From positions 1 through 59,737 of IMG/VR virus record IMGVR_UViG_3300034147_000035: a stretch of DNA of 59,737 bases; one strand, written 5' to 3'. This DNA comes from a virus (Duplodnaviria; Caudoviricetes). Made by a program: the position numbers and the translations under genes. Of the stretch, positions 1 through 59,737 are shown piece after piece. The notes under the pieces were generated by a model. That model was not told the DNA's origin, did no database searches, and was given only the letters and a program-made list of their open reading frames with translations. How positions within the stretch are numbered: the first letter of the stretch is position 1; every line of letters starts with the position of its first letter.

Positions 1-116
1 CGTCTTGTCGCTAAAGGGCAGCAGGACATGAGCTATCCGTGGCTCGTTGCAGTTACGCTCTTTGATCATGCGCAAGCGACCGACGAGCAGGTTCTAGTTT
101 ATAGAGGAGAAGTAGG

Positions 117-314
117 ATGAAGACTCGCATCACACTCTTTGATGAGACAGAAGGAAGACGCTCAGTGCTGGATATCACTGAGTTCTCGGATCATCTCTCG
201 GACATGAGGAAGACTCGTAATCACATCATGCGATATCTGGGTCAGCAGGTATCTGCGATGCTCCGTGACGGCCGGGAGGTGGAGGCATTTATTGTGGAGC
301 GCGAGCTAAAGTAG
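117..314 (+). CDS. Hypothetical early protein (65 aa)
   Basis: AGAGGAG RBS upstream of ATG. Confidence 0.6.
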   Translation: MKTRITLFDETEGRRSVLDITEFSDHLSDMRKTRNHIMRYLGQQVSAMLRDGREVEAFIVERELK

Positions 315-315
315 C

Positions 316-344
316 TTGTGTGCGGATTGGTTTGACCGTAAGCT
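316..344 (+). promoter_or_regulatory. Sigma70-type early promoter
   Basis: TTGTGT-N17-TAAGCT preceded by GAGCTAAAGTAGC. Confidence 0.5.
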
Positions 345-375
345 GGTTATACCAAGCAGCAAAGGACTCCACACT

Positions 376-828
376 ATGCAGTTAGTTTATATTGATGATC
401 TACCAGTCGCGCTGGCCCAATATATGGATCCAGACGCCGAGCTCGGTACGGATGGCAAGTACCAAGGCGTGTTCGGCGAGGAAATTGAGGTGTACATAAG
501 GTTGCTCACCGAGGAGCTCGCCAAGGTACCCCAAGTCACGCAAGTGTTGTTTTGGGATGATCAGGAGGGCGGGGATCCGGAGCTCAACTTGTACCCCGAT
601 CTGTACGAAAAGCGGGAGCTCGTGCCCACGCCGGGGCGCGACAAGGGCGTGTTTATGGGCACAGATCAGTGCGAGGGCGCTACCTTTAACGCCAAGGGCG
701 ACTCGTACTACGGGGCTACGTTCTATCAGCGTAAGTGGCATCCAGTCGGCCAATTCGTCATCTCGTTGTGGTTTGGTGGCAGTCCACTCAACAGCGCGGG
801 CGGGTTCTCCGTAATACCGGTCGCGTAG
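376..828 (+). CDS. Hypothetical early protein (150 aa)
   Basis: ATG 376 follows shared leader AGCAGCAAAGGA; start moved from ORF-track 316. Confidence 0.7.
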   Translation: MQLVYIDDLPVALAQYMDPDAELGTDGKYQGVFGEEIEVYIRLLTEELAKVPQVTQVLFWDDQEGGDPELNLYPDLYEKRELVPTPGRDKGVFMGTDQCEGATFNAKGDSYYGATFYQRKWHPVGQFVISLWFGGSPLNSAGGFSVIPVA

Positions 829-856
829 GGATTTGTCCGGCCGGAGCAAATAACGC

Positions 857-885
857 TTGCGGCCGGACAATTACCCGGCTAGAAC
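857..885 (+). promoter_or_regulatory. Sigma70-type early promoter
   Basis: TTGCGG-N17-TAGAAC (GCTAGAAC) with upstream GAGCAA. Confidence 0.6.
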
Positions 886-917
886 ATAAGGGCAACAACA
901 AGCAAGGAGATTACCAC

Positions 918-1175
918 ATGCCTCGTCCTATCGATATGCTCTGCCCACCCGATTGGAACCTTGAGTCCAAGGGTGCCACCACCACCGTCACGCGCCGCAG
1001 CGTGTTCACCCGGGAGCTCAACACCATGGAGATCCCCACCACCTACGAGCGGATTGAGGCTTGGCTGCACGGCGGCACGGTCATTCAAAACGCCCTGCCC
1101 GAGCTGAATGTGGACCAGCGCGAGTTCCTCATGTCGGGTGCCACGCCCGAAGAGTGGGAGGCGATGTTCGGATGA
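918..1175 (+). CDS. Hypothetical phage protein (85 aa)
   Basis: AAGGAG RBS; C-terminal IQNALPEL..DQREFLMSG.TPEEW pattern typical of small phage proteins. Confidence 0.75.
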   Translation: MPRPIDMLCPPDWNLESKGATTTVTRRSVFTRELNTMEIPTTYERIEAWLHGGTVIQNALPELNVDQREFLMSGATPEEWEAMFG

Positions 1176-1354
1176 TGGACTTCTGGAAGCTGGTGTGGGC
1201 CATTGTCGTGGCCCATTTCATCACTGCACTGATCTCAGTCGTGTTGTGGTTCTTTCTCTTCCAGATTGTCTTTGCTGACCACGAGACTGACTATGAAAGA
1301 AGGGTTCGGGAACTTCGGGAAATGGGAAGGTCTTCCCAGTTATACGGTCAGTAG
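1172..1354 (+). CDS. Small membrane protein (60 aa)
   Basis: ATGA overlap with previous stop; GGGAGG RBS; one hydrophobic segment. Confidence 0.65.
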   Translation: MMDFWKLVWAIVVAHFITALISVVLWFFLFQIVFADHETDYERRVRELREMGRSSQLYGQ

Positions 1355-1370
1355 CTGGAGCAATCTACCC

Positions 1371-1399
1371 TTGCAGCGCGACAGGTGCGACTGTACGCT
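1371..1399 (+). promoter_or_regulatory. Sigma70-type early promoter inside a 14-bp inverted repeat
   Basis: TTGCAG-N17-TACGCT with upstream GAGCAA. Confidence 0.6.
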
Positions 1400-1428
1400 G
1401 CAAGGGTAGCAAGCAAAGGAAATCTACC

Positions 1429-1758
1429 ATGCGTAATCTTAAGTGGCAGCCTCGTATGGATCGTGTCTACGCAAAGGGCCATCTGCGCCCTCGCCGCAAG
1501 GGTGAGCGCAAGCATCCCTACGAGCAGTTCCCCGACTTCCCCAATCAAAAGGGTAAAACGGGCGAGTTTGAGCTCAAGCCCAACAATATCGTCCGGGTCA
1601 AGTTTTTGGGCATGTTCCGTGGCTATTCGTCATGGGGCCAGCCTGTCTGGTATCGTGCCTTCCAGGTCATGCTGGTAGGTGGCAAGATCGTTGCGGGGTA
1701 CAGCAACAACGGGGACGGGTATGTACTCTGCCTCAATACGCAGTACGTCGCAGCATAG
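1429..1758 (+). CDS. Hypothetical early protein (109 aa, basic)
   Basis: Shared leader AAGGGTAGCAAGCAAAGGA. Confidence 0.7.
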   Translation: MRNLKWQPRMDRVYAKGHLRPRRKGERKHPYEQFPDFPNQKGKTGEFELKPNNIVRVKFLGMFRGYSSWGQPVWYRAFQVMLVGGKIVAGYSNNGDGYVLCLNTQYVAA

Positions 1759-1876
1759 GAAAGTCCCCGGCTGGGTGTGAGGTAGACACACTCGGCTGTG
1801 GGCCATTCGGGGGAGGTGTTCGTGGTAGTCCGCCTCCCCCGGATGTCTTTCATAATTTTCGCCAGAGGAGTTTAGA

Positions 1877-2086
1877 ATGGCAGAGATCCACGAATCAACC
1901 AAGGCTCTTATGGAACAGGGCTTTTGGCAGATGCGAGCATATCAGGCTCAGGGGGACAATGAGAAGGCTGTAAAGATAGAGACAGTCTTGCTCAAAGTCT
2001 TCAAGGATACGATCGACGATAATGCTCGGCTCATGGATATTCTTAAGGATACCGAGCAAAAACTGCTTGCGCTGCGAGAACAATAG
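1877..2086 (+). CDS. Hypothetical coiled-coil protein (69 aa)
   Basis: GAGGAG RBS. Confidence 0.7.
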   Translation: MAEIHESTKALMEQGFWQMRAYQAQGDNEKAVKIETVLLKVFKDTIDDNARLMDILKDTEQKLLALREQ

Positions 2087-2095
2087 GGGTATTCT
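2067..2095 (+). promoter_or_regulatory. Sigma70-type early promoter
   Basis: TTGCGC-N17-TATTCT with upstream GAGCAA. Confidence 0.6.
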
Positions 2096-2122
2096 TAAAG
2101 GGTAGCAGCAAAGGAGACTACC

Positions 2123-2461
2123 ATGCACCTCGTAGATCGGCCGGAAGTCGGTGAATCCAATGGCCTCGTCAATGGTCCGGCGTACCACGCGGATTATTCG
2201 TTCGCTCGCACTGTCGATTGGACCGAGCAGCATCTTCGCATCACGCGCTTGCGTCTGTTGAGCGATCGTGGGTTCCCAGCGTGGGATGTCTCGTACTGTC
2301 ACGGTGTCCTGTGCCATACGGGCGAGCTCGTTCGTGTTAGCCTTCCGTTCTCGCAGCTTCCAAAGCGTGGATTCAAGCGCGCCATTGTGGAGCACGCCAA
2401 GCGCGACGGTTTGTACGCTCACGGGCTGGGGGTGCTCAGTAACATAAGCACTCTGTGCTGA
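2123..2461 (+). CDS. Hypothetical early protein (112 aa)
   Basis: Shared leader with AAGGAG RBS. Confidence 0.75.
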   Translation: MHLVDRPEVGESNGLVNGPAYHADYSFARTVDWTEQHLRITRLRLLSDRGFPAWDVSYCHGVLCHTGELVRVSLPFSQLPKRGFKRAIVEHAKRDGLYAHGLGVLSNISTLC

Positions 2462-2472
2462 GCAATCCACTA

Positions 2473-2501
2473 TTGCGCGTAGACTCTGGCGACTGCATAC
2501 T
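2473..2501 (+). promoter_or_regulatory. Sigma70-type early promoter
   Basis: TTGCGC-N17-CATACT with upstream GAGCAATCCACTA. Confidence 0.65.
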
Positions 2502-2531
2502 GTAAGGGTAGGCAGCAAAAGGATTACCACA

Positions 2532-2720
2532 ATGGTCGGCCAAACCGTCTCGTTCTTTGAGTACACCCGCAACGGTCTCACGCTCCTGCGGGGCGTAGTC
2601 CAAAGCGAATTCCGCGAGCCTCCGTGCGAAGATCCGTACGAGCGGCTCAACTATGTTGTCCGTACCCCTACCGGGGAGGTCTTCACTCCGTACGCCGCCG
2701 ATTGTCGTCCGGTCAAGTAA
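2532..2720 (+). CDS. Hypothetical early protein (62 aa)
   Basis: Shared leader AAGGATTACCACAATG. Confidence 0.7.
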   Translation: MVGQTVSFFEYTRNGLTLLRGVVQSEFREPPCEDPYERLNYVVRTPTGEVFTPYAADCRPVK

Positions 2721-2731
2721 GGATTACCACA

Positions 2732-2908
2732 ATGTTCCATGGTGCAAAGATCATCCGCCCTACCGAATCCGGTACCTACCTGTACAAGGATAAGGACCAT
2801 CAGCAGGAGTGTATCCGTCGCGTGGCCCGTCAGGAGCCCGAGACCAAGATTATTGCGTTCTCGTCTCCGGTCGCTCCGGCCGGTGCAGTCAAGTGCTTCA
2901 TCGCATAG
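2732..2908 (+). CDS. Hypothetical early protein (58 aa)
   Basis: Same AAGGATTACCACAATG leader; start moved from 2624. Confidence 0.65.
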   Translation: MFHGAKIIRPTESGTYLYKDKDHQQECIRRVARQEPETKIIAFSSPVAPAGAVKCFIA

Positions 2909-2947
2909 GGAGTAATCCATTCCATCCATCCGTGGAGCAATCCACTA

Positions 2948-2976
2948 TTGCCAAGTGATTCAGGCGACCCTATACT
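2948..2976 (+). promoter_or_regulatory. Sigma70-type early promoter
   Basis: TTGCCA-N17-TATACT with upstream GAGCAATCCACTA. Confidence 0.7.
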
Positions 2977-3006
2977 GTAAGGGTAGCAAGCAAAAAGGAT
3001 TACCAC

Positions 3007-3207
3007 ATGCGCTCTGTTCTCATTAACCTGTCTGTGTTCTTTGGTGCCGTAGCCCTCGCTCTCGGGTGGGCTGGGCTGATCTGTCTTAACAGTGGCGAAC
3101 CGGACTTCACCGAGCAGTTTTGGTTCTTTGGGCTAGTGGCCCTGCTCGCGTCCCATGCGTTCGTCATTGGTTACGCGGTTATCTACAAGGAGGATTCACA
3201 TGCGTAA
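3007..3207 (+). CDS. Small two-TM membrane protein (66 aa)
   Basis: Shared leader; two hydrophobic segments. Confidence 0.7.
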   Translation: MRSVLINLSVFFGAVALALGWAGLICLNSGEPDFTEQFWFFGLVALLASHAFVIGYAVIYKEDSHA

Positions 3208-3457
3208 TGGTCTTGCCGCTTTTTCTATCGTTGCCGCCGCTGCTCTCTCGTTCGGGCTAGGGAGTGAGTATGGTATAGACCTTACGCCTGTGGGACAGGA
3301 GCGCAGCCTAGACGTCACAAAGATGCACGTCATAGGACAGGGCTGTGGTGAGACCCCAGAGCAGAAGAAGCGCATCTATGTCGCTCTGGAGGAGGATGAT
3401 CTCCCAGGACCTCTGTGCGATATCGTGTTCGAGCTCGCAGAAAGGGACTATAAATAG
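3200..3457 (+). CDS. Hypothetical exported or membrane-anchored protein (85 aa)
   Basis: AAGGAGG RBS; N-terminal hydrophobic segment. Confidence 0.7.
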   Translation: MRNGLAAFSIVAAAALSFGLGSEYGIDLTPVGQERSLDVTKMHVIGQGCGETPEQKKRIYVALEEDDLPGPLCDIVFELAERDYK

Positions 3458-3458
3458 C

Positions 3459-3487
3459 TTGCGCCGCGATTAGCATGGTAGTATCTT
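3459..3487 (+). promoter_or_regulatory. Sigma70-type early promoter
   Basis: TTGCGC-N17-TATCTT. Confidence 0.6.
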
Positions 3488-3513
3488 AAGAATGTAGCAA
3501 GCAGGAGACTACC

Positions 3514-3759
3514 ATGCTTATTTGGAAGGAAGAGTTGCAGAGTCATATGGAGTTTAGGCTCCTCTCGTATTCTGCCGAGGCGAGCGAACTGGGCATTCGT
3601 CCTGGGGAGCAGTGGCCTATGGAGGTGCAGGTGCCGGGTCTCGGGAACGGTCATAAGTTTATTGCCCGACGGGACATTGTTACGCCTTCCGGCGATTTTG
3701 GCGGTCGTGTGTTCACGCAGAGCCTCGGTTGCTTGACTCTTACCATATTTAACGACTAA
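3514..3759 (+). CDS. Hypothetical early protein (81 aa)
   Basis: Shared leader AGCAAGCAGGAGACTACCATG. Confidence 0.7.
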   Translation: MLIWKEELQSHMEFRLLSYSAEASELGIRPGEQWPMEVQVPGLGNGHKFIARRDIVTPSGDFGGRVFTQSLGCLTLTIFND

Positions 3760-3849
3760 ATGGTCGCTTGACCGGCTCGTCTCGCCAGATGACTTGATGC
3801 GATCGTGTAGCTCTAGATCTGCGCTCTTCTCTCTCAAGACGAGCCGACT

Positions 3850-3896
3850 ACGGACGTAAACGCCAAGATTTGAGCAGCGACCACGGACGTAAACGC
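3850..3896. repeat. Direct repeat ACGGACGTAAACGC x2, 33-bp period
   Basis: Copies at 3850-3863 and 3883-3896. Confidence 0.85.
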
Positions 3897-4146
3897 AGAG
3901 TAGAGCTGGTGGCTTTTGCGGACTCGGCCCACCGCAAACGAGTGTACTACCTGCCTAACACACCGCCAACCCGCCAACCGCCGCTGTGTTACTTAGCTAA
4001 GGCACCACCAGGGGCACGCGCCAACCCGCCCGCGCCGCCAAAATTGCCGCCCGCCAACCCGCCACGGCAACCGCCAGGGGTTAGCGCCAATTTTGCCGCC
4101 CTATATATACGCCGCAATTTATTTTGCGCCTAACCGCATTATTTTG

Positions 4147-4175
4147 TTGCAATGGCAAAAACCCGCGCCTAATAA
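4147..4175 (+). promoter_or_regulatory. Sigma70-type promoter of island genes
   Basis: TTGCAA-N17-TAATAA with A/T tracts upstream. Confidence 0.65.
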
Positions 4176-4231
4176 GGTGCCACGGCAACGGCACTACCGC
4201 CAACCGCCGCAACACAAGGGTTTGTTTATTT

Positions 4232-4744
4232 ATGGCTACCACCAAAAAAACCGCCGCCGCCACCGCCGCCAAGGTTGCTAACATTGCCCGCGCCGCTAGC
4301 GCCATTAACCGCCACGGCCTAACCGCCGCCGCCCGCCTTAGCGCCGCTACTGGCGTTAGCGCCGCCAGCGCCAACCGCTACGCCAAGGGCGCGGTTAACG
4401 TACCCGCCACGGTTAACGCCCTTAGCGCCACGTTTGCCGCTACCACGTTTAGCCTAACCGCCTTGGGCAAGGCGGCGGTTAGCGCCAACGGTTGCATAGG
4501 CAACAAGGGTCAGCCTACTGTTATGGGCTTAACCGCTTGCGGCCTTGCTAATGCGGGCGGCACCGCCACGGGCGCACAAGTGGCCGCCGCTATACTTGGC
4601 AACCCTGCCCTAGTTACCGCCATGCTAGGCACAAAGGCGGGCGGGCACCATGTTATTGCCACCGCCGCCCTAGCCGCCCGTTGGGTACAAGGGTACGTTA
4701 ACGGGCTTTGCCGCCCGCAACATGGGCTAGCAACCCGCGCCTAA
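4232..4744 (+). CDS. Ala-rich basic protein with no Asp/Glu (170 aa), possibly DNA-binding
   Basis: Promoter upstream, AAGGG RBS, TAA stop, hairpin downstream. Confidence 0.7.
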   Translation: MATTKKTAAATAAKVANIARAASAINRHGLTAAARLSAATGVSAASANRYAKGAVNVPATVNALSATFAATTFSLTALGKAAVSANGCIGNKGQPTVMGLTACGLANAGGTATGAQVAAAILGNPALVTAMLGTKAGGHHVIATAALAARWVQGYVNGLCRPQHGLATRA

Positions 4745-4749
4745 CGGCA

Positions 4750-4776
4750 AGGGGCTAGGCTAACCGCCTAGCCCCT
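4750..4776 (+). terminator. GC-rich hairpin after island ORF1
   Basis: AGGGGCTAGGC-taacc-GCCTAGCCCCT; no U-tract. Confidence 0.45.
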
Positions 4777-4810
4777 ACTACCCGCCACTGTATTATAAAG
4801 GTAACACACC

Positions 4811-5044
4811 ATGTACGCGCCTACCACCTGCCAACCCGCCGCCATGCCGCGCCGCGCCGCCTACCTAACCGCCGCCCTTTACCACTATGCGCCCGCGCCC
4901 TATGCGCCGCGCCGCTATGGCAAGGCGGTTAGCATGGCCGCGCAACTGGCAAACTATAGCCCCAAATTGCGCGCCGCCTACCTTGCCCGCCAATGGGCGC
5001 GCATTGCCAACGGGCAAAAGCCAAACTGGCCAAAGCGCCCATAG
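4811..5044 (+). CDS. Small basic protein with no Asp/Glu (77 aa)
   Basis: AAAGGT RBS, ATG start, TAG stop, hairpin downstream. Confidence 0.6.
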   Translation: MYAPTTCQPAAMPRRAAYLTAALYHYAPAPYAPRRYGKAVSMAAQLANYSPKLRAAYLARQWARIANGQKPNWPKRP

Positions 5045-5066
5045 CCGCCCGCCAGGGCCAGCCGCC

Positions 5067-5103
5067 AAGCGGGCGCTACCCAAGTACCGGGTAGCGCCCG
5101 CTT
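5067..5103. repeat. Perfect 15-bp inverted repeat (terminator or cruciform)
   Basis: AAGCGGGCGCTACCC-N7-GGGTAGCGCCCGCTT. Confidence 0.8.
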
Positions 5104-5235
5104 TGCGCTGTAGGGTGCCCCTATGGCCGCCTAAATGCCATGCCGCCTATGGTACCGCCCTATAGGGTACCACCCGCCCCCACCCGGCGCCTCAGTGACT
5201 GCAACACAAAATTCTTCGAAAATTCTCAGATTTAC

Positions 5236-5264
5236 TTGTCAATCCTCTCATCTCATGCTACACT
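5236..5264 (+). promoter_or_regulatory. Sigma70-type promoter, probably giving a leaderless mRNA
   Basis: TTGTCA-N17-TACACT, 6 nt before ATG 5271; no SD. Confidence 0.65.
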
Positions 5265-5270
5265 CACCCC

Positions 5271-5858
5271 ATGCGAATCCTCATATCTTGTGAGTTCTCC
5301 GGCATAGTACGCGACGCCTTCATCCGCCGCTCTGAGACGAACAACCTTAACCACGAAATAATCTCCTGCGACCTCCTACCCTCAGAATCCTCATTCGGCC
5401 CACATCTCCAGACCGACGTCCTAGGACTACTCGACAACGGCTGGGACCTCATGATCGCCTTCCCACCATGCACCTACCTCGCGAGATCAGGTATCCACCG
5501 AAACCGTGACTTCCCATCCCGAGAGCAAAAGACCAGAGACGCAGCCACCTTCTTTAAGCGACTCTGGAACGCCCCCATCCCGAGAATCTGTATAGAGAAC
5601 CCACCGGGAGTCATTCACAAGCTCACAGGAGTCCCGGTGCATCAAACAGTGCATCCTTGGCAGTTCGGCGACCCAATCTCTAAAACTGTCTGCCTACGGC
5701 TCAAAGGCCTCAAGCCGCTACGTCACCGCAAGTATGTCCCGCCTCCCTACACTTCCGCCAATGATCATCCAGCTAGCTATGATCGAGCACAGAACCGCAG
5801 TCGCTTCTTCCCCGGCATCGCAGCGGCTATGGCCGAGCAATGGGGCTCGTACGACTAA
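5271..5858 (+). CDS. Phage-type DNA (cytosine-5) methyltransferase
   Basis: N-terminal ISCEFSG, SCDLLP, catalytic FPPC, ENP, WQFG and C-terminal RS.FFPGIA.AMAEQW motifs. Confidence 0.8.
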   Translation: MRILISCEFSGIVRDAFIRRSETNNLNHEIISCDLLPSESSFGPHLQTDVLGLLDNGWDLMIAFPPCTYLARSGIHRNRDFPSREQKTRDAATFFKRLWNAPIPRICIENPPGVIHKLTGVPVHQTVHPWQFGDPISKTVCLRLKGLKPLRHRKYVPPPYTSANDHPASYDRAQNRSRFFPGIAAAMAEQWGSYD

Positions 5859-5865
5859 ACGCCAC

Positions 5866-5894
5866 TTGCCTCATGAGCTAGTTCCTGCTACACT
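5866..5894 (+). promoter_or_regulatory. Sigma70-type promoter for portal operon
   Basis: TTGCCT-N17-TACACT. Confidence 0.6.
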
Positions 5895-5962
5895 CAGTTT
5901 ACGATGAGGACCACGGCTGAATCGTCCCATGACGATTCACGCCCGAAGAAGGACACCCTCTC

Positions 5963-7627
5963 TTGGCCGATCCCACTGCCGCCGCCTATGCAAGGATCAA
6001 CTCCGGAACCTCAAGGAGTCACACTCCCTACACGATCTTAGCCCCCGGCCTGAACGACATCGTCCCCAACCCATCCTACTCACAACGGTTTGATGCTTGG
6101 GCAACTCTCAGGGATTGTTACGACGGCGAGAAGGTGATCAAGGAGGCTGGTGAGCAATACCTTCCAAAATTATCTGCTCACAGCCCCGACGAGTACAAGA
6201 CGTATAAGCATCGGGCTTATTTCTACAACGCCGTCAGGCGCACACATCGCGGCCTTCACGGATCCTTATTCCGCAAGCCTGTGGAGTTCAGCATCCCGGC
6301 AGGGATGGGAGCTAAGCTGAACATCTGCAATATCACGCAGGACGGGCAGTCCTTTCAAGCGTTTATGCGGATCCTTGGGCATGAGCTGTTGCTCACAGGT
6401 CGATTCGGCATCCTGGCCGACTTCAAGGCCGATCAGGCGAATAGCCCCTACTTAGCCGGATATCTCGCGGAAAACATCTACGCTTGGCGGCTCAAGACGT
6501 TTGAGGACCGGGAAATCGTCGATCGTGTAGTACTCCTTGAGTCCGAGGTGGTTCCCACCGAGTATGGTGCTACGACACAGTTACTCATACGTGTCCTCCG
6601 GCTGGACCCATCCTCCAATGGCTCAGGCAAGATGGTCTACAGCCAGACCATCATTCGGCCGAACCCCACCGATCCTAAGAGTACGCCCACGCGTCAGAAC
6701 ATCGCGGTCAACATTCGCGGCAGGACTCTGGACTATATCCCGTTCGTGTTCTTCAATGCGATGGATCTGCGGGCAGAGTGTGGGCCACCGCCTCTCGAGG
6801 ACATCGCAAGCATAAACGTCAGCCACTTCCAGTCCACCGCTCACTTGGAGCATGGTCGCTTCTATGCGGGGATGCCCACCTATGTCACGGCGGGATCTGG
6901 AGCGAACAAGCTGCCCGGACTTCCCGAGGGGCTCACCAATACGAATCCGCTAACGGTCGGGCCATCTTTTGTTTGGGAGCTAGAGGAAAATGCTAAAGCG
7001 TGGCTGCTTGAGTTCACTGGTCACGGGCTTACCTTCCTTGAGAATGCGGTCGATTCCAAACAGTTACAGATGCAGTCCCTCGGAGGTCGACTCATCAGTT
7101 CAACCCGTCGTGCAGCCGCTATGTCCGACGAAGCGTGGCAACTCCTAGAGACTGGTGACGAAGCCACCCTGATGGATGTCGCTCAGGTATGTGACGAGGG
7201 CGTTACGAAGGCGCTTGCATATCTGGGCGACATCCTAGGGGAGATTCCTGCTGACAGTGTCCATGTCCCGAGCAAGCACAAGATCCTTGTAGAGTTCAAC
7301 AAGGAGTTTGTCCGTTCGGAACTCACCGCTCGCGAGCTAAGAGCTCTCCAGGCTCTGGCCGAGCGTGGTCATATCCCGAACGACGTTATGTACTACGCGC
7401 TTCGTGAGGTTGGCGTCATACCGATTGAGTACAGCTTGGATGACTTCACAGCTCTGCTCAAGAAGGACGAGCAGAAATGGAAGCCACCTCCGCTGCCGGG
7501 AACGCCGGGAGGGCCAGAGCTGCCGCCTACGACGAATCCTCCTAGCGGTACTACAGGAAATCCTGGTCCGGGAGTCCGACCACAGACCGCACCACGACCA
7601 GTTCTATCAGTTCCGCCGAAAGAGTAA
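5963..7627 (+). CDS. Portal protein (DUF4055-like)
   Basis: Y..Y..RA.FYN, G.LFRK, YIPFVF, PPL.DIA..N..H motifs; size and position. Confidence 0.85.
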   Translation: MADPTAAAYARINSGTSRSHTPYTILAPGLNDIVPNPSYSQRFDAWATLRDCYDGEKVIKEAGEQYLPKLSAHSPDEYKTYKHRAYFYNAVRRTHRGLHGSLFRKPVEFSIPAGMGAKLNICNITQDGQSFQAFMRILGHELLLTGRFGILADFKADQANSPYLAGYLAENIYAWRLKTFEDREIVDRVVLLESEVVPTEYGATTQLLIRVLRLDPSSNGSGKMVYSQTIIRPNPTDPKSTPTRQNIAVNIRGRTLDYIPFVFFNAMDLRAECGPPPLEDIASINVSHFQSTAHLEHGRFYAGMPTYVTAGSGANKLPGLPEGLTNTNPLTVGPSFVWELEENAKAWLLEFTGHGLTFLENAVDSKQLQMQSLGGRLISSTRRAAAMSDEAWQLLETGDEATLMDVAQVCDEGVTKALAYLGDILGEIPADSVHVPSKHKILVEFNKEFVRSELTARELRALQALAERGHIPNDVMYYALREVGVIPIEYSLDDFTALLKKDEQKWKPPPLPGTPGGPELPPTTNPPSGTTGNPGPGVRPQTAPRPVLSVPPKE

Positions 7628-7671
7628 CTTCCTACGGCCTATACTCTCATATCAACCCAAAGGAAGTAGAA

Positions 7672-8232
7672 ATGGCAAAGAAAGCCCTACCCAAGTCAGC
7701 TTCTGAAGCTGCTCCGCCGGAAGATGTCAAGACCGACCCGAATACCCCGATGTCAGAGGTTGCTACTCCTGTCGGCACACCGCTGGATCCTGCATTCTTT
7801 GAAGCAGGTGCTCCCCCGGTTCCAACTCAGCTTTGCGCGTATGAATATACGCATACGGTCTGTGGGACTGAGGGTGCTATGGATAATCGTACCTACTATC
7901 TCTGGTATTGTTATCCATGGCTGGTGACCGGTCTGTTCTGCACGAAGTGCAACGCGGCCATCAGAATCGGTGAAGACGGTGAGATGGAATGGTCAGACGG
8001 CTCGGGCAAGTGCATCCTGCCGGATGACGTTCCTATGACGTCGGTTCCTGTGCCTGATTCGATCGGGTTCTTCAATCAGCTGAATCCGCTATGGCCGAGT
8101 CCTGGCGAACATCCTCCTGAAGGAGAGCCAGTAGTTGCTCCAGCAGGAGCTACGACGCAGACCAAGGTGGAAGATCCGGCCAAAGCTCAGGCTCAGGATG
8201 AACTCGCCAAGGCAGAAGCCGACAAGAAGTAG
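7672..8232 (+). CDS. Hypothetical protein with HxxCG...CxxC Zn-ribbon-like domain
   Basis: AAGGAAG RBS; motif shared with next ORF. Confidence 0.7.
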   Translation: MAKKALPKSASEAAPPEDVKTDPNTPMSEVATPVGTPLDPAFFEAGAPPVPTQLCAYEYTHTVCGTEGAMDNRTYYLWYCYPWLVTGLFCTKCNAAIRIGEDGEMEWSDGSGKCILPDDVPMTSVPVPDSIGFFNQLNPLWPSPGEHPPEGEPVVAPAGATTQTKVEDPAKAQAQDELAKAEADKK

Positions 8233-8260
8233 GCCCACTCAAGCAATAAGGAAGTAGACA

Positions 8261-9094
8261 ATGTACAGGACGAAAATTAAGCACAAGACCTGTGGTAGCG
8301 AACTGCGTATGGACCAGGACTTGGAGAACAGGTTCTACTCGCGGCCTCACGTGGTCACGGTCATCTATTGCCCAGTCTGCGATCTCGCGGTTCGGGTTGG
8401 CCCGAACAGCCTTATCATCTGGGCCGATTCTGGTGCGCCTGTGGAGCCGGGTCATCCCGACAACACGCTGCCCGAGAACGAGGTTCCTCCCGGTGAGGTG
8501 GACAACACCTTGCCTGAGGCCGGAGTTCCCGATCAGGGTCTGCCAATTGAAGGAGGCGGTGAAGTGGACAACTCGCTCCCAGACGTTCAGCCTGGAGTAG
8601 ACAACGAGCTTCCAGGCGAGCAGCCTGAGGTAGACAACGAGCTTCCAGGCGAGCAGCCTGAGGTAGACAACGAGCTGCCAGAAGGAGGCGGAGATGCCAG
8701 CACCAAGCCAATCGACCCAGATGCTCCGGCACCGGACAATACTCTCCCCGAGGGCGAAACTCCAGTTGATCCGGGATATGGCGTTGAAGGAGGCTCTGGA
8801 AACAAGCCGGATAACAGCCTCCCTGGAACGCCGACTACGAAGCCGATCGACCCAGACGCTCCAAAACCTGACAATGAACTTCCTGGAGGAGGTGAACCGT
8901 CTGAACCTGACTCTGGAGGCGGCTCTGGTGGATCTCCAGACCAGAGCCTCCCAGGCCAAGGACCTCGTCCAGACAACAGTCTCCCAGGTCAAGGCGGCAA
9001 GCCCGGAGAACGGGACGTAGATCTTGATGTCCATATTGATCGGGATGGTGAAGGCAGTGGCGACAAGCCGAAGCCGAAGCCAAAGCGCCGCTAA
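8261..9094 (+). CDS. Zn-ribbon-like domain plus acidic Pro-rich D(N/Q)xLP repeat tail
   Basis: AAGGAAG RBS; HKTCG...CPVC; 12 repeats. Confidence 0.75.
8588..8681 (+). repeat. 33-bp tandem repeat, about 2.8 copies ([11 protein letters not shown])
   Basis: CAGCCTG(GA/AG)GTAGACAACGAGCT(T/G)CCAG repeated. Confidence 0.9.
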
Positions 9095-9109
9095 TCGGTG
9101 TTACTCAAC

Positions 9110-9140
9110 GGGGGCGGGGAGTCACAAGCTCCTCGCCCTT
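9110..9140 (+). terminator. Putative hairpin terminator
   Basis: GGGGGCGGGGAG...CTCCTCGCCCTT. Confidence 0.45.
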
Positions 9141-9152
9141 GGAGTTAGTACG

Positions 9153-9296
9153 ATGCCCCTGAAGAAAGGTAGTTCAAAGAAGGCTATAAGTGCGAATATC
9201 CGCACTCTTCGGCATGAGGGTAAGCCCCAGAAGCAAGCGATCGCAATCGCTATGTCTAAGGCCGGGAAATCCCGTAAACGCGGGAGAAAGAAATGA
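9153..9296 (+). CDS. Small basic phage protein (MPLKKGSS...QAIAIA type, 47 aa)
   Basis: GGAG RBS; recognisable small head-region protein. Confidence 0.8.
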
Positions 9297-9388
9297 AGTA
9301 CATGACCCAGCGCAACGCGACGAAGCTAGTGTACGCCATTGGTCTCACGATCGTTGGCTTGGTTCTCATCTATTTAGTTACTCAGTAG
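9293..9388 (+). CDS. 31-aa single-TM peptide
   Basis: ATGA overlap, GGGAG RBS; [31 protein letters not shown]. Confidence 0.5.
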
Positions 9389-9401
9389 TGTAAATAGGCA
9401 C

Positions 9402-9430
9402 TTGTCAGGCTTTAGCCAGCGTGTTACTCT
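9402..9430 (+). promoter_or_regulatory. Sigma70-type promoter for scaffold gene
   Basis: TTGTCA-N17-TACTCT. Confidence 0.55.
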
Positions 9431-9492
9431 CTCCTTGTCCATGGAGGGTCTGTGGATCTTGACCGGCGGGGTCGGTCACGCTGGAGACTGAT

Positions 9493-10284
9493 ATGCCTGA
9501 ATTGATCTTTGATGCTCAGGACGCTGTTCCTGAACCAATCCGCTCCATCGCAGTTGAGAAAGAAGGCAAGTGGGTCGCGAATGTCGTGCCCAAGGCCGAG
9601 CTGGACGACTTCCGCAATCGGAACGTTGAGCTCTCTCGCGAGCGCGATGCAGCCACCGGAATTTTCGGTCGGCTAACCCCTCTCGGTTTTGATCCTGCGA
9701 AGGTGGACGAGTTCGTCACTGGTTACAGTGAGCTTCGGGACATCAAGCAGCAGGTGGACGACGGGAAGCTCGTCGCTGACACTTCTCTCGCTGAAGCCAT
9801 TGAGGCCAAGACCGGCGAGATGAAGAAGGGTTACGAAACTCAGATCGGCGGCTTGCAGAATGAGGTCGCAACCTACAAGGGTGAGAACGAGAAGCTGACC
9901 AATCGGCTGAATCGTTCCATCATTGATCAACAGGTGATGCAAGCCATCAACGATCCGAAGAGCGGTGCATTGCCGGAAGCCACTCGTCAGATTCTGCGCG
10001 AAGCGCATGACACCTTCCAGATCGGTGAGAACGAAGCTCTTATCCCGATGGACAATAACGGCCATGTGATTTATGGTGGCGACGGTGCTACACCGATGAC
10101 TCCAGTGGAATGGCTGAAGAAGCTGGCTGAAACGAGCCCGTTCTTCTTCAAGGGTTCGCAGGGTGGTGGAGCTGGCGGTGGTCAGGGTCCGGGAAGCGGG
10201 CCACTCACTGCGGCGCAGATTGCGGCTATGTCGCCTGAAGAGAGGATGACCTATGGACGTGAACACGGGATGACAGGAAGTTAG
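9493..10284 (+). CDS. Capsid scaffolding protein
   Basis: Coiled coil, Gly-rich linker and short C-terminal helix; upstream of MCP. Confidence 0.75.
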   Translation: MPELIFDAQDAVPEPIRSIAVEKEGKWVANVVPKAELDDFRNRNVELSRERDAATGIFGRLTPLGFDPAKVDEFVTGYSELRDIKQQVDDGKLVADTSLAEAIEAKTGEMKKGYETQIGGLQNEVATYKGENEKLTNRLNRSIIDQQVMQAINDPKSGALPEATRQILREAHDTFQIGENEALIPMDNNGHVIYGGDGATPMTPVEWLKKLAETSPFFFKGSQGGGAGGGQGPGSGPLTAAQIAAMSPEERMTYGREHGMTGS

Positions 10285-10345
10285 ACTGAGGATGGGGTCG
10301 TAGATCCTCGTCCTGCGGCCCCAACTTCATAGAAGGCGGTAGCCA

Positions 10346-10579
10346 GTGTCGGCGGAAAATTTCGTCGTCGGTAATCCTAAGGGCAACAACGTAGATCTCG
10401 TGATCACGTTCGTTGCCCGAGATGGTACTCGCAAGAAGTTTAAGACTCTTAGGCCGGGAGAGGCGTGTCGCTGTGACAAAAGAGAAGTCTTAGTTACTGA
10501 AGCGCCGCGCCCTCCTCGCCTCACAATGCAAAGTGATGGTAGTTTTGTCGCAGACCGGTCGAAAGGACCGAGGCGTTAG
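10346..10579 (+). CDS. Hypothetical protein (77 aa)
   Basis: GTG start with AAGGCGG RBS. Confidence 0.5.
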   Translation: MSAENFVVGNPKGNNVDLVITFVARDGTRKKFKTLRPGEACRCDKREVLVTEAPRPPRLTMQSDGSFVADRSKGPRR

Positions 10580-10590
10580 GGCAATGAGTG

Positions 10591-10701
10591 ATGAGGAACG
10601 AGCGGCGGGCGTGCATTGGGATCGCGACTATTATCCTGGTAGTTTTCTTTCTGGCCCTATACGGCCTCACTATGGGGTCTCAGGATGTTATGGCACCCTA
10701 G
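10591..10701 (+). CDS. 36-aa single-TM peptide
   Basis: MRNERRACIGIATIILVVFFLALYGLTMGSQDVMAP; below ORF-track cutoff. Confidence 0.4.
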   Translation: MRNERRACIGIATIILVVFFLALYGLTMGSQDVMAP

Positions 10702-10832
10702 TACCCACGCGGGCGCGCGAGAGGTCTCATGAACGTTACAGGCGTTCTAGGAAAGCTGTGAAGGCTAGCAGGTACCCGCCACGGCCAAGGCCAGAGATCT
10801 GTTCCCAGTCTCCAATTATTTTGCCACGTCAC

Positions 10833-10861
10833 TTGTCAAACTTCAGAGGCGGGTGTATGGA
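10833..10861 (+). promoter_or_regulatory. Sigma70-type promoter for capsid operon
   Basis: TTGTCA-N17-TATGGA with upstream A/T tract. Confidence 0.5.
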
Positions 10862-10928
10862 GGGAGGGTGGGCCTCTTCATGGAGGTTTGCTTCCGCGGC
10901 TCGGCCGTGACAGACGAGGAATTTAGCC

Positions 10929-11855
10929 ATGCCGATGACTCTGGTAGAAGCCGCCAAGCTTGAGACTCGCAATCTCGTACGCAGCGGTGTCATTGAACAA
11001 TTTGCTCGCACCTCGGAAATTCTGCGGGTTCTCCCGTTCCAGGATATCCAGGGCAACGCGCTCGCCTATAACCGCGAAGAAGTCCTTCCGGGCGTCGCCT
11101 TCCGTGGCGTCAATGAGGGATATCCGGAAAGCGTGGGTGTCATCAACCCCGCGACCGAGACCCTGTACATCGCGGGCGGTGATCTGGACGTCGATCGGTT
11201 CATCATTCAGACGATGGGAGCCGGTGTTCGTTCAACCCACGAAAATATGAAGATCAAGGCACTCGCCCAAGCATGGACTACCAAGTTCATTAAGGGCGAT
11301 ACTACGATTCAGCCACGCGAGTTCGACGGCCTCCAGGCCCGACTCACTGGCTACAACCTCATCCCGGCGGGCAGCACGTCCGGCGGCGACCCTCTCAAGC
11401 TTGAGATTCTCGACGAGGCCATTGATCGGGTGACTAACCCGACCCATATCCTCATGAGTCGCGCCCTACGTCGCAAGTTCAAAGGTGCGCGGAACAATCC
11501 AGCAGTCGCCGGCTCTATCACTCTCGACAAGGACGATTTCGGTCGGCCGGTTGACGTGTACAACGGGCTTCCACTTCTCACCACTTACGGTGATGCCGTA
11601 TCGCCCGATCCGCTCGGTTTCAATGAAGCCGGTCCTGGTGGCGGAAGCACTTCCACTTCGCTCTATGTTCTCAGCATGGGAACGGATGCAGTCTCCGGCA
11701 TCCAAAATGGCGGGATGGATGTTCGCGATCTCGGGGAGCTGGACACGATGCCTCTATGGAGGACTCGCGTCGAGTGGTACTCGGGTCTCGGCATCTTCAA
11801 CGGTGCCGCTGCCGTTCGTGTCTGGGGCATCTCCAATGCTCCGATCGTAGCTTAA
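10929..11855 (+). CDS. Major capsid protein
   Basis: TL.EAAKL, LPF..I.GNAL.YNRE..LPG.AFR.VNE, GGDLDVD, EFDGL, RTRVEWY motifs. Confidence 0.9.
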   Translation: MPMTLVEAAKLETRNLVRSGVIEQFARTSEILRVLPFQDIQGNALAYNREEVLPGVAFRGVNEGYPESVGVINPATETLYIAGGDLDVDRFIIQTMGAGVRSTHENMKIKALAQAWTTKFIKGDTTIQPREFDGLQARLTGYNLIPAGSTSGGDPLKLEILDEAIDRVTNPTHILMSRALRRKFKGARNNPAVAGSITLDKDDFGRPVDVYNGLPLLTTYGDAVSPDPLGFNEAGPGGGSTSTSLYVLSMGTDAVSGIQNGGMDVRDLGELDTMPLWRTRVEWYSGLGIFNGAAAVRVWGISNAPIVA

Positions 11856-11881
11856 TCGGAGAGCCCGAGAGGAGATTTGAT

Positions 11882-12325
11882 ATGTCCGTAAAGCGCAATC
11901 AACTAGATGCCACTATGGATGCGGCCACTCAGCTGAAAGATGCGGGTGCGGCGATTGCTAGTGGCGCAGGAACGGTCGGTGGTGCTGCTCGCGTTGTCAA
12001 CGTCGGGCCAGCCATTCTCAGTGCCGTGTTCACGGTGGATATCATCGCGCAGACGATCGATGCTACGGCGGCGTACGACATTCGCCTCCAGGCTTCGTCG
12101 GATCCGTCGTTCGCCACGGACGTGACCATCGTCGCCAATGTTCAGTCGGTTCTCGTCGCTACGGGCGGTGAAGATCGTCCGGGTATTGGTCGTCGGTCGG
12201 TCCCGTTCAACAACATCGGCGAAGATGGTGCCCCGAAGGCTTATCTTCGGGTGTATCACCAGATTGCTGGTACCACGCCATCGATCAACTACGCGGCTAT
12301 GATCACGCAGAACCCGCTGCCATAA
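11882..12325 (+). CDS. Putative capsid decoration or minor head protein
   Basis: AGGAG RBS; beta-rich; directly after MCP. Confidence 0.6.
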   Translation: MSVKRNQLDATMDAATQLKDAGAAIASGAGTVGGAARVVNVGPAILSAVFTVDIIAQTIDATAAYDIRLQASSDPSFATDVTIVANVQSVLVATGGEDRPGIGRRSVPFNNIGEDGAPKAYLRVYHQIAGTTPSINYAAMITQNPLP

Positions 12326-12350
12326 GTCGGCTGGGATAAGGAGTAATAAT

Positions 12351-12899
12351 ATGAGCACTGTCCAAGAAACGCTCATTCCTGCCTCGATGGTTCCCGGCTT
12401 GGTGACGATTGAGGATGGGGAGGGCAATCGCAAGAACGTCTATCCCATTGATGCCAAGGAGCTCCTTGCATCCGGCGAGTTCACGCTCGTTGAAAATGGC
12501 GCGATCGAGGCTTCCCGCATGGCGGCGACGCCACTGCGCTCTGGCTATGCTTCGGGTATTCCGAGCGAGCAGATTATCGCCGAAATCTCCGGTGTTGAAG
12601 GTCGCATCCTAGCGGCTGCCGATGAAGATGCCGCTGCCGAGGTCAAGGAAGCTGGTGACAGTCCCGATGCCAATCGCGAGCCGAGTGCCGTTCCAGCGGT
12701 CGGCTACACGGCGATGCAGGATGCTTCCGGTGCCGCGAATATGCCTCCGGCCGAAGAGGGCGATAAGGTTGAGCACAAGGGCGCGGCTGCTCGTGCTCGC
12801 GGTGACGACCGTGGCGGCAAGCCGACCCAGATGCCGGCTCAGCGCACTCCTGCTTCCAGTGGAATCGGTGGTGACAAGAAGGACGACGACAAAAGGTAA
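12351..12899 (+). CDS. Hypothetical virion-associated protein
   Basis: AAGGAG RBS; position in head operon. Confidence 0.7.
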   Translation: MSTVQETLIPASMVPGLVTIEDGEGNRKNVYPIDAKELLASGEFTLVENGAIEASRMAATPLRSGYASGIPSEQIIAEISGVEGRILAAADEDAAAEVKEAGDSPDANREPSAVPAVGYTAMQDASGAANMPPAEEGDKVEHKGAAARARGDDRGGKPTQMPAQRTPASSGIGGDKKDDDKR

Positions 12900-12924
12900 G
12901 TTTTCCGCCAGCCTGCGGAGCTTG

Positions 12925-12961
12925 ACGTCCGTCGCAGTTCCGCGCTGCGGCGGACGTTTTC
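12925..12961 (+). terminator. Rho-independent terminator
   Basis: ACGTCCGTCGCAG...CTGCGGCGGACGT followed by T-run. Confidence 0.7.
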
Positions 12962-12981
12962 TCAAGAAGGAGCTAGACGGA

Positions 12982-13311
12982 ATGCCCACCATCCCCGGCC
13001 CTGTGGATGATGCTGGCAACATCACTGTTCCCGCTGAAGGCGGGGCGACAATCCCCATTAAGGAAATGTCTACTGATGAACCCTCTGAACAAATAGATAT
13101 CTCATCGCTGCCGCTTAACTTCTATGTCGCTGGTCGCTTTGAAATAGTTCCGGGGCCAAATCCTAATGATGTTTTCGGTCGTCTTTTGGTTATCACTGAA
13201 GCGAATGCCGACATACTTTCCACTAAAGGTCATCCGTTTCAACTCCTGGATCTTACAGATCCTGACGTCCCTATCCCTCTTTGGAGTGGGACAATTCGGA
13301 GAGGTGAATGA
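12982..13311 (+). CDS. Hypothetical protein (109 aa), possible fibre adaptor
   Basis: AAGGAG RBS; ATGA-coupled to giant fibre gene. Confidence 0.7.
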   Translation: MPTIPGPVDDAGNITVPAEGGATIPIKEMSTDEPSEQIDISSLPLNFYVAGRFEIVPGPNPNDVFGRLLVITEANADILSTKGHPFQLLDLTDPDVPIPLWSGTIRRGE

Positions 13312-16300
13312 GCGAAGTACTAGTTCTTCGCAAGCAAAGCGAAGTTACGATTATTCGCTCGGAGAAACTCACTACTAGCCATACTACAGAAGTGATCTCC
13401 GAGGTTACGTTTATTCGTACGGAGCCGGTCTCTTGCGTCTTCACCACAGTTCCTCTTACTGAGGTAGTTATTAAGAACTACCCTGTTTCTGAAGTCGTCA
13501 TCATAAGAGGAAGCTTAGGCGGCGGAGTCACGAACGGGGATAAGGGTGATGTCATTGTCACCAACGCTGGTTCTCCTGAGGAGAATTGGGAGGTTCCTGA
13601 ATTAGATTTTAAGGCCGACAAGACATATGTCGATTCAGAGCTCGCGGAAAAAGCAGACATCACCTATGTTGATGCAAGTCTAGCGGTCAAGGCCGACAAG
13701 ACATATGTCGATTCAGAGCTCTCGGAAAAGGCAGACATCACCTACGTTGATGCTGGCCTAGCCACGAAGGTAGATACTGACGACGCTAATGCAGCGCTCG
13801 CACTCAAAGCCGATATCACCTATGTTGATGCTGAGAATGCTGAGCAGGATGCTGCTATCGCTCTCAAAGCTGATCAAGTCTACGTTGATGATGAGCTGGC
13901 TCTCAAGGCTAATCTCGTTGGGGATGACTTCACTGGCCCAGTCACTGTTCCGGATGAACCCTACGGCTCATCTTGGAATGATTCAACTCAGGTCCCAACC
14001 AAGAACGCCGTTTATGATCAACTTGAATCGTTGAAACTCGGTGGGTCTTCTGTTGATACTTTTGATTTTGACTTTAGCACTAATACGGAGGAGCCTCCGA
14101 ATTCTAAGCAAATTCGTCTTGATGTCACAAATGCGAGTGACGCCACTAAGATTTGGGTCTATCACCTGACTAACAATAATTTTGATCCGGCATTGATGCT
14201 AGCCTCAATTAAAGTTGGCAGTGATATTCTTTTACAGGATCAGGCTGACAGCTCTATCAACCATCGTTATAATGTCATTGATTCAGTAGAAAATAAGGGA
14301 ACTTATTCCGAGATTCCGGTAGAGTGGCTGGAAGGAAGTAATTCATTTGTCAATAATCGCGACACTCTCCTAGCGATTATTCGTATTGCTGAACCGGCGA
14401 TGCCCCTTACTGGAGGGGAATTCACTGGCGATATCGCTGTCCCTGATGATCCCTACGGTCCAACGTGGGATGGAAACACCGACGTCCCAACTAAGAATGC
14501 TCTCTATGATAAGATTGAAACCCTTGGAACTGGGCAAGGAACTGGTGTCACCGATGGTGATAAAGGCGACGTTGTCGTAAGTGGCGAAGGTGAAGTCTGG
14601 GAAGTCCCTGAGCTGGACAATAAGGCTGACACCACTTATGTTGATGCAGGTCTCGCTACGAAAGCTGATTATGATGATACTGTTTCGGCATTAGCGACTA
14701 AAGCGAGTATCTCGTATGTAGATATCGGTCTTGCCACGAAGGCTGATGAAGCTCAGGTAGAAGCAGATCTAGCTGAAAAAGCAGATATCACCTATGTTGA
14801 TGCAAGTCTAGCGGTTAAGGCTGATAAGAATTATGTAGATTCTGAACTAGCCGAAAAAGCCGACCTCACCTATGTTGATGCTAGTTTAGCTTCTAAAGCT
14901 GATATTGCTTATGTTGATGCTGGTTTGGCGACGAAGGCTGATCAGGAAGATTTAGACGCTAAGGCTGATGCAGCAGATCTTGATAATTATATGCCGAAGA
15001 CCGGTGGTCAATTCACTGGTGATATTTACGTTCCCGATGAAGCCTATGGCCCTGCTTGGAATGAGAATTTTGACGTCCCGACTAAGAATGCTCTTTACGA
15101 CAAGATTGAAACCATTGAATCTGGTGTTGGTGGTATTGTCGGTATCACTGATGGTGATAAGGGTGATGTTGTTGTTTCCGGAAATGGAGAAGTCTGGGAG
15201 GTTCCTGAGCTAGATACAAAAGCCAATGTCGAGGATCTAGATGCTAAAGCTGATAAATCATATGTGGCGACGCAATTAGCTGAAAAGGCTGATCTTGCTT
15301 ATGTTGACTCGGAGCTAGCTGAGAAAGCTGACACCACTTATGTAGATACTGAACTCGCCGGAAAAGCTGATATCACATATGTTGACTCGGAGCTAGCTGA
15401 GAAAGCGGATATCACATATGTTGACTCAGAGCTAGCTGAGAAAGCTTCTACTGCGGACTTGACACTTAAGGCAGACATTACTTATGTAGATACTGAACTA
15501 GCTGAGAAAGCTGACATCATCTATGTTGATTCAGAGCTAGCTGAGAAAGCTGACACCACTTATGTAGATACCGAACTCGCCGGAAAGGCCGATCTAGCAG
15601 CTCTAGATGAAAAGGCTGATCTTGCTTATGTTGATGCTAGTTTGGCATCTAAGGCAGATGTCTCCTATGTTGATGCGGAATTAGCAACAAAAGCTGACCT
15701 AGATGATCTTGCCGATTATGCTGCTACTGGCGATGTTAATGCAGCTCTTGCTCTCAAAGCCGACACTATCTATGTTGATACTGAGCTGACTAAGAAAGCT
15801 GATCTTATTTATACGAACGAGCAGCTAGCCCAGAAAGCTAACACGGCTTATGTCGATTCAAAGTTAGTGCTCAAGGCAGATATATCGTATGTTGAATCTG
15901 AACTAGCGACAAAAGCTGAGACAGCAGACGTCAATGCGGCTTTGGATCTCAAGGCTGATGAAGCGACTGTTAATGCCGAGTTGGCTGGTAAAGCCAATAC
16001 GAGTGATGTTAATGCTGCTCTCGCACTAAAAGCAGATGTAGATGATCTTGACGATAAAGCCAATATCACCGGAGATGACTTCCTCGGTCCTGTCACTGTT
16101 CCTGATGAACCTTATGGCCCGAGCTGGGACGATTCTACTCAGATACCGACCAAGGGTGCTCTCTATGATAAACTCCAAGCGATTGAAGCTGGGAGTCATA
16201 TCCCTGATGGTGACAAGGGTGATGTCGTCGTATCGGATGGCGGCACAGTCTGGCTAGTTCCTGATCTCGCACTCAAGGCAGATGCTGCTCAGGTTCAGGC

Positions 16301-19300
16301 TGCGTTGGATCTCAAGGCTGATGAGGCAGACCTTGCTCTTAAAGCCGATATCACTTATGTTGACGTTGGACTTTCAGCTAAGGCAGATCAAACTTATGTA
16401 GATAATGAGCTAGTACTCAAAGCAGATCAGATCTATGTTGATGATCAGCTAGCTGATAAAGCTAACATCACTGATGTGCAAACTGCTCTCGCAGGGAAAG
16501 CAGATGCTACTGATCTCAGTGCAGGATTAAACCTCAAAGCTAACCTCGCTGGAGGCAATGTCTTCACAGGTATCCAGCAGTTTCAAGATCAGGCAGCAGT
16601 CCCGTATGAAATTTTCGGACCGACTTGGGATGGTGTGAATACCCTACCGACTAAAGCTGCTCTTTATACTAAATTCCTTTCTGTAGAACAAGCTATTCTC
16701 GGAGCACTTGTTTATCAAACGGTATGGGATGCTTCTACCAATACTCCGCCAATCCCAGATGCCGAGCCAGAGAATAAAGGCTGGTATTATAAAGTCAGTG
16801 TCGCTGGCTCTACCGATATAGATGGTATCACCGATTGGCAAGTTGGTGATTGGATTGTTAGTAACGGTGCGACTTGGGACAAGATTGATAACGCGGAAAC
16901 TGTTTCTAGTGTTAATGGTAAGATTGGTGCAGTTGTCATTTCCAAGGATGACGTTGGCTTAGGGAATGCTGATAATACTTCTGATTCTGCGAAACCAATT
17001 AGTGTTGATACTCAGGCGGCGCTGGATCTTAAAGCCCCGCTTGTTCACACTCATGTTATTGCTGATACTGTAGGGTTACAGACTTCTCTTGATGCAAAGG
17101 CTCCAGTTTCTCACACCCATGGAATAAGTCAAGTCGTAGGCTTGCAGACAGAACTAGACGGTAAGGCTCCGCTAGTTCACACTCACGTTATTGCCGATAC
17201 TACAGGACTTCAAGCTGCGTTGGACGGTAAGGCTTTACTTGTTCACACCCATAATATGTCTGACGTCATTGGTCTTGAGGATCAGCTCGCAGACATTCGC
17301 GCGGATATGGGTGGGTATCAACCCGCAGGATCTTATGCCCCACTAGTTCATACTCATGCTCTTGCAGATGTGAATGGTCTTGAGGATGAGCTTGATAATA
17401 AAGCTCCGCTGGTTCACACTCACGTTATCGCTGATACCACAGGACTTCAAATTGCTCTAGATGGTAAGCAGCCACTAGGTTCTTATGCTCCGCTAGTTCA
17501 CACTCATGTTATTTCAGATGTGTCTGGCTTAGATGATATACTTAACAATAAGGCTCCATTAGTTCACGTCCACCCAATTAGTGACATCACTAATCTGCAG
17601 ACTACCCTTGATGGAAAACAGCCTGTTGGAAATTATTCGCTAGTCGGGCACGTTCACCCCATCACAGAAATTACTGGACTTCAGGCTGCGCTTGATAGTA
17701 AGCAACCCGCAGGATCCTATGCGCCTCTGGTTCATACTCATGTGATTGCCGATGTAACGAATTTACAAACTTCGTTGGATTCAAAGCTGGACGATAGTCA
17801 GGCTGGGACATTTGGCTTGGCTCTTCTCGGGTCGGCTAATATGGCAGCAGCGAAGACCACTTTGTCATATACCAAGGCGGATATTGGTTTAATCAATGTA
17901 GATAATACGAGTGATCTTAATAAGCCTGTTTCAATTGCGACTCAGCTTGAATTGGATGGCAAGGCTAGTGTAACTCACTCTCATGTCGCGGACGATGTGG
18001 AAGGTCTGGTAGATGCTCTCATTGCAAAGCTGGATGATAGCCAGCTAGGTCAACCATATGGAGTTGCTTCTCTTGGTCCAGATGGAAAGGTACCAACGGA
18101 ACAGCTTCCGGCTCCGTCAGTAGCAGGAGTCACTAGCTTTAATTCTCGTATAGGTGCCGTATCTCTTCTCAGTGGAGATGTGATTACTGCGCTAGCTTAT
18201 ACTCCAGCGAGTGATGCACTCTTTAACAACACAGTCAAAGGTCTTACTCCTCCCAGTGGTGGCGGAACTACTGCATTCCTTCGTGCTGATGGAAACTGGG
18301 CTGTCCCTCCAGGTGGAACTGGCGGCGGCGGCGATGCTATCTGGGGTTCTATCACTGGTACTCTTACCGATCAAGCGGATCTTGTTAATGCCTTGAATGC
18401 CAAGCTAGATCTCACTGGCGGAACTTTGACTGGTGACCTCACCATCAGTAAAGCTCTGCCGAATATCATTATTAATCCGACTTCAGGGAATGCTTTCTTC
18501 AATCTTCGTGCGACCAATGGTGGTAATGATGGATTGAATCTTGTGGCTTCTGCGGCATCAGGAGTCTTCTTCCGATCAGATAGTACCACGTTCTCCAACA
18601 GGGCGAATAGCACACAGTATATGACTCTGGGTGCGGCTGGTTTGAATGTGGTCACTGGCAATCTTTCAGTCGCTGGGGTAAATGTCTCACTCGTCGGTCA
18701 TACTCATGTGATCGCAGATGTGACCGGTCTCCAGACTGCACTTGACGGGAAGCAGGCTGCGGGGAGTTATGCTCCTCTGGTTCATACTCACATAATTGCA
18801 GATGTGACCGGTCTCCAAAGCGGACTGAATTCCAAAGCTAATCTCGCTGGAGGTAATACCTTCACAGGCGACCAGACTGTTCGTACGTCTGACCCAGCCA
18901 TTAATCTATGGGGCGATGGCTTCACTACTAACCTTAATTTCCGCAACACTTATTCCAGTGTCGATTATCTTGTCGGCACCATCACCAGCTATCTCGGAAC
19001 AGGCTTGCAGGTGAACGGTTATTCGACCGTTCAGTTTCGGGCGAACAACGAGATTATTTCAATCATCAGTCCGGCCGGAATGCAAATGCAACCGGGCAAG
19101 ACTTTACTTGTCAATGACGAAGCCTATGGTGCGAGTTGGGATGGTAGCCTTGATGTCCCAGCAAAGAATGCGGTTTATGACAAGATTGAATTGATATCTA
19201 CCGCTCTTGCTGGTAAAGCATCACTAGTCCACACTCACGTGATTGCAGATGTCACAGGACTCCAGACTGCTTTGGATGGGAAGCAAGCAGCGGGAAGTTA

Positions 19301-22300
19301 TGCACCTCTGACTCATACTCATGTGATTGCGGATGTTACTAATCTACAGACTCAACTAGATGGAAAGCAGCCGGTCGGTTCGTATGCGCCTTTGGTTCAT
19401 ACTCATAGCATTTCAAATATCACTGGCCTTCAAACTGCATTGGATTCTAAGCAACCTGCTGGATCTTATCAGCCAGCCGGAGACTATGCTGCATCAACTC
19501 ACACGCATGTAATTGATGATGTTACTGATCTTCAACCAGCACTTGATTTAAAGGCTGATACCACAGATCTTAATGCTTATTATCTCACGACCGGTGGAAC
19601 GCTAACTGGTAATGTCTCCATCTCTTCGGCTAATCCGGCTGTCACTCTTAATCCTACTTCTGGAACGAGTGTTATTGATCTTCGTGGTACAGCTAGCACG
19701 AATGATGGAATGCGTCTACAGGGAGGTGTCGGGGCATTCGGGTTCATTCGTAGCGATACATTGACTTTTACTAATCGTGCTAATAGCACTACGTTCGCTA
19801 CTCTGGCTTCTAGTGGATTTAATCTTGTCGCTGGTACATTATCACAGGGTGGAGTCGCTGTCAGCCTAGTCGGTCACACTCACCCGAACTTTACTAGTTC
19901 TGTAGCTGGCTTCGCTCCTGCTAGCGGTGGGAATGCGTCCCATTTCTTAAGTGCTGATGGGACTTGGAAAGCTCCTACAGTTCCAGCGGGTACAGTCGCT
20001 TGGGGAGCGGTCACAGGTACACTATCCGATCAAGCGGATCTTACTGCTGCTTTGAATGCTAAGGCAAATCTGGAGGGCGGTAATCTCTTCACTGGTGACC
20101 AGACTATCAACGCTGATTACACAGTAATTCAGAGTGCTGATGCAAGTACTCTGTATGGTATGTTCAGCGCTGATGGCTTTGAAACCCCGTTTATCTCAGC
20201 CAATGATATTTATGCCGATCGGATGGCCATCTCAGGTACTCTTGATCCAAACTACAAACTGTATATCTCTACTAACAAAGCGATTCGTTTTGGTTCTACT
20301 AGTGCGGCTTGGTCTGCCCCTCTCATCTGGGGTGAACAGGCTCCGATATCATGGGCTATCACACCGGATCTTTCTACTCTAGCTTTGGGAACCTCTAGTA
20401 ACCATAACGTGAGCTTCCGTCGTGGGGGGACGGAACGACTTCTGCTTACTGATACCGGAGCGAATGTCGCTGGTACGTTGACTGTCAATGGCTCACCTGT
20501 AAGTCTTCTCAGCGATCTTGCTAATTACGTTCCTCTAACTCAGAAGGGTGCGATTGATGGCGTTGCTCCGCTGGACGGTACTGGAAAGGTCGCGTCAGCT
20601 TATCTACCGAGCTATGTTGATGATGTCATTGAAGTAGCGAATTACGCTGCTCTTCCTGTGACTGGTGAAGCAGGTAAAATCTATGTTACCCTGGACAACA
20701 ACTATCAGTATCGTTGGTCTGGTTCTACTTATGTTCAACTCGGCGCTGCGGGAGGAGCAGCGGTGTGGGGTGCGATCACTGGTACGCTTTCGGCTCAGAC
20801 TGATTTGAATACTGCGTTGAATTCTAAGTTTGACAAATCCGGGGGCACAGTTTCCGGCCACTTGACTCTGTCTACAACTAACCCGACATTGACCTTGCAG
20901 GGCGACGCGTCAAGTTACTATGGCGGTATCTATATCAACGGCGCAGCGTGGCAATCTAGCATCACTCCCTATGGGGGTCTTAACTTTGACACGACTGGCC
21001 TTCTCAATTTCCTGACTGATGGCGTGTCGCGGATGCATATTGCGGACACCTATATCTCTTCTCAGGTGCCTGATGTGTATGTCGGTGCGAGCAACATCGC
21101 CGGACAGACGGCTAATTTCCACCTTCGCAGCACTACTGCTGTAGCTAACCTTTACTTCAAGTCCTACAATGCTGATGGCAGCGGCGAGGCTGTTGATGGG
21201 GTCCTGTCTAGCTATCGTGGTTCAGGTCTCCAGCTTAATGGTAATTCAACAGTTGAGTTGAGAGCTAACGGTGGAACTGTTGCCACGGTTGCTCCAACGG
21301 CAATCGTCATGGCGGCAGGCAAGACTCTTCTTGTTAATGATGAAGCCTATGGGGCGAGCTGGGATGGTTCAAATGATGTTCCGACTAAGAACGCACTCTA
21401 CGATAAAATCCAGACGCTAGGCGCTGGAGGTGGCGGTTCTACTTCGGATACTGCTTACGGTCCTAGTTGGGATGGGGCAACTACTGTTTCTCCTTCGCAG
21501 AACGCAGTCTATGATAAGATTGAATCTGTCATAGCTACGATCCCGGCGGCGACCTCAAGTATCGTTGGGATCACCGGGACTTTAGCCCAATTTAACACCG
21601 CGCTGACCGATGGTGATTTCGCGGTGCTCGCGGCTAACACCTTCGTAGGCGACCAGACTATCAATGCTGCGCTCACCGTCGCGTCTGGTGCCAGCACCAT
21701 CGGTATTTCGCCGTCGTCAGGCACACTCAATCTCGGTAACAGCAGCGGCACTGGCCCGATTGTCGTCGGCGCGGTCAGCGGCACTGGCCTGATCACGGTT
21801 GGCCGCTCTACTCTTACACAGTCTCTTCGCTTATCCGCAGGTGCAACCTCCTCCGGCAACACCAAGACCATTGACCTCGGCACAGGTGGGTTGGCTGGCT
21901 CGACTACTGTTATCAACATCGGCTCGGCAACCAGCACGACCACGGTTACGGTTGGCGGATCACTAGTCAACATAAAGGCGCAAGGAACATCGCTGACTGC
22001 TACTGATCAAATACAGCTGAGGGAACCCGGCCTCTCCTCTGGCTATATGTTCAATATGGGTTATCTCAATGCTGTTGGAGGAAATGGCTGGCAGGGTGCT
22101 CTTGATGTGCTTCAGGGAGGCGTTGGGGGTTTCCTGACTCTTAATCCGTCTGGTGGGACGGTTGTCTCTGGAGGGCCTTTCCGTGTTCCGGATGAAGCTT
22201 ATGCGGCGGCGTGGGATGGAAAGCTGGAAGTCCCTACCAAAAATGCGGTCTATGATAAAATTGAATCTGTCATCGCGACAATTCCTGCTGCACCTTCAAC

Positions 22301-24806
22301 AGTCATTTCTAATACTATCTATGGAGCTGGCTGGAATGGCGTCACAACCATCGCTCCATCACAAAACGCCGTCTATGATGAAATGGAGCTTAGGTATCTT
22401 AAGACAGGTGGTACTCTCACTGGTAACGTAACAGTCAGTCTCGCTAATGCGGCGCTGACACTTAATCCAGTCACCGGTTCTACTGTCCTTGATCTTCGCG
22501 GAACAGCTAGCACGAATGATGGTCTGCGTTTACAGGGAATAGGAGCTGAGTGCTACTTCCAGTGTGATACGACTTCATTCAAGAACCGGGCTGGCTCAGC
22601 CAATTTCATGGTTCTCAATTCTACTAATCTGGCGATGACTGTTCCTATCACTGTGCCAGATGCAGCTTATGGTCTCGGTTGGAACGGTTCTACACAAGTG
22701 CCGACCAAGAATGCTGTCTATGACCAGATGGAGATTTTGAATACTGCGGTTGTCGCCAAAGCGAATACTACTGATCTTGCGAACTACGTTCCTAAGACAT
22801 TCGCTGGTACGAATACAATTCAGGCGACAGGTGCTTCGGGTAATGTAGTTGTAGAACAGACTGTGGGTACTTATGGCGGAACTCGCCTAACTGTTCAGTC
22901 AGTCACTGGCTGTCACGGTGCCCAATTTGAAAGTATCAGTGGTCTTGATCTCGTTGACTTCGCCTTTAAGATTCCTACTGGGGTGGTAAAGCTAGTTCGG
23001 CTTGAGGCTCGTGCTGTACAACTCACTTCTCCGAACACTTGGGAATTCCAGATTGGGTCGGGTCCTGCTCCTGAACTTAAGATTGGTGATGGTGCGGTAA
23101 TCGTTAAATCGGGTCTTCAATTTAAGGTCGGCACCGCAGATGTCATCACTTCTCTCGGTGGTACCCTCACTGGAGATCTTGTTGTTCCTGATGAAGCCTA
23201 TGGCGCTGGCTGGAACGGCTCAATGGAAGCACCGACTAAGAATGCAGTCTACGATAAAATTGAAACGCTAGGGTCTGGTGGCGGTGGTCTCACCGACGGC
23301 GACAAGGGTGATGTGCTTGTAGCTTCGTCTGGTGCATCGCTGACTGTCCAGAGCGCGGCTGGTAACTTCAACTGTGTTGGTCAGCTTCAGCTTGATAGTG
23401 GCGGTGGCAATCAGATACGAATCAAGGCCGCTGGTACCGTACCGACAGTTCTTCATCGTGTAGATAGTGCCAACTACTACACTCTGTTGACCGACGCTGG
23501 TGCTGCGGCGAGTGATACATGGAATACCTTGCGCCCGCTCTACATTAACTTGACTTCTGGCCTTCTGGCCTCGGCTAATGGTCAAAGTTTCGGTGGCGGG
23601 ACAACTGTCACCAGCACACTAGCTGTCAGCGGAGCAGCTACATTCAGCACGACTGTCGGTATCGCCAGCAACCTGAGCTTGTCCAGTGCAACCCCGGTAA
23701 TTCTATTCGGGCCGGGACCACATGCACGAATCAGTTCTACTACCACCATGTTGAATTTCCGTGGCTATGCTCATCACTGGGAGCGGGAGAGTGATGGCGC
23801 GACCTTAATGGACTTATCCAACGGTGGCAGTCTGTCATTCCCCGGTACTCTGGTAGTCGGTAGTACGATCAGTAGCGGAGGGAACATCTCTGGGCAGAGT
23901 GCAACATTTATCAACAGTGCAGGAACTTTTGCGGGTTCGAATGTTTCCTCCACTATTGAGGCACGAGCAGTAGATGGTGCTTCATGTGCTTCAATCGCAT
24001 TACATCGTCCAGGTCAGGTGGCGATGCATCTTGCGCTTGATGGAGATGGCCTGTTTAAGATTGGCGGTTGGAGCTGGTCGTTCAGTAACCCTCCGTTGAC
24101 ACTGAGCAGCGGTGGTAATCTATCTCTTGCAGGCAACGTCAATGCTGTCGGCACTGTAACAGCGGCGGTGTTCACAACCGGAGGGGCAAGCGCCTGTCTC
24201 AATTTAACTGACCGAGACGGTAGTGGTACTGCCATTCTCTATAACCAAGCCGACACCTTCCGGGTCTATTTCAGCGGTGACCAATTCGCTGTCACTAGCG
24301 CGGGTAATGGATCATTTGCAGGAACATCTCTTACCGTCGGCGGGGTAGAGGTTGTAAAGGCCGGTCTAGCTACAGCCTCCGGTTTGACAATGGCTGCGAC
24401 GAACCGATTCCTAGGCCGTGACACGGCAGCGGCTGGTCCGGTCGAGGAACTCACCGCTGCTGCCGCAATGACTATACTCGGTGCGGCACCGGATACTCCT
24501 CGCGTCGGTACTTCGACTTCAGCTGCAACTCTAGTCCCTGTCGCTACCAATGACATGACCACCCGCACGACGCAGACGGTTACGCTGGCAGTCTCAGCAC
24601 CGACAGGCACAGCGGTCAATGGATTCGGCCATGTCGTCAGGATCAAGGCAACTGCCGCCATTGCGGTATCGTGGAACGCAGCCTATCGGGCAGTAGGTAT
24701 CACACTTCCGACTTCAATTGCTCTTAACAAGACGATCTACGTTGGTATGATCTATAATAGTGCTGACTCTGTGTGGGATTGTGTCTCTTTGTCGGTGATG
24801 GCATAA
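13308..24806 (+). CDS. Giant repeat-rich fibre protein (3832 aa)
   Basis: Dozens of 13-aa KADxxYVDxxLAx repeats; about 18 HxH fibre repeats; 12 PDExYGxxWxxxxxxPTKNAxYD units; 5 GDKGDV units. Confidence 0.85.
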   Translation: MSEVLVLRKQSEVTIIRSEKLTTSHTTEVISEVTFIRTEPVSCVFTTVPLTEVVIKNYPVSEVVIIRGSLGGGVTNGDKGDVIVTNAGSPEENWEVPELDFKADKTYVDSELAEKADITYVDASLAVKADKTYVDSELSEKADITYVDAGLATKVDTDDANAALALKADITYVDAENAEQDAAIALKADQVYVDDELALKANLVGDDFTGPVTVPDEPYGSSWNDSTQVPTKNAVYDQLESLKLGGSSVDTFDFDFSTNTEEPPNSKQIRLDVTNASDATKIWVYHLTNNNFDPALMLASIKVGSDILLQDQADSSINHRYNVIDSVENKGTYSEIPVEWLEGSNSFVNNRDTLLAIIRIAEPAMPLTGGEFTGDIAVPDDPYGPTWDGNTDVPTKNALYDKIETLGTGQGTGVTDGDKGDVVVSGEGEVWEVPELDNKADTTYVDAGLATKADYDDTVSALATKASISYVDIGLATKADEAQVEADLAEKADITYVDASLAVKADKNYVDSELAEKADLTYVDASLASKADIAYVDAGLATKADQEDLDAKADAADLDNYMPKTGGQFTGDIYVPDEAYGPAWNENFDVPTKNALYDKIETIESGVGGIVGITDGDKGDVVVSGNGEVWEVPELDTKANVEDLDAKADKSYVATQLAEKADLAYVDSELAEKADTTYVDTELAGKADITYVDSELAEKADITYVDSELAEKASTADLTLKADITYVDTELAEKADIIYVDSELAEKADTTYVDTELAGKADLAALDEKADLAYVDASLASKADVSYVDAELATKADLDDLADYAATGDVNAALALKADTIYVDTELTKKADLIYTNEQLAQKANTAYVDSKLVLKADISYVESELATKAETADVNAALDLKADEATVNAELAGKANTSDVNAALALKADVDDLDDKANITGDDFLGPVTVPDEPYGPSWDDSTQIPTKGALYDKLQAIEAGSHIPDGDKGDVVVSDGGTVWLVPDLALKADAAQVQAALDLKADEADLALKADITYVDVGLSAKADQTYVDNELVLKADQIYVDDQLADKANITDVQTALAGKADATDLSAGLNLKANLAGGNVFTGIQQFQDQAAVPYEIFGPTWDGVNTLPTKAALYTKFLSVEQAILGALVYQTVWDASTNTPPIPDAEPENKGWYYKVSVAGSTDIDGITDWQVGDWIVSNGATWDKIDNAETVSSVNGKIGAVVISKDDVGLGNADNTSDSAKPISVDTQAALDLKAPLVHTHVIADTVGLQTSLDAKAPVSHTHGISQVVGLQTELDGKAPLVHTHVIADTTGLQAALDGKALLVHTHNMSDVIGLEDQLADIRADMGGYQPAGSYAPLVHTHALADVNGLEDELDNKAPLVHTHVIADTTGLQIALDGKQPLGSYAPLVHTHVISDVSGLDDILNNKAPLVHVHPISDITNLQTTLDGKQPVGNYSLVGHVHPITEITGLQAALDSKQPAGSYAPLVHTHVIADVTNLQTSLDSKLDDSQAGTFGLALLGSANMAAAKTTLSYTKADIGLINVDNTSDLNKPVSIATQLELDGKASVTHSHVADDVEGLVDALIAKLDDSQLGQPYGVASLGPDGKVPTEQLPAPSVAGVTSFNSRIGAVSLLSGDVITALAYTPASDALFNNTVKGLTPPSGGGTTAFLRADGNWAVPPGGTGGGGDAIWGSITGTLTDQADLVNALNAKLDLTGGTLTGDLTISKALPNIIINPTSGNAFFNLRATNGGNDGLNLVASAASGVFFRSDSTTFSNRANSTQYMTLGAAGLNVVTGNLSVAGVNVSLVGHTHVIADVTGLQTALDGKQAAGSYAPLVHTHIIADVTGLQSGLNSKANLAGGNTFTGDQTVRTSDPAINLWGDGFTTNLNFRNTYSSVDYLVGTITSYLGTGLQVNGYSTVQFRANNEIISIISPAGMQMQPGKTLLVNDEAYGASWDGSLDVPAKNAVYDKIELISTALAGKASLVHTHVIADVTGLQTALDGKQAAGSYAPLTHTHVIADVTNLQTQLDGKQPVGSYAPLVHTHSISNITGLQTALDSKQPAGSYQPAGDYAASTHTHVIDDVTDLQPALDLKADTTDLNAYYLTTGGTLTGNVSISSANPAVTLNPTSGTSVIDLRGTASTNDGMRLQGGVGAFGFIRSDTLTFTNRANSTTFATLASSGFNLVAGTLSQGGVAVSLVGHTHPNFTSSVAGFAPASGGNASHFLSADGTWKAPTVPAGTVAWGAVTGTLSDQADLTAALNAKANLEGGNLFTGDQTINADYTVIQSADASTLYGMFSADGFETPFISANDIYADRMAISGTLDPNYKLYISTNKAIRFGSTSAAWSAPLIWGEQAPISWAITPDLSTLALGTSSNHNVSFRRGGTERLLLTDTGANVAGTLTVNGSPVSLLSDLANYVPLTQKGAIDGVAPLDGTGKVASAYLPSYVDDVIEVANYAALPVTGEAGKIYVTLDNNYQYRWSGSTYVQLGAAGGAAVWGAITGTLSAQTDLNTALNSKFDKSGGTVSGHLTLSTTNPTLTLQGDASSYYGGIYINGAAWQSSITPYGGLNFDTTGLLNFLTDGVSRMHIADTYISSQVPDVYVGASNIAGQTANFHLRSTTAVANLYFKSYNADGSGEAVDGVLSSYRGSGLQLNGNSTVELRANGGTVATVAPTAIVMAAGKTLLVNDEAYGASWDGSNDVPTKNALYDKIQTLGAGGGGSTSDTAYGPSWDGATTVSPSQNAVYDKIESVIATIPAATSSIVGITGTLAQFNTALTDGDFAVLAANTFVGDQTINAALTVASGASTIGISPSSGTLNLGNSSGTGPIVVGAVSGTGLITVGRSTLTQSLRLSAGATSSGNTKTIDLGTGGLAGSTTVINIGSATSTTTVTVGGSLVNIKAQGTSLTATDQIQLREPGLSSGYMFNMGYLNAVGGNGWQGALDVLQGGVGGFLTLNPSGGTVVSGGPFRVPDEAYAAAWDGKLEVPTKNAVYDKIESVIATIPAAPSTVISNTIYGAGWNGVTTIAPSQNAVYDEMELRYLKTGGTLTGNVTVSLANAALTLNPVTGSTVLDLRGTASTNDGLRLQGIGAECYFQCDTTSFKNRAGSANFMVLNSTNLAMTVPITVPDAAYGLGWNGSTQVPTKNAVYDQMEILNTAVVAKANTTDLANYVPKTFAGTNTIQATGASGNVVVEQTVGTYGGTRLTVQSVTGCHGAQFESISGLDLVDFAFKIPTGVVKLVRLEARAVQLTSPNTWEFQIGSGPAPELKIGDGAVIVKSGLQFKVGTADVITSLGGTLTGDLVVPDEAYGAGWNGSMEAPTKNAVYDKIETLGSGGGGLTDGDKGDVLVASSGASLTVQSAAGNFNCVGQLQLDSGGGNQIRIKAAGTVPTVLHRVDSANYYTLLTDAGAAASDTWNTLRPLYINLTSGLLASANGQSFGGGTTVTSTLAVSGAATFSTTVGIASNLSLSSATPVILFGPGPHARISSTTTMLNFRGYAHHWERESDGATLMDLSNGGSLSFPGTLVVGSTISSGGNISGQSATFINSAGTFAGSNVSSTIEARAVDGASCASIALHRPGQVAMHLALDGDGLFKIGGWSWSFSNPPLTLSSGGNLSLAGNVNAVGTVTAAVFTTGGASACLNLTDRDGSGTAILYNQADTFRVYFSGDQFAVTSAGNGSFAGTSLTVGGVEVVKAGLATASGLTMAATNRFLGRDTAAAGPVEELTAAAAMTILGAAPDTPRVGTSTSAATLVPVATNDMTTRTTQTVTLAVSAPTGTAVNGFGHVVRIKATAAIAVSWNAAYRAVGITLPTSIALNKTIYVGMIYNSADSVWDCVSLSVMA

Positions 24807-25504
24807 TGAAAGCGATCGCCGCCATGTGGAATCGAGGCATTCCTCCTGGGCCTCCCCCGGCTCCAGTTGTCTCGATCTACGGTGACAGCACTTGGAATAC
24901 CGACGCGACCTCTAAAAATGTCACCTTCACTCCGGCGGTCGGCGACCTAGTAGTGGCGATTGTCGGCAAGGCCGGAGCAGCGGATGCTGGAACGATCTCC
25001 GATGATCAGGGTGGAACCTATACCAGAGCTGTAACTTTGACTCGCTCTGGTGGTTCGGACGCCATCGGAATTTTTGTCCGCGATAGTAAGATTACCTCGG
25101 CGGTCAGCACCACTGTCACCGTTCCTTCTGCGACTCACACAGGTGGAGGCATGGTCTGCTACAAAGTCACTAACATGACTAAGGTAGGAGCAGCTGCTGT
25201 TCGTAGTACAGGTGTCACCAGCAACTCACTGGCGTCAGGCACCGCTGCCAACATCTCCATGGGAGTGACTATGCTCGCCACGAGCATGGTATTCACCACC
25301 GATGCTTGTCAGTCGGCATCCAGTGCCCAGACTGGGCCGGCTGGATCAATCGGTGCTAGCGGTGGCAGTTTCAGCACCCCAGTCTTCGGCCAGAAATGCT
25401 ATGCCTATAATCCTGGTGTCCTTTCAGGAACCAATGTGACGTGGCAGTCTGGGACAAGTTCTGGGGTCCACTATGCCTGTGCTATGGAATTGGATGGATC
25501 ATGA
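24806..25504 (+). CDS. Beta-rich protein coupled to fibre gene (tip or accessory)
   Basis: TAATG overlap; Thr/Ser/Gly-rich. Confidence 0.65.
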   Translation: MKAIAAMWNRGIPPGPPPAPVVSIYGDSTWNTDATSKNVTFTPAVGDLVVAIVGKAGAADAGTISDDQGGTYTRAVTLTRSGGSDAIGIFVRDSKITSAVSTTVTVPSATHTGGGMVCYKVTNMTKVGAAAVRSTGVTSNSLASGTAANISMGVTMLATSMVFTTDACQSASSAQTGPAGSIGASGGSFSTPVFGQKCYAYNPGVLSGTNVTWQSGTSSGVHYACAMELDGS

Positions 25505-25569
25505 CTAGATTAGTAAAATGGCTGGTCAAGTAGAGCTGTCCATGCTATACTCGCCTTGAGGAGAGTGCG

Positions 25570-26100
25570 ATGTTCGAATTCACAGTAGAAACTGGGGCTG
25601 GACTTCCCAATTCGAACTCTTATGCCTCTCTGGAAGAAGCAAATGACTACTTCTCTACTCACCCTTATTATTCTGACAACTGGGATAATCTCGGCATACC
25701 CGACCGAGAACGATTTCTCATGTCTTCAACCTTCCAGCTTGATGTATTGATTACATGGGAGGGGGATATTGTCTCTGCTACACAAGCTCTTGGCTGGCCT
25801 CGTACTGGAGTCACTGATCAAGAAGGTCGAGTAATACCTTCTAATGTCGTACCGAAACAAGTGAAGATCGCTACTTTTGAGATGGCTGTCTTCAGCTCCA
25901 AGGGTGATCCCTATGCCCCATCTAGCACTGCTGGACTCGATCGCCTCAAGATAGATGTCATCGAGTTGGAATTTAATAACGATGGCAATAATGAAGGGTC
26001 GGGGAGCTTCACCGCCCTACCACCCCGCGCACTACTGCCATTGATGGGCATCGGAGAGTTTGCATACGGGGCAAATGTAAGGAAGGTCATAGTCGGTTGA
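25570..26100 (+). CDS. Head-tail adaptor (DnaT-like family)
   Basis: VETG.G..NSNSY.S.EEA..YF, QAL.WPR and P..VK.A..E.A motifs. Confidence 0.8.
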   Translation: MFEFTVETGAGLPNSNSYASLEEANDYFSTHPYYSDNWDNLGIPDRERFLMSSTFQLDVLITWEGDIVSATQALGWPRTGVTDQEGRVIPSNVVPKQVKIATFEMAVFSSKGDPYAPSSTAGLDRLKIDVIELEFNNDGNNEGSGSFTALPPRALLPLMGIGEFAYGANVRKVIVG

Positions 26101-26474
26101 GCGACAGTCTTCTCCAAGCAACCTTTGATGGTGTTGAAACGGCATTCGCTGTATGCCATGAATGGGTAAGGATCGGCACGTATAGAAAGCTAACTGGCAA
26201 TGCTGTTTACGATCCTATCACCGACACTACTTCAGACCCTGGAGCGGTCATTAGTGGCGTACGATATATACAAACCGCAGCTTCGCTTGAAGAGCGGGAA
26301 GCTTCTCCCGTTGCCATTAACGACGCCAAGTTCATTGTCCCTTCAGTAGATCTCCCAGGTGTAGAACCGGGAGAAAATGACGTCATCACTTTGGATGGTG
26401 TTGATTGGAATGTATTAGTAGATAAGTACGTTCCTGGACGACCCATTCATATCTTGTTCGCGAGGAAAGCATGA
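26097..26474 (+). CDS. Head closure protein
   Basis: YDP.T motif; size and synteny. Confidence 0.65.
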   Translation: MSDSLLQATFDGVETAFAVCHEWVRIGTYRKLTGNAVYDPITDTTSDPGAVISGVRYIQTAASLEEREASPVAINDAKFIVPSVDLPGVEPGENDVITLDGVDWNVLVDKYVPGRPIHILFARKA

Positions 26475-26992
26475 CGGCTCAAGCAATGATGCGCGTCAAG
26501 TACACGCGACCAAAGAACTTCACGCAACAAGCGACGCGTGAGGTGAATAAATTCAAACAGGATTATACGCGCCTGTTGGTCATGGGTCTGACGGATATGC
26601 AAAAATCAATTTTGCTTACTCCTGTCTATACAGGCCGCACCCTCGTCAATTTCCAGTGGAGTTTAGGAGCGCCAGTTGAGTCATCCAGAGCAGCAGTACG
26701 TGATCCGCCGAGGCCGGGAACAACAAGTGCTATGGCAATCGGTTCAGAGCCTCGCCGTCCAGCGAATGCGGCGGTCGTGGAAGCGGAGTTTGCTTCGCTC
26801 ATTGCTGCAATACGAATCAACCCGTTCCAAGATATCTACTTGGTAAATAATCTCGCACACTTCAGTGAGGTGGAGTTCGGTTCTTATTCTACTCAAGGAA
26901 GAAAGTCCCGCACTCCTCCGGGTGGCATGACTCGTCGAGGTGAGACTCTCTTTGAATACGATTTGATGGGATTCTTGAAACGTGTCTCGTGA
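26471..26992 (+). CDS. Neck or tail-completion protein (HK97 gp10-like)
   Basis: TPV.TGR...N, IYL.NN...E.G.S and P.GM motifs. Confidence 0.75.
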   Translation: MTAQAMMRVKYTRPKNFTQQATREVNKFKQDYTRLLVMGLTDMQKSILLTPVYTGRTLVNFQWSLGAPVESSRAAVRDPPRPGTTSAMAIGSEPRRPANAAVVEAEFASLIAAIRINPFQDIYLVNNLAHFSEVEFGSYSTQGRKSRTPPGGMTRRGETLFEYDLMGFLKRVS

Positions 26993-27425
26993 GCTAGAAA
27001 GACAAACGATATCTGATCATTTCTTATCCGCGTGGGATCCTGCGGATGGAGTTATCGCTTGGCCGAATAAACCTTTTGAAACTCCAAAGAAAGCACAGTT
27101 CGCCGTCTTCAATATAGTGGATCGTGGGACTGTTCGCAAGAGTTTAGGAGTGGATTATTTCAAGCGTTATTTCGGCACGATGCAGATAGATATTTATGTT
27201 CCTCAAGACTTAGGAACAAAGCCGTCCAGAGATATTGCGGACAAGCTTGAGCCTATATATGATTCGCTGGATCTGCTCATGAGCAATGGGCAGCTTCTTG
27301 TATTTGGGACACCTACAGCTCGTACTTTGGCCCTGAATGAACAGAGGGCGGCAAATCTTGAAGATAATTGGGACCGACTTATTTTCGAGGCACCTTACTA
27401 TAGAGATCAGCATGTTGAAAAATAA
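26982..27425 (+). CDS. Tail terminator
   Basis: IAWPN..F and G..QIDIYVP...G motifs; synteny. Confidence 0.7.
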   Translation: MSRELERQTISDHFLSAWDPADGVIAWPNKPFETPKKAQFAVFNIVDRGTVRKSLGVDYFKRYFGTMQIDIYVPQDLGTKPSRDIADKLEPIYDSLDLLMSNGQLLVFGTPTARTLALNEQRAANLEDNWDRLIFEAPYYRDQHVEK

Positions 27426-27482
27426 TGCTTGTATCTCTCCCCATAGTGAGGTATGGCATAGCTAGGTCAGGAGGCTTTTCTG

Positions 27483-28985
27483 ATGGACTCTAATCGCACC
27501 GCACTTCGCGTCGCCAAGGAACCCTCCTTCGGCGTAGCCCCGACCAATCCTCTGTATCAAGAGATTCGTCGGACCTCGGATGGGCTGGCTTTCACGCCCA
27601 CTAACGAGGTGACTCAGGAAATTGAGTCAACTCGTCAGGTTACTGATCTCATCAACACAGGACGTGATGCCGCTGGCGACATGGCCTTTGAACTTTCCAT
27701 TGAGAACATGGACTCCTTTATGGAGGGAATGTTCTGCAATCCTTGGCTTCGTACGCCAGAAGTGAAGAATGGTCCGGCGTGGGAGTATGGTGCGTCAGCT
27801 ACTCGCATCACGGCTTGCACCCCGACGACTGTCACGCTAGCGGCCACTTCAGTTCTTTCTGGTAGCCAGATTAACGCGACCGGTACTTCGTTCCTCGCCA
27901 ATATGCTTGTGAGTCTCTCTGGGTTTGCGAACCTGAATGGATTGTACAAGGTCTCCGGTTCTGCTGCTACGTCAATCACAATCGCTGGTGGTCCGACTGA
28001 CGCTGCTCCGGGTACGAATGCCCGCGTGAAGGTAGTCGGCGTGGAAGGAGCTGCGGCTGATATCACCGCAGTTATTTCCGGTGGGCCAGCTCTCGTCACG
28101 ACTGCGCTCAATTGGACGACTCTTGGGTTGATCGTCGGCCAGTGGGTCAAGATCTCCAATGAGGGCGGTGCCTACTCTTTCGCAACGGTGGCAAACAATG
28201 GATACGCTCGCATCAGCGCAATCACTGCCACCCGTCTCAGTTTCGATGCGACACAGGGTATCTTCGCTGCTGATACTGGAGCTGGCAAAACGATCCGAGT
28301 GTATTTCGGTGATACTATTCGTAACGGTATCACTCAGTACACTTATCGTGTTGAGAAAGAGTACACGCTTGCTGCTGGCGTTCGTTACTCATACTTCTCA
28401 GGTCACCAACCCTCAGCTCTCACGCTGACTGCTGAAACTCGTGGCGTTGTCACGGGTACTCAGTCTTGGATGGGTGCAGATGCTACTCCCCCATCGGCCA
28501 CTCGTGATGTTGGCGCTGCGACTTTGCCGATCTCGAACAAAACCGTGCTTGATGCCTCCAATTCCGTCCCAATGATTATGGAGGCTGGTGTTGTCCTCGG
28601 CGCCCCGAATTATGTAAGCGGGTTCACATTCACGTTTGACAATGGTCTTCGTGCTCGTAACGCAATCGGATCGCCGGGGGCAATCGGTCTGGGTATGGGC
28701 CGTGTGAACATTACGGGTACTCTCACTACTTATTTCGGTGATGAGGTCTTGCTCAATAAGCTGCGCGCTGCTCAGGCATCGGGAACGACTATTGCTTTCC
28801 GTGATGCAGCTAATCTGATGGGCGAGATCTGGGATATGCCACGTCTGAAATATAGTTCAGGTTTCCCGGAGGTTCCTGGCATTGATACCGATCTCACGAC
28901 TGCTCTAGGTTTCCAGGCGTTGCGGGATCTCGCGGCCAATCGTGACTATACGATTATGCTTTGCCGATTTGACTATTTGCAGTAA
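27483..28985 (+). CDS. Major tail tube protein
   Basis: SNR..L....E..FG..P N-terminus; G...ITG.LT.YF near C-terminus. Confidence 0.8.
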   Translation: MDSNRTALRVAKEPSFGVAPTNPLYQEIRRTSDGLAFTPTNEVTQEIESTRQVTDLINTGRDAAGDMAFELSIENMDSFMEGMFCNPWLRTPEVKNGPAWEYGASATRITACTPTTVTLAATSVLSGSQINATGTSFLANMLVSLSGFANLNGLYKVSGSAATSITIAGGPTDAAPGTNARVKVVGVEGAAADITAVISGGPALVTTALNWTTLGLIVGQWVKISNEGGAYSFATVANNGYARISAITATRLSFDATQGIFAADTGAGKTIRVYFGDTIRNGITQYTYRVEKEYTLAAGVRYSYFSGHQPSALTLTAETRGVVTGTQSWMGADATPPSATRDVGAATLPISNKTVLDASNSVPMIMEAGVVLGAPNYVSGFTFTFDNGLRARNAIGSPGAIGLGMGRVNITGTLTTYFGDEVLLNKLRAAQASGTTIAFRDAANLMGEIWDMPRLKYSSGFPEVPGIDTDLTTALGFQALRDLAANRDYTIMLCRFDYLQ

Positions 28986-29011
28986 GATCGGCGGATAAGA
29001 CTAAGAAGTAC

Positions 29012-29042
29012 GGCTGGTCCTCATCGCTATGGGGGCCAGCCC
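29012..29042 (+). terminator. Hairpin after tail tube gene
   Basis: GGCTGGTCCTCAT...ATGGGGGCCAGCC. Confidence 0.45.
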
Positions 29043-29069
29043 ATAGACTGATCTAGAAGGAGCAAGACA

Positions 29070-29501
29070 ATGGCTGGTTTTCTTGACCGTTACAATACCG
29101 ACCGAAACGCCGAAGAAGATGGCGTGTGGGTTGATTATGGTGATGGCGTTAAAGTCCAAGTTCGCAGGCTGAGTTCCAGATTCTCTCGTGATGTGCGTCG
29201 TAAATTGGAGAAGCCTTATTCTTCTCAGTTCCGCAATCGCGACATGCCAGATTCTCTCCAGGAAGAATTGCTGAACAAGCAGATCGCTAAGGCGATCGTC
29301 GTCAACTGGGAAGGTGTACCTGATCCAGATAAACCTGATGTCATGCTTCCCTATAATGAGGACAATGTCCTCAGGATGATGACTCAGTTTCCAGACTTCC
29401 GGGACGACATTCTTACGGCATCAATGGAACGCTCTACCTTCGAGAAAGAACAGAGGAAGGAAGCGGAAAAAAACTTGAAACCTGCCTCAAGTGGCAGCTA
29501 A
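29070..29501 (+). CDS. Tail assembly chaperone (G)
   Basis: E.DGVWV and VNWEGV motifs; between tube and tape measure. Confidence 0.85.
   Translation: MAGFLDRYNTDRNAEEDGVWVDYGDGVKVQVRRLSSRFSRDVRRKLEKPYSSQFRNRDMPDSLQEELLNKQIAKAIVVNWEGVPDPDKPDVMLPYNEDNVLRMMTQFPDFRDDILTASMERSTFEKEQRKEAEKNLKPASSGS
29468..29474 (+). other. -1 ribosomal frameshift site A AAA AAC (G-T fusion)
   Basis: The -1 frame is open from the site into ORF 29519..29869. Confidence 0.8.
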
Positions 29502-29518
29502 AGCCCAAGCCTCACGAC

Positions 29519-29869
29519 TTGGAGAAAATGCGGGAAGACATACTGGCTCGAGGTGAGGATCCTGCCGATTTCCCAATTCTAAATGATCAACCGGAACTCT
29601 TTCCGGACTTGCTTTGGATTTGGGAGGGCTTCATGCTTCTCACTTCGTCTCGTCAATATGGGATGTCAAGTCCTCAGCCTATTCAGATGGGCGAGATTCT
29701 CGCATACTGTGAGCTTACCAGAATGGATGATCCTGATGAGCGTGATGATTTCCTTCATCATGTACAGGCAATGGATCGTGTATTCCTAGCAGATTTCCGT
29801 GCTCGTAATCCTTCTAAGGGTACGCCTAGCCGTGGCGGTGTTCCTCCTCACATGGGGAGTCGTAGATAA
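29519..29869 (+). CDS. Tail assembly chaperone T (frameshift extension)
   Basis: PEL.....WIWEGF..L..SRQ.GM...PI and AMD motifs. Confidence 0.8.
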   Translation: MEKMREDILARGEDPADFPILNDQPELFPDLLWIWEGFMLLTSSRQYGMSSPQPIQMGEILAYCELTRMDDPDERDDFLHHVQAMDRVFLADFRARNPSKGTPSRGGVPPHMGSRR

Positions 29870-32800
29870 TGGCTACCTACAAACTAGAAATTGATGGCTC
29901 TGGTGCGGAATCTGGCTCGCAGAGAATTGTCAAATCTTTTGATGCTATCAAGGCTGCTGCTGAGAAGATGGAAGGTGGCGTCACTGCCGCTGCTAAGAAG
30001 GCTTCTGCTGCTTTCGCCCAGATGGCTTCTGCCAAGCCGGTAAGTCAATCCGCTATCAATTCGTTGCGAGAACTCTCTGCTGTTTTTAAGAATTTCAAAG
30101 GTCCTAGTGAGGCTGCTACTCGTAACACTATCGCATTTCTACAAGGTATAGCCGCAGTCGGTAGACTAAAGATCGGGGGAACTGCCAGTCTATCAAATCT
30201 CCTAACAGCCATCGCTGGTTTCAAGGGTCCGACTCCACTGGCGGGTAAGAATACGGAAAGTCTTCTTAAAGCATTACAAAGAGCTAGTGGAATCTCAGTT
30301 TCTAGAGGATTGGGTAGTACGCTTAATGCTCTGTCAACTTTTAAGGGACCGAGTGCCTATGCTGCGAAGAATATCACAGCGATGCTTAATTCATTGGCAG
30401 CATTCAAAGCACCTACCGGACTTCGTGCTGCCACGAATGCTTTGAATGCTCTCACTGCTGCGGCGAATGCCGCGAATGGATCTATGCAGCGCCTGAGAGT
30501 GACTACCAATTCTAAGATGTCAGTGAACATTCGCACGGGAGAAGCGCATAAGAATATTAGTTCATTGATACGTCAACAAAATCTCATGCAGATGGCGCTG
30601 CTTCGCACACAAACCCTTTGGAATTCTCTCGGCGGTATTCTCGCTGGACGAGCGATTGTCAATGCCTCTAACGATATCATTAAGATTCGCGCTCAGCTAG
30701 AAGCAGCGACTGGTACTGCCGCTCAGGCTAGAATTCAATTCCAATTCCTTCAAGAACAGAGTCAAAGGTTAGGATTAGACTTCCGCGAAACAGCTAAGTC
30801 TTATGGCTTCTTCCTCGGCGCGATTAAAGGCACTGGAATGACCTTTAAGGAGACTCAGGATATTTTCCGTGGGTTCTCCACTGCTGCTCGTGCCCTTCAA
30901 CTCAGCACATCAGATGTTGATGGTATTTTCCGTGCTCTTGGCCAGATCATGTCCAAGGGTAAGTTGCAAGCTGAAGAGCTTCGCCAACAACTAGGTGATC
31001 GTCTCCCGGGTGCTTTCGTAAGATTCGCCAAAGCGTTGGATATGACCAAGCCAGGAGAATTGGATGCAGCTCTTAAGAAAGGAGCTATCAGCGGAGACAA
31101 ACTTAAGAAAGCACTTATTGAAGTCGCTGCGGTTATGGAAGTAGAATTTGCAGATTCAGCAGAAAAGATGTCTAAGACTGTTGATGCAGCATTTAATCGC
31201 CTGAAGAATTCTTTCGTGAATGCTGCTGCTGGTCTCGGTTCTAGTGGTATGAATGAAGCTCTTATAGCTTTAGCAGATACCATGCGTGCATTCTTAGAAT
31301 CTGAAGGTCTTAGTGATGCTCTTTGGGTTCTCGGCAAAACTATGAAAGTTGTAGCTGAGAATATTAATCTCGTTGTTTATGCAATGGGAACCCTTGCTCT
31401 TTCTGCTACTCTCAAATGGGTAGCTGCTCTAGGACTTTTGCAGAAAGCATTTCTCGGATTAGTCACTACTGTAAAACTCACGGCTTATGCGATGGCTGGT
31501 CTCAGAGGAACAGCTCTCATGATGGCGGCGGGCATGGGGAGTGTCACTGCCGCGACTACTGTTACGACTAGAGCTTGGATGGCTCTGAATGCTGTAATGA
31601 AAGCCAACATATTTCTTATAATTGCAGCAGTTATTGTCGCGGTAGTCGCCGCTTATATGAATTGGAACAGAGAATTACATAAAAATGAAGATGCTCTAAG
31701 GGCCTCTGGCAGAGCAAGTGCAGTCGCGGAGAATGCAGTTGAACAGTTTACTTTAGAAATAATGGAGAATACTAATCAACTAGATAGAGGAAATCAAAGT
31801 TTACGAGAAAGAATTCGTCTTCAGGTTGCTACTGCTCAAGGTACATGGAGAGAAGCTGTCCAAGGAATAACTGGAGGAGTTGATAAACCTTCTACAAGTC
31901 TCTTTGGACGCCTAGGCGGAACTCGCATCGCTGCCAAGCCTGGAGAACACGGAGCGACAGGCTACATGATGTTTATGGGAGAGAGAATTACTAACCCTGA
32001 ACTTATGAAAGCCGTCGCTGAAGCTGCAAGAGCGACAAGTCCCAAAGAGTACCAGAGAGCAGCGGGTAGACTGGGGATGCTTGCAGGGGTGCAGGGAGAA
32101 CTCGGAGCTCTGTCTGGGCCTGAGCGAGCCATAGCCCAGAAGGGTTATGAGATGGTGGGTGGAAGACTTGAACAGTTCAATCCATCCACGTATAAGATGA
32201 TGGGTCTTTCGTATGAGAGTGAACAGCATAGGAAAGAAGCCGAAGAAATTTTCGCTGGTCCGGCAGCAGAAGGAGGAGGCATCACTGGTGAACCCATAGA
32301 GAAAGCTGCAAAGACCGGAGGTAAGACTCCAGCTGAAGAATGGGCTGATAAACTTAAGACTTCTATTCGTTCTGCCCAAGAAGCATTATCTGATCTCACC
32401 TTAGAAACTGAAGGTGCGGCAAAAGCTTCTGAAAATCTTCTTGCTGGTATGGATCCTTTTGCAGCGGCGGCTGAACAAGCAGCTAACACTCAATTAAAAG
32501 CATTCAAGGATACCTTCAAGACTACCGAGGAAGAAGCTAAAGGTATTGTTGCTCTCGCTGAAGATATGCAGAAAAATAATCAGATCGCTGCGGGTGTTGA
32601 TATTTCTACTGCCGCTGCTGCTGAACAAGCTATCCTTGATGTTTACTCTGCTCGGCAAAAGCAAAATGCAGAAGCACAAAAGCATCTGGAGATATCGCAG
32701 ACTCTGGCGGGAATGCAACAGGAGAATAAGATTCAAGAGCAAGCCAACGCTCTTCTTGCAGCCGGAGGAACTCAGGAAGATTACAACAAGCTCTTGTATG

Positions 32801-35457
32801 TTGAACAGCAACTCTTAGGAGCGTCCCAGGCTTATCGTGATGCGAATATAGATAAAATTGAACAAGAATATGATGCCAAGGTAAAACTTGCTCGCCAGAC
32901 TGAACTCTTAAATGCCCAGCGTGAACTTGAGGTTGCTAAGACAGTTAATACACAGATGGCCGGAGTTTATGCCCAAGGAGGAACTCCAGAGCAGGTTGCT
33001 AATCTAAAGGAGATAGTCGAACTTCGCGCCAAGATGGCGAGTGATGGGGCAACAGAAAAAGAAATTGCCGATCGTGTTAAAGTTGTTCAGGGTATGCAAG
33101 AACAAATTCGCGTCATGAAGAAGATGGAGGATGCGTACGAGAAACTTGTTCAGCTTGCTACTGATATGGCTGACGCGATTGTTAACGGTTTCAAGGAGGG
33201 GATAGAGAGTGGACAGGGCTTCCTGAAAACATTGAAGGGTATCTTCAAAGACCTCAAGAATATCATCATGGATGCCTATGTCTACAATCCCCTGAAACAA
33301 TTCCTTAGGGATTCTCTCTTAGGAGTCATGGGAGGTATTGCTCCAGGAGCAGCAGGAGGGACTACCACAAGCTCTACCGGAGGCGGCTCTATTGGCTCGG
33401 CTGGAGGCGGATTCAATTTGGGTTCACTATTCAATTTCATGAGTGGTAGTGATACAGGAAGTACTTCTACTGCTTCGGCACAGACTAAGGTAGCTGCGAG
33501 TGAGATCGGCAAAGAAGTCGGCGAAGTCATGATGGACATCAATGGTAATCTAGTTCAGGGTGGTCCCGGAACTAGTTATCAGGCTATTCAAACCCTTCAA
33601 ACTATAACTTCTCCATCGGGAGGTTTCACTAAGGCTATTTCTGGTCTTAAGAAATTATTTGATCCTAAGTCTGCTAAGGCTGCTGGCGACGCAATGAAGA
33701 AGAGTTTTCAGACTGGTAAAGGTATCGGTGGATCTATCTCTGGAGTTGTTGGAGTCGCTGCAGAAGCGTATGGTATGTGGAAGATGGGGAACGCAGTCGG
33801 TAAAGGAGTAGCTAAGGCTCTCGGCGGCGGGTTCCGGACTCAGGCTGTTGTCGGCGGTGTTGTCGGTGGAGCAGCAGCGGGTTACAAATTGGGAAGCATG
33901 TTCGGTCCAATGGGTGGTGCGATCGGTGCGGGGGTCGGTGCGGTTGTCGGCGGTATTCTTGGATTCTTAAAGAAAAAGCCAAAGATTCCTTCTTCCTATG
34001 GTTCAATTGTCGTAGGTGAGGATGGTATCGCTGTCGTTGGTGAGGCTGGAAAGTACGGGAAGGGTTCCAAGAAAATTGGTAAGCAGATGGCTGACGCTGC
34101 TGCCAAGATGTTTAATGATTTCGCAGAAAACCTAGACGCTACTCTTACAGCGGGTTCGTATGGATCATTTGGTCAGCGAGTGTTTAGTAAGAAAAAGGGA
34201 GCAACGGCAGAATCTTTCTATTCTTTGCTAGGCACATCAAGTAAAGGTAAGCCTCTCGGTCGTGAAGGTGTTGACTGGATCAAGGGTACTGATACTGAAG
34301 TTCAGGCTTTTGCTCTCATCCAGCAAGTACGGAAAGGAATGATCACTGGCCTTAGTAATGTCATGCAGCAAGTCTTTGCTAATACGAAGGCTACCACTAT
34401 GGAGCAGCTCCAGGAAGACATTGGGGTCGGTAAAGCCTATGAGGAATTCATCAAGGGTTCTTTCCACATGGCAGATCTTGCCAAACAGGCTAAGGATCTT
34501 AATGATGCGTGGAAGAAACTGAGTCGCCAAGCTGCTGAGCTGGGATTAAACACCGAGGCTCTTGCTGCTGCTCGTGATCGTATGATGGCACAAATGAAGA
34601 AGGACTTTAACTACCAGATCTCCCAGGGAATTCTAGGTTATGAAAATCCCGCGCTTGCTGCTTTCAATGATCTTGAGAGGGAATATAGAGAGACGGTCGA
34701 GAATGCTATGGCCGTGGGCGGTGATCTCGTAGCGGTTGAGAAATACTACGGCTTGAGGCGCACGGAACTCGTAAAGCAGATGGCTGAGGAAGCCAACAAT
34801 GGCATCAAGAAGATCGCCAAAGATCTCCTTACAAGCCTGACTGCCTCCAGTGCTTCCCCGTTGTCAGCACAGTCAATCTTTGGTAATGCTCAACAGATGT
34901 TCCGTGGACTAGTGTCACAGATATCCTCTGGGGACTACACGAATGTTGATCAACTCAACACTTATGCGACTAATTATCTAGACGCTGCGCGCTCGATAGG
35001 AGCCTCCAGTGTTGAGTACTTTGATATCTTCCAAGAGGTGACCGATTTCCTGAAGGAAGTTTCTAGTGCTACGGGAGGAGCGGGCGGAGGCACAGGTCTC
35101 ACTGATCTCCCGGCTCTACCGGATATTGATACTATTGTAGCAGAGATCAATGCTAGAAATGCCGAGATGGTTGCTGCCACTGAGCAGGTCGGTGAGGCTG
35201 TAGTTGAGAGTGGTACCCAAGTAGTTGACACCCTGAACTATGGATTTGGTGGTATCTTAGGTGCCCTCCTAGGTCAGATTACGGGGACTAATGGTTATCC
35301 GGCTGGTTATATTCCACCAACTGGAACTGGAGTTGCTAGCACTGGTGGAACAGGAGGTTCTTATGGAACAAGTGCTACCACAGGTGGAGGCGGCAGTTAT
35401 GGTGGAGGTTCTGGTGGTGGTGGCGGAATATATGGTTCAGATGTTAATCTCGTATAG
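29869..35457 (+). CDS. Tape measure protein (1862 aa)
   Basis: ALGQIMSKGKLQAEELRQQLGDRLPGA tape-measure motif; long helical protein. Confidence 0.92.
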   Translation: MATYKLEIDGSGAESGSQRIVKSFDAIKAAAEKMEGGVTAAAKKASAAFAQMASAKPVSQSAINSLRELSAVFKNFKGPSEAATRNTIAFLQGIAAVGRLKIGGTASLSNLLTAIAGFKGPTPLAGKNTESLLKALQRASGISVSRGLGSTLNALSTFKGPSAYAAKNITAMLNSLAAFKAPTGLRAATNALNALTAAANAANGSMQRLRVTTNSKMSVNIRTGEAHKNISSLIRQQNLMQMALLRTQTLWNSLGGILAGRAIVNASNDIIKIRAQLEAATGTAAQARIQFQFLQEQSQRLGLDFRETAKSYGFFLGAIKGTGMTFKETQDIFRGFSTAARALQLSTSDVDGIFRALGQIMSKGKLQAEELRQQLGDRLPGAFVRFAKALDMTKPGELDAALKKGAISGDKLKKALIEVAAVMEVEFADSAEKMSKTVDAAFNRLKNSFVNAAAGLGSSGMNEALIALADTMRAFLESEGLSDALWVLGKTMKVVAENINLVVYAMGTLALSATLKWVAALGLLQKAFLGLVTTVKLTAYAMAGLRGTALMMAAGMGSVTAATTVTTRAWMALNAVMKANIFLIIAAVIVAVVAAYMNWNRELHKNEDALRASGRASAVAENAVEQFTLEIMENTNQLDRGNQSLRERIRLQVATAQGTWREAVQGITGGVDKPSTSLFGRLGGTRIAAKPGEHGATGYMMFMGERITNPELMKAVAEAARATSPKEYQRAAGRLGMLAGVQGELGALSGPERAIAQKGYEMVGGRLEQFNPSTYKMMGLSYESEQHRKEAEEIFAGPAAEGGGITGEPIEKAAKTGGKTPAEEWADKLKTSIRSAQEALSDLTLETEGAAKASENLLAGMDPFAAAAEQAANTQLKAFKDTFKTTEEEAKGIVALAEDMQKNNQIAAGVDISTAAAAEQAILDVYSARQKQNAEAQKHLEISQTLAGMQQENKIQEQANALLAAGGTQEDYNKLLYVEQQLLGASQAYRDANIDKIEQEYDAKVKLARQTELLNAQRELEVAKTVNTQMAGVYAQGGTPEQVANLKEIVELRAKMASDGATEKEIADRVKVVQGMQEQIRVMKKMEDAYEKLVQLATDMADAIVNGFKEGIESGQGFLKTLKGIFKDLKNIIMDAYVYNPLKQFLRDSLLGVMGGIAPGAAGGTTTSSTGGGSIGSAGGGFNLGSLFNFMSGSDTGSTSTASAQTKVAASEIGKEVGEVMMDINGNLVQGGPGTSYQAIQTLQTITSPSGGFTKAISGLKKLFDPKSAKAAGDAMKKSFQTGKGIGGSISGVVGVAAEAYGMWKMGNAVGKGVAKALGGGFRTQAVVGGVVGGAAAGYKLGSMFGPMGGAIGAGVGAVVGGILGFLKKKPKIPSSYGSIVVGEDGIAVVGEAGKYGKGSKKIGKQMADAAAKMFNDFAENLDATLTAGSYGSFGQRVFSKKKGATAESFYSLLGTSSKGKPLGREGVDWIKGTDTEVQAFALIQQVRKGMITGLSNVMQQVFANTKATTMEQLQEDIGVGKAYEEFIKGSFHMADLAKQAKDLNDAWKKLSRQAAELGLNTEALAAARDRMMAQMKKDFNYQISQGILGYENPALAAFNDLEREYRETVENAMAVGGDLVAVEKYYGLRRTELVKQMAEEANNGIKKIAKDLLTSLTASSASPLSAQSIFGNAQQMFRGLVSQISSGDYTNVDQLNTYATNYLDAARSIGASSVEYFDIFQEVTDFLKEVSSATGGAGGGTGLTDLPALPDIDTIVAEINARNAEMVAATEQVGEAVVESGTQVVDTLNYGFGGILGALLGQITGTNGYPAGYIPPTGTGVASTGGTGGSYGTSATTGGGGSYGGGSGGGGGIYGSDVNLV

Positions 35458-35469
35458 TGAGTAGGAATT

Positions 35470-38400
35470 TTGGCTGATAGAGTTTATCTGCTTGAGTGCA
35501 AGCCCCTTGATCCAGCTTCTGGAACTATAAAGAATGCGTACTTTTCAGCGGGCCTTACCACTGAAGCAGATCTCGGTACAGCTGATCCTTATCCTGTAAG
35601 ACTGCAGAGATCCTTCTCACATGAGACTTCTGTTTTTGAAGATAATATGCCGGGGCAGACTAATACTTCCGTCGGTTCAGCAGTTATTCTAAATACGGAT
35701 GGTCGGTTTGATTATCTTCTCAATTACAACTGGGATAATCGTGCAGTCACTATTAAAAGTGGTGAGGAAGGAGCAGCCTACGCGACTTATGTTACTGAGT
35801 TTGTAGGAGTCACTCTTGAACTTACTACTGATCTCAGCAGTCTTGTTCTTACCCTGAAAGATAATAGCTACAAGTTAATTGAACAGATGCAGAAGACTAA
35901 GTTCCTCGGCTCCGGGGCGCAGGAAGGCGGAGTTGAACTTAGAGATCGCCGGAAACCCTTGCTATTCGGAAAGACTCGTAATCTTTCTCCGGTACTGATT
36001 GACATAGCTCTTCTCACTTCACAGATTCACGATGGTACTCTGGCTTCTGTGGATGCAGTTTATGATCGTGGTGTACCTTTAACATTTTCTGCGAACTATG
36101 CCACCTATGCTCTGCTCGCAGCAGCCACGATCGCCCCAGGATATTATGCAACTTGTCTGGCACAGGGCTATCTTCGTTTAGGAGCTCCTCCTTACGGTAT
36201 CGTTACAGTGGATGCCGTTGGTCAGTTCAACACTGCTACAAATATCCCTGAGATGGTGAAGCAATTTCTACTCAGTACACGAGTAGGTCTTGTCACAGCA
36301 GATATAGATGTTGCTTCTTTCACTGAAGCTTCCGGGGAATGTCCTTATAATTTTGAGGGTGCTTATTTAGCAGAACCAGACTTTCAGGTCGATCAATTCG
36401 TGGAGACTATGGCTTCTTCCATGAATGCTTTCTGGTATGTAAGTCGTACTGGATTAATCACTTTCCGTCAATTTAGGTTCCGTCCTTCATCTGCTTCTAT
36501 ACGCGCTGAAGATCTTATGAATCTTGGCAAGGCAGCATCTCCTCAACCTCTACATAAGGTTCGTGTGAAATACGCCAAGAATGCTACAGTCATGTCACAG
36601 GGGGATTTCACTATCCCTGTACAAGCATTCAATGGTTATCTCACGAAACGCTATCATTATGTAGATATCTCTTCTGGTGAAATTCCTGCGAATTATGCTA
36701 ATGCCGGTGAGTATAAAGTCTTCTTAAATGATGTTCAGGTGAACGATCTTTCGGACGTTCAGTTTAGGATTCCCAATAATGAACCGTGGATCACCATTGA
36801 TAACTTAGGTGTCATCACGGTAACGAATTCAGGGGTTGCTTCTGCGAGTGCTGTCGTACGCGCTAGCATTGGGGAGTTCTCAGTAGAAGAAGTCTTTACT
36901 ATGGTGCGGGATTCTTCTGCACCACTACAGTCAATGTCGTTGACGCTATCTAGTAATCGCTTCTTCTTTGATGATCTTAATAAACCGGATCCTCCCGCGC
37001 AGACTATCACTATAACTGCGACAGGAAGTAATACTACTGCGCCGATTACTGTCACGGCGAAAGACAATCTTAACCAGAATGTCGTAGTGACAGGCGGCAC
37101 TATCCCGATAGCGAATGTATCTGTATCTCCTTTGGTATTCTATATTGAAGTGACTGCTGTCTCTGTTGATATGGTTTATCAGAAGCAGCGCATCATGGTT
37201 CAGCATGGAACGGATGCCGCTATTGCTGCGACTCTAGCCGCACTAGCAGCGTCTAATGATGCGATTACTTTCTATTATCAAGCTAATGCCCCGACTGTTG
37301 AGACAGATGGTGTTCAGGTAGATGATGTTTGGATTGATACTAATGACGGGAATAAGCAATATCGTTGGACCGGAATTAGTTGGTCCTCTATAACCGATAC
37401 TAGAGTCACAGATGCACTAGCGGCTGCGGCGGGTGCTCAAGCAACGGCTGATGGCAAGATCACTACTTACTTTAGTGATGTGTCACCGACAGCCCCAACC
37501 GGAGGTTTTGTTCAGGGAGATCTCTGGTACCAAGATACTACGAAAACTCTGTATCGCTGGAGCGGTTCTGCTTGGAGCCAGTCTGTCGGCACTTTTGGAG
37601 CCGAGTACTATGAGACAGTTTATGGCAAGCCGCTGAGTGAAGTTCTTATTGATGAGATGGAGTATAAGAACTCTACCAAATTCGCGAAGCGTTGGCTGGT
37701 TCGTGAAGGCGAAGGCATTATCAATTATGATCAAAAAGATAAAGGTGTACAGGGTGGAGCATATCTAAGAATAACTAGTCCCACTGTTCCAGTGGAATTA
37801 GTTACTAACGGAACTTTTCCGACGGCTACTACAGGATGGACTGCTGGTCCTAATACGACATTATCTATCGGTGCTCAGGCATTACGAGTTACAACTACTT
37901 CTACTGTGAGTGCCTATGCCTATCAAGCGATTACTTGTGTCGTAGGTAAGACATATTCTGTCTCCTATGAAAATAATGAGCGGATTGCCACTAGTGTTAT
38001 CTTTCAAATTGCAAATGATTCGGCAGGAACTTCAACGGTATATAGCGATACCACTGAAAGAAGTAGTGTATATACTTCTACTTTCGTAGCGACACAAACC
38101 ACCCATTATATTCGCTGTGTTGCTGTCGCTACCATCTCTGGTCGTTATGCTGACTTTGACAATATCTCTATAATGCAGACTGCTCCCGGGGATATCTGGT
38201 TGAGCTATGTCGGCGAGCCTGTTCCTTTTGATCCAGCAGCTTCTTACGAAGTTGAGATCGCTATTCGCCGTCCGTCGGGAGATGGTAAGGTCAATCTCGG
38301 GTTAGAGGGTCTTGCTGATGACAAGGTGACTCTTGTAAGCCGAACAGGTACTAATTCATATACGACCCCTCACTGGATATGCGCGGCTGCGGCGACTCCT

Positions 38401-39498
38401 AATACAGGATGGACTTATTACAAAGGTTATTTCAAAGGGAGGTCGGGTACAGGTTCTGCTACTGCGGGGACTATCGATGTCCCCGGTGTGATGCACACGA
38501 ATGTTGTTTATATACGACCTGTGATGCAGCTCAACTACCAAGCCACTTCAGGTGTGATGGATGTCGGTTATGTCCGTGTTCGTAAGACCCAAATGATAGA
38601 TCAACTACCTGATGGTACACACGGAAAGATCTATAAATCACAGCTGACAAACTATGCTCATAAGCTAACTGTGGTTGCTTCCGGGATGCAGATTGCAGAT
38701 CAGCGTAACTTGCCCCCGGTCAAGGCTCTTAATCTCGGGTTCAAGTATGGTGGGACGGTCACCTACTCGACGACTACCACACTCTGCACGATAAATATCA
38801 CGGCCAGCTCTTTTACGATTGGTAATATCACCGTCGCTTATAATGCGATGAGTACCACTATCAGTGGGACGGCTGGTACAGGTCCGTTTACTTATTATCT
38901 CTACTTTGACGATGCTGGCTATGTCGGCGGTGCAAAGACTTTGCTGAAGACTACAAACTCATTGCTTATCTACCAGTCGGATGATCGTGTCTTTATGGGT
39001 ACGGTTGTTTTCTCATTCCCATCGGCAGGAACCGGAGGGGGTGACGGTGATGTGGGTGGCGGCGGTTGTGTTGATGCTGAGGCATGGGTTGACACTCGTG
39101 ACAAAGGTTTCATACAGGCTAAGGAAATTGTGGAGGGAGACTATATCAGGGTACTCTCTGCAGACCGAAAGTTTACTGAATGGGCTCCCGTCTTAGGAAA
39201 CGAGATAAAGATGGAGGAGTCTTTCCAGTTAGTGAGTCGTACTAGTGGAAGTACTCTTCGCTGTTCTGCATCAACTCCTCTAACTCTTTCTGATGGTTCA
39301 TCCGTCTACCCCGGTGATCTTAAAGGACAAGAACTTCCAGTTTATGTGACAGAACTGGCGTGGGAAAAGCATGACGCTATTTGGATTGGACCTAGACCTG
39401 TAGCCTTTATTCACTTAGGTGGATTATGCTATGCTGCGGGAGATATCCCAGGACGTTCTATCTTCACACATAACCCGATAGAGAATCCAAAGCCCTAG
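35470..39498 (+). CDS. Tail tip/hub protein with carbohydrate-binding-like inserts and C-terminal Hint domain
   Basis: KPLLFG...N..PV and AVYDRG motifs; GGGG-CV...THN terminal domain. Confidence 0.75.
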   Translation: MADRVYLLECKPLDPASGTIKNAYFSAGLTTEADLGTADPYPVRLQRSFSHETSVFEDNMPGQTNTSVGSAVILNTDGRFDYLLNYNWDNRAVTIKSGEEGAAYATYVTEFVGVTLELTTDLSSLVLTLKDNSYKLIEQMQKTKFLGSGAQEGGVELRDRRKPLLFGKTRNLSPVLIDIALLTSQIHDGTLASVDAVYDRGVPLTFSANYATYALLAAATIAPGYYATCLAQGYLRLGAPPYGIVTVDAVGQFNTATNIPEMVKQFLLSTRVGLVTADIDVASFTEASGECPYNFEGAYLAEPDFQVDQFVETMASSMNAFWYVSRTGLITFRQFRFRPSSASIRAEDLMNLGKAASPQPLHKVRVKYAKNATVMSQGDFTIPVQAFNGYLTKRYHYVDISSGEIPANYANAGEYKVFLNDVQVNDLSDVQFRIPNNEPWITIDNLGVITVTNSGVASASAVVRASIGEFSVEEVFTMVRDSSAPLQSMSLTLSSNRFFFDDLNKPDPPAQTITITATGSNTTAPITVTAKDNLNQNVVVTGGTIPIANVSVSPLVFYIEVTAVSVDMVYQKQRIMVQHGTDAAIAATLAALAASNDAITFYYQANAPTVETDGVQVDDVWIDTNDGNKQYRWTGISWSSITDTRVTDALAAAAGAQATADGKITTYFSDVSPTAPTGGFVQGDLWYQDTTKTLYRWSGSAWSQSVGTFGAEYYETVYGKPLSEVLIDEMEYKNSTKFAKRWLVREGEGIINYDQKDKGVQGGAYLRITSPTVPVELVTNGTFPTATTGWTAGPNTTLSIGAQALRVTTTSTVSAYAYQAITCVVGKTYSVSYENNERIATSVIFQIANDSAGTSTVYSDTTERSSVYTSTFVATQTTHYIRCVAVATISGRYADFDNISIMQTAPGDIWLSYVGEPVPFDPAASYEVEIAIRRPSGDGKVNLGLEGLADDKVTLVSRTGTNSYTTPHWICAAAATPNTGWTYYKGYFKGRSGTGSATAGTIDVPGVMHTNVVYIRPVMQLNYQATSGVMDVGYVRVRKTQMIDQLPDGTHGKIYKSQLTNYAHKLTVVASGMQIADQRNLPPVKALNLGFKYGGTVTYSTTTTLCTINITASSFTIGNITVAYNAMSTTISGTAGTGPFTYYLYFDDAGYVGGAKTLLKTTNSLLIYQSDDRVFMGTVVFSFPSAGTGGGDGDVGGGGCVDAEAWVDTRDKGFIQAKEIVEGDYIRVLSADRKFTEWAPVLGNEIKMEESFQLVSRTSGSTLRCSASTPLTLSDGSSVYPGDLKGQELPVYVTELAWEKHDAIWIGPRPVAFIHLGGLCYAAGDIPGRSIFTHNPIENPKP

Positions 39499-39507
39499 GA
39501 ACAGACA

Positions 39508-40050
39508 ATGCCAAGATACTCCAAAGTTAATCGGAAGATCCCTGCTCGGGATGAGCTCCTATTGACTAAAACAACAAGAGATAATGAGAATGGATTAATT
39601 CTCGGAAACCATGATTCTGTGGCACCAGGACTTTATCCTGGTGAGGAAACCTTTGAGCTAGATGATGGAAATCTCATAGCATTACGAGTGGAGACTCACT
39701 GGTTATCGAATGGTGAAGGTGTCAGCTTTCATGCTTTTGCCAGATTGATTGAAGACGATGGCTCCTCCAAACTCTCTGCTCGAAACCAGCACATTGGATC
39801 TGCCTTTACCTATTCTGTTCCTGCTTTATTCGCAATTGAGCATGGAGTTGATGCTATTGCTACAGATGTGGCGAGGATTATCCTTGGGGAGGAACCCTAT
39901 CTAAAGGTAATGGTTCCTATGGGGGAAGGGGAAGAACCTCAGGAACAGCCGCTTCTCAATATTTCTGATATGGTCAAAGCGAATGCTAATATAAGAGATC
40001 AGATCAAACTTGCGGAACAGGTACGAGAGTATCCTAAAATCTCTTTGTAA
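39508..40050 (+). CDS. Hypothetical tail-region protein
   Basis: AGGA RBS; synteny. Confidence 0.7.
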   Translation: MPRYSKVNRKIPARDELLLTKTTRDNENGLILGNHDSVAPGLYPGEETFELDDGNLIALRVETHWLSNGEGVSFHAFARLIEDDGSSKLSARNQHIGSAFTYSVPALFAIEHGVDAIATDVARIILGEEPYLKVMVPMGEGEEPQEQPLLNISDMVKANANIRDQIKLAEQVREYPKISL

Positions 40051-40120
40051 GAATAAAGTAACTTGTCTCAGGATTAATTCTGGCCTAAACTGTGGTAAAT
40101 CGTTTTGCGGAGAAAAGGTA

Positions 40121-40621
40121 ATGGCGATCCAGTTTATCGCAAATCCAAAGGATGCCGCGGACTTGATTTATCATTATCTAATGGACAACCCGCTTGCCTT
40201 CACTCCAGATGTTCGCGAGTGGGTAATAGGATTTCTGGCCCCTCAAATGTCGCTCACCTACGGAGTTGCGGAGACTGCTGAAGTTATCTATGCGCGTATG
40301 AGTGAACTCACTCAAGAAGATTTAGAGCTCGGTGCTTCAGTTGCTTCCTGTGCTTCCTACCAGAAGCTCAACAATTTCGCGGATGACGACGGTGTCAGAG
40401 GTGAGGGTATCTACCAAGCACTCATGCGTGAAGCAGGAGCTGCTCCGCCAGAAGGGGGAAGCTGGCCGCTGCCTGAGGAGGATCCTATGCCGAAGGATGT
40501 TTATTTACCGCCGCCCCCATTAGACTTCAAGGACGTCGGGAAGACTGCACCGTTTATCCCGCCACCAGAACCATCGCCTGATCAGGTGGGTGATGTTCCT
40601 GTAGAGCCTGAGGTAGAATAG
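40121..40621 (+). CDS. Hypothetical protein with Pro-rich acidic C-terminus
   Basis: GGAG RBS; start moved from 40010. Confidence 0.7.
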   Translation: MAIQFIANPKDAADLIYHYLMDNPLAFTPDVREWVIGFLAPQMSLTYGVAETAEVIYARMSELTQEDLELGASVASCASYQKLNNFADDDGVRGEGIYQALMREAGAAPPEGGSWPLPEEDPMPKDVYLPPPPLDFKDVGKTAPFIPPPEPSPDQVGDVPVEPEVE

Positions 40622-42207
40622 TGGCTGGAGCCGACATCAATCGCATTTCTTTCGCTATGAAAGAGTACAGGACGACTGCTCCTATTGAAGATACGCAGGT
40701 GCTTGCTCGCCATCCTCTTGCGGTTGAGCTTGACTATCTCACTATGTTTCGTGATGAAGCAGACGCGACCGCATTTGGCGGACAGGTTCTAGCTCTCCGA
40801 AAATTTGATCGCTGGTCATGGGCTTGTTTGATCACTCGCGGAAACTACCCCACTCTTGAAGTAGGCCAGACTATAACGCTATTCTATCCCCGCTACGGAT
40901 TTAATTCTGGTGCAGACTTCATTATCAAGAAACGTCGCAGAGATGCTGGCCTCTTGTTTGATGAACTGGTTCTATTCGGCCCGAAGGGTCTGGCTTTCGA
41001 CCAGCATATTTTCGCTTTGGACTTCGTCAACCAAGAATACTGGAAGGCTGGTGCAGTCACTGGTACGATCAGTTCTCTTTCTGGATACTTATTCACTCGC
41101 ACGAATGAGCAGGGTGCTAGAGATCGTGATGGAGGGGTAGATTATTTCGCTGCTAATATCCCAGCGATTAATGGCTTGGGTTATCATCCGTACAGTGCTC
41201 TGACGAATTCATTACTCTATAGTCAAGCGATAGGCACGTCTCCGTGGAATACCTACACTTCTGGGCCTTCTATCACTATAACTGCTGATCAAGCGGTAGC
41301 TCCCGACGGGACTACAACTGCTGATAAGATTGTAATGGGTGCTACAAGTGTCGGCCAGCATTGTTTCTTCGCTCAGTCTCCCGGTACTCTTACTGCGGTT
41401 CCTTATACTTATTCTATCTGGTTGCGAGGTGAAGTTGGTGGAGAAAAAGTCTATGTTCTAGATCAGGAGAACGCAGGTACGGTAGTTAATACTGGGGTAT
41501 TTGTCACTCTCACTACAGAGTGGCAGAGATTCACTAAAGTTATTACTGGTTCAACTTTCGCTTGGTGGTTCGGGGTCGGTAATCACAGCAATATCGCAGG
41601 TCAACAAGCTTCTTCGGCTCAAACAATCTACGCATGGCAGGGTCAGCTTCTTAATGGTAATTATCCTGATGGTGGTCCAGTCATCCGCACTACCTCAGCA
41701 GCGATCACGTTGAGTACGAGTACTATGCACATGGATGTGAAGGCCGCAGCAGCAAATCTCACTGAGGACTTTTATGTTGAGGGTCTGATCCAGAATTCAG
41801 GGAACCTTACCGATCGTAGGTTTGCCCATCTCATAAGCACTGCGCTTTCTACTCAGCAGTTCTATGTTCAGATACTCAACACTACTAATCAGATCCGTGT
41901 GATAGGTGCTAGTGGTGGTCAAGCAATCGGTTATCTTCCTGGGATAACCATCAATTCAATGGACAAATTCTCGTTCATTTACTCTTATGTTCAAGCCACG
42001 AAGACACTTCAGTTCGGTGTCCGATGCAATGGGATGACTGTCCTTAGCGCACCGACAGCAAATATTCAAACTGATGTCACAGGTCTCAACAGAATGAGAG
42101 TTGATGTGGCAATCGGGAACGTTATCATAAAGTTTCTGGGAGTGAAGGCTGGAACGCTTACTGATCAGCAGATGAGCGACCGCCTGTACGCTCTTCTAGG
42201 AGGATAA
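40621..42207 (+). CDS. Minor tail protein with carbohydrate-binding-like domain
   Basis: LEVGQTITL.YPRYG, TNSLLYS, APDGTTTADK and LTTEWQRF motifs. Confidence 0.7.
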   Translation: MAGADINRISFAMKEYRTTAPIEDTQVLARHPLAVELDYLTMFRDEADATAFGGQVLALRKFDRWSWACLITRGNYPTLEVGQTITLFYPRYGFNSGADFIIKKRRRDAGLLFDELVLFGPKGLAFDQHIFALDFVNQEYWKAGAVTGTISSLSGYLFTRTNEQGARDRDGGVDYFAANIPAINGLGYHPYSALTNSLLYSQAIGTSPWNTYTSGPSITITADQAVAPDGTTTADKIVMGATSVGQHCFFAQSPGTLTAVPYTYSIWLRGEVGGEKVYVLDQENAGTVVNTGVFVTLTTEWQRFTKVITGSTFAWWFGVGNHSNIAGQQASSAQTIYAWQGQLLNGNYPDGGPVIRTTSAAITLSTSTMHMDVKAAAANLTEDFYVEGLIQNSGNLTDRRFAHLISTALSTQQFYVQILNTTNQIRVIGASGGQAIGYLPGITINSMDKFSFIYSYVQATKTLQFGVRCNGMTVLSAPTANIQTDVTGLNRMRVDVAIGNVIIKFLGVKAGTLTDQQMSDRLYALLGG

Positions 42208-42210
42208 GAC

Positions 42211-43035
42211 GTGAGCATTTTCTTCGTCGCCCCAATAGAACAGCACCCTGACTATGACAAGGTGACCACTGTACCTGCGAGCGCACACGCAAACGCATCA
42301 TACCCTGCGAGTAATCTTCTCACTTACGATCCTACGCAGGTGATGCTAGCTACTCAGGTTGCCCCGGTAATCACGTGGGACTTAGGTGCTGCGAAGAGCT
42401 GGGATGTGATCTCATTGATCCATACGAATCTAGCGCATGACGCCACAATACTCGTGGAAGGCAGCACGAATAATTCTGTTTGGGTAACTCTCCAGGCGGC
42501 TGGAACTCTGGCTTTAGCTCATACAGTCGCTGGACAGACAGTCCAAAACCAGAAGCATATGCTCAGGCGTAATCTGACGCTGTTCGTTTCCCCTACAGTA
42601 TTGACCTATCGCTATATTCGTATTACTCCAACGAACACAGGTGGTGTCCTTCCATTCTTTGGGCGGTTGTTTGTCGGTCTTAAATGGAAGCCGACCTACG
42701 GCTGGCAGTATGGATCGCAAGTTAACTTCTTAGATCTTTCGCGCCATGAGCGCACCGATCGTGGGACGTTAGTGCTAGATTATATTCCGCCTATCCCCGG
42801 TGCCTCGGTGCAGATGGATTTCTTAAGTAAAGCTGAGATGATGGACTTTGCTTGGGAATTCAATTATTGGCGGGGTGCCGGGAAAGAATTTCTTGCTTGT
42901 CTTGATGTTGAGGATACGAAATACCTACAGAAAATGACATTTTATTGTACGATCACTGAAGGGAGAACAATTTCTTTTGACTCTTATAATACTCACAGCC
43001 AGACATGGACTCTTGAGAACATAGCTGCCGCTTAG
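42211..43035 (+). CDS. Minor tail protein (distal-tail-like)
   Basis: P.SNL, HTNL, YRYIRI and GRLFVG..W.P motifs. Confidence 0.65.
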   Translation: MSIFFVAPIEQHPDYDKVTTVPASAHANASYPASNLLTYDPTQVMLATQVAPVITWDLGAAKSWDVISLIHTNLAHDATILVEGSTNNSVWVTLQAAGTLALAHTVAGQTVQNQKHMLRRNLTLFVSPTVLTYRYIRITPTNTGGVLPFFGRLFVGLKWKPTYGWQYGSQVNFLDLSRHERTDRGTLVLDYIPPIPGASVQMDFLSKAEMMDFAWEFNYWRGAGKEFLACLDVEDTKYLQKMTFYCTITEGRTISFDSYNTHSQTWTLENIAAA

Positions 43036-43047
43036 AAAGACTTAACC

Positions 43048-44811
43048 GTGAATATACAAATCACGATAGACTCCGACGATAAGAAGGCGTGGATTAATGA
43101 CCGCATACCTCCGCACGTCTTTAACGTTCTTGCAGAGCTCCCGGGCCGCAAGCGGTATGTACAGGGCAAACCCTTCATAGAGCTCTCGAGGAGCAACCTA
43201 GAGTATCTAGACATACGTTTGGAGGGCATCACTTGGCGCGGGCCAGCGGCCAACCTAGTGGAGCAATTCCGGGCGATGCGTCTCGCCGAGAAGAACACTA
43301 GGGATGCTCGTTGGCTTGAGCCAGAAAGTGTTGAATTCCCTTTCAGGACTGTTCCATACCAGCATCAGCTTAAAGCATTTTCACTCGCCAGAGGTAAAGT
43401 CGCCTTCGGTTACTTCATGGAGCAGGGAACTGGAAAGACCAAAACTCTACTTGATGATGCTGCGGATATCTATCTCAACGGCGGTGAGGCAGGACGGATA
43501 GACACTCTCATTATTGTAGCGCCGAACGGAGTACACGCTCAGTGGATTAATGAGCAGGTGCCCGAGCACTTTCTTGAGTCTATCCCTTACGCGGGCGGGT
43601 ACACAGTAGCGTCACCAACTCTAGATGAGGCTAGGCAGTTTCGTAAGGCTAAGGAATTCAAGGATGGTCTTAGGATCATCGCTATTCATATTGACATGAT
43701 GAGTCATACGAGCGGTAAGAAACTCTTACAGGAACTTCTGCTCAGTTGCAACGCGATGCTCGTGGTAGATGAGAGTAGCCGAATTAAAGATCCTAATTCT
43801 AAGCGCACTAAGACTCTGTGCGAGCTGGGTAAGTTAGCGAAATATCGGCGCATTCTGACGGGCACCCCGATCTCACAGGGAGTGGAAGATATCTATTCTC
43901 AGTTCTACTTCTTGGATAAGCATATCCTCGGCTACAATAGCTTCTATGCTTTCCGGAATCATTTCTGCCAGCTTACCTTGATTGAAGTAGGTTCTGGGAA
44001 GAATAGGAAGAAATTTAACAAGATCACCGGCTACATCAACGAAGACGAACTCAAGCGTAAGATTGATTCCTACACCTACCGCGTGCTGAAAGAGGATTGC
44101 TTGGATTTGCCTGAGCGAAATTATATTAGGCAGGAAGTCTTGCTCACCCAAGAGCAGAAAGATATGTATGCCAAGATGAAGAAGGACTTCTTCCTTGACT
44201 TGGAAGCTGGAATCCTCACAGCTCGTATGGCAATCACTCGCTTGATACGTTTCCAACAGCTAATCGGCGGATTCATTTGGAAGCGCCCAAAGAAGGATCC
44301 AGATACTGGGAAAATTGTTGAGCCCGAAATCTACCAAGAATTTGATAACAACCGTGTGGAACGTACCTTAGATATTATCCGTGAATCCCAGAGTAAGGTC
44401 ATCGTCTACATCAAATTCGAAGGTGATTGGAATCTTCTCACAAGGGCGCTCACCGCAGCGAAGATTGGATGGGTGGATTATGTCGGCCGAACTAAGGATA
44501 AGGCTGAAAGCATCAGGCGCTTCCGGGACGACCCAGACGTTAAGGTCTTCATCGGTTCAAAGGCTGCTTTCTTCGGTCTCAATCTTACTGTCGCTTCCGA
44601 GGTCATCTGGTATGCGAGAGACTTCTCCCTAGAGAATGAACTCCAGGCTAATGACCGAGTCCATCGCATCGGGCAGCATAAGGTTGTGAACTACCATTAT
44701 CTTATCGCACCTAAGACTGTGGATGACCGAATAGATAAGGTACTCAAAGATAAGAAGGCTATCGCTGAGAACCTAATAGACATAAGGGATCTTTTTGCTG
44801 ATGACGAATAA
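43048..44811 (+). CDS. SNF2-family (SF2) helicase
   Basis: MEQGTGKT, DESS, LTGTP, GLNL and QANDRVHRIGQ motifs. Confidence 0.92.
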   Translation: MNIQITIDSDDKKAWINDRIPPHVFNVLAELPGRKRYVQGKPFIELSRSNLEYLDIRLEGITWRGPAANLVEQFRAMRLAEKNTRDARWLEPESVEFPFRTVPYQHQLKAFSLARGKVAFGYFMEQGTGKTKTLLDDAADIYLNGGEAGRIDTLIIVAPNGVHAQWINEQVPEHFLESIPYAGGYTVASPTLDEARQFRKAKEFKDGLRIIAIHIDMMSHTSGKKLLQELLLSCNAMLVVDESSRIKDPNSKRTKTLCELGKLAKYRRILTGTPISQGVEDIYSQFYFLDKHILGYNSFYAFRNHFCQLTLIEVGSGKNRKKFNKITGYINEDELKRKIDSYTYRVLKEDCLDLPERNYIRQEVLLTQEQKDMYAKMKKDFFLDLEAGILTARMAITRLIRFQQLIGGFIWKRPKKDPDTGKIVEPEIYQEFDNNRVERTLDIIRESQSKVIVYIKFEGDWNLLTRALTAAKIGWVDYVGRTKDKAESIRRFRDDPDVKVFIGSKAAFFGLNLTVASEVIWYARDFSLENELQANDRVHRIGQHKVVNYHYLIAPKTVDDRIDKVLKDKKAIAENLIDIRDLFADDE

Positions 44812-45166
44812 AGTCTTTGTCCTGCAAGCCACCCGCTTCCAGGCCGACGTCAGCGCGGCGGGCGTGTATGGCGAGATCTGCTTTGTCCTCTCAGCAGGTG
44901 ATCGCACTTGCGCGAATCCCGAGCTGTCTTTTGAGAAACTGCGTCGTGCGCTCAAAGACTTCCGGCCTAACGAAGACTTCATAGTCTGGGCTGGAGGGGA
45001 TCCTCTATCAGCGATCATCACTGGAATGGTGCTCATTGATCTAGGCATAAACAAGTTTCGGTTTTTGCGTTTTGAGAAAAATCGTAATATAAGGCATGGG
45101 CAACCTGTTACCGGGTTCTATTCTCCTGTTGAAGTTTGTTTAGAAAAGGAAGCAGATTATGGCTGA
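44801..45166 (+). CDS. Hypothetical protein
   Basis: Overlaps helicase stop; GGDP motif. Confidence 0.7.
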   Translation: MTNKVFVLQATRFQADVSAAGVYGEICFVLSAGDRTCANPELSFEKLRRALKDFRPNEDFIVWAGGDPLSAIITGMVLIDLGINKFRFLRFEKNRNIRHGQPVTGFYSPVEVCLEKEADYG

Positions 45167-45707
45167 CGACGACGTAGACTTCTTTGAACAGGAAGACACT
45201 TCTCAGGGTGCCGACAAATTCAAAGGTGCGATCACTAACCTAGCCCGCGAGGTTAGGAACATTGACAACACCATTGAAGATCTCCAAACCCAGATGAAGG
45301 AGCTCGGTCGCCGCAAGATTGATATTGAGACCAAGCAGCTCCCGGAGCTGTTGCATCAGGCTGGTGTCAAAGAAATCACAACGCTGGAAGGGCTGAAGGT
45401 CAGCGTTAAGTTTGTTGTCGGTTCTATCCCGGCGGAGTCCAAGGAATCTGCCTACGAATGGCTGGACGACAATGGTCACGCCGATATCATCAAGCGGAAC
45501 CTTGCTCTTCAATTCCAGAAGGGTGATACTTCTCAAGCCGAACAGGCTGCGGCGGCGCTTCGCGAAATGGGATTCAGCCCCACTATCAAGTTAGACATTC
45601 ACCCTCAGACCTTTATGGCGTTTGCGCGCGAGCAGATTCAAAACGGCAAGATACTCCCTCTTGCTCAATGGGGTGTCTACTTCGGAGATCGGGCGGTAAT
45701 AAAGTAG
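45159..45707 (+). CDS. Conserved replication-region phage protein
   Basis: Coiled coil, WL..NGH.DIIK and HPQT..AF.RE motifs. Confidence 0.75.
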   Translation: MADDDVDFFEQEDTSQGADKFKGAITNLAREVRNIDNTIEDLQTQMKELGRRKIDIETKQLPELLHQAGVKEITTLEGLKVSVKFVVGSIPAESKESAYEWLDDNGHADIIKRNLALQFQKGDTSQAEQAAAALREMGFSPTIKLDIHPQTFMAFAREQIQNGKILPLAQWGVYFGDRAVIK

Positions 45708-45724
45708 TCCGAGCAAAATATCAC

Positions 45725-45752
45725 TTGCGTTGTGAGCAAACTAGCTTATAGT
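45725..45752 (+). promoter_or_regulatory. Sigma70-type promoter
   Basis: GAGCAA upstream; TTGCGT-N16-TATAGT. Confidence 0.55.
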
Positions 45753-45792
45753 GATATGTCTGGTGGTAAACCAGTTGATAGAGGAGAGTCTA

Positions 45793-46659
45793 ATGGCGGA
45801 AAAGAAAACGGAAGCTGAGAAACCGGTAGATCCCAAGCCCGAGGCTGGCGGCACAGATCTAGCGACAAAACCTCAGGAATCCACAGATCTCGCAGAAACG
45901 GAAGAGGAAGACTTTTTCGCTGATGCGGGTGAGGGCTTGCAGGATTTTTCGCAAACCGATTATCTCATCCCATATGTTCGCATTATCCAGGCGCTCTCAA
46001 AGGAGCTCCAGAAAAATCATGCGAAATTCCTCAAGGGTGCCGAGCAGGGCATGTTCGTCAACTCGGCGACCAGGAAGCTCATCAATGGTGAGGCTGGTTT
46101 CCTCGCTGTTCCTGTGAGCTTCAATCATCGTTACATGGCGTGGCTGCCGAATAATGCCGGTCCAGCCTACGACATGGGCGACGACCCCTCCAAGTTCAAT
46201 GCGACTCAACCAGTCGCTGAGGGCAAGGACAAGGGCAAGCGGTTTGATGATGAGGGCAACCAACTCACGGACGCCCTTCAGTTCTTCATCATGCTGGTCA
46301 ATAAGGAAACCTTTGAATTCGAGGTTGCGGTTCTCAACTTCGCAGCTTCCCAAGCCCGCAAGGGTCGCGGATGGGTTTCCACTATTGGCAATCGTATGGA
46401 GCGGAAGGACGGTCAGCTAATTCGCCCCGCCATTTACTTCTACTCCTACGAAATTACCACGGTACCTGAGTCTAACGACCAAGGTTCGTGGTACGGTTTC
46501 CTTATCAACGAGGGACCGAAGGTGATGGATCTCGAGAACGGCCGAGAGATCTTTCGTACCGCCAAGCAACTGCGCGAGCGGATCAAGGCGGGTGAAGTGA
46601 AGGCAGCGGTTGAAGAGCCGGATGCCGACGCTGAGGCCGGAGAAGAGAAAGCGTTCTAA
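45793..46659 (+). CDS. Putative ssDNA-binding or annealing protein
   Basis: D..IP...I.Q.LS and N..GSWY motifs; acidic tail ending in Phe. Confidence 0.65.
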   Translation: MAEKKTEAEKPVDPKPEAGGTDLATKPQESTDLAETEEEDFFADAGEGLQDFSQTDYLIPYVRIIQALSKELQKNHAKFLKGAEQGMFVNSATRKLINGEAGFLAVPVSFNHRYMAWLPNNAGPAYDMGDDPSKFNATQPVAEGKDKGKRFDDEGNQLTDALQFFIMLVNKETFEFEVAVLNFAASQARKGRGWVSTIGNRMERKDGQLIRPAIYFYSYEITTVPESNDQGSWYGFLINEGPKVMDLENGREIFRTAKQLRERIKAGEVKAAVEEPDADAEAGEEKAF

Positions 46660-46683
46660 TACAGGCGCTAGAAGGAGTTTAGA

Positions 46684-47319
46684 ATGGCAACGAAACTTGA
46701 CACCGAAAAGCCCCTGTTCATGGGGCCGACAGCGGTTCGTGAAGGAACCGTGGTGGATGCAATCCGTCAGGCTGTGCGCGATCTTGACAAAGGCGAGGGC
46801 GTCTCGTACCAGGACTTGGAAAAGCACCTGCTCGAGAATTTCCAGCCCAAGAAGTCGCAGGGCTACGGTGCATCGTACATCAAGGCATATGTCCGCGATG
46901 CGGTCAATCGCTACGGCCATCTCGCCAACGAGAATGGCGGTCACGAATACGCCTCGATCGCGGCACCGGAACCGAAGCCCAAGGCGCCGAAGAAGTTGAC
47001 CAAGGCCCAACAGGCTGAGATCGACGCGCTCAACTTCATTCGCACTCGCGGTGAGGTCCAGGATGCCGGCGATCTGGATAACAGCCAGATCACGGTCCAG
47101 GACTTCGTCACGGAGACGGGCAAGAAGACCAAGACCATTGAGAAGCAGCTTGCTTCTCTGGAGAAGGAAGGGCTCGTTCGTACCGAGTCTGTTCCGGGCA
47201 ACGAGGAAGGCGAGTCTTCGGTCTACGTCTATCTCACCAACGCTGGTCTCGCGAAACTCAACGAAGCGGAAGCGGCTGCTGCTGCGGCTGCTGAGTCCGA
47301 GGAAGCGCCCGAGGCCTAA
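46684..47319 (+). CDS. Putative tandem winged-helix DNA-binding protein
   Basis: C-terminal L..LEKEGLV...VYLT.AG (MarR-like wing); N-terminal helical domain. Confidence 0.6.
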   Translation: MATKLDTEKPLFMGPTAVREGTVVDAIRQAVRDLDKGEGVSYQDLEKHLLENFQPKKSQGYGASYIKAYVRDAVNRYGHLANENGGHEYASIAAPEPKPKAPKKLTKAQQAEIDALNFIRTRGEVQDAGDLDNSQITVQDFVTETGKKTKTIEKQLASLEKEGLVRTESVPGNEEGESSVYVYLTNAGLAKLNEAEAAAAAAAESEEAPEA

Positions 47320-47341
47320 TACACCTTCCGTGGGTGGGACT

Positions 47342-47375
47342 GGGAGGCGGGTGTCTTTGGCACTCGCCTCTCTTT
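47342..47375 (+). terminator. Rho-independent terminator
   Basis: GGGAGGCGGGTGTC-TTT-GGCACTCGCCTCTC then TTT. Confidence 0.6.
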
Positions 47376-47390
47376 CGTTGGAGACTCGCT

Positions 47391-48278
47391 GTGAACCAAG
47401 AGAATTTTGAGACTTTCGTATTCTACCTTAATGAACGCGAGAAAATTCGCCAGATGCGCGAGGAAGGATCTCCAGGTCCCTGGACACTTGACCCAATCTT
47501 AGGTCGCTACAAGTTCACAAACATACGACGTTCCGATGATCGCACTACCCGCTGGCTGAAGAAGAATTGGTACGATCCTAACCGCGATGCTGATCTGGAA
47601 ATGCTCGTTATTAACTGCGCTCTCGCCAGATACTTTGGCAGCATTGAATTCTGTTCTGCTGTCGGTTTTCAGCAGAGTTGGAATCCCGAGTTTCTTTTGC
47701 AGACAGCGAATGATAGACTCAGCCGGGGTGAGAAGGTATTCACTGGAGCCTACATTATTACGAATGCTGGAAGCACCGACCCCAAGCAAAATGTCGTAGT
47801 TTGTCAGTTCCTCACACCACTTAGGTTTCGCGCCGCCCGCGTGGTAGAGCTCTGTCAGCGTAATCGCTGGCAAGATGTCGCAGAGTTTCTTCAGCAGCAG
47901 CCGGGGATCGGCCCGTTCATGTCCAAGGAGATTGCGCTGGATATGATGTTGACTCCTCTCCTGGAAAATGCAACCGATAAGCTAACATGGAGTCCCGCAG
48001 GTCCTGGGGCGATTCGTGGCTTGAACCGTCTGCATGATCGCCCGTTGCAAGCGCCTTTGTCTCAACCGAAGGCTGTAGCTGAGATGATAGACCTTCTCGG
48101 GCTGCTCAGCACAGGAGGTCACCTCCGACCATACATGCCGACTCCAGGCGTTGATTACGGCGTTACAGATGTTCAGTTCAGCCTTTGTGAACTAGACAAA
48201 TATCTCCGAGTCAAGAATGGTGAAGGACGTCCACGCTCTGGTTACGATTGGCGAAAGGCAAAACCGTACACGGTCTGA
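47391..48278 (+). CDS. aGPT-Pplase clade 1 / 5-hmdU DNA kinase helical-domain-like protein
   Basis: ERE.IR..R..G..PWT.DPIL..YKFTNIRR.DDRTT, GPGA.RGL and LCE.DKY.R motifs. Confidence 0.8.
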   Translation: MNQENFETFVFYLNEREKIRQMREEGSPGPWTLDPILGRYKFTNIRRSDDRTTRWLKKNWYDPNRDADLEMLVINCALARYFGSIEFCSAVGFQQSWNPEFLLQTANDRLSRGEKVFTGAYIITNAGSTDPKQNVVVCQFLTPLRFRAARVVELCQRNRWQDVAEFLQQQPGIGPFMSKEIALDMMLTPLLENATDKLTWSPAGPGAIRGLNRLHDRPLQAPLSQPKAVAEMIDLLGLLSTGGHLRPYMPTPGVDYGVTDVQFSLCELDKYLRVKNGEGRPRSGYDWRKAKPYTV

Positions 48279-48363
48279 GTTATTTTGAATTAGCGTTTTG
48301 AGAAATTACCTGCTAGGGTTATAAGACTGGGGTTCCTCAGTAAAACCATAGAAAGGGTAAGTC

Positions 48364-48525
48364 ATGCAAGAAGAAAATGAGGTCGTTGACGCTCCGGTTG
48401 AACCCGTAGCCGAAGAGCCGCAGCCCGAGGAGCAGCCCGCTGAAGAGCAGCCGCCCGAGGATGAGCCTCCGGTGGAGCCGAACAACGAAGTCGCTGAAGA
48501 GCCCAACGAAGATCCGGAAGAATAA
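48364..48525 (+). CDS. 53-aa hyperacidic Glu/Pro peptide
   Basis: AAAGGG RBS; 22 of 53 residues D/E, no K/R/H; below ORF-track cutoff. Confidence 0.65.
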   Translation: MQEENEVVDAPVEPVAEEPQPEEQPAEEQPPEDEPPVEPNNEVAEEPNEDPEE

Positions 48526-48549
48526 ACTTTAACTGGGAGAGATTGTTCC

Positions 48550-49362
48550 ATGCAAATATTCATTCCTACTCGTGACAGGGTAAATGCTCAATTTACATGG
48601 GACAATCTCACTCCTAGGCTGCAAGCGGCTACCCGCTTAGTGGTACCGGCGGATGAGGTCTCGAGCCATCTCGAGCGTTCTCGAAACGTGGTAGCCCGCC
48701 CCGCTGGCCCCCTTAGCGGGGTACGCCAATGGATAGTCGATGAGCTTGCTACGCCGGGTCAGCCCGTGATTATGCTTGACGATGATCTAGCATTCTTTGT
48801 TAGGAAAGACCCTCGAGCCCATAATCTCCGTCCGGCGGGAGCCGACGTTGAACGAATTATGGACTGGCTAGATGAGATGGTTCAGCCGAATTTCTCCAAC
48901 ATGAGTTATGTCCACGCTGGACTCTCACCACGACAAGGAAATAACTGGTGCTACCCCGACAAGCATCAGACTATCCAGCGAATGAACGCTGTTCATTGCG
49001 TGAACCCTGAAGCACTCCGTCACTATGGTATTCGCTATGATGCCGTTGACATGATGGAAGACTACCACGTTGTCCTCAGTCTCTTTGAAGTTGGGGAGAA
49101 GAACATTGTTCTTACGGACGCGGCTTGGGATCAGTGTAAGGGGAGTGGCGCTCCCGGAGGTTTTACTCATTACCGTACAAAAGAGACTCAGGCCGCCGCG
49201 TCGCATCGCCTCGCGGAACTACATCCTCTTTCGGTTAAGGTTGTTGAGAAGGAGCCAAAGACGGGAAGTGGTGGGTTCGCTGGTAAAAGAACTGATGTCC
49301 GTGTCCAGTGGAAGCAAGCCTACCAGAGAGGCACGCGGAATCCCACCTACAATATGAGGTGA
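48550..49362 (+). CDS. GT-A fold DNA glycosyltransferase (TAGT/GREB1/JGT-like)
   Basis: IFIPTR.R, RQWI, MLDDDL (DxD), EDYH and GG...R motifs. Confidence 0.7.
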   Translation: MQIFIPTRDRVNAQFTWDNLTPRLQAATRLVVPADEVSSHLERSRNVVARPAGPLSGVRQWIVDELATPGQPVIMLDDDLAFFVRKDPRAHNLRPAGADVERIMDWLDEMVQPNFSNMSYVHAGLSPRQGNNWCYPDKHQTIQRMNAVHCVNPEALRHYGIRYDAVDMMEDYHVVLSLFEVGEKNIVLTDAAWDQCKGSGAPGGFTHYRTKETQAAASHRLAELHPLSVKVVEKEPKTGSGGFAGKRTDVRVQWKQAYQRGTRNPTYNMR

Positions 49363-49365
49363 TTC

Positions 49366-50439
49366 ATGTACGAATTCGACATTGATTGCCCGAATGAGGG
49401 ACTCGGCCGTGTGATGCGAGTGCTGAGAGAAAATGGCATCACGACTACCAGTAGGAACGGCCCGGTCATTCGCTTCCCTGAGCCAGTAGCTCTTCAATAC
49501 TCAAACCCTCGGCGCCGAATCCTGGACAATCCTATTCGGGACGCTAATCCTTTCTTTCATATGTTTGAGACTCTGTGGATGCTGGCAGGTTTGAATACTG
49601 TCGCACCACTAGAGCTCTATAATTCTGGGATGAAGCAGTACTCCGATGATGGAGTGACATTCGCAGCACCTTACGGATATCGTTGGCGAAAGCGATGGGG
49701 CGACCAGATTCTCAAGGTTGTAGAGAAACTGAAGAAGAATCCTGAAGATCGTCGCATTGTCTTACAGATGTGGGATCCCAAGGAATTATTCAAGGATGAA
49801 GGTCTAGATTTCGCTTGTAATCAACAGGTCTTGTTTGATACACGACCTACGACGATTCATCCCAGTGGCTACTACCTTGACATGACAGTCACCAACCGTA
49901 GCAATGATCTTATCTATGGTGCGATGGGTAGCAATCTCTACCATTTCTCTTTCCTGCATGAATTTATCGCGCTTCATACAGGGCTAGGACTTGGGACCTA
50001 CTATCAGATCTCCAAGAATATGCACTTGTATCTTGAGAATCCCGCTTCCAAGCACTGCTGGGAACATATGCTGGAGATTGAAAAGGGGCCGAAATCTCCA
50101 GAGGAAGATCTTAGTCTGAGCGAGTTCGGAATCCCTCTTGAAATAGAACCGTATAGGAATTTCGTCAACTACAACAAGATCACAGATGATGTCCTTGCTG
50201 ACCCAAGTTGGCTGACTACGGTTGCGAAACCGATATGTGAAGCGTATCGAGTCTATAAGTATAAGATGCTTACTGGTCTTGATATTGAGTTTGAGCTGAG
50301 GATTGAGTTTGCTTTAGCGGCTCTAGAACATTGCAGATCTGATGCTCTAGGACTAAATTGCGAAGCATGGTTTCAGCGAAGACTTGAGAATTATAGCCGG
50401 AATAAGATTACCATAGTAGAAGCGGAGAGACCAGATTGA
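49366..50439 (+). CDS. Thymidylate-synthase-family protein, probable dUMP hydroxymethylase
   Basis: SRNG, NPFFH..E, YGYRWR, RRIVLQMWD, catalytic Cys (FACN), RSNDLIYGAMGSN (dUMP-type Asn) and H.Y motifs. Confidence 0.85.
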   Translation: MYEFDIDCPNEGLGRVMRVLRENGITTTSRNGPVIRFPEPVALQYSNPRRRILDNPIRDANPFFHMFETLWMLAGLNTVAPLELYNSGMKQYSDDGVTFAAPYGYRWRKRWGDQILKVVEKLKKNPEDRRIVLQMWDPKELFKDEGLDFACNQQVLFDTRPTTIHPSGYYLDMTVTNRSNDLIYGAMGSNLYHFSFLHEFIALHTGLGLGTYYQISKNMHLYLENPASKHCWEHMLEIEKGPKSPEEDLSLSEFGIPLEIEPYRNFVNYNKITDDVLADPSWLTTVAKPICEAYRVYKYKMLTGLDIEFELRIEFALAALEHCRSDALGLNCEAWFQRRLENYSRNKITIVEAERPD

Positions 50440-51002
50440 GCTACATTGAAGCATGGCGAAATGGACAGGTTGTTCGCAAGCACACGATGGAGAACATCCG
50501 TGCGGAGAATGATGCTGAGCATACATGGGGTCTGACCATGCTCCTCATCTGTGCTTGGCCTAATGTCCCAGAGCATATTATCAAGATGGCTATTATCCAC
50601 GACTGTGGAGAGCGAGCCACTGGTGATATGCCGGGGCCGACTAAGTGGGCCAATCCCGTCCTTGGGGATGAGATGGATAGGCTTGAGAAGCAGCATATCA
50701 TGGACACGCTGCCTGAGCATTTATGCGATGACTATAAGACGACCACTGAAAGTGAATGGGCAGTCATTGAATTCTTTGATCGCGCTGAATTCTGTATCAG
50801 CATGGCGCGTGAACGACGCCTCGGAAACACCTATGCCATGATCTACATGGAACGCTCATACAATAAAATGACGCAGACGTTTGATAATCATAAGGTTGCC
50901 TTTACGAAAATGGACACTGAGCTGCTCATGGGTATGATGGATCTTCGTGCAGAGATTCGTACCGAGATGGATAAGCTCGAGCGGGGAGATTTCAAGTGGT
51001 GA
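50436..51002 (+). CDS. HD-domain nucleotide phosphohydrolase
   Basis: AEH.W, HD..E...GD.P.P.K and D motifs (YfbR-like). Confidence 0.85.
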   Translation: MSYIEAWRNGQVVRKHTMENIRAENDAEHTWGLTMLLICAWPNVPEHIIKMAIIHDCGERATGDMPGPTKWANPVLGDEMDRLEKQHIMDTLPEHLCDDYKTTTESEWAVIEFFDRAEFCISMARERRLGNTYAMIYMERSYNKMTQTFDNHKVAFTKMDTELLMGMMDLRAEIRTEMDKLERGDFKW

Positions 51003-51397
51003 AAGCTAATGACATCCAGCACGGTGGAACTCACTATAAGAAAGCGAAGTATCAGCACTGGGACTTGATTGCCGAAAACCGTATCGGCTATCTTGAGGGC
51101 TGTGGTTCTAAGTATGTTTCTCGCTGGCGGGATAAGAACGGTGTGGAGGATCTTCAGAAGGGGATGCACTACACTGACAAGTTGATTGAGTGCTACTATC
51201 AATATGACTATCGCGCAACTGGTCATACCCCACAGTCCTGTCTTAATCTCTTCTTTGAAGAAAACCAGATCACAAACGTCAATGAGATAGAGGCTATCAC
51301 TATCCTTTGCACTTGGCGAACTGTAGCTGAACTGGAGCAAGCTAAGCATCATATTAAGCTGCTCATTCTGGCAGCAGGAAGTCTCACTGTAGGGTAA
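50996..51397 (+). CDS. DUF3310 protein (T7 gp1.7-like nucleotide kinase)
   Basis: GG.HY, KY..RW..KNG.EDL.K..HY motifs. Confidence 0.85.
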   Translation: MVKANDIQHGGTHYKKAKYQHWDLIAENRIGYLEGCGSKYVSRWRDKNGVEDLQKGMHYTDKLIECYYQYDYRATGHTPQSCLNLFFEENQITNVNEIEAITILCTWRTVAELEQAKHHIKLLILAAGSLTVG

Positions 51398-51402
51398 AGC
51401 CC

Positions 51403-53490
51403 TTGTCCAATGAGAACCAGCTTGTTATACAGGCGTTACTGGACAGCCCCGTTAAACCTCGGGGTAGTCGCAGCAAGCGAAAGAATACTACCATGCTGGA
51501 TATGTTCTCGGACTTACCCGAGTTACATGGACCTATTACTCTAGATACTGAAAATCACGATCCGCTTCTTAAGACTCGCGGTTCAGGATGGGCCTACGGT
51601 CGCGACGGGCAGAACGGTGGTAAGATCATAGGCATTGCGGTAAACGCCGACAACTTCCACGAATATCTACCAATCAGTCATACCGAAGGAAACCTTGATC
51701 CTGCAAAGGTGAAAGGATGGCTCAAGCAGCAGCTCACTAAAGATGAGCTCCAGCCCAAGATCTTCTTCCACGCACAGTATGACGTTGGCTGGCTCCAGGT
51801 GGAGGGTATCCCAATCCGTGGACCAATCCATGACGTCTCATTCCAAGCACCACTCCTTGACGAGCATCGTCCAAACTACATGCTGGATCGCTTAGGCAAA
51901 GACTACTTAGGCCGAGGCAAGGACGAAAAGTTACTGGCGAAAGCTGCCGCAGACCTAGGCATCAAGAATACGAAGAGCGATAACATTAAGATGCATCTCA
52001 TGCGGGTGCATCCAGACATCGTTGGAGTCTATGCCCGGGAGGACGTGGCGCTTACCAGAGAGCTCTGGGATCTATACAATCCCATGATTGAGGAAGAGAA
52101 CCTAGGCGAAGTCTACCAACTTGAGTGTGATCTTATTCCCATGTTGATAGACATGCGGCTCAGAGGAGTAAGGGTCGATGTTGCCCAATGCGAAAAAGAA
52201 CAGGCGGGTCTAGTTCTAGAAGAGAGCAAGGCCCGCTTATTCATTAAGGATAAGACAGGTATCACTGTTGGTAGCTGGGACAATGCTGCCGAGCTTTCCA
52301 AGGTCTTTGACAAGCTAGGAATTAAGTATGGACTCACGGAGAAAACAGAACAACCGTCCATCACTGCTGATTGGCTTCGTGGTCTTGGGCATCCTGTCGC
52401 TGATGCTATTCTTCGTGGACGTAAAACAAATAATATTCGCAGTACATTCCTTGAGAACGCCCTCCTTAATCTCCAAGAGAACGGTCGTATCTATCCGAAC
52501 TTCAACCCTCTCAAGCGTGACGATGAAGGCGGCGCAGGCGGCGTCCTAGGAAAGGAACTCAAGGCTGGTGTTCGTGGTGCGTTGTCTGGCAGGTTTAGTT
52601 CCAGCCAGCCGAACTTTCAGCAGATGCCTTCACCGGAGAAGGATCCCGAACTAGGTTACATGGTTCGCCAGTTGATTCTACCTGAAGAGGGTGAAGCCTT
52701 TCATGTGATGGACTATTCGTCCCAGGAACCTCGCCTGACAGTTCATTTCGCAGAGGTCACAGGCTGCTGGAAAGCTGCCCAGATGGCTGAACGGTTCAGG
52801 GAAGATCCTAACACCGACTTACATGACGAAACTCGCAAGATGGTGGCGCAGAAACTAGAAGAGTGGAAAGATCCTAAGAAGCGTAAGTCAGCGAAGACTA
52901 TTAACCTCGGCGTTGCTTACGGGATGGGAGGCGGTAAGCTAGCCCTATCCTTAGGACTTCCATACACCCAAGCATCCTTCAAGAAGATTGTGAACGGTGA
53001 GGACTTTGAGTTTAAGTATCTCAAAGCAGGGCCAGAAGCCCAAGAGCTTATGGACATTTTTGATGAAGCTGCACCGTTCATCCGCCAGCTTGCGAAGAAG
53101 GCCCAGAATGCTGTAAAGCAGAAGGGTCATATTAGGACACCAATGGGTAGGCGATTCAGATTCCACAAGGAAGAAGATGGGCGGGGCTGGAAATTCCTGA
53201 ACAAATCATTGAACCGTCTTATCCAAGGTAGCGCCGCTGATATGACCAAGCTAGCTATGCGCGATATGTATAGGGCTGGAATTCTACCACACGGAACAGT
53301 TCACGATGAGATTGATATCAGTGCAGGTGACCCGAAGATTGTAGCTGAAGTGAAGCACATCATGGAACATGCGATGGAACTCACTATTCCTGTTGTAGTT
53401 GATGTGGGCAGCGGACATAATTGGGGACAGGCTTCCATGGAGAAGCTAGGCGCAGAAAATTACCAGAAATTCTTGGAAGGGAAGTTGTGA
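51403..53490 (+). CDS. Family A DNA polymerase with 3'-5' exonuclease
   Basis: LDTE, HAQYD, YA.ED; motif A DYSSQEPR, motif B KTINLG..YG, motif C VHDE. Confidence 0.95.
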   Translation: MSNENQLVIQALLDSPVKPRGSRSKRKNTTMLDMFSDLPELHGPITLDTENHDPLLKTRGSGWAYGRDGQNGGKIIGIAVNADNFHEYLPISHTEGNLDPAKVKGWLKQQLTKDELQPKIFFHAQYDVGWLQVEGIPIRGPIHDVSFQAPLLDEHRPNYMLDRLGKDYLGRGKDEKLLAKAAADLGIKNTKSDNIKMHLMRVHPDIVGVYAREDVALTRELWDLYNPMIEEENLGEVYQLECDLIPMLIDMRLRGVRVDVAQCEKEQAGLVLEESKARLFIKDKTGITVGSWDNAAELSKVFDKLGIKYGLTEKTEQPSITADWLRGLGHPVADAILRGRKTNNIRSTFLENALLNLQENGRIYPNFNPLKRDDEGGAGGVLGKELKAGVRGALSGRFSSSQPNFQQMPSPEKDPELGYMVRQLILPEEGEAFHVMDYSSQEPRLTVHFAEVTGCWKAAQMAERFREDPNTDLHDETRKMVAQKLEEWKDPKKRKSAKTINLGVAYGMGGGKLALSLGLPYTQASFKKIVNGEDFEFKYLKAGPEAQELMDIFDEAAPFIRQLAKKAQNAVKQKGHIRTPMGRRFRFHKEEDGRGWKFLNKSLNRLIQGSAADMTKLAMRDMYRAGILPHGTVHDEIDISAGDPKIVAEVKHIMEHAMELTIPVVVDVGSGHNWGQASMEKLGAENYQKFLEGKL

Positions 53491-54035
53491 TGCCAGAAGA
53501 ACCTGAGAAGCCGACCGATTTCATCAACGACCCAGATCTGAGTGTTACGGGTACTTTCACTTATGAAGATACTACACTTAGGATGCCTTCCCCTGAAGAG
53601 ATGATGCCTTGTGCTAACTTAAAGATTAAGCTTCTGCATCCAGCAGCGATCGTCCCCAAGCAAGGTTCACCTCACTCGGCTGGTTATGATCTCTTCTGCG
53701 TTGAGGATTTTGTAATCGGTCGCCAACAGACCTTACTGATTCCTCTTGGTTTCGCTACTGAGATGCCCATACAGATTCATGGGCGTATTGAGTCTCGATC
53801 AGGCTTTGCAACTAATGGTCTTGTCGTTCTTACCGGGGTGATTGATCCTGACTATCGTGGTGAGTGGAAGGTTATTCTACGCAATGTCTCTCCTTATGCA
53901 GAGCAGCGTATTCTCAAGGGAACCAAGATCGCACAGGTAGTCTTTCGGCCGACCTATAGGGCTAGCTGGACAGAATCTGCCGAGCTTGAAGATAGTGATC
54001 GTGGCACTGGTGGATTCGGGAGTACAGGACAATGA
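53490..54035 (+). CDS. dut: Trimeric dUTPase
   Basis: AGYDL, RSG, GVIDPDYRGE, IAQ and RGTGGFGSTG motifs. Confidence 0.95.
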   Translation: MPEEPEKPTDFINDPDLSVTGTFTYEDTTLRMPSPEEMMPCANLKIKLLHPAAIVPKQGSPHSAGYDLFCVEDFVIGRQQTLLIPLGFATEMPIQIHGRIESRSGFATNGLVVLTGVIDPDYRGEWKVILRNVSPYAEQRILKGTKIAQVVFRPTYRASWTESAELEDSDRGTGGFGSTGQ

Positions 54036-54895
54036 GCCGCCCAGCAATGATCGTAGATGGCATGTCTGTCTTCCATACTGTCGCAGGGCCAGCCGCGATG
54101 CTGACCAATGGTTACACCTACAGCTTCGTGGTTCAGCTCACGTCTGCTGTCAAGAAGTTCAAGCCGAAAGGTATCTTTGTCTGCTGGGACATGGGCTATG
54201 ACAAGCGCCTAGCGATTCATCCCGGTTACAAAGCTGATCGCCCTCACAAGATGAATGATACTCTACGCAAGTATCATGCTGATGTCTGTACGTTCCTCCA
54301 CTTCGCTGGTATTGACCAACTCAAGGCTCCGGGCTATGAAGCTGATGACATCGGGGCTATGCTCGCTAACACGCTGGAGTCTGCCGTCTTAGTCAGCAAT
54401 GACAAAGACTGGATTCAACTTGTGCGTCCAGGAATCTCACTGTACCAGAAGGTTCGGCTTGAGGGTCGGAAGGCTGAGAAGAAAGAGATCAAGGCTGAAA
54501 ACTTTGCTGAACTCACCGGATATGGCAATCCTGAAGAGTTTGTCAAAGCTCTCTGCGCGATGGGCGATGGGGTAGATCGGATTGATGGTATTGACGGCAT
54601 CGGTCCAGGGACACTGAAGGCTTATCTCATGGGAGTACGAATCAGTCCGAATAAGCAGAAAATCTTAGACGATTTCTTTGCAGGTGACCCACTCTATCTT
54701 CGCAATCGCCAGCTTATAGATCTTCGTGACATAAGATCTATTGACGGGTTGGACATTCACTTCGGCAACTTTGACGAGTGGAGGGTAAAGAGTTTGCTAG
54801 AAGAGTTTGGCTTTGCTAGTATGCTTAAGAATTTCCCGTTGTGGGTTTCACCATACAAGGAGGCTTCCCCCGATGTCGAGGCAGACCCGGCATAA
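54032..54895 (+). CDS. 5'-3' exonuclease / flap endonuclease
   Basis: IVDG, YKADR, EADD, SNDKD and GD..D.I.GI.GIG motifs. Confidence 0.92.
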   Translation: MSRPAMIVDGMSVFHTVAGPAAMLTNGYTYSFVVQLTSAVKKFKPKGIFVCWDMGYDKRLAIHPGYKADRPHKMNDTLRKYHADVCTFLHFAGIDQLKAPGYEADDIGAMLANTLESAVLVSNDKDWIQLVRPGISLYQKVRLEGRKAEKKEIKAENFAELTGYGNPEEFVKALCAMGDGVDRIDGIDGIGPGTLKAYLMGVRISPNKQKILDDFFAGDPLYLRNRQLIDLRDIRSIDGLDIHFGNFDEWRVKSLLEEFGFASMLKNFPLWVSPYKEASPDVEADPA

Positions 54896-55127
54896 AATTA
54901 TCAGGGCAGTAGTTGAATGTAGCGTCCCTCAACACGTTACTGAAAAAGATTTGGTGTGGCATTTGAAGGGTGTTCTCAAGTGGCCGCTTCAGCTAGGGGT
55001 TAAGGGAGATCATACTACGCTAGTGAAGCCGCAACTAAAAGAGTTCGGCCGTGTTGTCACAGCACAACGTAGGCAGGAAGAAAACTTCTGGTCGCGTAGA
55101 AGAATGGGGATGGACCTTGACGATTGA
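54873..55127 (+). CDS. Hypothetical protein (84 aa)
   Basis: AAGGAGG RBS. Confidence 0.7.
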   Translation: MSRQTRHKIIRAVVECSVPQHVTEKDLVWHLKGVLKWPLQLGVKGDHTTLVKPQLKEFGRVVTAQRRQEENFWSRRRMGMDLDD

Positions 55128-56529
55128 ACTCACTTATGAAGACCTGAATGACCAACAGAAAGCTGCGGTGGATGACATCGTACGTTGGTTCTTATCAGGC
55201 GACCACTCCAAGCCGTACATCCTTCAGGGCTATGCCGGAACAGGTAAGACTACCCTCATTCGCATTCTACTTAACCGACTTCGCGTGGCTCTCTCGCGCG
55301 TAGCATTAGCAGCCCCTACTAATCGTGCTGCTAAGGTTCTCGCAAACAAGACGGGTCTGTTCACGCAAACAGTTCACAAGTTAATCTACCTCACACTGTC
55401 GGAAGAAATCAATTTCCAGCGTGAACGACTTCGCATGTGGGATGAGGCTGTCAGTTTTAACGAGCTCAGTGAGGCTCTTATCACTCAGTCAGGGCAGGAT
55501 CTCCAAATGGAGTACCGTGCTCTACTAGCAGAAGATGGTCTCGCTTTTGACGAAGCCGAATTCAAGGAATTCTGTGCTCAACGTGGTGAGACTATCCTCA
55601 AGTTTGAAGGTTTGGAATTGCCTACCGATCCCAATGCTAGGCAGGAGATCTTCGTCACCATCCGCAAGGAAAAGATCGCACTGCACAAGCAAGCTATCAT
55701 TGATCTTATGTCTGAGGATCTTCCAGTGCGTAAGAAAGAGCCGCTGGAAGTCATCGCCAAGTACAGCCTCTTTATGATAGACGAGTCTTCCATGGTCAAT
55801 GAGACTCATGGTAAGGACATTATCTCCTTCGGTATCCCGACGATTCTAGTTGGGGACCCATTTCAGCTACCACCCGTCAAGGCGAAGCCCTATTGGCATA
55901 ACCTGTCGCCTCAATCGGTGCTGACCAAGATTGAACGCCAGAAAGGTATTGGTGCCGGAATTCCTCTTGCAGGTGAAAGGCTACGCAATGGAGAAGAAAT
56001 TTCCGCAAATGAAAGCGTCAGCATTCACCACCGCAATTCACTCCCTGACGCAGCTTGGACAAGCACAGATCAAATTATCTGTGGAACTCACAAAACTCGC
56101 GAGCGCCTTTGCCGCTTTGTCCGAGCGAAAATGGGACATACCACCGCCCACCCTCAGCCGGGTGAAAAAGTCGTTTCTGTCTATAACGACAAGAAGCGAG
56201 GAATAATGAATGGTGAGATCTATACTGTTCGTAGTAGTGAGGTGATTCGTAATGGTACTGTTGCACGACTCTCCATCATTGATCCGTACGGTCGGGTTAT
56301 TGAGCCGGTTGATGTATGGATCAAAGGCCTCGGGGGTAGAAGTTTCACCGATTTCCTCGACGATCAATTCGGAAAATTCTGGTGGGGATACGCCATTACC
56401 TGTCATCAATCCCAGGGATCCGAATGGCCCCGAACAATCGTGTGCGACGACTGGCCGGGAGACGGACACGACCGATGGCTCTATACAGGATTGACCCGCG
56501 CCCAACAGCACTGTGATCTTGTCAGATGA
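55117..56529 (+). CDS. RecD/Dda-like SF1B helicase
   Basis: GYAGTGKTT, APTNRAA, DESSM, GDPFQLPPV, T.H.SQGSEW and YTGLTRA motifs. Confidence 0.92.
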   Translation: MTIELTYEDLNDQQKAAVDDIVRWFLSGDHSKPYILQGYAGTGKTTLIRILLNRLRVALSRVALAAPTNRAAKVLANKTGLFTQTVHKLIYLTLSEEINFQRERLRMWDEAVSFNELSEALITQSGQDLQMEYRALLAEDGLAFDEAEFKEFCAQRGETILKFEGLELPTDPNARQEIFVTIRKEKIALHKQAIIDLMSEDLPVRKKEPLEVIAKYSLFMIDESSMVNETHGKDIISFGIPTILVGDPFQLPPVKAKPYWHNLSPQSVLTKIERQKGIGAGIPLAGERLRNGEEISANESVSIHHRNSLPDAAWTSTDQIICGTHKTRERLCRFVRAKMGHTTAHPQPGEKVVSVYNDKKRGIMNGEIYTVRSSEVIRNGTVARLSIIDPYGRVIEPVDVWIKGLGGRSFTDFLDDQFGKFWWGYAITCHQSQGSEWPRTIVCDDWPGDGHDRWLYTGLTRAQQHCDLVR

Positions 56530-57095
56530 GTCCTCGTCCCCCATATCCTATTCAGCCATTTCCCAAGGTCAAGGACTATGTCGCTTACGCTGGCATCGGT
56601 TCAAAGGAGACTCCCGACAATATCTGTCACTTGATGCGGGGGATTGCTCGTATGCTGTACGACCGGGGCTATGTTCTCCGATCAGGTGGCGCACCGGGAG
56701 CTGACGAAGCATTCGAACAGGGGACTCCAGTGATGGCGACCATGGAGATCTTTCTCCCGTGGAATCGCTTCAACGGCAAGCCCGATCTTCTTCATCTCAC
56801 CCCGACGGAACTTGGCGTAGCCAGAAGCATCGCTGAGAAATATCATCCGAATTGGTTGGCTTGTTCCGAAGGTGCGAAAAAGCTGCACACTCGTAACACA
56901 ATGCAGATTCTAGGGCGTGATTGTGCAACCCCTTCTAAATTCGTAGTCTGCTGGACTAGCAATGGTAAAGCGATTGGTGGTACAGGTCAAGCTCTCCGCA
57001 TCGCTGAAGACAAGAAAATTAAGATCTACAACCTACATGATCCTGGAACACGAATACTATTCTACCAAGAGTTAGGCTGGGAACATGACTTATAA
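56526..57095 (+). CDS. SLOG/DprA-like nucleotide-binding protein
   Basis: YAGIGS..TP, LRSGGA.GAD.AFE, RN..QILG and GGTGQA.RIA motifs. Confidence 0.85.
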   Translation: MSPRPPYPIQPFPKVKDYVAYAGIGSKETPDNICHLMRGIARMLYDRGYVLRSGGAPGADEAFEQGTPVMATMEIFLPWNRFNGKPDLLHLTPTELGVARSIAEKYHPNWLACSEGAKKLHTRNTMQILGRDCATPSKFVVCWTSNGKAIGGTGQALRIAEDKKIKIYNLHDPGTRILFYQELGWEHDL

Positions 57096-57101
57096 TGGGG
57101 C

Positions 57102-57130
57102 TTGCATTATGAACAGTCCTGCGGTACAGT
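57102..57130 (+). promoter_or_regulatory. Sigma70-type promoter for leader, gene and tRNA unit
   Basis: TTGCAT-N17-TACAGT. Confidence 0.6.
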
Positions 57131-57153
57131 TGACGCTTAAGGATAAGACCCTT

Positions 57154-57235
57154 AAGGAGAAGGCCAATGACCTAGCAGATTCGCGCTCCGCCAGAGCTCC
57201 CAGACAAAAGCCAATTCTAGTCTGGGAGCAAACCA
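57154..57235 (+). promoter_or_regulatory. Amber-interrupted leader uORF (MT*QIRAPPELPDKSQF*) with SD-sequestering hairpin
   Basis: SD AAGGAG 57154-59, ATG 57167, TAG 57173 and 57218; 10-bp stem 57196-205/57220-229 hides GGGAG. Confidence 0.7.
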
Positions 57236-57763
57236 ATGACCGCTATTAATCGTCCTTATCTAACCAGTTTTAACTTTGAGTCCGTGCAGTACTCGGACAC
57301 TCAGCTGGAACAATTCCACAAACTTACTCGCAACTATATCGCCAGCCTTGATCTCGGCTGCCCGAGTGCGAAACACGTTGAAGTTGTTGGTCATACTGAG
57401 CATGACCAGCTCAAAGGAATGGATGGTCGCCAGAAATATCTCGCTTGGGTCAAGGGATGGAAAGAGATCTATCGCCACCTGAGCATGATCATCCGCCACC
57501 ATAAGAAATATCGTAAGACCACAACCTTCCCGCGCCTGAACGCGAGGCAGGAAGAGCTCTGGTTCAAGCTCAATCCTGGGAATAATCAAACCGCTTGTGA
57601 GCATCTAGGTGCTCTTTCCAAGAAGCATCTTGAGCGACTCCAGGAGACTGCTCAGGCTATGCTTAATGCTCGGTGGAATGCCAAACTCGCTGCTGCTGAA
57701 CGGCGACGTCGGGCTATTGGTCTTCGTATCGTACCGGCCGATCCAGTTCGTTTGGAGGCCTAA
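57236..57763 (+). CDS. Hypothetical basic helical protein (175 aa)
   Basis: GGGAG SD 7 nt upstream; YLAWVKGWKEIY..LS..IR segment and basic C-terminal helix. Confidence 0.8.
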   Translation: MTAINRPYLTSFNFESVQYSDTQLEQFHKLTRNYIASLDLGCPSAKHVEVVGHTEHDQLKGMDGRQKYLAWVKGWKEIYRHLSMIIRHHKKYRKTTTFPRLNARQEELWFKLNPGNNQTACEHLGALSKKHLERLQETAQAMLNARWNAKLAAAERRRRAIGLRIVPADPVRLEA

Positions 57764-57772
57764 CTCGTGGCT

Positions 57773-57847
57773 GGCCTTGTCAGCATAATGGTAATGCTCC
57801 GGTCTCTAAAACCGATGATCTCAGTTCGATTCTGAGCTTGGCCGCCA
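57773..57847 (+). tRNA. tRNA with CUA anticodon (amber-suppressor-like, tRNA-Trp-like body)
   Basis: D arm GCAT-AATGGTA-ATGC, anticodon arm CGGT-CTCTAAA-ACCG, T arm CTCAG-TTCGATT-CTGAG, G73, encoded CCA; two U-U mismatches in acceptor stem. Confidence 0.75.
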
Positions 57848-57881
57848 TGAGTAATTATTTTGCTTTTGAACAAAATAACGC

Positions 57882-57910
57882 TTGCGCTATGAGCAAACGC
57901 CAGCTACACC
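57882..57910 (+). promoter_or_regulatory. Sigma70-type promoter
   Basis: TTGCGC-N17-TACACC (GCTACAC) with upstream A/T tract. Confidence 0.6.
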
Positions 57911-57914
57911 TATA

Positions 57915-58154
57915 GGTAGGAAGGGTCAAGGCAACGGGTCAACCCCCAGCCCTCGGGCTAGCGGTTTTCCTCTTCCGATCCTGGGTACTTCGGTACTCTT
58001 GGTGAACGAAGTAGCTTTCGACGAACAATGTGCGTGACGCGGTGAGCGACTGTTTCTAACTGTCTTCGGACGACCGGACTCAATCGATCACTCAATAGTT
58101 CCAAGGACCTCGGGTTTACCCTTGATTCTTGATAAGTCACCCGACCCCTCCGCC
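57915..58154 (+). ncRNA. Candidate structured ncRNA or long leader
   Basis: Ends can pair; several internal hairpins, two with C-UUCG-G loops; no ORF in the supplied track on +. Confidence 0.4.
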
Positions 58155-58173
58155 TTATTCTGGGGGAATTGCC

Positions 58174-58305
58174 ATGAAGAAAATTGCAGGGTTCGTTCTA
58201 GCGACCGCTTTTCTCGCCTCCAGTGCTTCAGCAGCGAAACCGAGTGAAGCTTGGTTCTTCTGCAAGCAATTCCTTGGGCCGCAGGTCTGCGGATTCCTCA
58301 AGTAA
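58174..58305 (+). CDS. 43-aa secreted peptide with a Cys pair
   Basis: GGGGGA RBS; MKKIAGFVLATAFLASSASA signal-like sequence; terminator follows. Confidence 0.65.
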   Translation: MKKIAGFVLATAFLASSASAAKPSEAWFFCKQFLGPQVCGFLK

Positions 58306-58325
58306 GTGATCCTCCCCAGGACCAC

Positions 58326-58360
58326 AAAGGGGTCGTACTTCGGTACGGCCCCTTTCCTCT
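58326..58360 (+). terminator. Rho-independent terminator
   Basis: AAAGGGGTCGTAC-TTCG-GTACGGCCCCTTT. Confidence 0.75.
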
Positions 58361-58510
58361 TTGTGCGGTCGCAGAGAGTGGCGTAAGACGGTTTGTCGGG
58401 TCAGCGATACCCCGGCGCAGGAGGTGACCACTCCTCTGGCTGGCGTTCAAATCGTCGTTACGCCCCTGAAATCATCCCTATCCGCGATTAATATCTGATA
58501 AAATTAGTGC

Positions 58511-58539
58511 TTGCGCTTTGAACTGTTGCAGCCTACAAA
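58511..58539 (+). promoter_or_regulatory. Sigma70-type promoter
   Basis: TTGCGC-N17-TACAAA; followed by the same leader as 57882. Confidence 0.5.
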
Positions 58540-58637
58540 CAAAGGTAGGCAGGGTCAGGGCAAGGGTAGACCCCTCTCAGGACTGCTAACCTATTGATCG
58601 GCAGCATCCTGCTGTCGTGTATGGAGGGGGTTTCAGC

Positions 58638-59555
58638 ATGAAAAGAACTATGCTCGTCGCACTTCTGCTTTGCGGTGCGACGCCCGTTTACGCACAGGAT
58701 ACTCTCACGAGTACGTCCGGTTCGGGAGCGGAAGCGAATTCGGGTTCAGTCTCGGGCGCGCAGTCCAATAACGATAACGTCAACGCACAGGTTGGCAATA
58801 TCGGCGTCAGCGAAAACACCAATACGAGCAACAGCTCGTCAGGTGCGATCTCCGGCTCCAACAGCGAAAGCATTTCAGGCTCAAATTCTGACCAGCAACA
58901 GGGTCAGTCAATGGGCCAGGATCAGGGCCAGGATCAGGGCCAGTCGCAGAATCAGGGCCAGTCGCAGGATCAGGCGCTTGACAGTAGCCAAGCCAATCAG
59001 CAGGGTGTGACGGTCAACCAGACCTGGAACACCAAGAACCGAAAAACCACAGAAATTCGCACGAATAATGCGGTGCCTCTCACGAGCTCCAGCAGCTTCT
59101 CCAGCGACTACTGCGGCGGTTCAGTCAGCGGCGGCGTAAGCGCGGCTCCGTTGGGCATCTCCGTCGGCGGCGCTGGCACGAAGTTCGACAAGAGCTGCCA
59201 GTCACTGCGTCGCGCCGAGAAATTCGGCATGGCGGCAGTCAACGCGGCGAACATGGGCCAGTTGGAACTGTCCGGCAAACTCATGAGCATGATGATCTGG
59301 TCGATTTGCACGAGCGATTCCAGCGGACCCGACGTTGAGAAATCAACGGCCGACGCTTGCAATCAGCTTCTGCTATTGGGCTCGGTTCAGAACCGAGTAG
59401 CGCAGCCCGCTCCAGGCGAAACCCCGAATCCGCGTATTGCGCGTAACGGCAAGATCACGCCGGAAGCCGCGCATCGGGCATTGGCGCAGAATAACGCCAC
59501 CGCCCAGAACGCGGTTCAAGCAGAACAGGTTGCTGCCTCTAAACCTCCGAGGTAA
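58638..59555 (+). CDS. Secreted Ser/Gln-rich low-complexity protein with Cys-containing C-terminal domain
   Basis: GGAGGGG RBS; signal peptide ending VYA; QGQ(D/S) repeats. Confidence 0.8.
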   Translation: MKRTMLVALLLCGATPVYAQDTLTSTSGSGAEANSGSVSGAQSNNDNVNAQVGNIGVSENTNTSNSSSGAISGSNSESISGSNSDQQQGQSMGQDQGQDQGQSQNQGQSQDQALDSSQANQQGVTVNQTWNTKNRKTTEIRTNNAVPLTSSSSFSSDYCGGSVSGGVSAAPLGISVGGAGTKFDKSCQSLRRAEKFGMAAVNAANMGQLELSGKLMSMMIWSICTSDSSGPDVEKSTADACNQLLLLGSVQNRVAQPAPGETPNPRIARNGKITPEAAHRALAQNNATAQNAVQAEQVAASKPPR

Positions 59556-59737
59556 GTAACCTTCTGATGCGAGTCACGGCTCCTCTGGTCAGCCCGTCCA
59601 CAACTCGCATCACGGAGCGCGGTATCGCTCGCCCCCCGGCAGAAATACCGCGCTCCAAAGTTTCAAAGATAGGGGGACCCCGGAAACCCTATTGCTAGCA
59701 ACTTCCGGGGAAATGAATGGGAGTATGAATATGAAGA

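What the first reader, a model, noticed from the sequence alone, without database searches (positions are those of the whole stretch)
3941..5192. 1.25-kb island with essentially no 5'-TC-3' on either strand: candidate modification-free zone
Seen: between GA at 3940-41 and TC at 5192-93 there is no GA and one TC (4510-11). A rough random expectation is over 100 combined. Both flanks are TC/GA-rich and the edges are sharp. GA is the reverse complement of TC, so this is one double-stranded constraint, and it covers coding and non-coding DNA alike. Established: hmU phages hypermodify T post-replicatively, and, as I recall, in dinucleotide-specific contexts; glucosyl-hmU (base J) impedes transcription in kinetoplastids. 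Inference: this phage modifies T (or C) in TC, and the island stays unmodified so host RNA polymerase, terminase or origin proteins can use it, for example as the first-read segment after injection. Alternatives: avoidance of DarT (TNTC), of GATC/GANTC-type restriction sites, or of a phage-encoded TC-specific nuclease.
Basis: partly seen in the sequence, partly recalled or inferred. Interest (0 to 1): 0.93.

Follow-up and report, generated by a model that had tools for sequence, protein, structure and literature searches.

The report
Phage gene cassette without TC/GA
An uncultured sediment phage that carries thymine-modification genes keeps one small two-gene unit, control signals included, free of the DNA step TC/GA, which strips its proteins of all aspartate and glutamate; most likely this stretch thereby escapes a chemical mark or enzyme that reads that step.

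Summary
Observation confirmed. Window 3941-5192 holds 0 GA and 1 TC, where about 141 are expected from its own base composition; the next-longest TC/GA gap in the 59.7-kb window is 49 bp. It is not an assembly artefact: contigs of four other runs carry it letter for letter.

It is a conserved unit: leader, ORF-A (170 aa), hairpin, ORF-B (77 aa), terminator, and a conserved 3' element. It lies just upstream of the portal operon. Seven loci from about five diverged lineages keep 1.0-1.45 kb with 0-2 TC/GA, despite 33-41% divergence, although a third of all point mutations would create the step. All 43 ORF-B relatives lack Asp and Glu. Both ORFs are under purifying selection.

All four long contigs encode a 5-hmdU DNA kinase. 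The neighbouring methyltransferase is missing in one complete genome, and no DpdA is present.

Best reading (about 0.5): escape from a TC-context thymidine hypermodification. This is unmeasured, and 0 of 8 cultured kinase phages show such an island.

This scan had already noted the same kind of cassette on other DNA, including likely relatives.

The parts
3845..3896 (+). Two 19-nt direct repeats, 33 nt apart start to start, just outside the island. Each relative also has tandem repeats upstream of its island, but with different sequences. Role unknown (possible operator).
   Evidence: family D12 in the window, D2 in L003, D5 in L090; for L108.
3935..3945 (.). Left boundary element CAAACGAGTGT. 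It contains the last GA. G001 and G002 carry the reverse-complement-like form AAACACTC(A/G)GTTTG at their left edge.
   Evidence: read directly from the sequences.
3941..5192 (.). The TC/GA-free island as a whole: 0 GA and 1 TC in 1252 bp.
3941..4231 (+). 5' non-coding part of the island (291 bp). It holds putative GA-free sigma-70-like promoters: TTAGCG-N17-TATATA at 4081-4109 and TTGCAA-N17-TAATAA at 4147-4175. The second aligns with TTGCCA in G001 and G002. These are inferred sites; the consensus scan did not call them.
   Evidence: (no call inside the island).
4232..4744 (+). ORF-A, 170 aa, with no Asp or Glu. Its ribosome-binding site is AAGGG at 4216-4220. The protein is predicted to fold (pLDDT 81, pTM 0.77) and matches no known fold or family.
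4750..4776 (+). Intercistronic GC-rich hairpin without a U tract. Every lineage has one, each with a different stem sequence (-25 to -33 kcal/mol).
4811..5044 (+). ORF-B, 77 aa, basic, with no Asp or Glu. Its ribosome-binding site is AAAGG at 4797-4801. The family has 43 clusters, all acid-free. The C-terminal helices are modelled with confidence; the N-terminal half is not.
5069..5109 (+). Strong hairpin (5069-5101) followed by TTTGCGCT: the likely intrinsic terminator of the unit. It is present in 5 of the 6 distinct sequences examined (not in L116); L115 repeats the window's.
   Evidence: (I5).
5110..5191 (.). Conserved 3' non-coding element, still free of TC/GA. It holds CTATGGTACC at 5147-5156 and a C-rich tail. 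Role unknown.
5190..5198 (.). Right boundary motif CCTCAGTGA (CCTCAGTC in two loci). It is conserved in all 7 loci and holds the first TC and GA after the island.
5236..5264 (+). Sigma-70-like promoter TTGTCA-N17-TACACT with a TG extension, rich in TC/GA. It ends 7 nt before the ATG of the next gene. TTGTCA is found in 5 of the 7 loci (not in L108 or L116), and the second hexamer was traced in the window, G001 and G002.
5271..5858 (+). Small DNA-methyltransferase-like protein (phrog_757). It belongs to the neighbourhood, not to the island's cause: it is absent from the complete genome G002.
5963..7627 (+). Portal protein, the first gene of the structural array.
47334..48278 (+). 5-hmdU DNA kinase (PF18723, 133 bits against a cut-off of 25). 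It is the candidate reader of the TC step.
48550..49362 (+). TAGT-type DNA glycosyltransferase (PF20691; phrog_842).
49366..50439 (+). Thymidylate-synthase-family enzyme, far below the thymidylate synthase equivalog cut-offs (69 against 327 bits). It is a candidate pyrimidine hydroxymethylase.
50436..51002 (+). HD-domain 5'-deoxynucleotidase-like protein. Together with the dUTPase at 53421-54035, it is a candidate for nucleotide-pool editing.

Best explanation
The island is a self-contained transcription unit that selection keeps free of 5'-TC-3' on both strands. It comprises a leader with GA-free promoter candidates, two small protein genes (three in some strains), an intercistronic hairpin, a terminator and a conserved 3' element. 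It belongs to a clade of uncultured siphoviruses that encode a thymidine-hypermodification pathway.

The most likely mechanism has four steps:
1. The phage replaces T by 5-hmdU (inferred from the gene set).
2. After replication, a sequence-selective enzyme, most plausibly the 5-hmdU DNA kinase with the glycosyltransferase acting after or beside it, converts the T of TC steps into a bulky base (inferred; context not measured).
3. A stretch without any TC therefore stays free of the bulky mark, while the rest of the genome carries one site every 6-7 bp.
4. Host RNA polymerase and DNA-binding proteins can then use this one unit whatever the state of the rest. That state could be the moment after injection of fully modified virion DNA, or late in infection when the DNA is being marked.

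What the two acid-free proteins do is unknown.

Shown here: the ban on TC/GA, its maintenance by selection, its extent over a whole expression unit, its cost to the proteins, and its co-occurrence with the kinase.

For: 1. Size and sharpness: 1 site where about 141-185 are expected, and no second island in the window, G001 or G002 (next gaps 49-54 bp).

2. Selection rather than chance or ancestry: 7 loci keep 1030-1452 bp with 0-2 sites (window; L115; L003 = G001; L116; L090 = G002, with fragments G003 and G004; L117; L108). Islands differ at 33-41% of aligned positions (417-512 differences), and 33% of all possible point mutations would create TC or GA. Synonymous divergence is 0.56-1.9.

3. 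The constraint acts at DNA level, not codon level:
- Non-coding DNA is purged too: 100-290 bp before ORF-A and about 85 bp after the terminator.
- Ribosome-binding sites are AAGG-type without GA.
- Codon junctions are clean.
- Island ORFs use none of the TCN, NTC, NGA or GAN codons. Portal, capsid and polymerase together use 197 Asp+Glu in 1557 codons and prefer TTC, ATC and CTC.

4. The genes are real. dN/dS is 0.17-0.67. ORF-A folds with pLDDT 81 and pTM 0.77. There are 43 ORF-B clusters and 15 ORF-A representatives.

5. The proteins were recoded. The three distant ORF-A relatives that still have Asp/Glu (P0051, P0054, P0058) carry them at columns where the 15 acid-free members have mostly Gly or Ala. 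One conserved Asp column is Gly in 15 of 15.

6. The slot, not one gene, is protected. A near-identical strain (L115) carries an extra 201-bp insert with a third small ORF, also free of TC/GA. L108 carries an extra 32-aa ORF.

7. Link to T modification. The kinase is present in all 4 long contigs: the window, G001, G002 and the L108 contig. The glycosyltransferase and the TS-like gene align between the window, G001 and G002.

8. Literature:
- In M6, ViI and phiW-14 the restriction-resistant sites point to TG/TC and to the kinase (PMC6449724, passages).
- A phage T-dioxygenase prefers NTC (PMC13229309, section 8).
Against: - No modification has been measured for this phage or any relative. The TC context is inferred only from the island itself, which makes the argument circular.
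- 0 of 8 cultured phages with the kinase have a TC/GA-free island or any other kb-scale dinucleotide-free unit. These are PAE1, PaMx11, MW2, RHph_I65 and Ab18, plus LuckyBarnes, PhiJL001 and phiRSL1, which also carry the glycosyltransferase. Kinase-type hypermodification therefore does not in general need one.
- The published context for M6, ViI and phiW-14 is TG as well as TC, yet TG/CA is not depleted here.
- No aGPT-Pplase or amino-acid:DNA transferase was found among the 30 window proteins scanned against Pfam.
- If T is fully replaced by 5-hmdU before replication, the island is still not ordinary DNA.
- The island runs about 85 bp past the likely terminator. In the window it also starts about 200 bp before the better promoter candidate, so it is not exactly the transcribed stretch.
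- Early expression is not shown.
Confidence: 0.5

Rival explanations
1. The island avoids a TC-directed enzyme other than the phage's own base-modification machinery. Candidates are a nuclease that cuts at TC, a TC-preferring cytosine deaminase, or a DNA ADP-ribosyltransferase. Such an enzyme could be a host defence or a phage weapon against host DNA. The rest of the genome would be protected by its modification, and the cassette by having no target.
For: The data show only that something reads TC on both strands of the DNA; they do not say what. TC-preferring enzymes exist (recalled, not checked here): T4 endonuclease IV, DddA and APOBEC-type deaminases, and DarT at TNTC. The absence of islands in 8 cultured kinase phages fits a reader that is specific to this clade or its hosts.
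Against: - It does not say why this one unit should not simply be protected like the rest of the genome. That still requires the modification to be unwanted here.
- No nuclease or deaminase candidate turned up among the 30 window proteins scanned against Pfam and the 25 scanned against PHROGs (overlapping sets), although many ORFs remain unnamed.
- A host defence would vary between hosts, yet the ban is identical in about five lineages.
Confidence: 0.2
2. The constraint acts on RNA. The messenger of the cassette must lack UC and GA to escape a ribonuclease, of phage or host, that destroys other transcripts.
For: The island roughly matches a transcription unit.
Against: - Two unrelated steps (UC and GA) would have to be banned on one strand, whereas one double-stranded step explains both.
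- The purge also covers DNA before the promoter candidates and about 85 bp after the terminator hairpin.
- Genes next to the island show no one-strand depletion; TC and GA both resume at once at 5192-5198.
Confidence: 0.07
3. The step is read as GA by a guanine modification (DpdA-type 7-deazaguanine, as in phage iggy), or as TC by the small cytosine-methyltransferase-like gene next to the island.
For: Phage iggy's DpdA has a strict GA motif (PMC10484667, abstract in the search listing and passages). The methyltransferase-like gene sits 80 bp after the island in the window and in G001.
Against: No TGT/DpdA-family match was found in the window, G001 or the complete genome G002 (0 of 3), while the same search rang in 14 of 14 control genomes. 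The methyltransferase is absent from G002, G003 and G004, which keep the island. Among the 80 other phage loci with that methyltransferase (L003-L082), only the relative L003 has an island.
Confidence: 0.04
4. The island is not a selected feature. It would be an assembly artefact, a foreign insert with odd composition, or the scar of TC-to-TT hypermutation.
For: The island is GC-richer than its flanks (63.6% against about 55% in the adjacent 500-bp windows), and AA, TT and TA are in excess.
Against: - Identical sequence occurs in contigs of four other runs.
- Homologous islands sit at the same place in collinear genomes of 68-72% identity.
- Hypermutation would lower GC, not raise it, and would not leave two ORFs under purifying selection.
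- The C- and A-rich third positions are what a junction-safe code gives.
Confidence: 0.01

Closest known systems
Context-specific thymidine hypermodification from 5-hmdU (Pseudomonas phages M6 and PaMx11, Salmonella ViI, Delftia phiW-14, Bacillus SP10; PMC8989533, PMC6449724)
   Same: The gene set is similar: a thymidylate-synthase-family enzyme, nucleotide-pool enzymes and a 5-hmdU DNA kinase. Only some T are modified in those phages, and the context is inferred to be a dinucleotide beginning with T (TG/TC).
   Different: - No modification has been measured here.
- The implied context is TC only.
- A TAGT-type glycosyltransferase stands where those phages have an amino-acid or polyamine transferase.
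- None of the 8 cultured kinase phages that I scanned has a site-free gene cassette. M6, ViI, phiW-14 and SP10 themselves were not scanned; PAE1 stands in for the M6 group.
Recognition-site avoidance in DNA that must act before protection is in place (T7 early region with ocr, T5 first-step-transfer DNA; recalled, not checked here)
   Same: It is a local stretch of phage DNA whose sequence has been shaped so that a sequence-specific DNA reader finds no target, and it carries genes presumed to act first.
   Different: The avoided word is a dinucleotide, so the purge rewrites promoters, ribosome-binding sites and proteins (no Asp or Glu). A position at the injected end is not shown.
Phage T-dioxygenase 5mYOX97 with NTC preference (PMC13229309, section 8)
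   Same: It shows that a phage enzyme can mark T specifically in TC after replication.
   Different: No Tet/JBP-family match was found in the window, G001 or G002. That search had no positive control, so absence is not shown. The pathway here looks pre-replicative (thymidylate-synthase-like) plus kinase.
Base J (glucosyl-5-hmU) of kinetoplastids as a transcription barrier (recalled)
   Same: A glycosylated 5-hmU hinders RNA polymerase, which would give a reason to keep a transcription unit free of it. A glycosyltransferase of the TET-associated family is present here.
   Different: It is a eukaryotic system with a different polymerase and a different way of placing the mark. No evidence here shows that the phage base is glycosylated or blocks bacterial RNA polymerase.

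Membership tests
Thymidine-hypermodifying phages (5-hmdU pathway) | 5-hmdU DNA kinase (5-HMUDK) | tested here: met
   PF18723 at 133 bits against a cut-off of 25, at window 47334-48278. Homologues of 68-71% identity occur in G001, G002 and the L108 contig.
Thymidine-hypermodifying phages (5-hmdU pathway) | Pre-replicative supply of 5-hmdUTP: dUMP hydroxymethylase plus exclusion of dTTP | tested here: inconclusive
   A thymidylate-synthase-family protein is present but scores far below the thymidylate synthase equivalog cut-offs (69 against 327 bits). An HD 5'-deoxynucleotidase-like protein and a dUTPase are also present. Substrate (dUMP or dCMP) cannot be told from sequence here.
Thymidine-hypermodifying phages (5-hmdU pathway) | Transferase that replaces the phosphate (aGPT-Pplase or amino-acid:DNA transferase) | tested here: not met
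   No such Pfam family was found among the 30 window proteins scanned. A TAGT glycosyltransferase (PF20691) is present instead. Unnamed ORFs remain.
Thymidine-hypermodifying phages (5-hmdU pathway) | Hypermodified thymidine in virion DNA, in a defined sequence context | not testable with these tools
   This needs LC-MS and native long-read sequencing. Only contigs of public runs were available.
DpdA / 7-deazaguanine DNA modification at GA | tRNA-guanine-transglycosylase-family DpdA gene | tested here: not met
   PF01702 matched 0 of 3 genomes (window, G001, complete G002). The control rang in 14 of 14 genomes.
Cytosine-methyltransferase-driven modification at TC | The methyltransferase co-occurs with the island | tested here: not met
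   The phrog_757 protein is absent from G002, G003 and G004, which have the island. Of 80 loci with this methyltransferase, 79 lack an island.
First-entering, site-free early DNA (T7 / T5 type) | Location at the genome end that enters the cell first | not testable with these tools
   The window is a linear fragment (82% complete). G002 is a circular assembly with a 127-bp overlap. Physical ends are unknown. In G001 the large terminase gene lies about 25 kb from the island.
First-entering, site-free early DNA (T7 / T5 type) | Local absence of the target word in a genome that is otherwise rich in it | tested here: met
XRE-type helix-turn-helix regulator (my first impression of ORF-A) | Match to an HTH family or fold | tested here: not met
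   No Pfam or PHROG family matched, even at E = 10. No Foldseek match at E <= 0.001 in PDB or BFVD for the pLDDT-81 model.

The most novel reading that the evidence does not exclude
Phages with bulky, context-specific DNA marks may carry a 'clean' bootstrap cassette. By sequence design it would be the only stretch of the injected chromosome that unmodified host machinery can read. Its acid-free proteins, ORF-A (a fold with no match in PDB or BFVD) and ORF-B (basic, with C-terminal helices), would then license transcription or replication of the marked DNA. The banned dinucleotide would directly reveal the specificity of the modifying enzyme from sequence alone. Since this scan has noted such cassettes with unrelated genes in many other phages, this would be a general and so far undescribed principle: epigenetic insulation written into the primary sequence.
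Probability: 0.3. Interest if true: 0.9.

Novelty: new variant of a known kind. Interest (0 to 1): 0.8.

Why it matters
If the reading holds, three things follow.

- The target context of an uncharacterised DNA-modifying pathway could be read off a genome from the word its protected cassette avoids.
- It would show that a DNA-level constraint can override protein chemistry. Two conserved, folded proteins are made without any acidic residue, a natural experiment in reduced amino-acid alphabets.
- It points to a timing or licensing step in the infection cycle of hypermodified phages that nobody has looked for.

Four full-text searches found no paper describing a motif-free gene cassette in a modified phage. 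The supplements of the papers I read were not open to me, so I cannot exclude a mention there.

The value of this particular window is incremental. This scan had already noted the phenomenon on other DNA, including likely relatives. This window adds:
- two further lineages and a strain with an extra gene in the slot;
- the exclusion of the methyltransferase and of DpdA;
- independent read support;
- a negative survey of 8 cultured kinase phages.

Tried and rejected
**Readings tested and rejected**
- Neighbouring methyltransferase as the cause: rejected.
- DpdA guanine modification at GA: rejected.
- Tet/JBP dioxygenase: no match, but the control was silent, so no conclusion.
- Assembly artefact: rejected.
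- TC-to-TT hypermutation: rejected on GC content and dN/dS.
- A normal, acid-containing twin of ORF-A or ORF-B in the same genome (a lead from note e1-6207981): none at E <= 1 in the window, G001 or G002.
- ORF-A as an XRE-type HTH protein: no family or fold support.

**Searches that found nothing**
- ORF-B fold: no match.
- Protein atlas search with P0058: nothing usable.
- Homologues of P0058: ten hypothetical proteins, no function.
- A portal search with the window's protein alone. It worked with a three-sequence alignment.
- A kinase-alignment scan of viral contigs reached only close relatives.
- P0058 in viral contigs.
- ORF-B family in 185,579 species genomes, so there is no host or prophage clue.
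- ORF-A and ORF-B in GenBank phages by tblastn. The low-complexity filter was on.

**Other results**
- Other dinucleotide gaps among the methyltransferase loci (AA/TT in L024 and L025, AT in L040) were not followed up.
- A 1351-bp TA-free stretch in PhiJL001 lies inside the tape-measure gene. I take it as compositional, not an analogue.
- No RNA holder was listed among the sequencing runs.
- Contig depths over the island, relative to the flanks, were higher in X8, slightly higher in X10, and in X9 and X12 lower than the left flank but close to the right. Each depth is one figure per contig, so no conclusion follows.
- The promoter scan called nothing inside the island. My promoter candidates there are read by eye.

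I therefore could not fetch the DNA of 40 of the 43 ORF-B clusters or of the acid-containing ORF-A relatives.
- The pdb_via_wide library was not on the machine.
- Supplements of papers were not opened.
Full report
**1.
Reading the window and listing every TC and GA gives GA at 3940, TC at 4510 and TC at 5192, with nothing between. The two gaps are 570 and 682 bp. The next-longest gap in the 59,737-bp window is 49 bp, among 8,498 sites.

From the island's own base composition, 76.7 TC and 64.8 GA are expected. One TC and no GA are seen. From the density in the flanks, about 185 sites are expected. No other dinucleotide is missing; CA and TG are at 0.90 and 1.06 of expectation.

The window is a whole IMG/VR record, linear, rated 82% complete. 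The stretch stands letter for letter in contigs of four public runs that are not marked as a possible source. One 1,490-bp contig crosses both edges. It is therefore not an assembly artefact.

**2. What the genome is.**
- The portal gene is at 5963-7627. The capsid gene lies near 10929-11855 (weak nucleotide matches to capsid genes of Caulobacter and other phages).
- A tape-measure protein of 1,862 aa and a 3,832-aa fibre-like protein were found; no phage RNA polymerase was. The phage is a siphovirus.
- A DNA-metabolism block follows: SNF2 helicase, 5-hmdU DNA kinase, TAGT-type glycosyltransferase, a thymidylate-synthase-family enzyme, an HD 5'-deoxynucleotidase-like protein, family-A DNA polymerase, dUTPase, a 5'-3' exonuclease and a helicase.
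- The gene after the island (5271-5858) matches a phage DNA-methyltransferase family (phrog_757).

**3. Relatives keep the island.**
I scanned the 80 viral loci that hold a homologue of that methyltransferase, testing all ten strand-symmetric dinucleotide classes. Exactly one other locus came out: L003, a 73.5-kb contig (G001), with 1,102 bp free of TC/GA at the same place.

Searches with the two island proteins and with a portal alignment added further loci:
- G002, a 91.9-kb contig with a 127-bp end overlap, so a circular and probably complete assembly.
- Two fragments of the same type, G003 and G004.
- L108, a 50.5-kb contig.
- Three metagenome pieces, L115-L117.

Every one has an island of 1,030-1,452 bp with 0-2 sites. 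G001 and G002 are collinear with the window at 64-75% nucleotide identity (68-72% over the longer aligned blocks). Each has a single island, and its next gap is 54 bp. Seven more distant portal relatives (L107, L109-L114) show none in the flanks that could be fetched.

**4. Anatomy.**
The three-way alignment and the seven loci share one plan.
- The left edge falls in a short conserved element (window 3935-3945). Tandem repeats that differ between lineages lie just outside it.
- A non-coding leader of 100-290 bp follows. Its -35-like hexamers are TTGCAA or TTGCCA. The canonical TTGACA contains GA and cannot occur here.
- The ribosome-binding sites are of AAGG type, without GA.
- ORF-A comes next, then a strong GC hairpin whose stem differs in every lineage and which has no U tract.
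- ORF-B follows, then a strong hairpin with a TTTGC tail in 5 of the 6 distinct sequences.
- About 85 bp of conserved non-coding DNA come next, including CTATGGTACC.
- The right edge lies at the conserved CCTCAGTGA.
- Directly after it comes a TC-rich stretch with TTCGAAAAT repeats and a sigma-70-like promoter, TTGTCA-N17-TACACT. The scan tool called this promoter at 5236-5264, 7 nt before the next start codon.
- The scan called no promoter inside the island, so my candidates there are inferences.

**5. The genes are real, and they pay for the ban.**
- ORF-A and ORF-B are under purifying selection, with pairwise dN/dS of 0.17-0.67 and dS of 0.56-1.9. Synonymous sites are themselves constrained, so dN/dS is if anything overestimated.
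- ORF-A is predicted to fold (pLDDT 81, pTM 0.77, from an alignment of 18 sequences). It matches nothing in PDB or BFVD by Foldseek and no Pfam or PHROG family.
- ORF-B is confident only in its C-terminal helices and also has no match.
- A search of 5.8 billion proteins found 43 ORF-B clusters, down to 34% identity. Their 3,353 residues include no Asp and no Glu.
- An exhaustive profile search found 15 ORF-A representatives. Twelve are acid-free and three distant ones are not. At the columns where those three have Asp or Glu, the 15 acid-free members of the alignment (the 12 representatives plus the window, G001 and G002) have mostly Gly or Ala. One conserved Asp is Gly in 15 of 15.
- In the window's own portal, capsid and polymerase genes, 197 of 1,557 codons are Asp or Glu, and TTC, ATC, CTC, GTC and TCN are favoured. 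The island ORFs use none of these.

**6. Selection, not history.**
A third of all possible point mutations in any of the islands would create a TC or GA. The islands differ from one another at 417-512 aligned positions. Neutral drift would have produced well over a hundred sites, and 0-2 are seen.

The window's single TC is a synonymous third-position change that a 99%-identical strain does not have. That same strain carries a 201-bp insert between ORF-A and ORF-B with a third small ORF, again free of TC/GA. L108 carries an extra 32-aa ORF. What is protected is therefore the slot, whatever sits in it.

**7. Who reads TC?**
- The methyltransferase next door is excluded. The complete genome G002 and the fragments G003 and G004 lack it but keep the island.
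- A DpdA-type guanine modification at GA, as in phage iggy (PMC10484667, listing and passages), is excluded as far as a family search can. There were 0 of 3 genomes with a match, while the control rang in 14 of 14.
- The 5-hmdU DNA kinase is present in all four long contigs.
- The literature that I read in passages or sections supports a dinucleotide context for T marks. [quoted passage not shown] Restriction-resistant sites of M6, ViI and phiW-14 point to TG/TC and to the kinase (PMC6449724). A phage T-dioxygenase prefers NTC (PMC13229309, section 8).

This makes a TC-context thymidine mark the most economical reader. The cassette would then be a stretch that stays unmarked.

**8. What speaks against it.**
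- Nothing has been measured.
- I fetched eight cultured phages that carry the kinase: PAE1, PaMx11, MW2, RHph_I65 and Ab18, plus LuckyBarnes, PhiJL001 and phiRSL1, which also carry the glycosyltransferase. None has a TC/GA-free island or any comparable unit for another dinucleotide. The only long gap, TA in PhiJL001, lies inside a tape-measure gene.
- The island is therefore a property of this clade, not of the pathway as such. TG is not avoided here although it is part of the published context.
- No transferase of the known kind was found.
- The island is somewhat larger than the likely transcript.

For these reasons I keep a TC-directed nuclease or deaminase (0.2) and an RNA-level reading (0.07) as rivals, and put the main reading at 0.5. 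Early expression after injection is attractive but untested; no RNA run holding the stretch was listed.

**9. Relation to earlier notes of this scan.**
After forming my reading I consulted the scan's notes. They report the same kind of cassette in more than ten other genomes. These include two that share words with ORF-B or match the island lengths of G001 and G002 (e1-5901741, e1-6037504), and one first-stage note on this same stretch (e1-6359218). They are unchecked AI notes and not independent evidence. I used three leads from them and tested each here:
- A normal twin gene: none found.
- A guanine-modification reader: no DpdA.
- One-strand depletion next to the cassette: not seen.

**10. 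Verdict.**
The feature is a selection-maintained, TC/GA-free expression unit of a clade of uncultured phages with thymidine-modification genes. I rate it a new variant of known kinds (context-specific DNA modification and local target avoidance), of high interest. The mechanism is still inferred.

Noticed in passing
window 13308-24806: A single 3,832-aa ORF with many repeated fibre or Ig-like domains (17 PHROG families matched). The matching region is only about 4.6 kb in relative G001, so this is a highly variable giant fibre or decoration protein.
   Followed up: partly
window 5236-5271: The conserved promoter after the island ends 7 nt before the ATG of the methyltransferase-like gene. This suggests a leaderless or nearly leaderless messenger. 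G001 shows the same spacing.
   Followed up: no
window 5199-5235, and the same place in L003, L090, L108, L115, L117: Directly after the island lies an AT-rich stretch with repeated TTCGAAAAT-like words. It is the most TC/GA-dense DNA of the region and could be a binding array that needs the mark.
   Followed up: no
L115 1196-1463: A strain 99% identical to the window carries a 201-bp insert between ORF-A and ORF-B. The insert has its own AAGG ribosome-binding site and a small acid-free ORF (about 57 aa by my reading of the insert printed; not translated by a tool).
   Followed up: partly
L108 7623-7720: An extra 32-aa hydrophobic ORF sits inside the island of the L108 lineage. It may be a membrane peptide.
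   Followed up: no
window 45159-46659: Two genes of the Pam3 gp33-like and gp34-like families (PF23984, PF23977) stand just before the kinase. Their function is unknown, and they may belong to the modification module.
   Followed up: no
PhiJL001 (AY576273.1) 51408-52759; phiRSL1 157806-158598: These are long TA-free stretches (1,351 and 792 bp) in two cultured kinase-plus-glycosyltransferase phages. The PhiJL001 stretch lies inside the tape-measure gene, so it is probably compositional. The phiRSL1 stretch was not looked at.
   Followed up: partly
window 3880-3970 and 5196-5370 in runs X8-X12: Contigs of four runs break near both island edges. In run X8 the island contig has about three times the word depth of its flanks. 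This may reflect several strains sharing the island, but contig depth cannot settle it.
   Followed up: no
L024 1029-1556 / L025 7701-8228; L040 4496-4821: Unrelated phage loci found through the methyltransferase show a 527-bp stretch without AA/TT, and a 325-bp stretch without AT.
   Followed up: no

What the first reader, a model, noticed from the sequence alone, without database searches (positions are those of the whole stretch)
4147..5044. Island genes are built without GA/TC: no Asp or Glu, GA-free RBSs, no TGA
Seen: a near-consensus promoter (TTGCAA-N17-TAATAA) precedes 170-aa and 77-aa ORFs with no Asp or Glu (all GAN codons). Ser is encoded only by AGY. The RBSs are AAGGG and AAAGGT rather than the AGGAG used elsewhere, and the stops are TAA and TAG. 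Inference: the DNA-level constraint has reshaped two expressed proteins, which may be pioneer factors that make the rest of the modified genome readable or protected.
Basis: partly seen in the sequence, partly recalled or inferred. Interest (0 to 1): 0.72.

Follow-up and report, generated by a model that had tools for sequence, protein, structure and literature searches.

The report
Acid-free genes in a TC-free island
A sediment phage keeps one small two-gene cassette completely free of the DNA dinucleotide GA/TC, probably the site its own DNA-decorating enzymes act on, so the two conserved proteins made from it contain no aspartate or glutamate.

Summary
Window 3941-5192 (1,252 bp) has one GA/TC, against 14.2% of positions elsewhere. 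ORF1 (4232-4744, 170 aa) and ORF2 (4811-5044, 77 aa) have no Asp or Glu, Ser only as AGC, GA-free ribosome sites and TAA/TAG stops. Only "near-consensus promoter" is overstated (7 of 12 matches).

Both ORFs are genuine genes. ORF1 has 52 homologues and ORF2 has 28, with about twice as many third-position changes. ORF1 folds at pLDDT 94 with no structural neighbour. All 9 distinct loci with DNA carry a 1.0-1.45 kb GA/TC-free island around ORF1, always upstream of the portal gene. There is one island in each of 4 long records. The families hold 2 and 0 acidic residues in 9,067 and 2,245.

All four records carry a thymidine-modification module: a dUMP-hydroxymethylase homologue, a TAGT glycosyltransferase and a PF18723 protein. 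Published phage T-modifying enzymes act at TG or TC.

My best reading (0.5) is that the island is an expression cassette that cannot be decorated. A "pioneer factor" role is untested. No homologue lies outside an island, so "reshaped" cannot be told from "born there". I found no report of this in print.

The parts
3941..5192 (.). GA/TC-free island. One exception: TC at 4510.
   Evidence: Equivalent islands occur in 9 of 9 distinct related loci.
3805..3834 (+). Terminator-like hairpin plus T-rich tail that closes the upstream unit, just before the island.
   Evidence: Consensus scan only.
3845..3896 (+). Two 19-nt direct repeats (3845-3863 and 3878-3896, 95% alike) just outside the 5' edge.
   Evidence: family D12. 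L005 shows a similar pair before its island.
4147..4175 (+). Sigma-70-like promoter candidate TTGCAA-N17-TAATAA. It matches 7 of 12 positions, and its -35 avoids the GA of TTGACA.
   Evidence: the scan did not report it. TTGCCA or TTGCAA sits at a comparable place upstream of ORF1 in W/L007, L003, L005, L008 and L009 (read by eye).
4216..4220 (+). GA-free Shine-Dalgarno core AAGGG, 11 nt before the ORF1 ATG.
   Evidence: AAAGG(T/C) is conserved before ORF1 in L003, L005 and L008.
4232..4744 (+). ORF1: 170 aa, no D/E, K+R 14, 28% Ala. Its N-terminal half looks HTH-like by eye only.
4750..4776 (+). 11-bp G+C hairpin with no T tail, 6 nt after the ORF1 stop.
   Evidence: z = -3.4. A 9-13 bp hairpin of different sequence sits at the same place in 5 of 5 spacers folded.
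4797..4802 (+). GA-free Shine-Dalgarno core AAAGGT before ORF2.
   Evidence: AAAGG(T/C) is seen in W, L007, L003, L005, L008 and L009.
4811..5044 (+). ORF2: 77 aa, no D/E, K+R 12. It has an invariant HYAP.PY motif.
5063..5107 (+). Terminator-like hairpin (19-nt arms, 95% complementary) followed by TTTGCGCTGT.
   Evidence: I5; z = -5.0. An equivalent hairpin occurs in 4 of 4 regions folded. The scan did not call it, because the tail has too few T.
5149..5196 (+). Conserved 3' boundary block: ATGGTACC ... GCC|TCAGT. The first TC falls in the same alignment column in all 7 loci.
   Evidence: invariant columns in 7 of 7 sequences aligned.
5236..5264 (+). Promoter-like TTGTCA-N17-TACACT (9 of 12, with TG) in a TC/GA-rich block right after the island. 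It heads the MTase-like and portal genes.
49366..50439 (+). Thymidylate-synthase-family protein, 36% identical to the M6 homologue. It keeps Asn in ...NRSNDLIYGAMGSN..., so it is dUMP-hydroxymethylase-like.
48550..49362 (+). TAGT-family (TET-associated) glycosyltransferase homologue.
   Evidence: PF20691, 1.2e-8. Present in 4 of 4 records.
47334..48278 (+). PF18723 (HMUDK_hel) protein. It is the homologue of the M6 gene that follows the P-loop kinase and has no Walker A motif itself.

Best explanation
The island is a self-contained expression cassette that is kept free of the site of the phage's own thymidine hypermodification.

Shown:
- The cassette is insulated. An upstream terminator-like site precedes it. 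It has its own promoter-like site with a GA-free -35, GA-free Shine-Dalgarno cores, two genes under protein-level purifying selection, a conserved hairpin between them and a terminator-like hairpin after them.
- The exclusion of GA/TC is symmetrical, total and conserved across the clade.
- The phage carries a 5-hydroxymethyl-dUMP-type synthase homologue, a dUTPase/dCTP-deaminase-fold protein, an HD deoxynucleotidase, a TAGT-family glycosyltransferase and a PF18723 protein.

Inferred:
- T is replaced by 5-hmU and a subset is then decorated after replication, probably glycosylated, at T in 5'-TC-3'. Other phage T-modifying enzymes act at TG or TC.
- DNA without TC on either strand cannot be decorated. 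Promoter and template therefore stay 'plain' both in incoming virion DNA and in replicated DNA, and can be read by host RNA polymerase whatever the state of the rest of the genome. Most likely these are the first genes read after entry.
- The cost is a reduced codon table: no GAN, TCN, NGA or NTC, and no G|A or T|C codon junctions. That gives basic, Ala-rich proteins without Asp or Glu.
- ORF1 (a new fold with an HTH-like N-terminal half) and ORF2 (a conserved proline/tyrosine motif plus a helix) probably bind nucleic acid or the transcription machinery. What they do is not known.
For: - The desert is far beyond chance.
- 9 of 9 distinct loci that encode an ORF1 relative have a 1,032-1,454 bp island. 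These are W, L003, L005 (L004 and L006 give the same figures and are counted once), L007, L008, L009, L010, L011 (cut by the contig end) and L023. Six have no exception and three have one.
- There is exactly one island in each of W, G001 (a circular assembly of 91,890 bp), G002 and G003. It always lies 0.1-1.9 kb upstream of the portal gene.
- Coding evidence: third-position differences are about twice those at the first and second positions in all 28 ORF1 pairs and 15 ORF2 pairs. W against L007 gives 4 synonymous and 0 non-synonymous changes in ORF1, and 8 and 2 in ORF2.
- The ORF1 model has pLDDT 94.2 and pTM 0.86.
- The families hold 2 D/E in 9,067 residues (53 proteins) and 0 in 2,245 residues (29 proteins).
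- The modification module is conserved: PF18723 in 4 of 4 records and TAGT in 4 of 4. The TS homologue is M6-like. The whole module is syntenic in W, G001, G002 and G003.
- GA and TC are over-represented outside the island, with observed/expected 1.13 and 1.20.
- Published dinucleotide contexts, from passages I read: TG/TC in M6, ViI and phiW-14 (PMC6449724); TG in phage 15599 (PMC13458397); NTC for the phage T-dioxygenase 5mYOX97 (PMC13229309).
- Analogy only: glucosyl-hmU (base J) is involved in regulating RNA polymerase II termination in kinetoplastids (PMC4150806; only the start of the abstract, seen in the listing).
Against: - No chemical or signal-level evidence shows that this phage's DNA is modified, or that TC is the context.
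- The lineage lacks detectable homologues of the M6 P-loop 5-hmdU DNA kinase, aGPT-Pplase2, PLP and rSAM enzymes (tblastn, E<=0.01). The pathway is therefore not the characterised one.
- Phage M6, which does hypermodify T, has no dinucleotide-free island. Hypermodification alone does not require one.
- From my own knowledge: T4, phiW-14 and other hypermodified DNAs are transcribed by host polymerase. All other genes of this phage are full of TC and must still be transcribed.
- The promoter matches only 7 of 12 positions.
- There are no expression data and no timing data.
Confidence: 0.5

Rival explanations
1. The island is first-entering or otherwise exposed DNA that must carry no target for a nuclease or defence system. 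That system could be the phage's own host-DNA-degrading nuclease, a modification-dependent host nuclease that would cut decorated DNA, or CRISPR systems with TTC-type PAMs. The two genes would be pre-early counter-defence or take-over genes, in the manner of the T5 first-step-transfer region or the T7 leading end.
For: - The cassette is insulated and has its own promoter.
- The 3' boundary is invariant and precise and could be a terminus or a stop signal.
- The portal is distantly T5-like or DSS3P8-like.
- In one run a contig breaks at 3914 and at 5208/5211. In another, the island forms a contig of its own, 3881-5370.
- An unmodified, motif-free stretch would escape both classical and modification-dependent cutting (inference).
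Against: - The physical genome ends are unknown. All assembled contigs run through both island edges: W, L007, L009 and G001-G003.
- TerL lies 44 kb away in G001.
- Avoiding a PAM or a restriction site needs only longer words to be absent, not every NTC and GAN.
- Common sites such as GGCC, GCGC and GGTACC remain in the island.
- The proteins have no acidic residues, so they cannot be Ocr/ArdA-type DNA mimics.
Confidence: 0.2
2. The GA/TC-free state serves a cis-acting DNA function that needs about 1 kb of undecorated duplex, for example packaging or ejection, a replication start, or a binding platform. The ORFs would be passengers that arose in, or adapted to, a stop-poor, constrained stretch.
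For: - Gene content beyond ORF1 and ORF2 varies. L007 has an extra 57-codon ORF, and G003 has an extra 32-codon hydrophobic ORF.
- Non-coding parts of the island obey the constraint as strictly as coding parts.
- Island length is kept within 1.03-1.45 kb.
- The 3' block is conserved.
- No homologue exists outside islands.
Against: - The ORF1+ORF2 pair is conserved in all 8 loci where the region downstream of ORF1 is present. It is under clear purifying selection and has conserved translation signals, which argues that the genes are the point.
- The 5' edge is not conserved in sequence.
- The island is G+C-rich (63%), which is unlike an origin.
Confidence: 0.12
3. The constraint acts on the mRNA. 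For example, it could provide escape from a RegB-like endoribonuclease that cuts GGAG, or from a GA-specific toxin RNase.
For: GA-free Shine-Dalgarno cores replace the GGAG/AGGA-type sites seen before 22 of 31 other genes.
Against: TC, the complement of GA, is excluded just as completely on the sense strand. The exclusion also covers about 290 nt upstream of the promoter/5' region and about 150 nt after the terminator-like hairpin. An RNA-level constraint would be one-stranded and confined to the transcript.
Confidence: 0.03
4. It is chance, an assembly artefact or a sequencing artefact.
For: None found.
Against: - Simulations give at most 82 bp.
- Independent assemblies carry the island: 9 distinct loci, and 22 runs of 23 studies hold at least half of the sampled words.
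- The coding signal is clean and the fold is confident.
Confidence: 0.01

Closest known systems
5-hmdU-derived thymidine hypermodification of phages M6, ViI, phiW-14, SP10, PaMx11 and 15599
   Same: - A TS-family dUMP-hydroxymethylase homologue, 36% identical to that of M6.
- A PF18723 protein homologous to the M6 gene next to the kinase.
- An M6-like gene order (helicase ... TS ... polymerase).
- Published decoration of T at a dinucleotide, TG or TC.
   Different: - No homologue of the P-loop DNA kinase, aGPT-Pplase2, PLP or rSAM enzymes. A TAGT glycosyltransferase is present instead.
- M6 has no dinucleotide-free island.
- The modified base itself has not been observed here.
Phage T-dioxygenase / TET plus TAGT glycosylation pathways
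   Same: - A TAGT-family glycosyltransferase.
- A documented NTC preference of one phage T-dioxygenase (PMC13229309), which shows that TC can be a phage modification context.
   Different: No Tet_JBP match in 4 of 4 records. The control genomes were also silent, so this is inconclusive. The hydroxymethyl group here probably comes from the nucleotide pool.
Restriction-site avoidance and leading-end early genes (T7 gene 0.3 region, T5 first-step-transfer region); recalled, not read here
   Same: A short, self-sufficient early-type cassette whose DNA lacks particular target words.
   Different: - Here a whole dinucleotide is excluded on both strands over more than 1 kb, to the point of removing two amino acids.
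- The position at a genome end is not shown.
- The products are basic, not acidic mimics.
Unmethylated CpG islands, and base J flanking transcription units in kinetoplastids (analogy)
   Same: A modification-poor stretch around an expressed unit within a modified genome. Glucosyl-hmU is involved in regulating RNA polymerase II termination (PMC4150806, start of the abstract in the listing).
   Different: - CpG islands keep the motif but escape the enzyme. Here the motif itself is deleted from the sequence, coding regions included.
- The organisms and enzymes are different.
7-deazaguanine (dPreQ0) insertion at GA by DpdA in phage CAjan; recalled, not read here
   Same: GA is the recalled target dinucleotide.
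   Different: No TGT/DpdA-family gene in 0 of 4 records, while the control rang in 14 of 14 genomes.

Membership tests
Helix-turn-helix (XRE/HTH_3-type) regulators, for ORF1 | A significant match to an HTH profile or to a solved HTH protein. | tested here: not met
   - Pfam: 0 families at E<=10.
- PHROGs and NCBIfam: 0.
- PDB profile search: 0 at E<=10.
- Foldseek best E 5.4 (PDB) and 2.2 (BFVD).
- The only hints are Atlas feature scores of 0.83-0.84, below the tool's 0.9 bar, and my reading of residues about 29-52 and helices 32-40 and 44-50.
5-hmdU thymidine hypermodification pathway (Lee et al.; Table 1 of PMC8989533 seen) | A dUMP hydroxymethylase (TS homologue with Asn at the base-specifying position). 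| tested here: met
   PF00303 at 4.9e-19. 36% identity to the M6 homologue. The motif NRSNDLIYGAMGSN aligns with the M6 motif NRSNDLIWGAYGAN. Activity was not assayed.
5-hmdU thymidine hypermodification pathway | A P-loop 5-hmdU DNA kinase. | tested here: not met
   tblastn with M6 37854-38417 (which has a Walker A motif) gave no hit in W, G001, G002 or G003 at E<=0.01. There is no Walker A motif in the module's genes. A very distant kinase could have been missed.
5-hmdU thymidine hypermodification pathway | A clade-2 aGPT-Pplase group transferase. | tested here: not met
   The M6 neighbours used as queries, including 34574-35449, gave no hit in the 4 records. A TAGT glycosyltransferase is present instead.
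5-hmdU thymidine hypermodification pathway | A modified thymidine in virion DNA, at a defined dinucleotide. | not testable with these tools
   Only contigs of public runs were available. No native-DNA signal or mass spectrometry was available.
Leading-end / first-step-transfer early region | Location at the physical genome end that enters first. | not testable with these tools
   G001 is a circular assembly with a 127-bp overlap. Contigs cross both island edges. No raw reads were available for terminus mapping.
Ocr/ArdA-type anti-restriction DNA mimics | A strongly acidic surface. | tested here: not met
   D+E = 0 in both proteins. K+R is 14 and 12.
Intrinsic terminator, after ORF2 | A G+C hairpin followed directly by a T run. 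| tested here: inconclusive
   The hairpin is strong (z = -5.0) and present in 4 of 4 relatives folded. The tail is TTTGCGCT or TTTGCTTTGCGC, and the scan, which needs 5 T in 8, did not call it.
7-deazaguanine (DpdA) DNA modification | A TGT-family DNA transglycosylase gene. | tested here: not met
   PF01702 in 0 of 4 records. The control rang in 14 of 14 genomes.

The most novel reading that the evidence does not exclude
The island is a modification-proof 'boot sector'. ORF1 and ORF2 are acid-free proteins, ORF1 with a fold that has no known neighbour. They arose de novo inside a stretch where TGA cannot occur and open frames are cheap. They act as readers of the decorated thymidine (functional analogues of SPO1 TF1 or the J-binding proteins). 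In that role they license host RNA polymerase to read decorated DNA, or they switch on the TC-rich promoter that starts exactly at the island's conserved 3' edge. DNA chemistry would then have dictated a 17-amino-acid alphabet (no Asp or Glu in either protein, and no Phe in ORF2) for a working protein pair.
Probability: 0.15. Interest if true: 0.9.

Novelty: categorically new. Interest (0 to 1): 0.82.

Why it matters
- It would be a natural case in which a DNA-level rule, the total exclusion of one dinucleotide on both strands, removes two amino acids and about a fifth of the codon table from functional, well-folded proteins. That bears on minimal amino-acid alphabets and on de novo gene birth.
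- It points to a way for hypermodified phages to keep part of the genome chemically plain. This would be a sequence-encoded counterpart of an unmethylated island, and it offers a direct handle on how DNA hypermodification interacts with transcription, defence and infection timing.
- It gives a purely computational read-out of an unknown enzyme's sequence context (TC). It also suggests a search image, dinucleotide-free islands, for finding modified phages and their contexts in metagenomes.

Tried and rejected
- Nucleotide searches of the island and of 5200-25000 against GenBank phages found no match. ORF1 by tblastn against the same collection found no match.
- The portal as a single query in viral contigs found none.
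Loci of the distant, slightly acidic relatives (A3) in viral contigs: none. Whether P0092 (5 Asp) and P0089 (2 Glu) sit in relaxed islands stays open.
- Family libraries for ORF1 and ORF2 gave nothing: Pfam even at E<=10, PHROGs and NCBIfam. PDB profile searches gave nothing. Rfam over 3000-6500 gave only sub-threshold chance-level hits.
- The ORF2 Atlas search gave no usable hit. The ORF2 model is only moderate (pLDDT 67), so I did not fold-search it.
- ORF1+ORF2 complex prediction gave no verdict.
- No RNA holder was listed. A 167-nt contig identical to 4918-5084 lies in a library labelled RNA-Seq cDNA, which the tool marks as probably DNA. That is not usable as evidence of expression.
- Contig depths are not interpretable: the island contig stands at 13.1 against 3-7 for its flanks in X8, but not in X10.
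- RNAalifold on the ORF1-ORF2 spacers mis-registered the length-variable hairpins, so I folded them singly instead.
- The adjacent MTase-like gene (5271-5858) is rejected as the cause. It is absent from G001, which still has the island.
- DpdA/7-deazaguanine is rejected as the cause.
- I tested whether T-hypermodifying phages generally have such islands. M6 has none. Only this one cultured phage was checked.
- Literature searches for a prior description returned nothing relevant.
Supplementary files were not requested. The supplementary restriction tables of PMC6449724 and PMC13458397 may refine the TG-versus-TC preferences.
Full report
WHAT IS THERE. The window is a whole 59,737-bp virus record, linear and estimated 82% complete. 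It is a siphovirus-type phage: portal 5963-7627, scaffold, major head protein, a 1,862-aa tape measure, and a 3,832-aa fibre-like giant. A DNA-metabolism block follows at 43-57 kb. Between 3941 and 5192 the dinucleotide GA and its complement TC occur once (TC at 4510). Elsewhere they start at 14.2% of positions, and the next longest gap is 49 bp. In 200 first-order Markov simulations the longest gap had a mean of 53 bp and a maximum of 82. The edges are abrupt: 19, then 0, then 20 GA/TC per 100 nt. No other dinucleotide class behaves this way.

ORF1 (4232-4744, 170 aa, TAA) and ORF2 (4811-5044, 77 aa, TAG) have no Asp or Glu. Ser is encoded only by AGC, and CGA, AGA, GGA, TTC, ATC, CTC and GTC are all absent. 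In 31 other genes that I picked by hand, D+E is 11.5%, 9 of 31 stops are TGA, and 655 of 1,007 Ser codons are TCN. The ribosome sites are AAGGG and AAAGGT. By my reading, 22 of 31 other genes show GGAG, AGGA or GAGG upstream. The single TC is a synonymous GGT|CAG junction that reads GGC in the 94%-identical relative L007. The promoter TTGCAA-N17-TAATAA exists, but it matches only 7 of 12 consensus positions and the scan does not report it. Calling it 'near-consensus' is too strong. The amino-acid, codon and stop observations are all consequences of the one DNA rule. Because TGA cannot occur, open frames are abundant on both strands and prove nothing by themselves.

ARE THE ORFS GENES? Yes.
- ORF1 has 52 homologues at 52-77% identity (alignment A1).
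- ORF2 has 28 homologues at 44-85% identity (A2).
- I made codon alignments of 8 ORF1 copies and 6 ORF2 copies. L004 and L006 were left out as duplicates of L005. For ORF2, L010 was left out as too divergent and L011 because it is cut. In every pair, third-position differences were about twice those at the first or second position. W against L007 gave 4 synonymous and 0 non-synonymous changes in ORF1, and 8 and 2 in ORF2.
- AlphaFold2 on A1 gives pLDDT 94.2 and pTM 0.86. Foldseek finds no neighbour in the PDB (best E 5.4) or BFVD (best E 2.2). Profile searches of PDB sequences find nothing.
- ORF2 is modelled only in its C-terminal helices (pLDDT 67). Its invariant N-terminal HYAP.PY motif looks like a docking motif, which is inference.

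THE ISLAND IS A CLADE FEATURE.
- Every locus that encodes an ORF1 relative and whose DNA I could read has a GA/TC-free stretch around it: L003 1,102 bp; L004/L005/L006 1,070 bp; L007 1,454 bp; L008 1,032 bp; L009 1,107 bp; L010 588+474 bp; L011 at least 680 bp (cut by the contig end); L023 821+393 bp. That is 9 of 9 distinct sequences. Six have no exception and three have one.
- Each of the four long records (W; G001, a circular assembly of 91,890 bp with a 127-bp overlap; G002; G003) has exactly one island. It lies 0.1-1.9 kb upstream of the portal gene.
- The ORF1+ORF2 pair is present in all 8 loci that extend past ORF1. Extras vary: L007 has a 57-codon ORF between the two genes, and G003 has a 32-codon hydrophobic ORF.
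- Across the families, acidic residues number 2 in 9,067 residues (ORF1, 53 proteins) and 0 in 2,245 residues (ORF2, 29 proteins).
- A profile search of 1.84 billion representatives found only 12 clusters. The most distant have a few acidic residues: P0092 has 5 Asp and P0089 has 2 Glu. I could not retrieve their DNA.
- No homologue lies in cultured phages or in bacterial and archaeal genomes.
No relative is known from unconstrained DNA, and 'reshaped' cannot be told from 'born in the island'.

ANATOMY OF THE CASSETTE.
- A terminator-like site (3805-3834) and two 19-nt direct repeats (3845-3896) precede the island.
- Inside, a -35-like TTGCAA or TTGCCA with an A/T-rich hexamer about 17 nt downstream recurs in W/L007, L003, L005, L008 and L009 (read by eye). 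TTGACA itself is impossible without GA.
- The Shine-Dalgarno cores are AAGG(G/T/C), that is AGGAGG without its GA.
- A 9-13 bp G+C hairpin without a T tail follows the ORF1 stop in 5 of 5 spacers folded. The stems differ in sequence, and z runs from -2.5 to -3.6. The L007, L010 and L023 spacers were not folded.
- An 11-15 bp hairpin followed by TTTGC(G/T)... follows ORF2 in 4 of 4 regions folded, with z from -2.6 to -5.0.
- The 3' edge is strikingly conserved. ATGGTACC and GCC|TCAGT are invariant in 7 of 7 aligned loci, and the first TC falls in the same column (L011 and L023 were not included).
- A TC/GA-rich, A/T-rich block begins at once after the edge. It holds the only promoter the scan calls: TTGTCA-N17-TACACT, 9 of 12, at 5236-5264. 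This promoter heads the MTase-like and portal genes.

WHY GA/TC? Symmetry, meaning both GA and TC are absent in transcribed and untranscribed parts, points to double-stranded DNA recognition and not to RNA. All four records share a syntenic module:
- a TS-family protein 36% identical to the dUMP-hydroxymethylase-type enzyme of phage M6, with the same Asn-containing motif;
- a dUTPase/dCTP-deaminase-fold protein and an HD 5'-deoxynucleotidase;
- a TAGT-family glycosyltransferase, in 4 of 4 records;
- a PF18723 protein, in 4 of 4 records. Its relatives sit in M6/YuA-like phages, PaMx11, Bordetella phages, phiW-14 and SP-10.

The PF18723 protein is the homologue of the M6 gene next to the P-loop kinase, not of the kinase itself. 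Homologues of the M6 kinase, aGPT-Pplase2, PLP and rSAM enzymes are not detectable (gene roles from Table 1 of PMC8989533, passages). The chemistry is therefore probably a different decoration of 5-hmU, glycosylation being the obvious candidate.

Published work shows that such enzymes act at dinucleotides. I read passages from three papers: TG/TC in M6, ViI and phiW-14 (PMC6449724); TG in phage 15599 (PMC13458397); NTC for a phage T-dioxygenase (PMC13229309).

Two further points fit. GA and TC are over-represented outside the island, at 1.13 and 1.20 observed/expected. DpdA, whose recalled context is GA, is absent in 0 of 4 records, with a working control. The adjacent MTase-like gene is missing from G001, which still has an island, so it is not the cause.

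MECHANISM I COMMIT TO (0.5). TC is the context of the phage's own thymidine decoration. A cassette without TC on either strand cannot be decorated, so its promoter and template remain readable by the host machinery whatever the state of the rest of the genome. Most likely these are the first genes read after entry.

- Shown: the desert, its conservation, the reality of the genes, the insulated signals and the module.
- Inferred: that the DNA is modified, that TC is the site, that decoration impedes reading, and the timing.
- Against:
  - M6 hypermodifies T without any island.
  - Other hypermodified DNAs are transcribed by host polymerase (my own knowledge).
  - The rest of this genome is full of TC yet must be expressed.
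  - No expression data exist (one search lists no RNA holder).
- The analogy with base J in kinetoplastids (PMC4150806, start of the abstract only) makes a transcriptional effect of glycosyl-hmU plausible. It does not prove it.

RIVALS.
(a) An exposed or first-entering segment that must lack a nuclease or defence target, in the manner of T5 or T7 (0.2). It is attractive because of the invariant 3' edge and the contig breaks at 3914 and 5208/5211 in one run. However, the genome ends are unknown, all assemblies cross both edges, TerL is 44 kb away in G001, and excluding every NTC and GAN is more than any known target needs.
(b) A cis-acting stretch of undecorated DNA with passenger genes (0.12). 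The strict conservation and selection on ORF1 and ORF2 argue against it.
(c) An RNA-level constraint (0.03). The symmetry contradicts it.
(d) An artefact (0.01).

NOVELTY. Three full-text searches found no description of a dinucleotide-free island in a phage, or of proteins made acid-free by a DNA rule. The closest known ideas share the logic but not the form. They are site avoidance in early regions, unmethylated CpG islands, and J-flanked transcription units.

Noticed in passing
window 57773-57847 (+): A tRNA gene with anticodon CTA, which reads UAG and which ARAGORN labels tRNA-Pyl. ORF2 and 6 of the 31 other genes I tabulated end in TAG. The ORF2 stop is TAA in some relatives, so programmed read-through of ORF2 is not conserved.
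   Followed up: partly
window 13308-24806 (+): A single 3,832-aa ORF with many repeated tail-fibre-type matches and one peptidase-type match. No homologue in G001 by tblastn.
   Followed up: partly
window 5271-5858 (+): A 195-aa DNA-methyltransferase-like protein (phrog_757, 3.6e-42) with FPPC and ENPPG motifs and no long target-recognition region. It is present next to the island in W and G002 and absent from G001.
   Followed up: partly
window 5197-5264 (+): A TC/GA-rich and A/T-rich block with repeated AAAATTCT and TTCGAA words, followed by a TTGTCA/TACACT promoter. It begins at the very first base after the island and is conserved in relatives. If TC is the decorated site, this promoter would be densely decorated, which could make it a timing switch.
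   Followed up: no
L007 1196-1460; L023 2050-2158: Islands of relatives carry extra small GA/TC-free ORFs. L007 has a 57-codon Arg/Ala-rich ORF between ORF1 and ORF2. G003 has a 32-codon hydrophobic ORF, and the ribosome-site-plus-start sequence of ORF1 is repeated before its ORF2.
   Followed up: partly
window 3881-5370 (runs X8, X10): In run X8 the island forms a separate 1,490-bp contig with word depth 13.1, against about 3-7 for flanking contigs. In run X10 contigs break at 3914, 4218 and 5208/5211 without a depth excess. This could reflect strain mixtures or better sequencing of undecorated DNA. It cannot be interpreted from contigs.
   Followed up: no
window 58617-59555 (+): A 312-aa protein with a hydrophobic N-terminus and long Ser/Gly/Gln/Asp-rich low-complexity runs. 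It has no family match.
   Followed up: no
proteins P0092 and P0089 (no DNA available): The most distant ORF1-family representatives contain 5 Asp and 2 Glu respectively. Their islands may be relaxed or may use a different excluded word.
   Followed up: partly
G001 35469-36905: The large terminase lies beside the ribonucleotide reductase, 44 kb from the portal gene and the island. The window record ends just before the corresponding place, which probably explains its missing terminase.
   Followed up: partly

Follow-up and report, generated by a model that had tools for sequence, protein, structure and literature searches.

What does a tailed phage do to its DNA when a sugar-transferase gene lies among its nucleotide and replication genes, next to a homolog of thymidylate synthase? 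We addressed this question in a stretch of 59,737 nucleotides from an uncultivated phage (hereafter the window); the completeness of the record is estimated at 82%, and the sequence is present in 24 runs as contigs only. A preliminary description had proposed a cassette of eight items at positions 47391-54035, and open reading frames (ORFs), Pfam and PHROGs place all eight of them on the plus strand, at or near the positions given there (Table 1). Judged from its sequence, the gene set is that of thymine replacement by 5-hydroxymethyluracil (hmU), paired with a DNA-type sugar transferase. Because this enzyme is found instead of a kinase and an amino-acid transferase, the phage DNA probably contains a sugar-bearing, base-J-like thymine. 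We assign a probability of about 0.6 to the reading that this is a nucleotide/DNA-modification module that would turn thymine into hmU and then attach a sugar to it. As a whole, the earlier interpretation is partly supported: all of its parts that sequence can address held, the acidic peptide dropped out of the cassette, and the sugar-on-hmU product itself is what we infer from the genes.

Table 1. Features of the window, with positions counted from its first nucleotide
Feature	Position	Strand	Evidence
TC/GA-free island	3941..5192	.	63.6% G+C, one TC at 4510, no GA
aGPT-Pplase clade 1 (Pfam PF18723 'HMUDK_hel')	47391..48278	+	Pfam E 1.7e-38
53-aa acidic, low-complexity ORF	48364..48525	+	no family hit
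TAGT-family GT-A glycosyltransferase	48550..49362	+	PF20691, phrog_842
Thymidylate-synthase-fold enzyme, proposed dUMP 5-hydroxymethylase	49366..50439	+	PF00303, phrog_5131
YfbR-like HD-domain 5'-deoxynucleotidase	50436..51002	+	PF12917 55.6 bits, PF13023
DUF3310 protein, T7 gp1.7-type nucleotide kinase family	50996..51397	+	PF11753, phrog_5839
Family A DNA polymerase (PolA) with 3'-5' exonuclease domain	51403..53490	+	PF00476 E 1.3e-48, PF01612
dUTPase, trimeric Dut type	53421..54035	+	PF00692 E 8e-27

We assigned all steps of the proposed pathway by family membership and synteny. The dUTPase would supply dUMP, which the synthase homolog would convert to hmdUMP; the DUF3310 protein, as a kinase of the T7 gp1.7 type, would raise it to hmdUDP, and the host NDP kinase would complete hmdUTP. 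Competing dTMP would be drained by the HD nucleotidase, and the phage PolA would incorporate hmdU into DNA. After replication, the TAGT/JGT-like GT-A enzyme would take a sugar from an NDP-sugar and link it to hmU at the 5-CH2OH group, yielding 5-(glycosyloxymethyl)uracil. Neither Pfam nor PHROGs returned an NDP-sugar synthesis gene among the approximately 45 larger window ORFs scanned.

The 5-hmdU DNA kinase (PF18748) and the amino acid:DNA transferase (PF18724) had gone unrecognized in the preliminary description, and the profile check agrees: neither has a match at E ≤ 1 in the window or in the records of four relatives (one of them with direct terminal repeats). The same search recovered both genes in M6 and PaMx11, and neither family exceeded its cut-off in any of 49 other glycosyltransferase-bearing viral records. 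Since PF18748 gives the proven kinase of PaMx11 only 17 bits, a divergent kinase could be missed; no small P-loop ORF was found in the window or in the genomes G001 and G002. The cassette also showed no tailoring genes of the PLP, radical-SAM, FAD or acetyl-transferase kind.

Many phages keep Pplase1, the glycosyltransferase and the synthase homolog together as a conserved unit. We compared 80 loci around relatives of the glycosyltransferase, which show three gene orders: the synthase homolog adjoins the glycosyltransferase gene in 76 of them, Pplase1 does so in 73, and kinase and transferase occur in none. PF18723 is present in 46 of the 49 records with a glycosyltransferase; among those with a completeness of 90% or more, the count is 13 of 14. 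In a cultured phage, Brevibacterium phage LuckyBarnes, the genes follow the order synthase homolog-GT-GT-Pplase1.

The Pplase1 ORF spans 47334-48278, with a probable start at 47391 that gives 295 amino acids, the length of a 99%-identical protein (P0123). It matches PF18723 with 133 bits (cut-off 25) and is 36% identical to M6 ORF055/gp55, which matches this family too. Its AF2 model (pLDDT 94.6) has helices throughout; Pplase1 is predicted to be an all-helical, DNA-glycosylase-like protein, homologous to M6 gp55 and PaMx11 gp50. By sequence it is common to the sugar branch and to the M6/PaMx11 branch. We picture it as a putative base-flipping, Cys-dependent enzyme whose substrate in DNA would be 5-substituted uracil, such as hmU that has escaped glycosylation; this role in the scheme is a guess. 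Pplase1 is missing from two complete genomes, MW202897 and G036, that do encode the glycosyltransferase and the synthase homolog; the glycosyltransferase thus does not need it everywhere.

These two genomes also argue against a somewhat unlikely alternative, in which Pplase1 would be the key transferase. Its conserved Cys would attack C6, the 5-substituent (water or the sugar of the glycosyltransferase) would be expelled, and another nucleophile or hydride would be added; instead of glycosyl-hmU, the DNA would end up with a sugar on a linker, of the kind known from SP-15, YerA41 and Carin-5, or in places with thymine. Cys263-Glu264, invariant in 39 clade-1 sequences, recalls the Cys and Glu reported as essential in clade 2 aGPT-Pplase (PMC8989533) and Cys247 of PaMx11 gp46 (PMC11472151). 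In Foldseek the model weakly matches HhH glycosylases and PaMx11 gp46/PUGT, the latter with the highest TM-scores (0.40-0.43), but E-values are only 0.6-0.8, and clade 1 and gp46 show no significant similarity when compared by profile. The ADDT profile weakly matches (16 bits) the C-terminal part of the clade-1 gene in the genome G030, and the adjacency of Pplase1 to the glycosyltransferase also fits such a role. Linker-attached glycosylated thymidines are known in phages for which aGPT-Pplase genes have been reported (PMC13697223, PMC12686479), and conversion of the remaining hmU to T is stated for M6-type phages (PMC8989533). Against this, M6 gp55 is described in the latter source as dispensable in M6 lysate reconstitution, no activating kinase was found, and the scanned ORFs include no linker-donor gene.

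In the preferred reading, the sugar is attached directly to hmU, and the glycosyltransferase is the enzyme proposed to put it on the 5-hydroxymethyl group in DNA. Its score against PF20691 is modest (35.6 bits, cut-off 27.5) and that against phrog_842 has an E-value of 1e-35. Its AF2 model (pLDDT 94.9) matches the GT-A enzymes RmlT, TarP and TarS in Foldseek with E-values of 4e-6 to 1e-4 and TM-scores of only 0.4-0.53. These best solved matches are glycosyltransferases of cell-wall teichoic acid, and by sequence the enzyme matches none of the solved DNA glycosyltransferases. Both observations would suit an enzyme that acts on a host surface polymer or protein rather than on DNA, which would leave the DNA with plain hmU, as in SPO1, or with hmU partly converted to T. 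We consider this quite improbable, because the gene is embedded among the replication and nucleotide genes and adjoins the synthase homolog in nearly all loci whatever their gene order. Moreover, PF20691 is the family assigned to the T6 gene held likely responsible for the second glucose (PMC13390438). The window enzyme also has the R...DDD...EDY motif reported for the active site of phage DNA GT-A enzymes and JGT, and TarP is reported as the top PDB match of those phage enzymes too (Pyle et al. 2023 preprint). Fold, family and motif thus bear out the earlier call of a GT-A glycosyltransferase, here of the DNA type. Since TAGT enzymes can also put a sugar onto a sugar, as described for T6 (PMC13390438), family membership does not settle the acceptor.

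The synthase homolog scores 68.9 bits against PF00303 and matches phrog_5131 with an E-value of 4e-87; its motif is RSNDLIYGAMGSN, which is the RSND..G..G.N signature noted at first sight. Its best PDB relative is the CMP 5-hydroxymethylase MilA (E 5e-23), ahead of the best thymidylate synthase (E 2e-8). It has Asn where the cytosine-specific MilA carries Asp, which argues against cytosine, and this uracil-type Asn is present in all 74 relatives whose sequences cover the motif. The protein is 36-40% identical to enzymes of the M6, Yua and PaMx11 groups and, from end to end, collinear with M6 gp58 and PaMx11 gp51 (36-38% identity), with C151, RSND and N190 invariant. On the sequence side, the idea of a dUMP-hydroxymethylase-type synthase therefore stands, and we propose that the enzyme is a dUMP 5-hydroxymethylase. 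That the protein acts as a normal thymidylate synthase or hydroxymethylates cytosine, leaving canonical T or modified C in the DNA, is highly improbable: PHROG and record annotations of its family read 'thymidylate synthase' and its catalytic Cys and dUMP-binding motif are those of that enzyme, but it reaches at most 69 bits where the NCBIfam thymidylate-synthase equivalogs have cut-offs of 108-427, it is nearer to MilA, it carries Asn, its closest phage relatives belong to groups known for hmU-derived DNA (reported for M6 and PaMx11 by Lee 2018, 2022), and its companions HD, DUF3310 and Pplase1 serve no purpose if the pathway simply makes dTMP.

Pplase1, synthase homolog, HD, DUF3310 and PolA follow one another in an order common to the window, M6 and PaMx11. 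The HD gene matches M6 gp59 and PaMx11 gp52 in position, and the DUF3310 gene matches M6 gp61. The DUF3310 protein passes PF11753 marginally (25.3 bits, cut-off 24) and matches phrog_5839 (E 7e-31) and phrog_236, 'nucleotide kinase' (E 6e-16); DUF3310 has been tied to T7 gp1.7 (PMC10700055). From family names and synteny with M6 and PaMx11, we propose that the HD nucleotidase would remove dTMP or competitors in the dUMP pool, and that the DUF3310 protein would be the hmdUMP kinase. PolA (695 aa, with the exonuclease as its only added domain) is 35-37% identical to polymerases of PaMx11-like and other phages. The dUTPase passes TIGR00576 (121 bits, cut-off 102.6) and NF001862 (105.7 bits, cut-off 103), and its true start probably lies downstream of the PolA stop codon. 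The acidic ORF, counted as a cassette member at the outset, has no family match in Pfam or PHROGs and is not conserved, with different, unrelated small ORFs in this gap in the seven related loci examined; it probably lies outside the system.

Far from the cassette, the window contains an island nearly devoid of TC and GA, while the longest TC/GA-free gap elsewhere is 49 nt. Its ORFs at 4232-4744 and 4811-5044 are conserved and free of Asp and Glu, the island recurs in G001 and G002 (55-80% protein identity), and both of its borders are spanned, with 0 differences, by contigs from two further runs. Among 20 glycosyltransferase-bearing genomes, 10 have TC/GA-free stretches of at least 600 nt, three more have stretches of 120-260 nt, and seven, LuckyBarnes included, have none of even 100 nt. 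The islands of at least 600 nt adjoin packaging genes in all six genomes with mapped neighbors. In the sequence examined of two kinase-type controls, the longest such stretch is 51 nt (M6) and 64 nt (PaMx11). The island, attributed in the preliminary description to the modification, is thus real; with seven of 20 genomes lacking it and two controls, its link to the cassette is an association, a co-occurrence that fits TC-context modification and is no proof of it. Glycosylation probably depends on context, namely T followed by C, and the region beside the packaging genes would stay free of TC on both strands. A phage T-dioxygenase with NTC preference has been published (PMC13229309), and thymidine-hypermodifying phages are described as modifying hmU 'in sequence-specific contexts' (PMC8989533).

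Several known systems resemble the one proposed here. In SP-15, YerA41 and Carin-5, T carries sugars, and the genomes encode a synthase homolog and dUTPase, some of them aGPT-Pplase genes as well (PMC13697223, PMC12686479). What sets them apart is a set of several glycosyltransferases, enzymes for sugar nucleotides and an SP15-type polymerase fused to UDG; none of these features was seen in the window. The phage TAGT GT-A enzymes, either TET/5mYOX-linked or T6-like, share Pfam family, fold and active-site motif with the window enzyme (Pyle et al. 2023 preprint, PMC13390438). However, those characterized in these sources act on 5hmC or glucosyl-5hmC, while the partner in the window is a uracil-type hydroxymethylase and Pplase1 usually accompanies the glycosyltransferase. 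The preprint counts GT-A genes beside 'ThyS' genes in metaviromes and relates a phage GT-A enzyme to JGT; its main text does not use the words Pplase, HMUDK or 'DNA kinase'. Base J of kinetoplastids (JBP1/2 and JGT) is likewise an O-glycosylated 5-hydroxymethyluracil in DNA, as expected here. It arises in a eukaryote by oxidation of T in DNA, whereas the phage would make hmU with a nucleotide-level hydroxymethylase and incorporate it wholesale; Tet_JBP has no match in the window, G001 or G002 (model run without a positive control). In T-even phages, a synthase-fold hydroxymethylase works alongside nucleotide-pool enzymes ahead of replication, and a DNA glycosyltransferase follows once the DNA has been made. 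The window would follow the same two-stage logic as their hydroxymethylcytosine glucosylation, with uracil instead of cytosine, a GT-A (TAGT) enzyme instead of the GT-B alpha- and beta-glucosyltransferases, and the predicted HhH-fold Pplase1 in addition. In the thymidine-hypermodification clusters of the Pseudomonas phages M6 and PaMx11 and the Salmonella phage ViI, hmdU is made before replication, incorporated, and tailored afterwards (Lee et al. 2018, 2022), as we propose here, and M6 and PaMx11 share the gene order described above. Unlike them, the window has a GT-A gene between Pplase1 and the hydroxymethylase and showed no kinase, transferase or tailoring genes, and its expected product is a sugar adduct where theirs are amino-acid-derived. 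By analogy, the glycosyltransferase would stand in for the kinase, transferase and tailoring enzymes of M6 and PaMx11.

By calling ORFs and comparing them with Pfam, PHROGs and NCBIfam, we recovered in the window all the genes that the preliminary description had placed in the cassette (table below). The acidic peptide of 53 aa is nevertheless not counted in the system as had been proposed, because it belongs to no family and other small ORFs occupy its place at the seven related loci examined. The HD protein did not reach the NCBIfam equivalog cut-off (42.6 versus 122) and is therefore considered a member of the YfbR family, not an equivalog. In phages with hmU DNA, dTMP removal is attributed to HD nucleotidases, and together with the family assignment this makes the protein a predicted dTMP-removing nucleotidase. 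The DUF3310 protein also matched PHROG families named nucleotide kinase (E 6e-16). These names, the link of the family to T7 gp1.7 (PMC10700055) and the place of the gene beside the putative hydroxymethylase suggest that it may be the hmdUMP kinase.

Features of the cassette and of other parts of the window, in order of position (model cut-offs in brackets)
Feature	Position	Strand	Evidence
TC/GA-free island	3941-5192		TC and GA absent except one TC at 4510
First island ORF	4232-4744		no Asp or Glu
Second island ORF	4811-5044		no Asp or Glu
ORF of 195 aa	5271-5858	+	phrog_757 'DNA methyltransferase', E 3.6e-42; no Pfam or NCBIfam match
ORF of 3832 aa	13308-24806	+	nine PF12789 'phage tail repeat' units
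Pam3-type gene trio	44795-46659	+	Pfam families defined on cyanophage Pam3 gp32, gp33, gp34
Pplase1, aGPT-Pplase clade 1	47391-48278	+	PF18723, E 1.7e-38, 133 bits
Acidic ORF, 53 aa	48364-48525	+	no family match
TAGT glycosyltransferase (GT)	48550-49362	+	PF20691, 35.6 bits (27.5); phrog_842, E 1e-35
Thymidylate-synthase homolog	49366-50439	+	PF00303; phrog_5131, E 4e-87
YfbR-like HD nucleotidase	50436-51002	+	PF12917, 55.6 bits (25.9)
DUF3310 protein	50996-51397	+	PF11753, 25.3 bits (24), marginal; phrog_5839, E 7e-31
PolA	51403-53490	+	
dUTPase	53421-54035	+	TIGR00576, 121.2 bits (102.55); NF001862, 105.7 bits (103)
DprA-like recombination-mediator protein	56526-57095	+	phrog_768, E 5e-58

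We compared the gene order of the cassette with those of the Pseudomonas phages M6 and PaMx11, two kinase-type reference systems of thymidine hypermodification. The window reads Pplase1, GT, hydroxymethylase, HD, DUF3310, PolA and dUTPase. M6 reads gp51 transferase, gp52 PLP, gp53 radical SAM, gp54 kinase, gp55 Pplase1, gp56 Nmad5, gp57, gp58 hydroxymethylase, gp59 HD, gp60, gp61 DUF3310 and gp62 PolA, and PaMx11 reads gp46 transferase, gp47 FAD, gp48 acetyltransferase, gp49 kinase, gp50 Pplase1, gp51 hydroxymethylase, gp52 HD, gp53, gp54 and gp55 PolA. The three phages therefore share a core, and one GT in the window takes the place of the kinase, transferase and tailoring block. The 5-hmdU DNA kinase (PF18748) and the amino acid:DNA transferase (aGPT-Pplase clade 2, PF18724), which the first inspection had failed to recognize, are indeed missing: neither model matched at E ≤ 1 in the window or in the records of four relatives, including G002, a record of 91.9 kb with direct terminal repeats. 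As positive controls, the kinase model returned 65.8 bits on M6 and only 17 bits on PaMx11, and the transferase model 159.7 and 97 bits, respectively. A scan for Walker-A motifs detected no small P-loop ORF in the window, G002 or the related record G001.

The gene order of the window, from the SNF2 helicase to the Dda-like helicase, is kept in nine close relatives from IMG/VR. To describe the wider neighborhood, we relied on a scan of IMG/VR with the GT profile, which returned 360 relatives among 470 pattern matches. The best 80 of these 360 composed our set of loci, which includes near-duplicates and the nine close relatives and hence does not represent 80 independent cases. Local HMMs detected the synthase homolog in 76 of the 80 loci, Pplase1 in 73, PolA in 59, HD in 46 and DUF3310 in 39, and neither the kinase nor the transferase in any, with the HMMs of these two built from two sequences each; all these counts come from related and partly redundant contigs. 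The DUF3310 gene has a fixed place beside the hydroxymethylase in M6, in PaMx11 and in 39 of the 80 loci. Three layouts recur: Pplase1-GT-synthase homolog-HD-DUF3310-PolA, Pplase1-GT-synthase homolog-PolA-HD, and PolA-GT-Pplase1-synthase homolog-DUF3310. We then picked the records of 50 of the 80 loci, preferring long contigs, and examined 49. The kinase model matched none of these 49 further GT-bearing records and the transferase model none above its cut-off, with one match of 16 bits lying inside a Pplase1 gene. PF18723 is present in 46 of the 49, including 13 of the 14 with a completeness of 90% or more; the three records without it are G007, a fragment with the GT at its edge, G032, and G036, which is complete. 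Among cultured phages only seven records match the GT. Brevibacterium phage LuckyBarnes has the order synthase homolog-GT-GT-Pplase1, and the circular record MW202897 carries GT-hydroxymethylase-HD-DUF3310 without Pplase1; neither of the two has the kinase or the transferase.

By sequence, the solved structure nearest to the synthase homolog is the CMP 5-hydroxymethylase MilA (E 5e-23), and the best true thymidylate synthase follows at E 2e-8. All seven NCBIfam thymidylate-synthase models used as a ThyA equivalog test scored far below their cut-offs (best 69.2 bits versus 327). The best phage relatives are the enzymes of PaMx11-like and M6/Yua-like Pseudomonas phages, with 36-40% identity over more than 90% of the length; the alignment with M6 gp58 and PaMx11 gp51 runs end to end, and the catalytic Cys151, the RSND motif and Asn190 are invariant. 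In thymidylate synthases and dCMP hydroxymethylases, one position sets the specificity for uracil, with Asn, or for cytosine, with Asp. In the PDB alignments, the Asn of the GSN motif of the synthase homolog is aligned with Asp in MilA, which is cytosine-specific, and with Asn in thymidylate synthase. We found Asn at this position in all 74 intact synthase homologs (76 were found in the 80 loci, and two are cut by contig ends). We also considered a cytosine-type (Asp) hydroxymethylase in GT-bearing phages without Pplase1 and dropped it, as L067 and L076 carry Asn too. On this evidence, the window gene is predicted to be a dUMP hydroxymethylase of the thymidylate-synthase fold, as found in M6/ViI-type systems, and hmU-derived bases are described in M6 and PaMx11 DNA by Lee 2018 and Lee 2022 (PMC8989533). 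The LuckyBarnes enzyme (7436-8989 of that genome; locus L002) is 517 aa long and has a C-terminal extension of about 200 aa that is absent in the other seven aligned enzymes.

The GT has 178 homologs at E ≤ 1e-5 among 1337 candidates, and PF20691 occurs on most of the 120 among the matches listed. In an alignment of 44 sequences, R59 and D77-D79 never vary, and E170 and D171 reach at least 90% conservation; the next residue is Tyr in the window protein. The AlphaFold (AF2) model (pLDDT 94.9) matches the GT-A enzymes RmlT, TarP and TarS in Foldseek (E 4e-6 to 1e-4, TM 0.4-0.53), and neither the GT nor the Pplase1 sequence matched the PDB at E ≤ 10. Judged by profile and model, the window GT has the TAGT signature, a predicted GT-A fold and the R...DDD...EDY/F active-site motif. 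The main text of Pyle et al. (bioRxiv 10.1101/2023.12.21.572611) describes this motif in phage GT-A enzymes that glycosylate 5hmC in DNA, with TarP as their top PDB match and the T. cruzi base-J glucosyltransferase as their top match in the AlphaFold database. The same text counts GT-A genes adjoining 'ThyS' genes in metaviromes, so that the bare association of the two is already published. The terms 'Pplase', HMUDK and 'DNA kinase' are absent from that main text, and Figure S10 and Table S4 of the work may list Pplase-type domains beside ThyS-associated GTs. We infer that the GT would transfer a sugar to a hydroxymethyl-pyrimidine in DNA; this catalytic step, like all the others of the pathway, is predicted, and so are the sugar and the acceptor. 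The predicted complex of GT and Pplase1 scored 0.00 and gave no verdict.

Pplase1 has 1281 homologs at E ≤ 1e-5, with PF18723 in all 120 among the matches listed. An alignment of 39 sequences shows many invariant residues, including a C-terminal L-C-E-x-D-K-Y motif (Cys263, Glu264), and the model is all-helical (pLDDT 94.6). Foldseek returned nothing significant for this model (best E 0.13); HhH DNA glycosylases predominate among the matches, and PaMx11 gp46/PUGT gives the highest TM-scores (0.40-0.43). Clade-2 enzymes depend on a Cys and on a Glu close to it, and the Cys attacks C6 of 5-phosphomethyl-dU (PMC11472151; Lee 2022). Since the profile comparison of the clade-1 alignment with PaMx11 gp46 is not significant (probability 0.04), Cys263 cannot be equated with the catalytic Cys of clade 2. 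The 16-bit match mentioned above lies at 11243-11578 of G030, the record behind locus L072, and covers positions 129-227 of the clade-2 transferase profile within the clade-1 gene. It is the sole hint that we detected at the sequence level of a kinship between the C-terminal, Cys-bearing parts of the two clades.

Pfam labels PF18723 '5-hmdU DNA kinase, helical domain'. M6 gp55, annotated as aGPT-Pplase1 in the records, matches this family at E 8e-56, and so does PaMx11 gp50. In SP10, a Pplase1-type domain is fused to the kinase according to Table 3 of Lee 2018, which numbers the two clades inversely to Pfam and Lee 2022, whose numbering we follow. According to Lee 2022, gp55 was dispensable in the M6 lysate reconstitution, and the papers listed by our literature searches include none on what clade 1 does. 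Clade 1 does not require the kinase, as the new gene context shows, and Pplase1 is the enzyme that the amino-acid and sugar branches of thymidine hypermodification have in common. One possible role for it is suggested by a phrase in Lee 2022, where the conversion of hmU in these phages is described as going 'to either a hypermodified base or canonical thymine'.

The window is a linear record of 59,737 bases with a CheckV completeness estimate of 82%, and its plus strand carries nearly all the long ORFs. It encodes head proteins (a DUF4055 portal, a scaffold-like protein and a GP7-type capsid protein) and tail proteins (a tail tube, a tape measure of 1862 aa and the 3832-aa protein with nine phage-tail repeats), and its source is a tailed phage. 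No large-terminase homolog was found in the window. Relatives have one (14891-16171 in G001, 35583-36863 in G002) in a part of the genome absent from the window, which in G002 spans about 42 kb between the counterparts of the two ends of the window; the packaging enzyme therefore likely lies in the missing part. The replication module starts at about 43 kb. When the cassette was compared at nucleotide level with 50,697 phage records, no match was returned, and the window sequence is present in 24 metagenome runs among the matches listed, from sediment, groundwater and freshwater sediment.

Other features of the window deserve mention. G+C content is 54-63% in the head module (first 13 kb) and 44-56% thereafter, with the step at the start of the 3832-aa gene; G001 and G002 have 56-57% overall. 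The repeats of this gene indicate a giant fibre-like protein, and no counterpart was seen at the matching place of G002 when ORFs were compared. We considered an N4-like virion RNA polymerase for this ORF and dropped it on account of the nine repeats. The Pam3-type trio of consecutive genes, located upstream of Pplase1, is flanked by the SNF2 helicase and a 211-aa HTH-like ORF and is kept in the close relatives whose loci extend far enough upstream. The DprA-like gene is located 3' of the Dda-like helicase.

The TC-free island announced in the preliminary description is real: the longest TC/GA-free gap elsewhere in the window is 49 nt, and no other dinucleotide pair is missing over more than 248 nt. 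The island has 63.6% G+C compared with 50.8% for the genome, and its two ORFs are devoid of Asp and Glu because GA codons are absent. Contigs of two other runs bridge both borders with 0 differences, so the island cannot be put down to a faulty assembly of this record. At the corresponding position, G001 and G002 carry TC/GA-free stretches of 1102 and 1070 nt, and their island ORFs are 55-58% and 75-80% identical to the two of the window; the ban on these dinucleotides has thus been kept through much protein change. Searching the Atlas with the first island ORF returned scores ≤ 0.84 only, with HTH-type leads and a poor model (pLDDT 0.47), and a scan of 3800-5400 for promoters and terminators gave counts no higher than in shuffled sequence. 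The 195-aa ORF directly 3' of the island has a homolog at the same place in G001 and none there in G002, which does have the island.

We surveyed 20 GT-bearing genomes, which have between 37% and 57% G+C and include each of the three layouts. TC/GA-free stretches of at least 600 nt occur in ten of them (the window, G001, G002, G003, G012, G014, G016, G020, G023 and G035), with G003 represented by a 9.5-kb locus only and G023 by 660 and 711 nt at two contig ends. Three have stretches of 120-260 nt (G021, G039, G047), and seven stay below 100 nt (G033, G036, G041, G043, G044, LuckyBarnes and MW202897). In G014, G016 and G023, the large terminase gene directly follows the island, and in G035 it follows after 1.4 kb; in the clade of the window, the island precedes the portal gene, and the terminase is encoded elsewhere and is absent from the window. 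Controls are few. The two of kinase type reach maxima of 51 nt (M6, 50 of 59 kb examined) and 64 nt (PaMx11, 46 of 60 kb). A search of IMG/VR with the single portal sequence returned no match and an alignment-based search 12 loci; six distant portal relatives have no island, and all six are fragments and hence weak controls.

We read these data as a modification that would be aimed at T followed by C, and a region beside the packaging genes would have to be spared on both strands. This reading agrees with the strand symmetry and the position of the island. A TC context for T-modifying enzymes has a precedent in a phage thymidine dioxygenase that strongly prefers NTC (PMC13229309). Removal of TC from both strands would mark a modification-free zone, at the cost of proteins without a single Asp or Glu, and the packaging machinery, or another reader of the sequence, would need the DNA of this zone in unmodified form. 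The island may be the recognition site of the packaging proteins. Pplase1, no longer presumed to be tied to a DNA kinase, would be a Cys-dependent hmU editor common to the amino-acid and sugar branches. We assign a tentative probability of about 0.3 to the joint reading, in which hmU is glycosylated only at TC, a TC-free zone of approximately 0.6-1.4 kb remains unmodified beside the packaging genes, and Pplase1 is a general hmU editor.

The uracil specificity, the near-constant partnership with Pplase1, the absence of the kinase route and the recurrent TC/GA-free islands do not appear in the literature searched. Among the papers listed, no title or abstract reports glycosyl-hmU in phage DNA. 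From the cassette, we predict that such DNA is widespread among phages of the environment (one pattern scan of IMG/VR gave 360 GT relatives), and LuckyBarnes, whose host is B. iodinum ATCC 15728, offers a cultured test case. The islands provide a read-out, from sequence only, of the likely target context and of the region that must stay unmodified. Pplase1 is detached from the kinase whose 'helical domain' Pfam calls it, and the cassette gives this orphan enzyme a second, simpler genetic setting that could help to reveal its function. Reagents to map hmU could also be gained from new DNA glycosyltransferases whose context is defined.

Among known systems, the thymidine hypermodification clusters of M6, PaMx11 and ViI share their core with the window, including Pplase1 and the hydroxymethylase. 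The window lacks both defining features of the M6/ViI family, the kinase and the transferase, and we therefore do not file it there. To our knowledge, naturally glycosylated hmU, in the form of base J or a related base, has been associated with kinetoplastids until now. The predicted product of the window belongs to the same class as base J, whereas the base-J hydroxylase is absent from the window: the JBP/TET-type model PF12851, run without a positive control, matched nothing at E ≤ 0.1 in the window, G001 or G002. In its scheme, the predicted system resembles the glucosylation of hmC in T-even phages, transposed to uracil.
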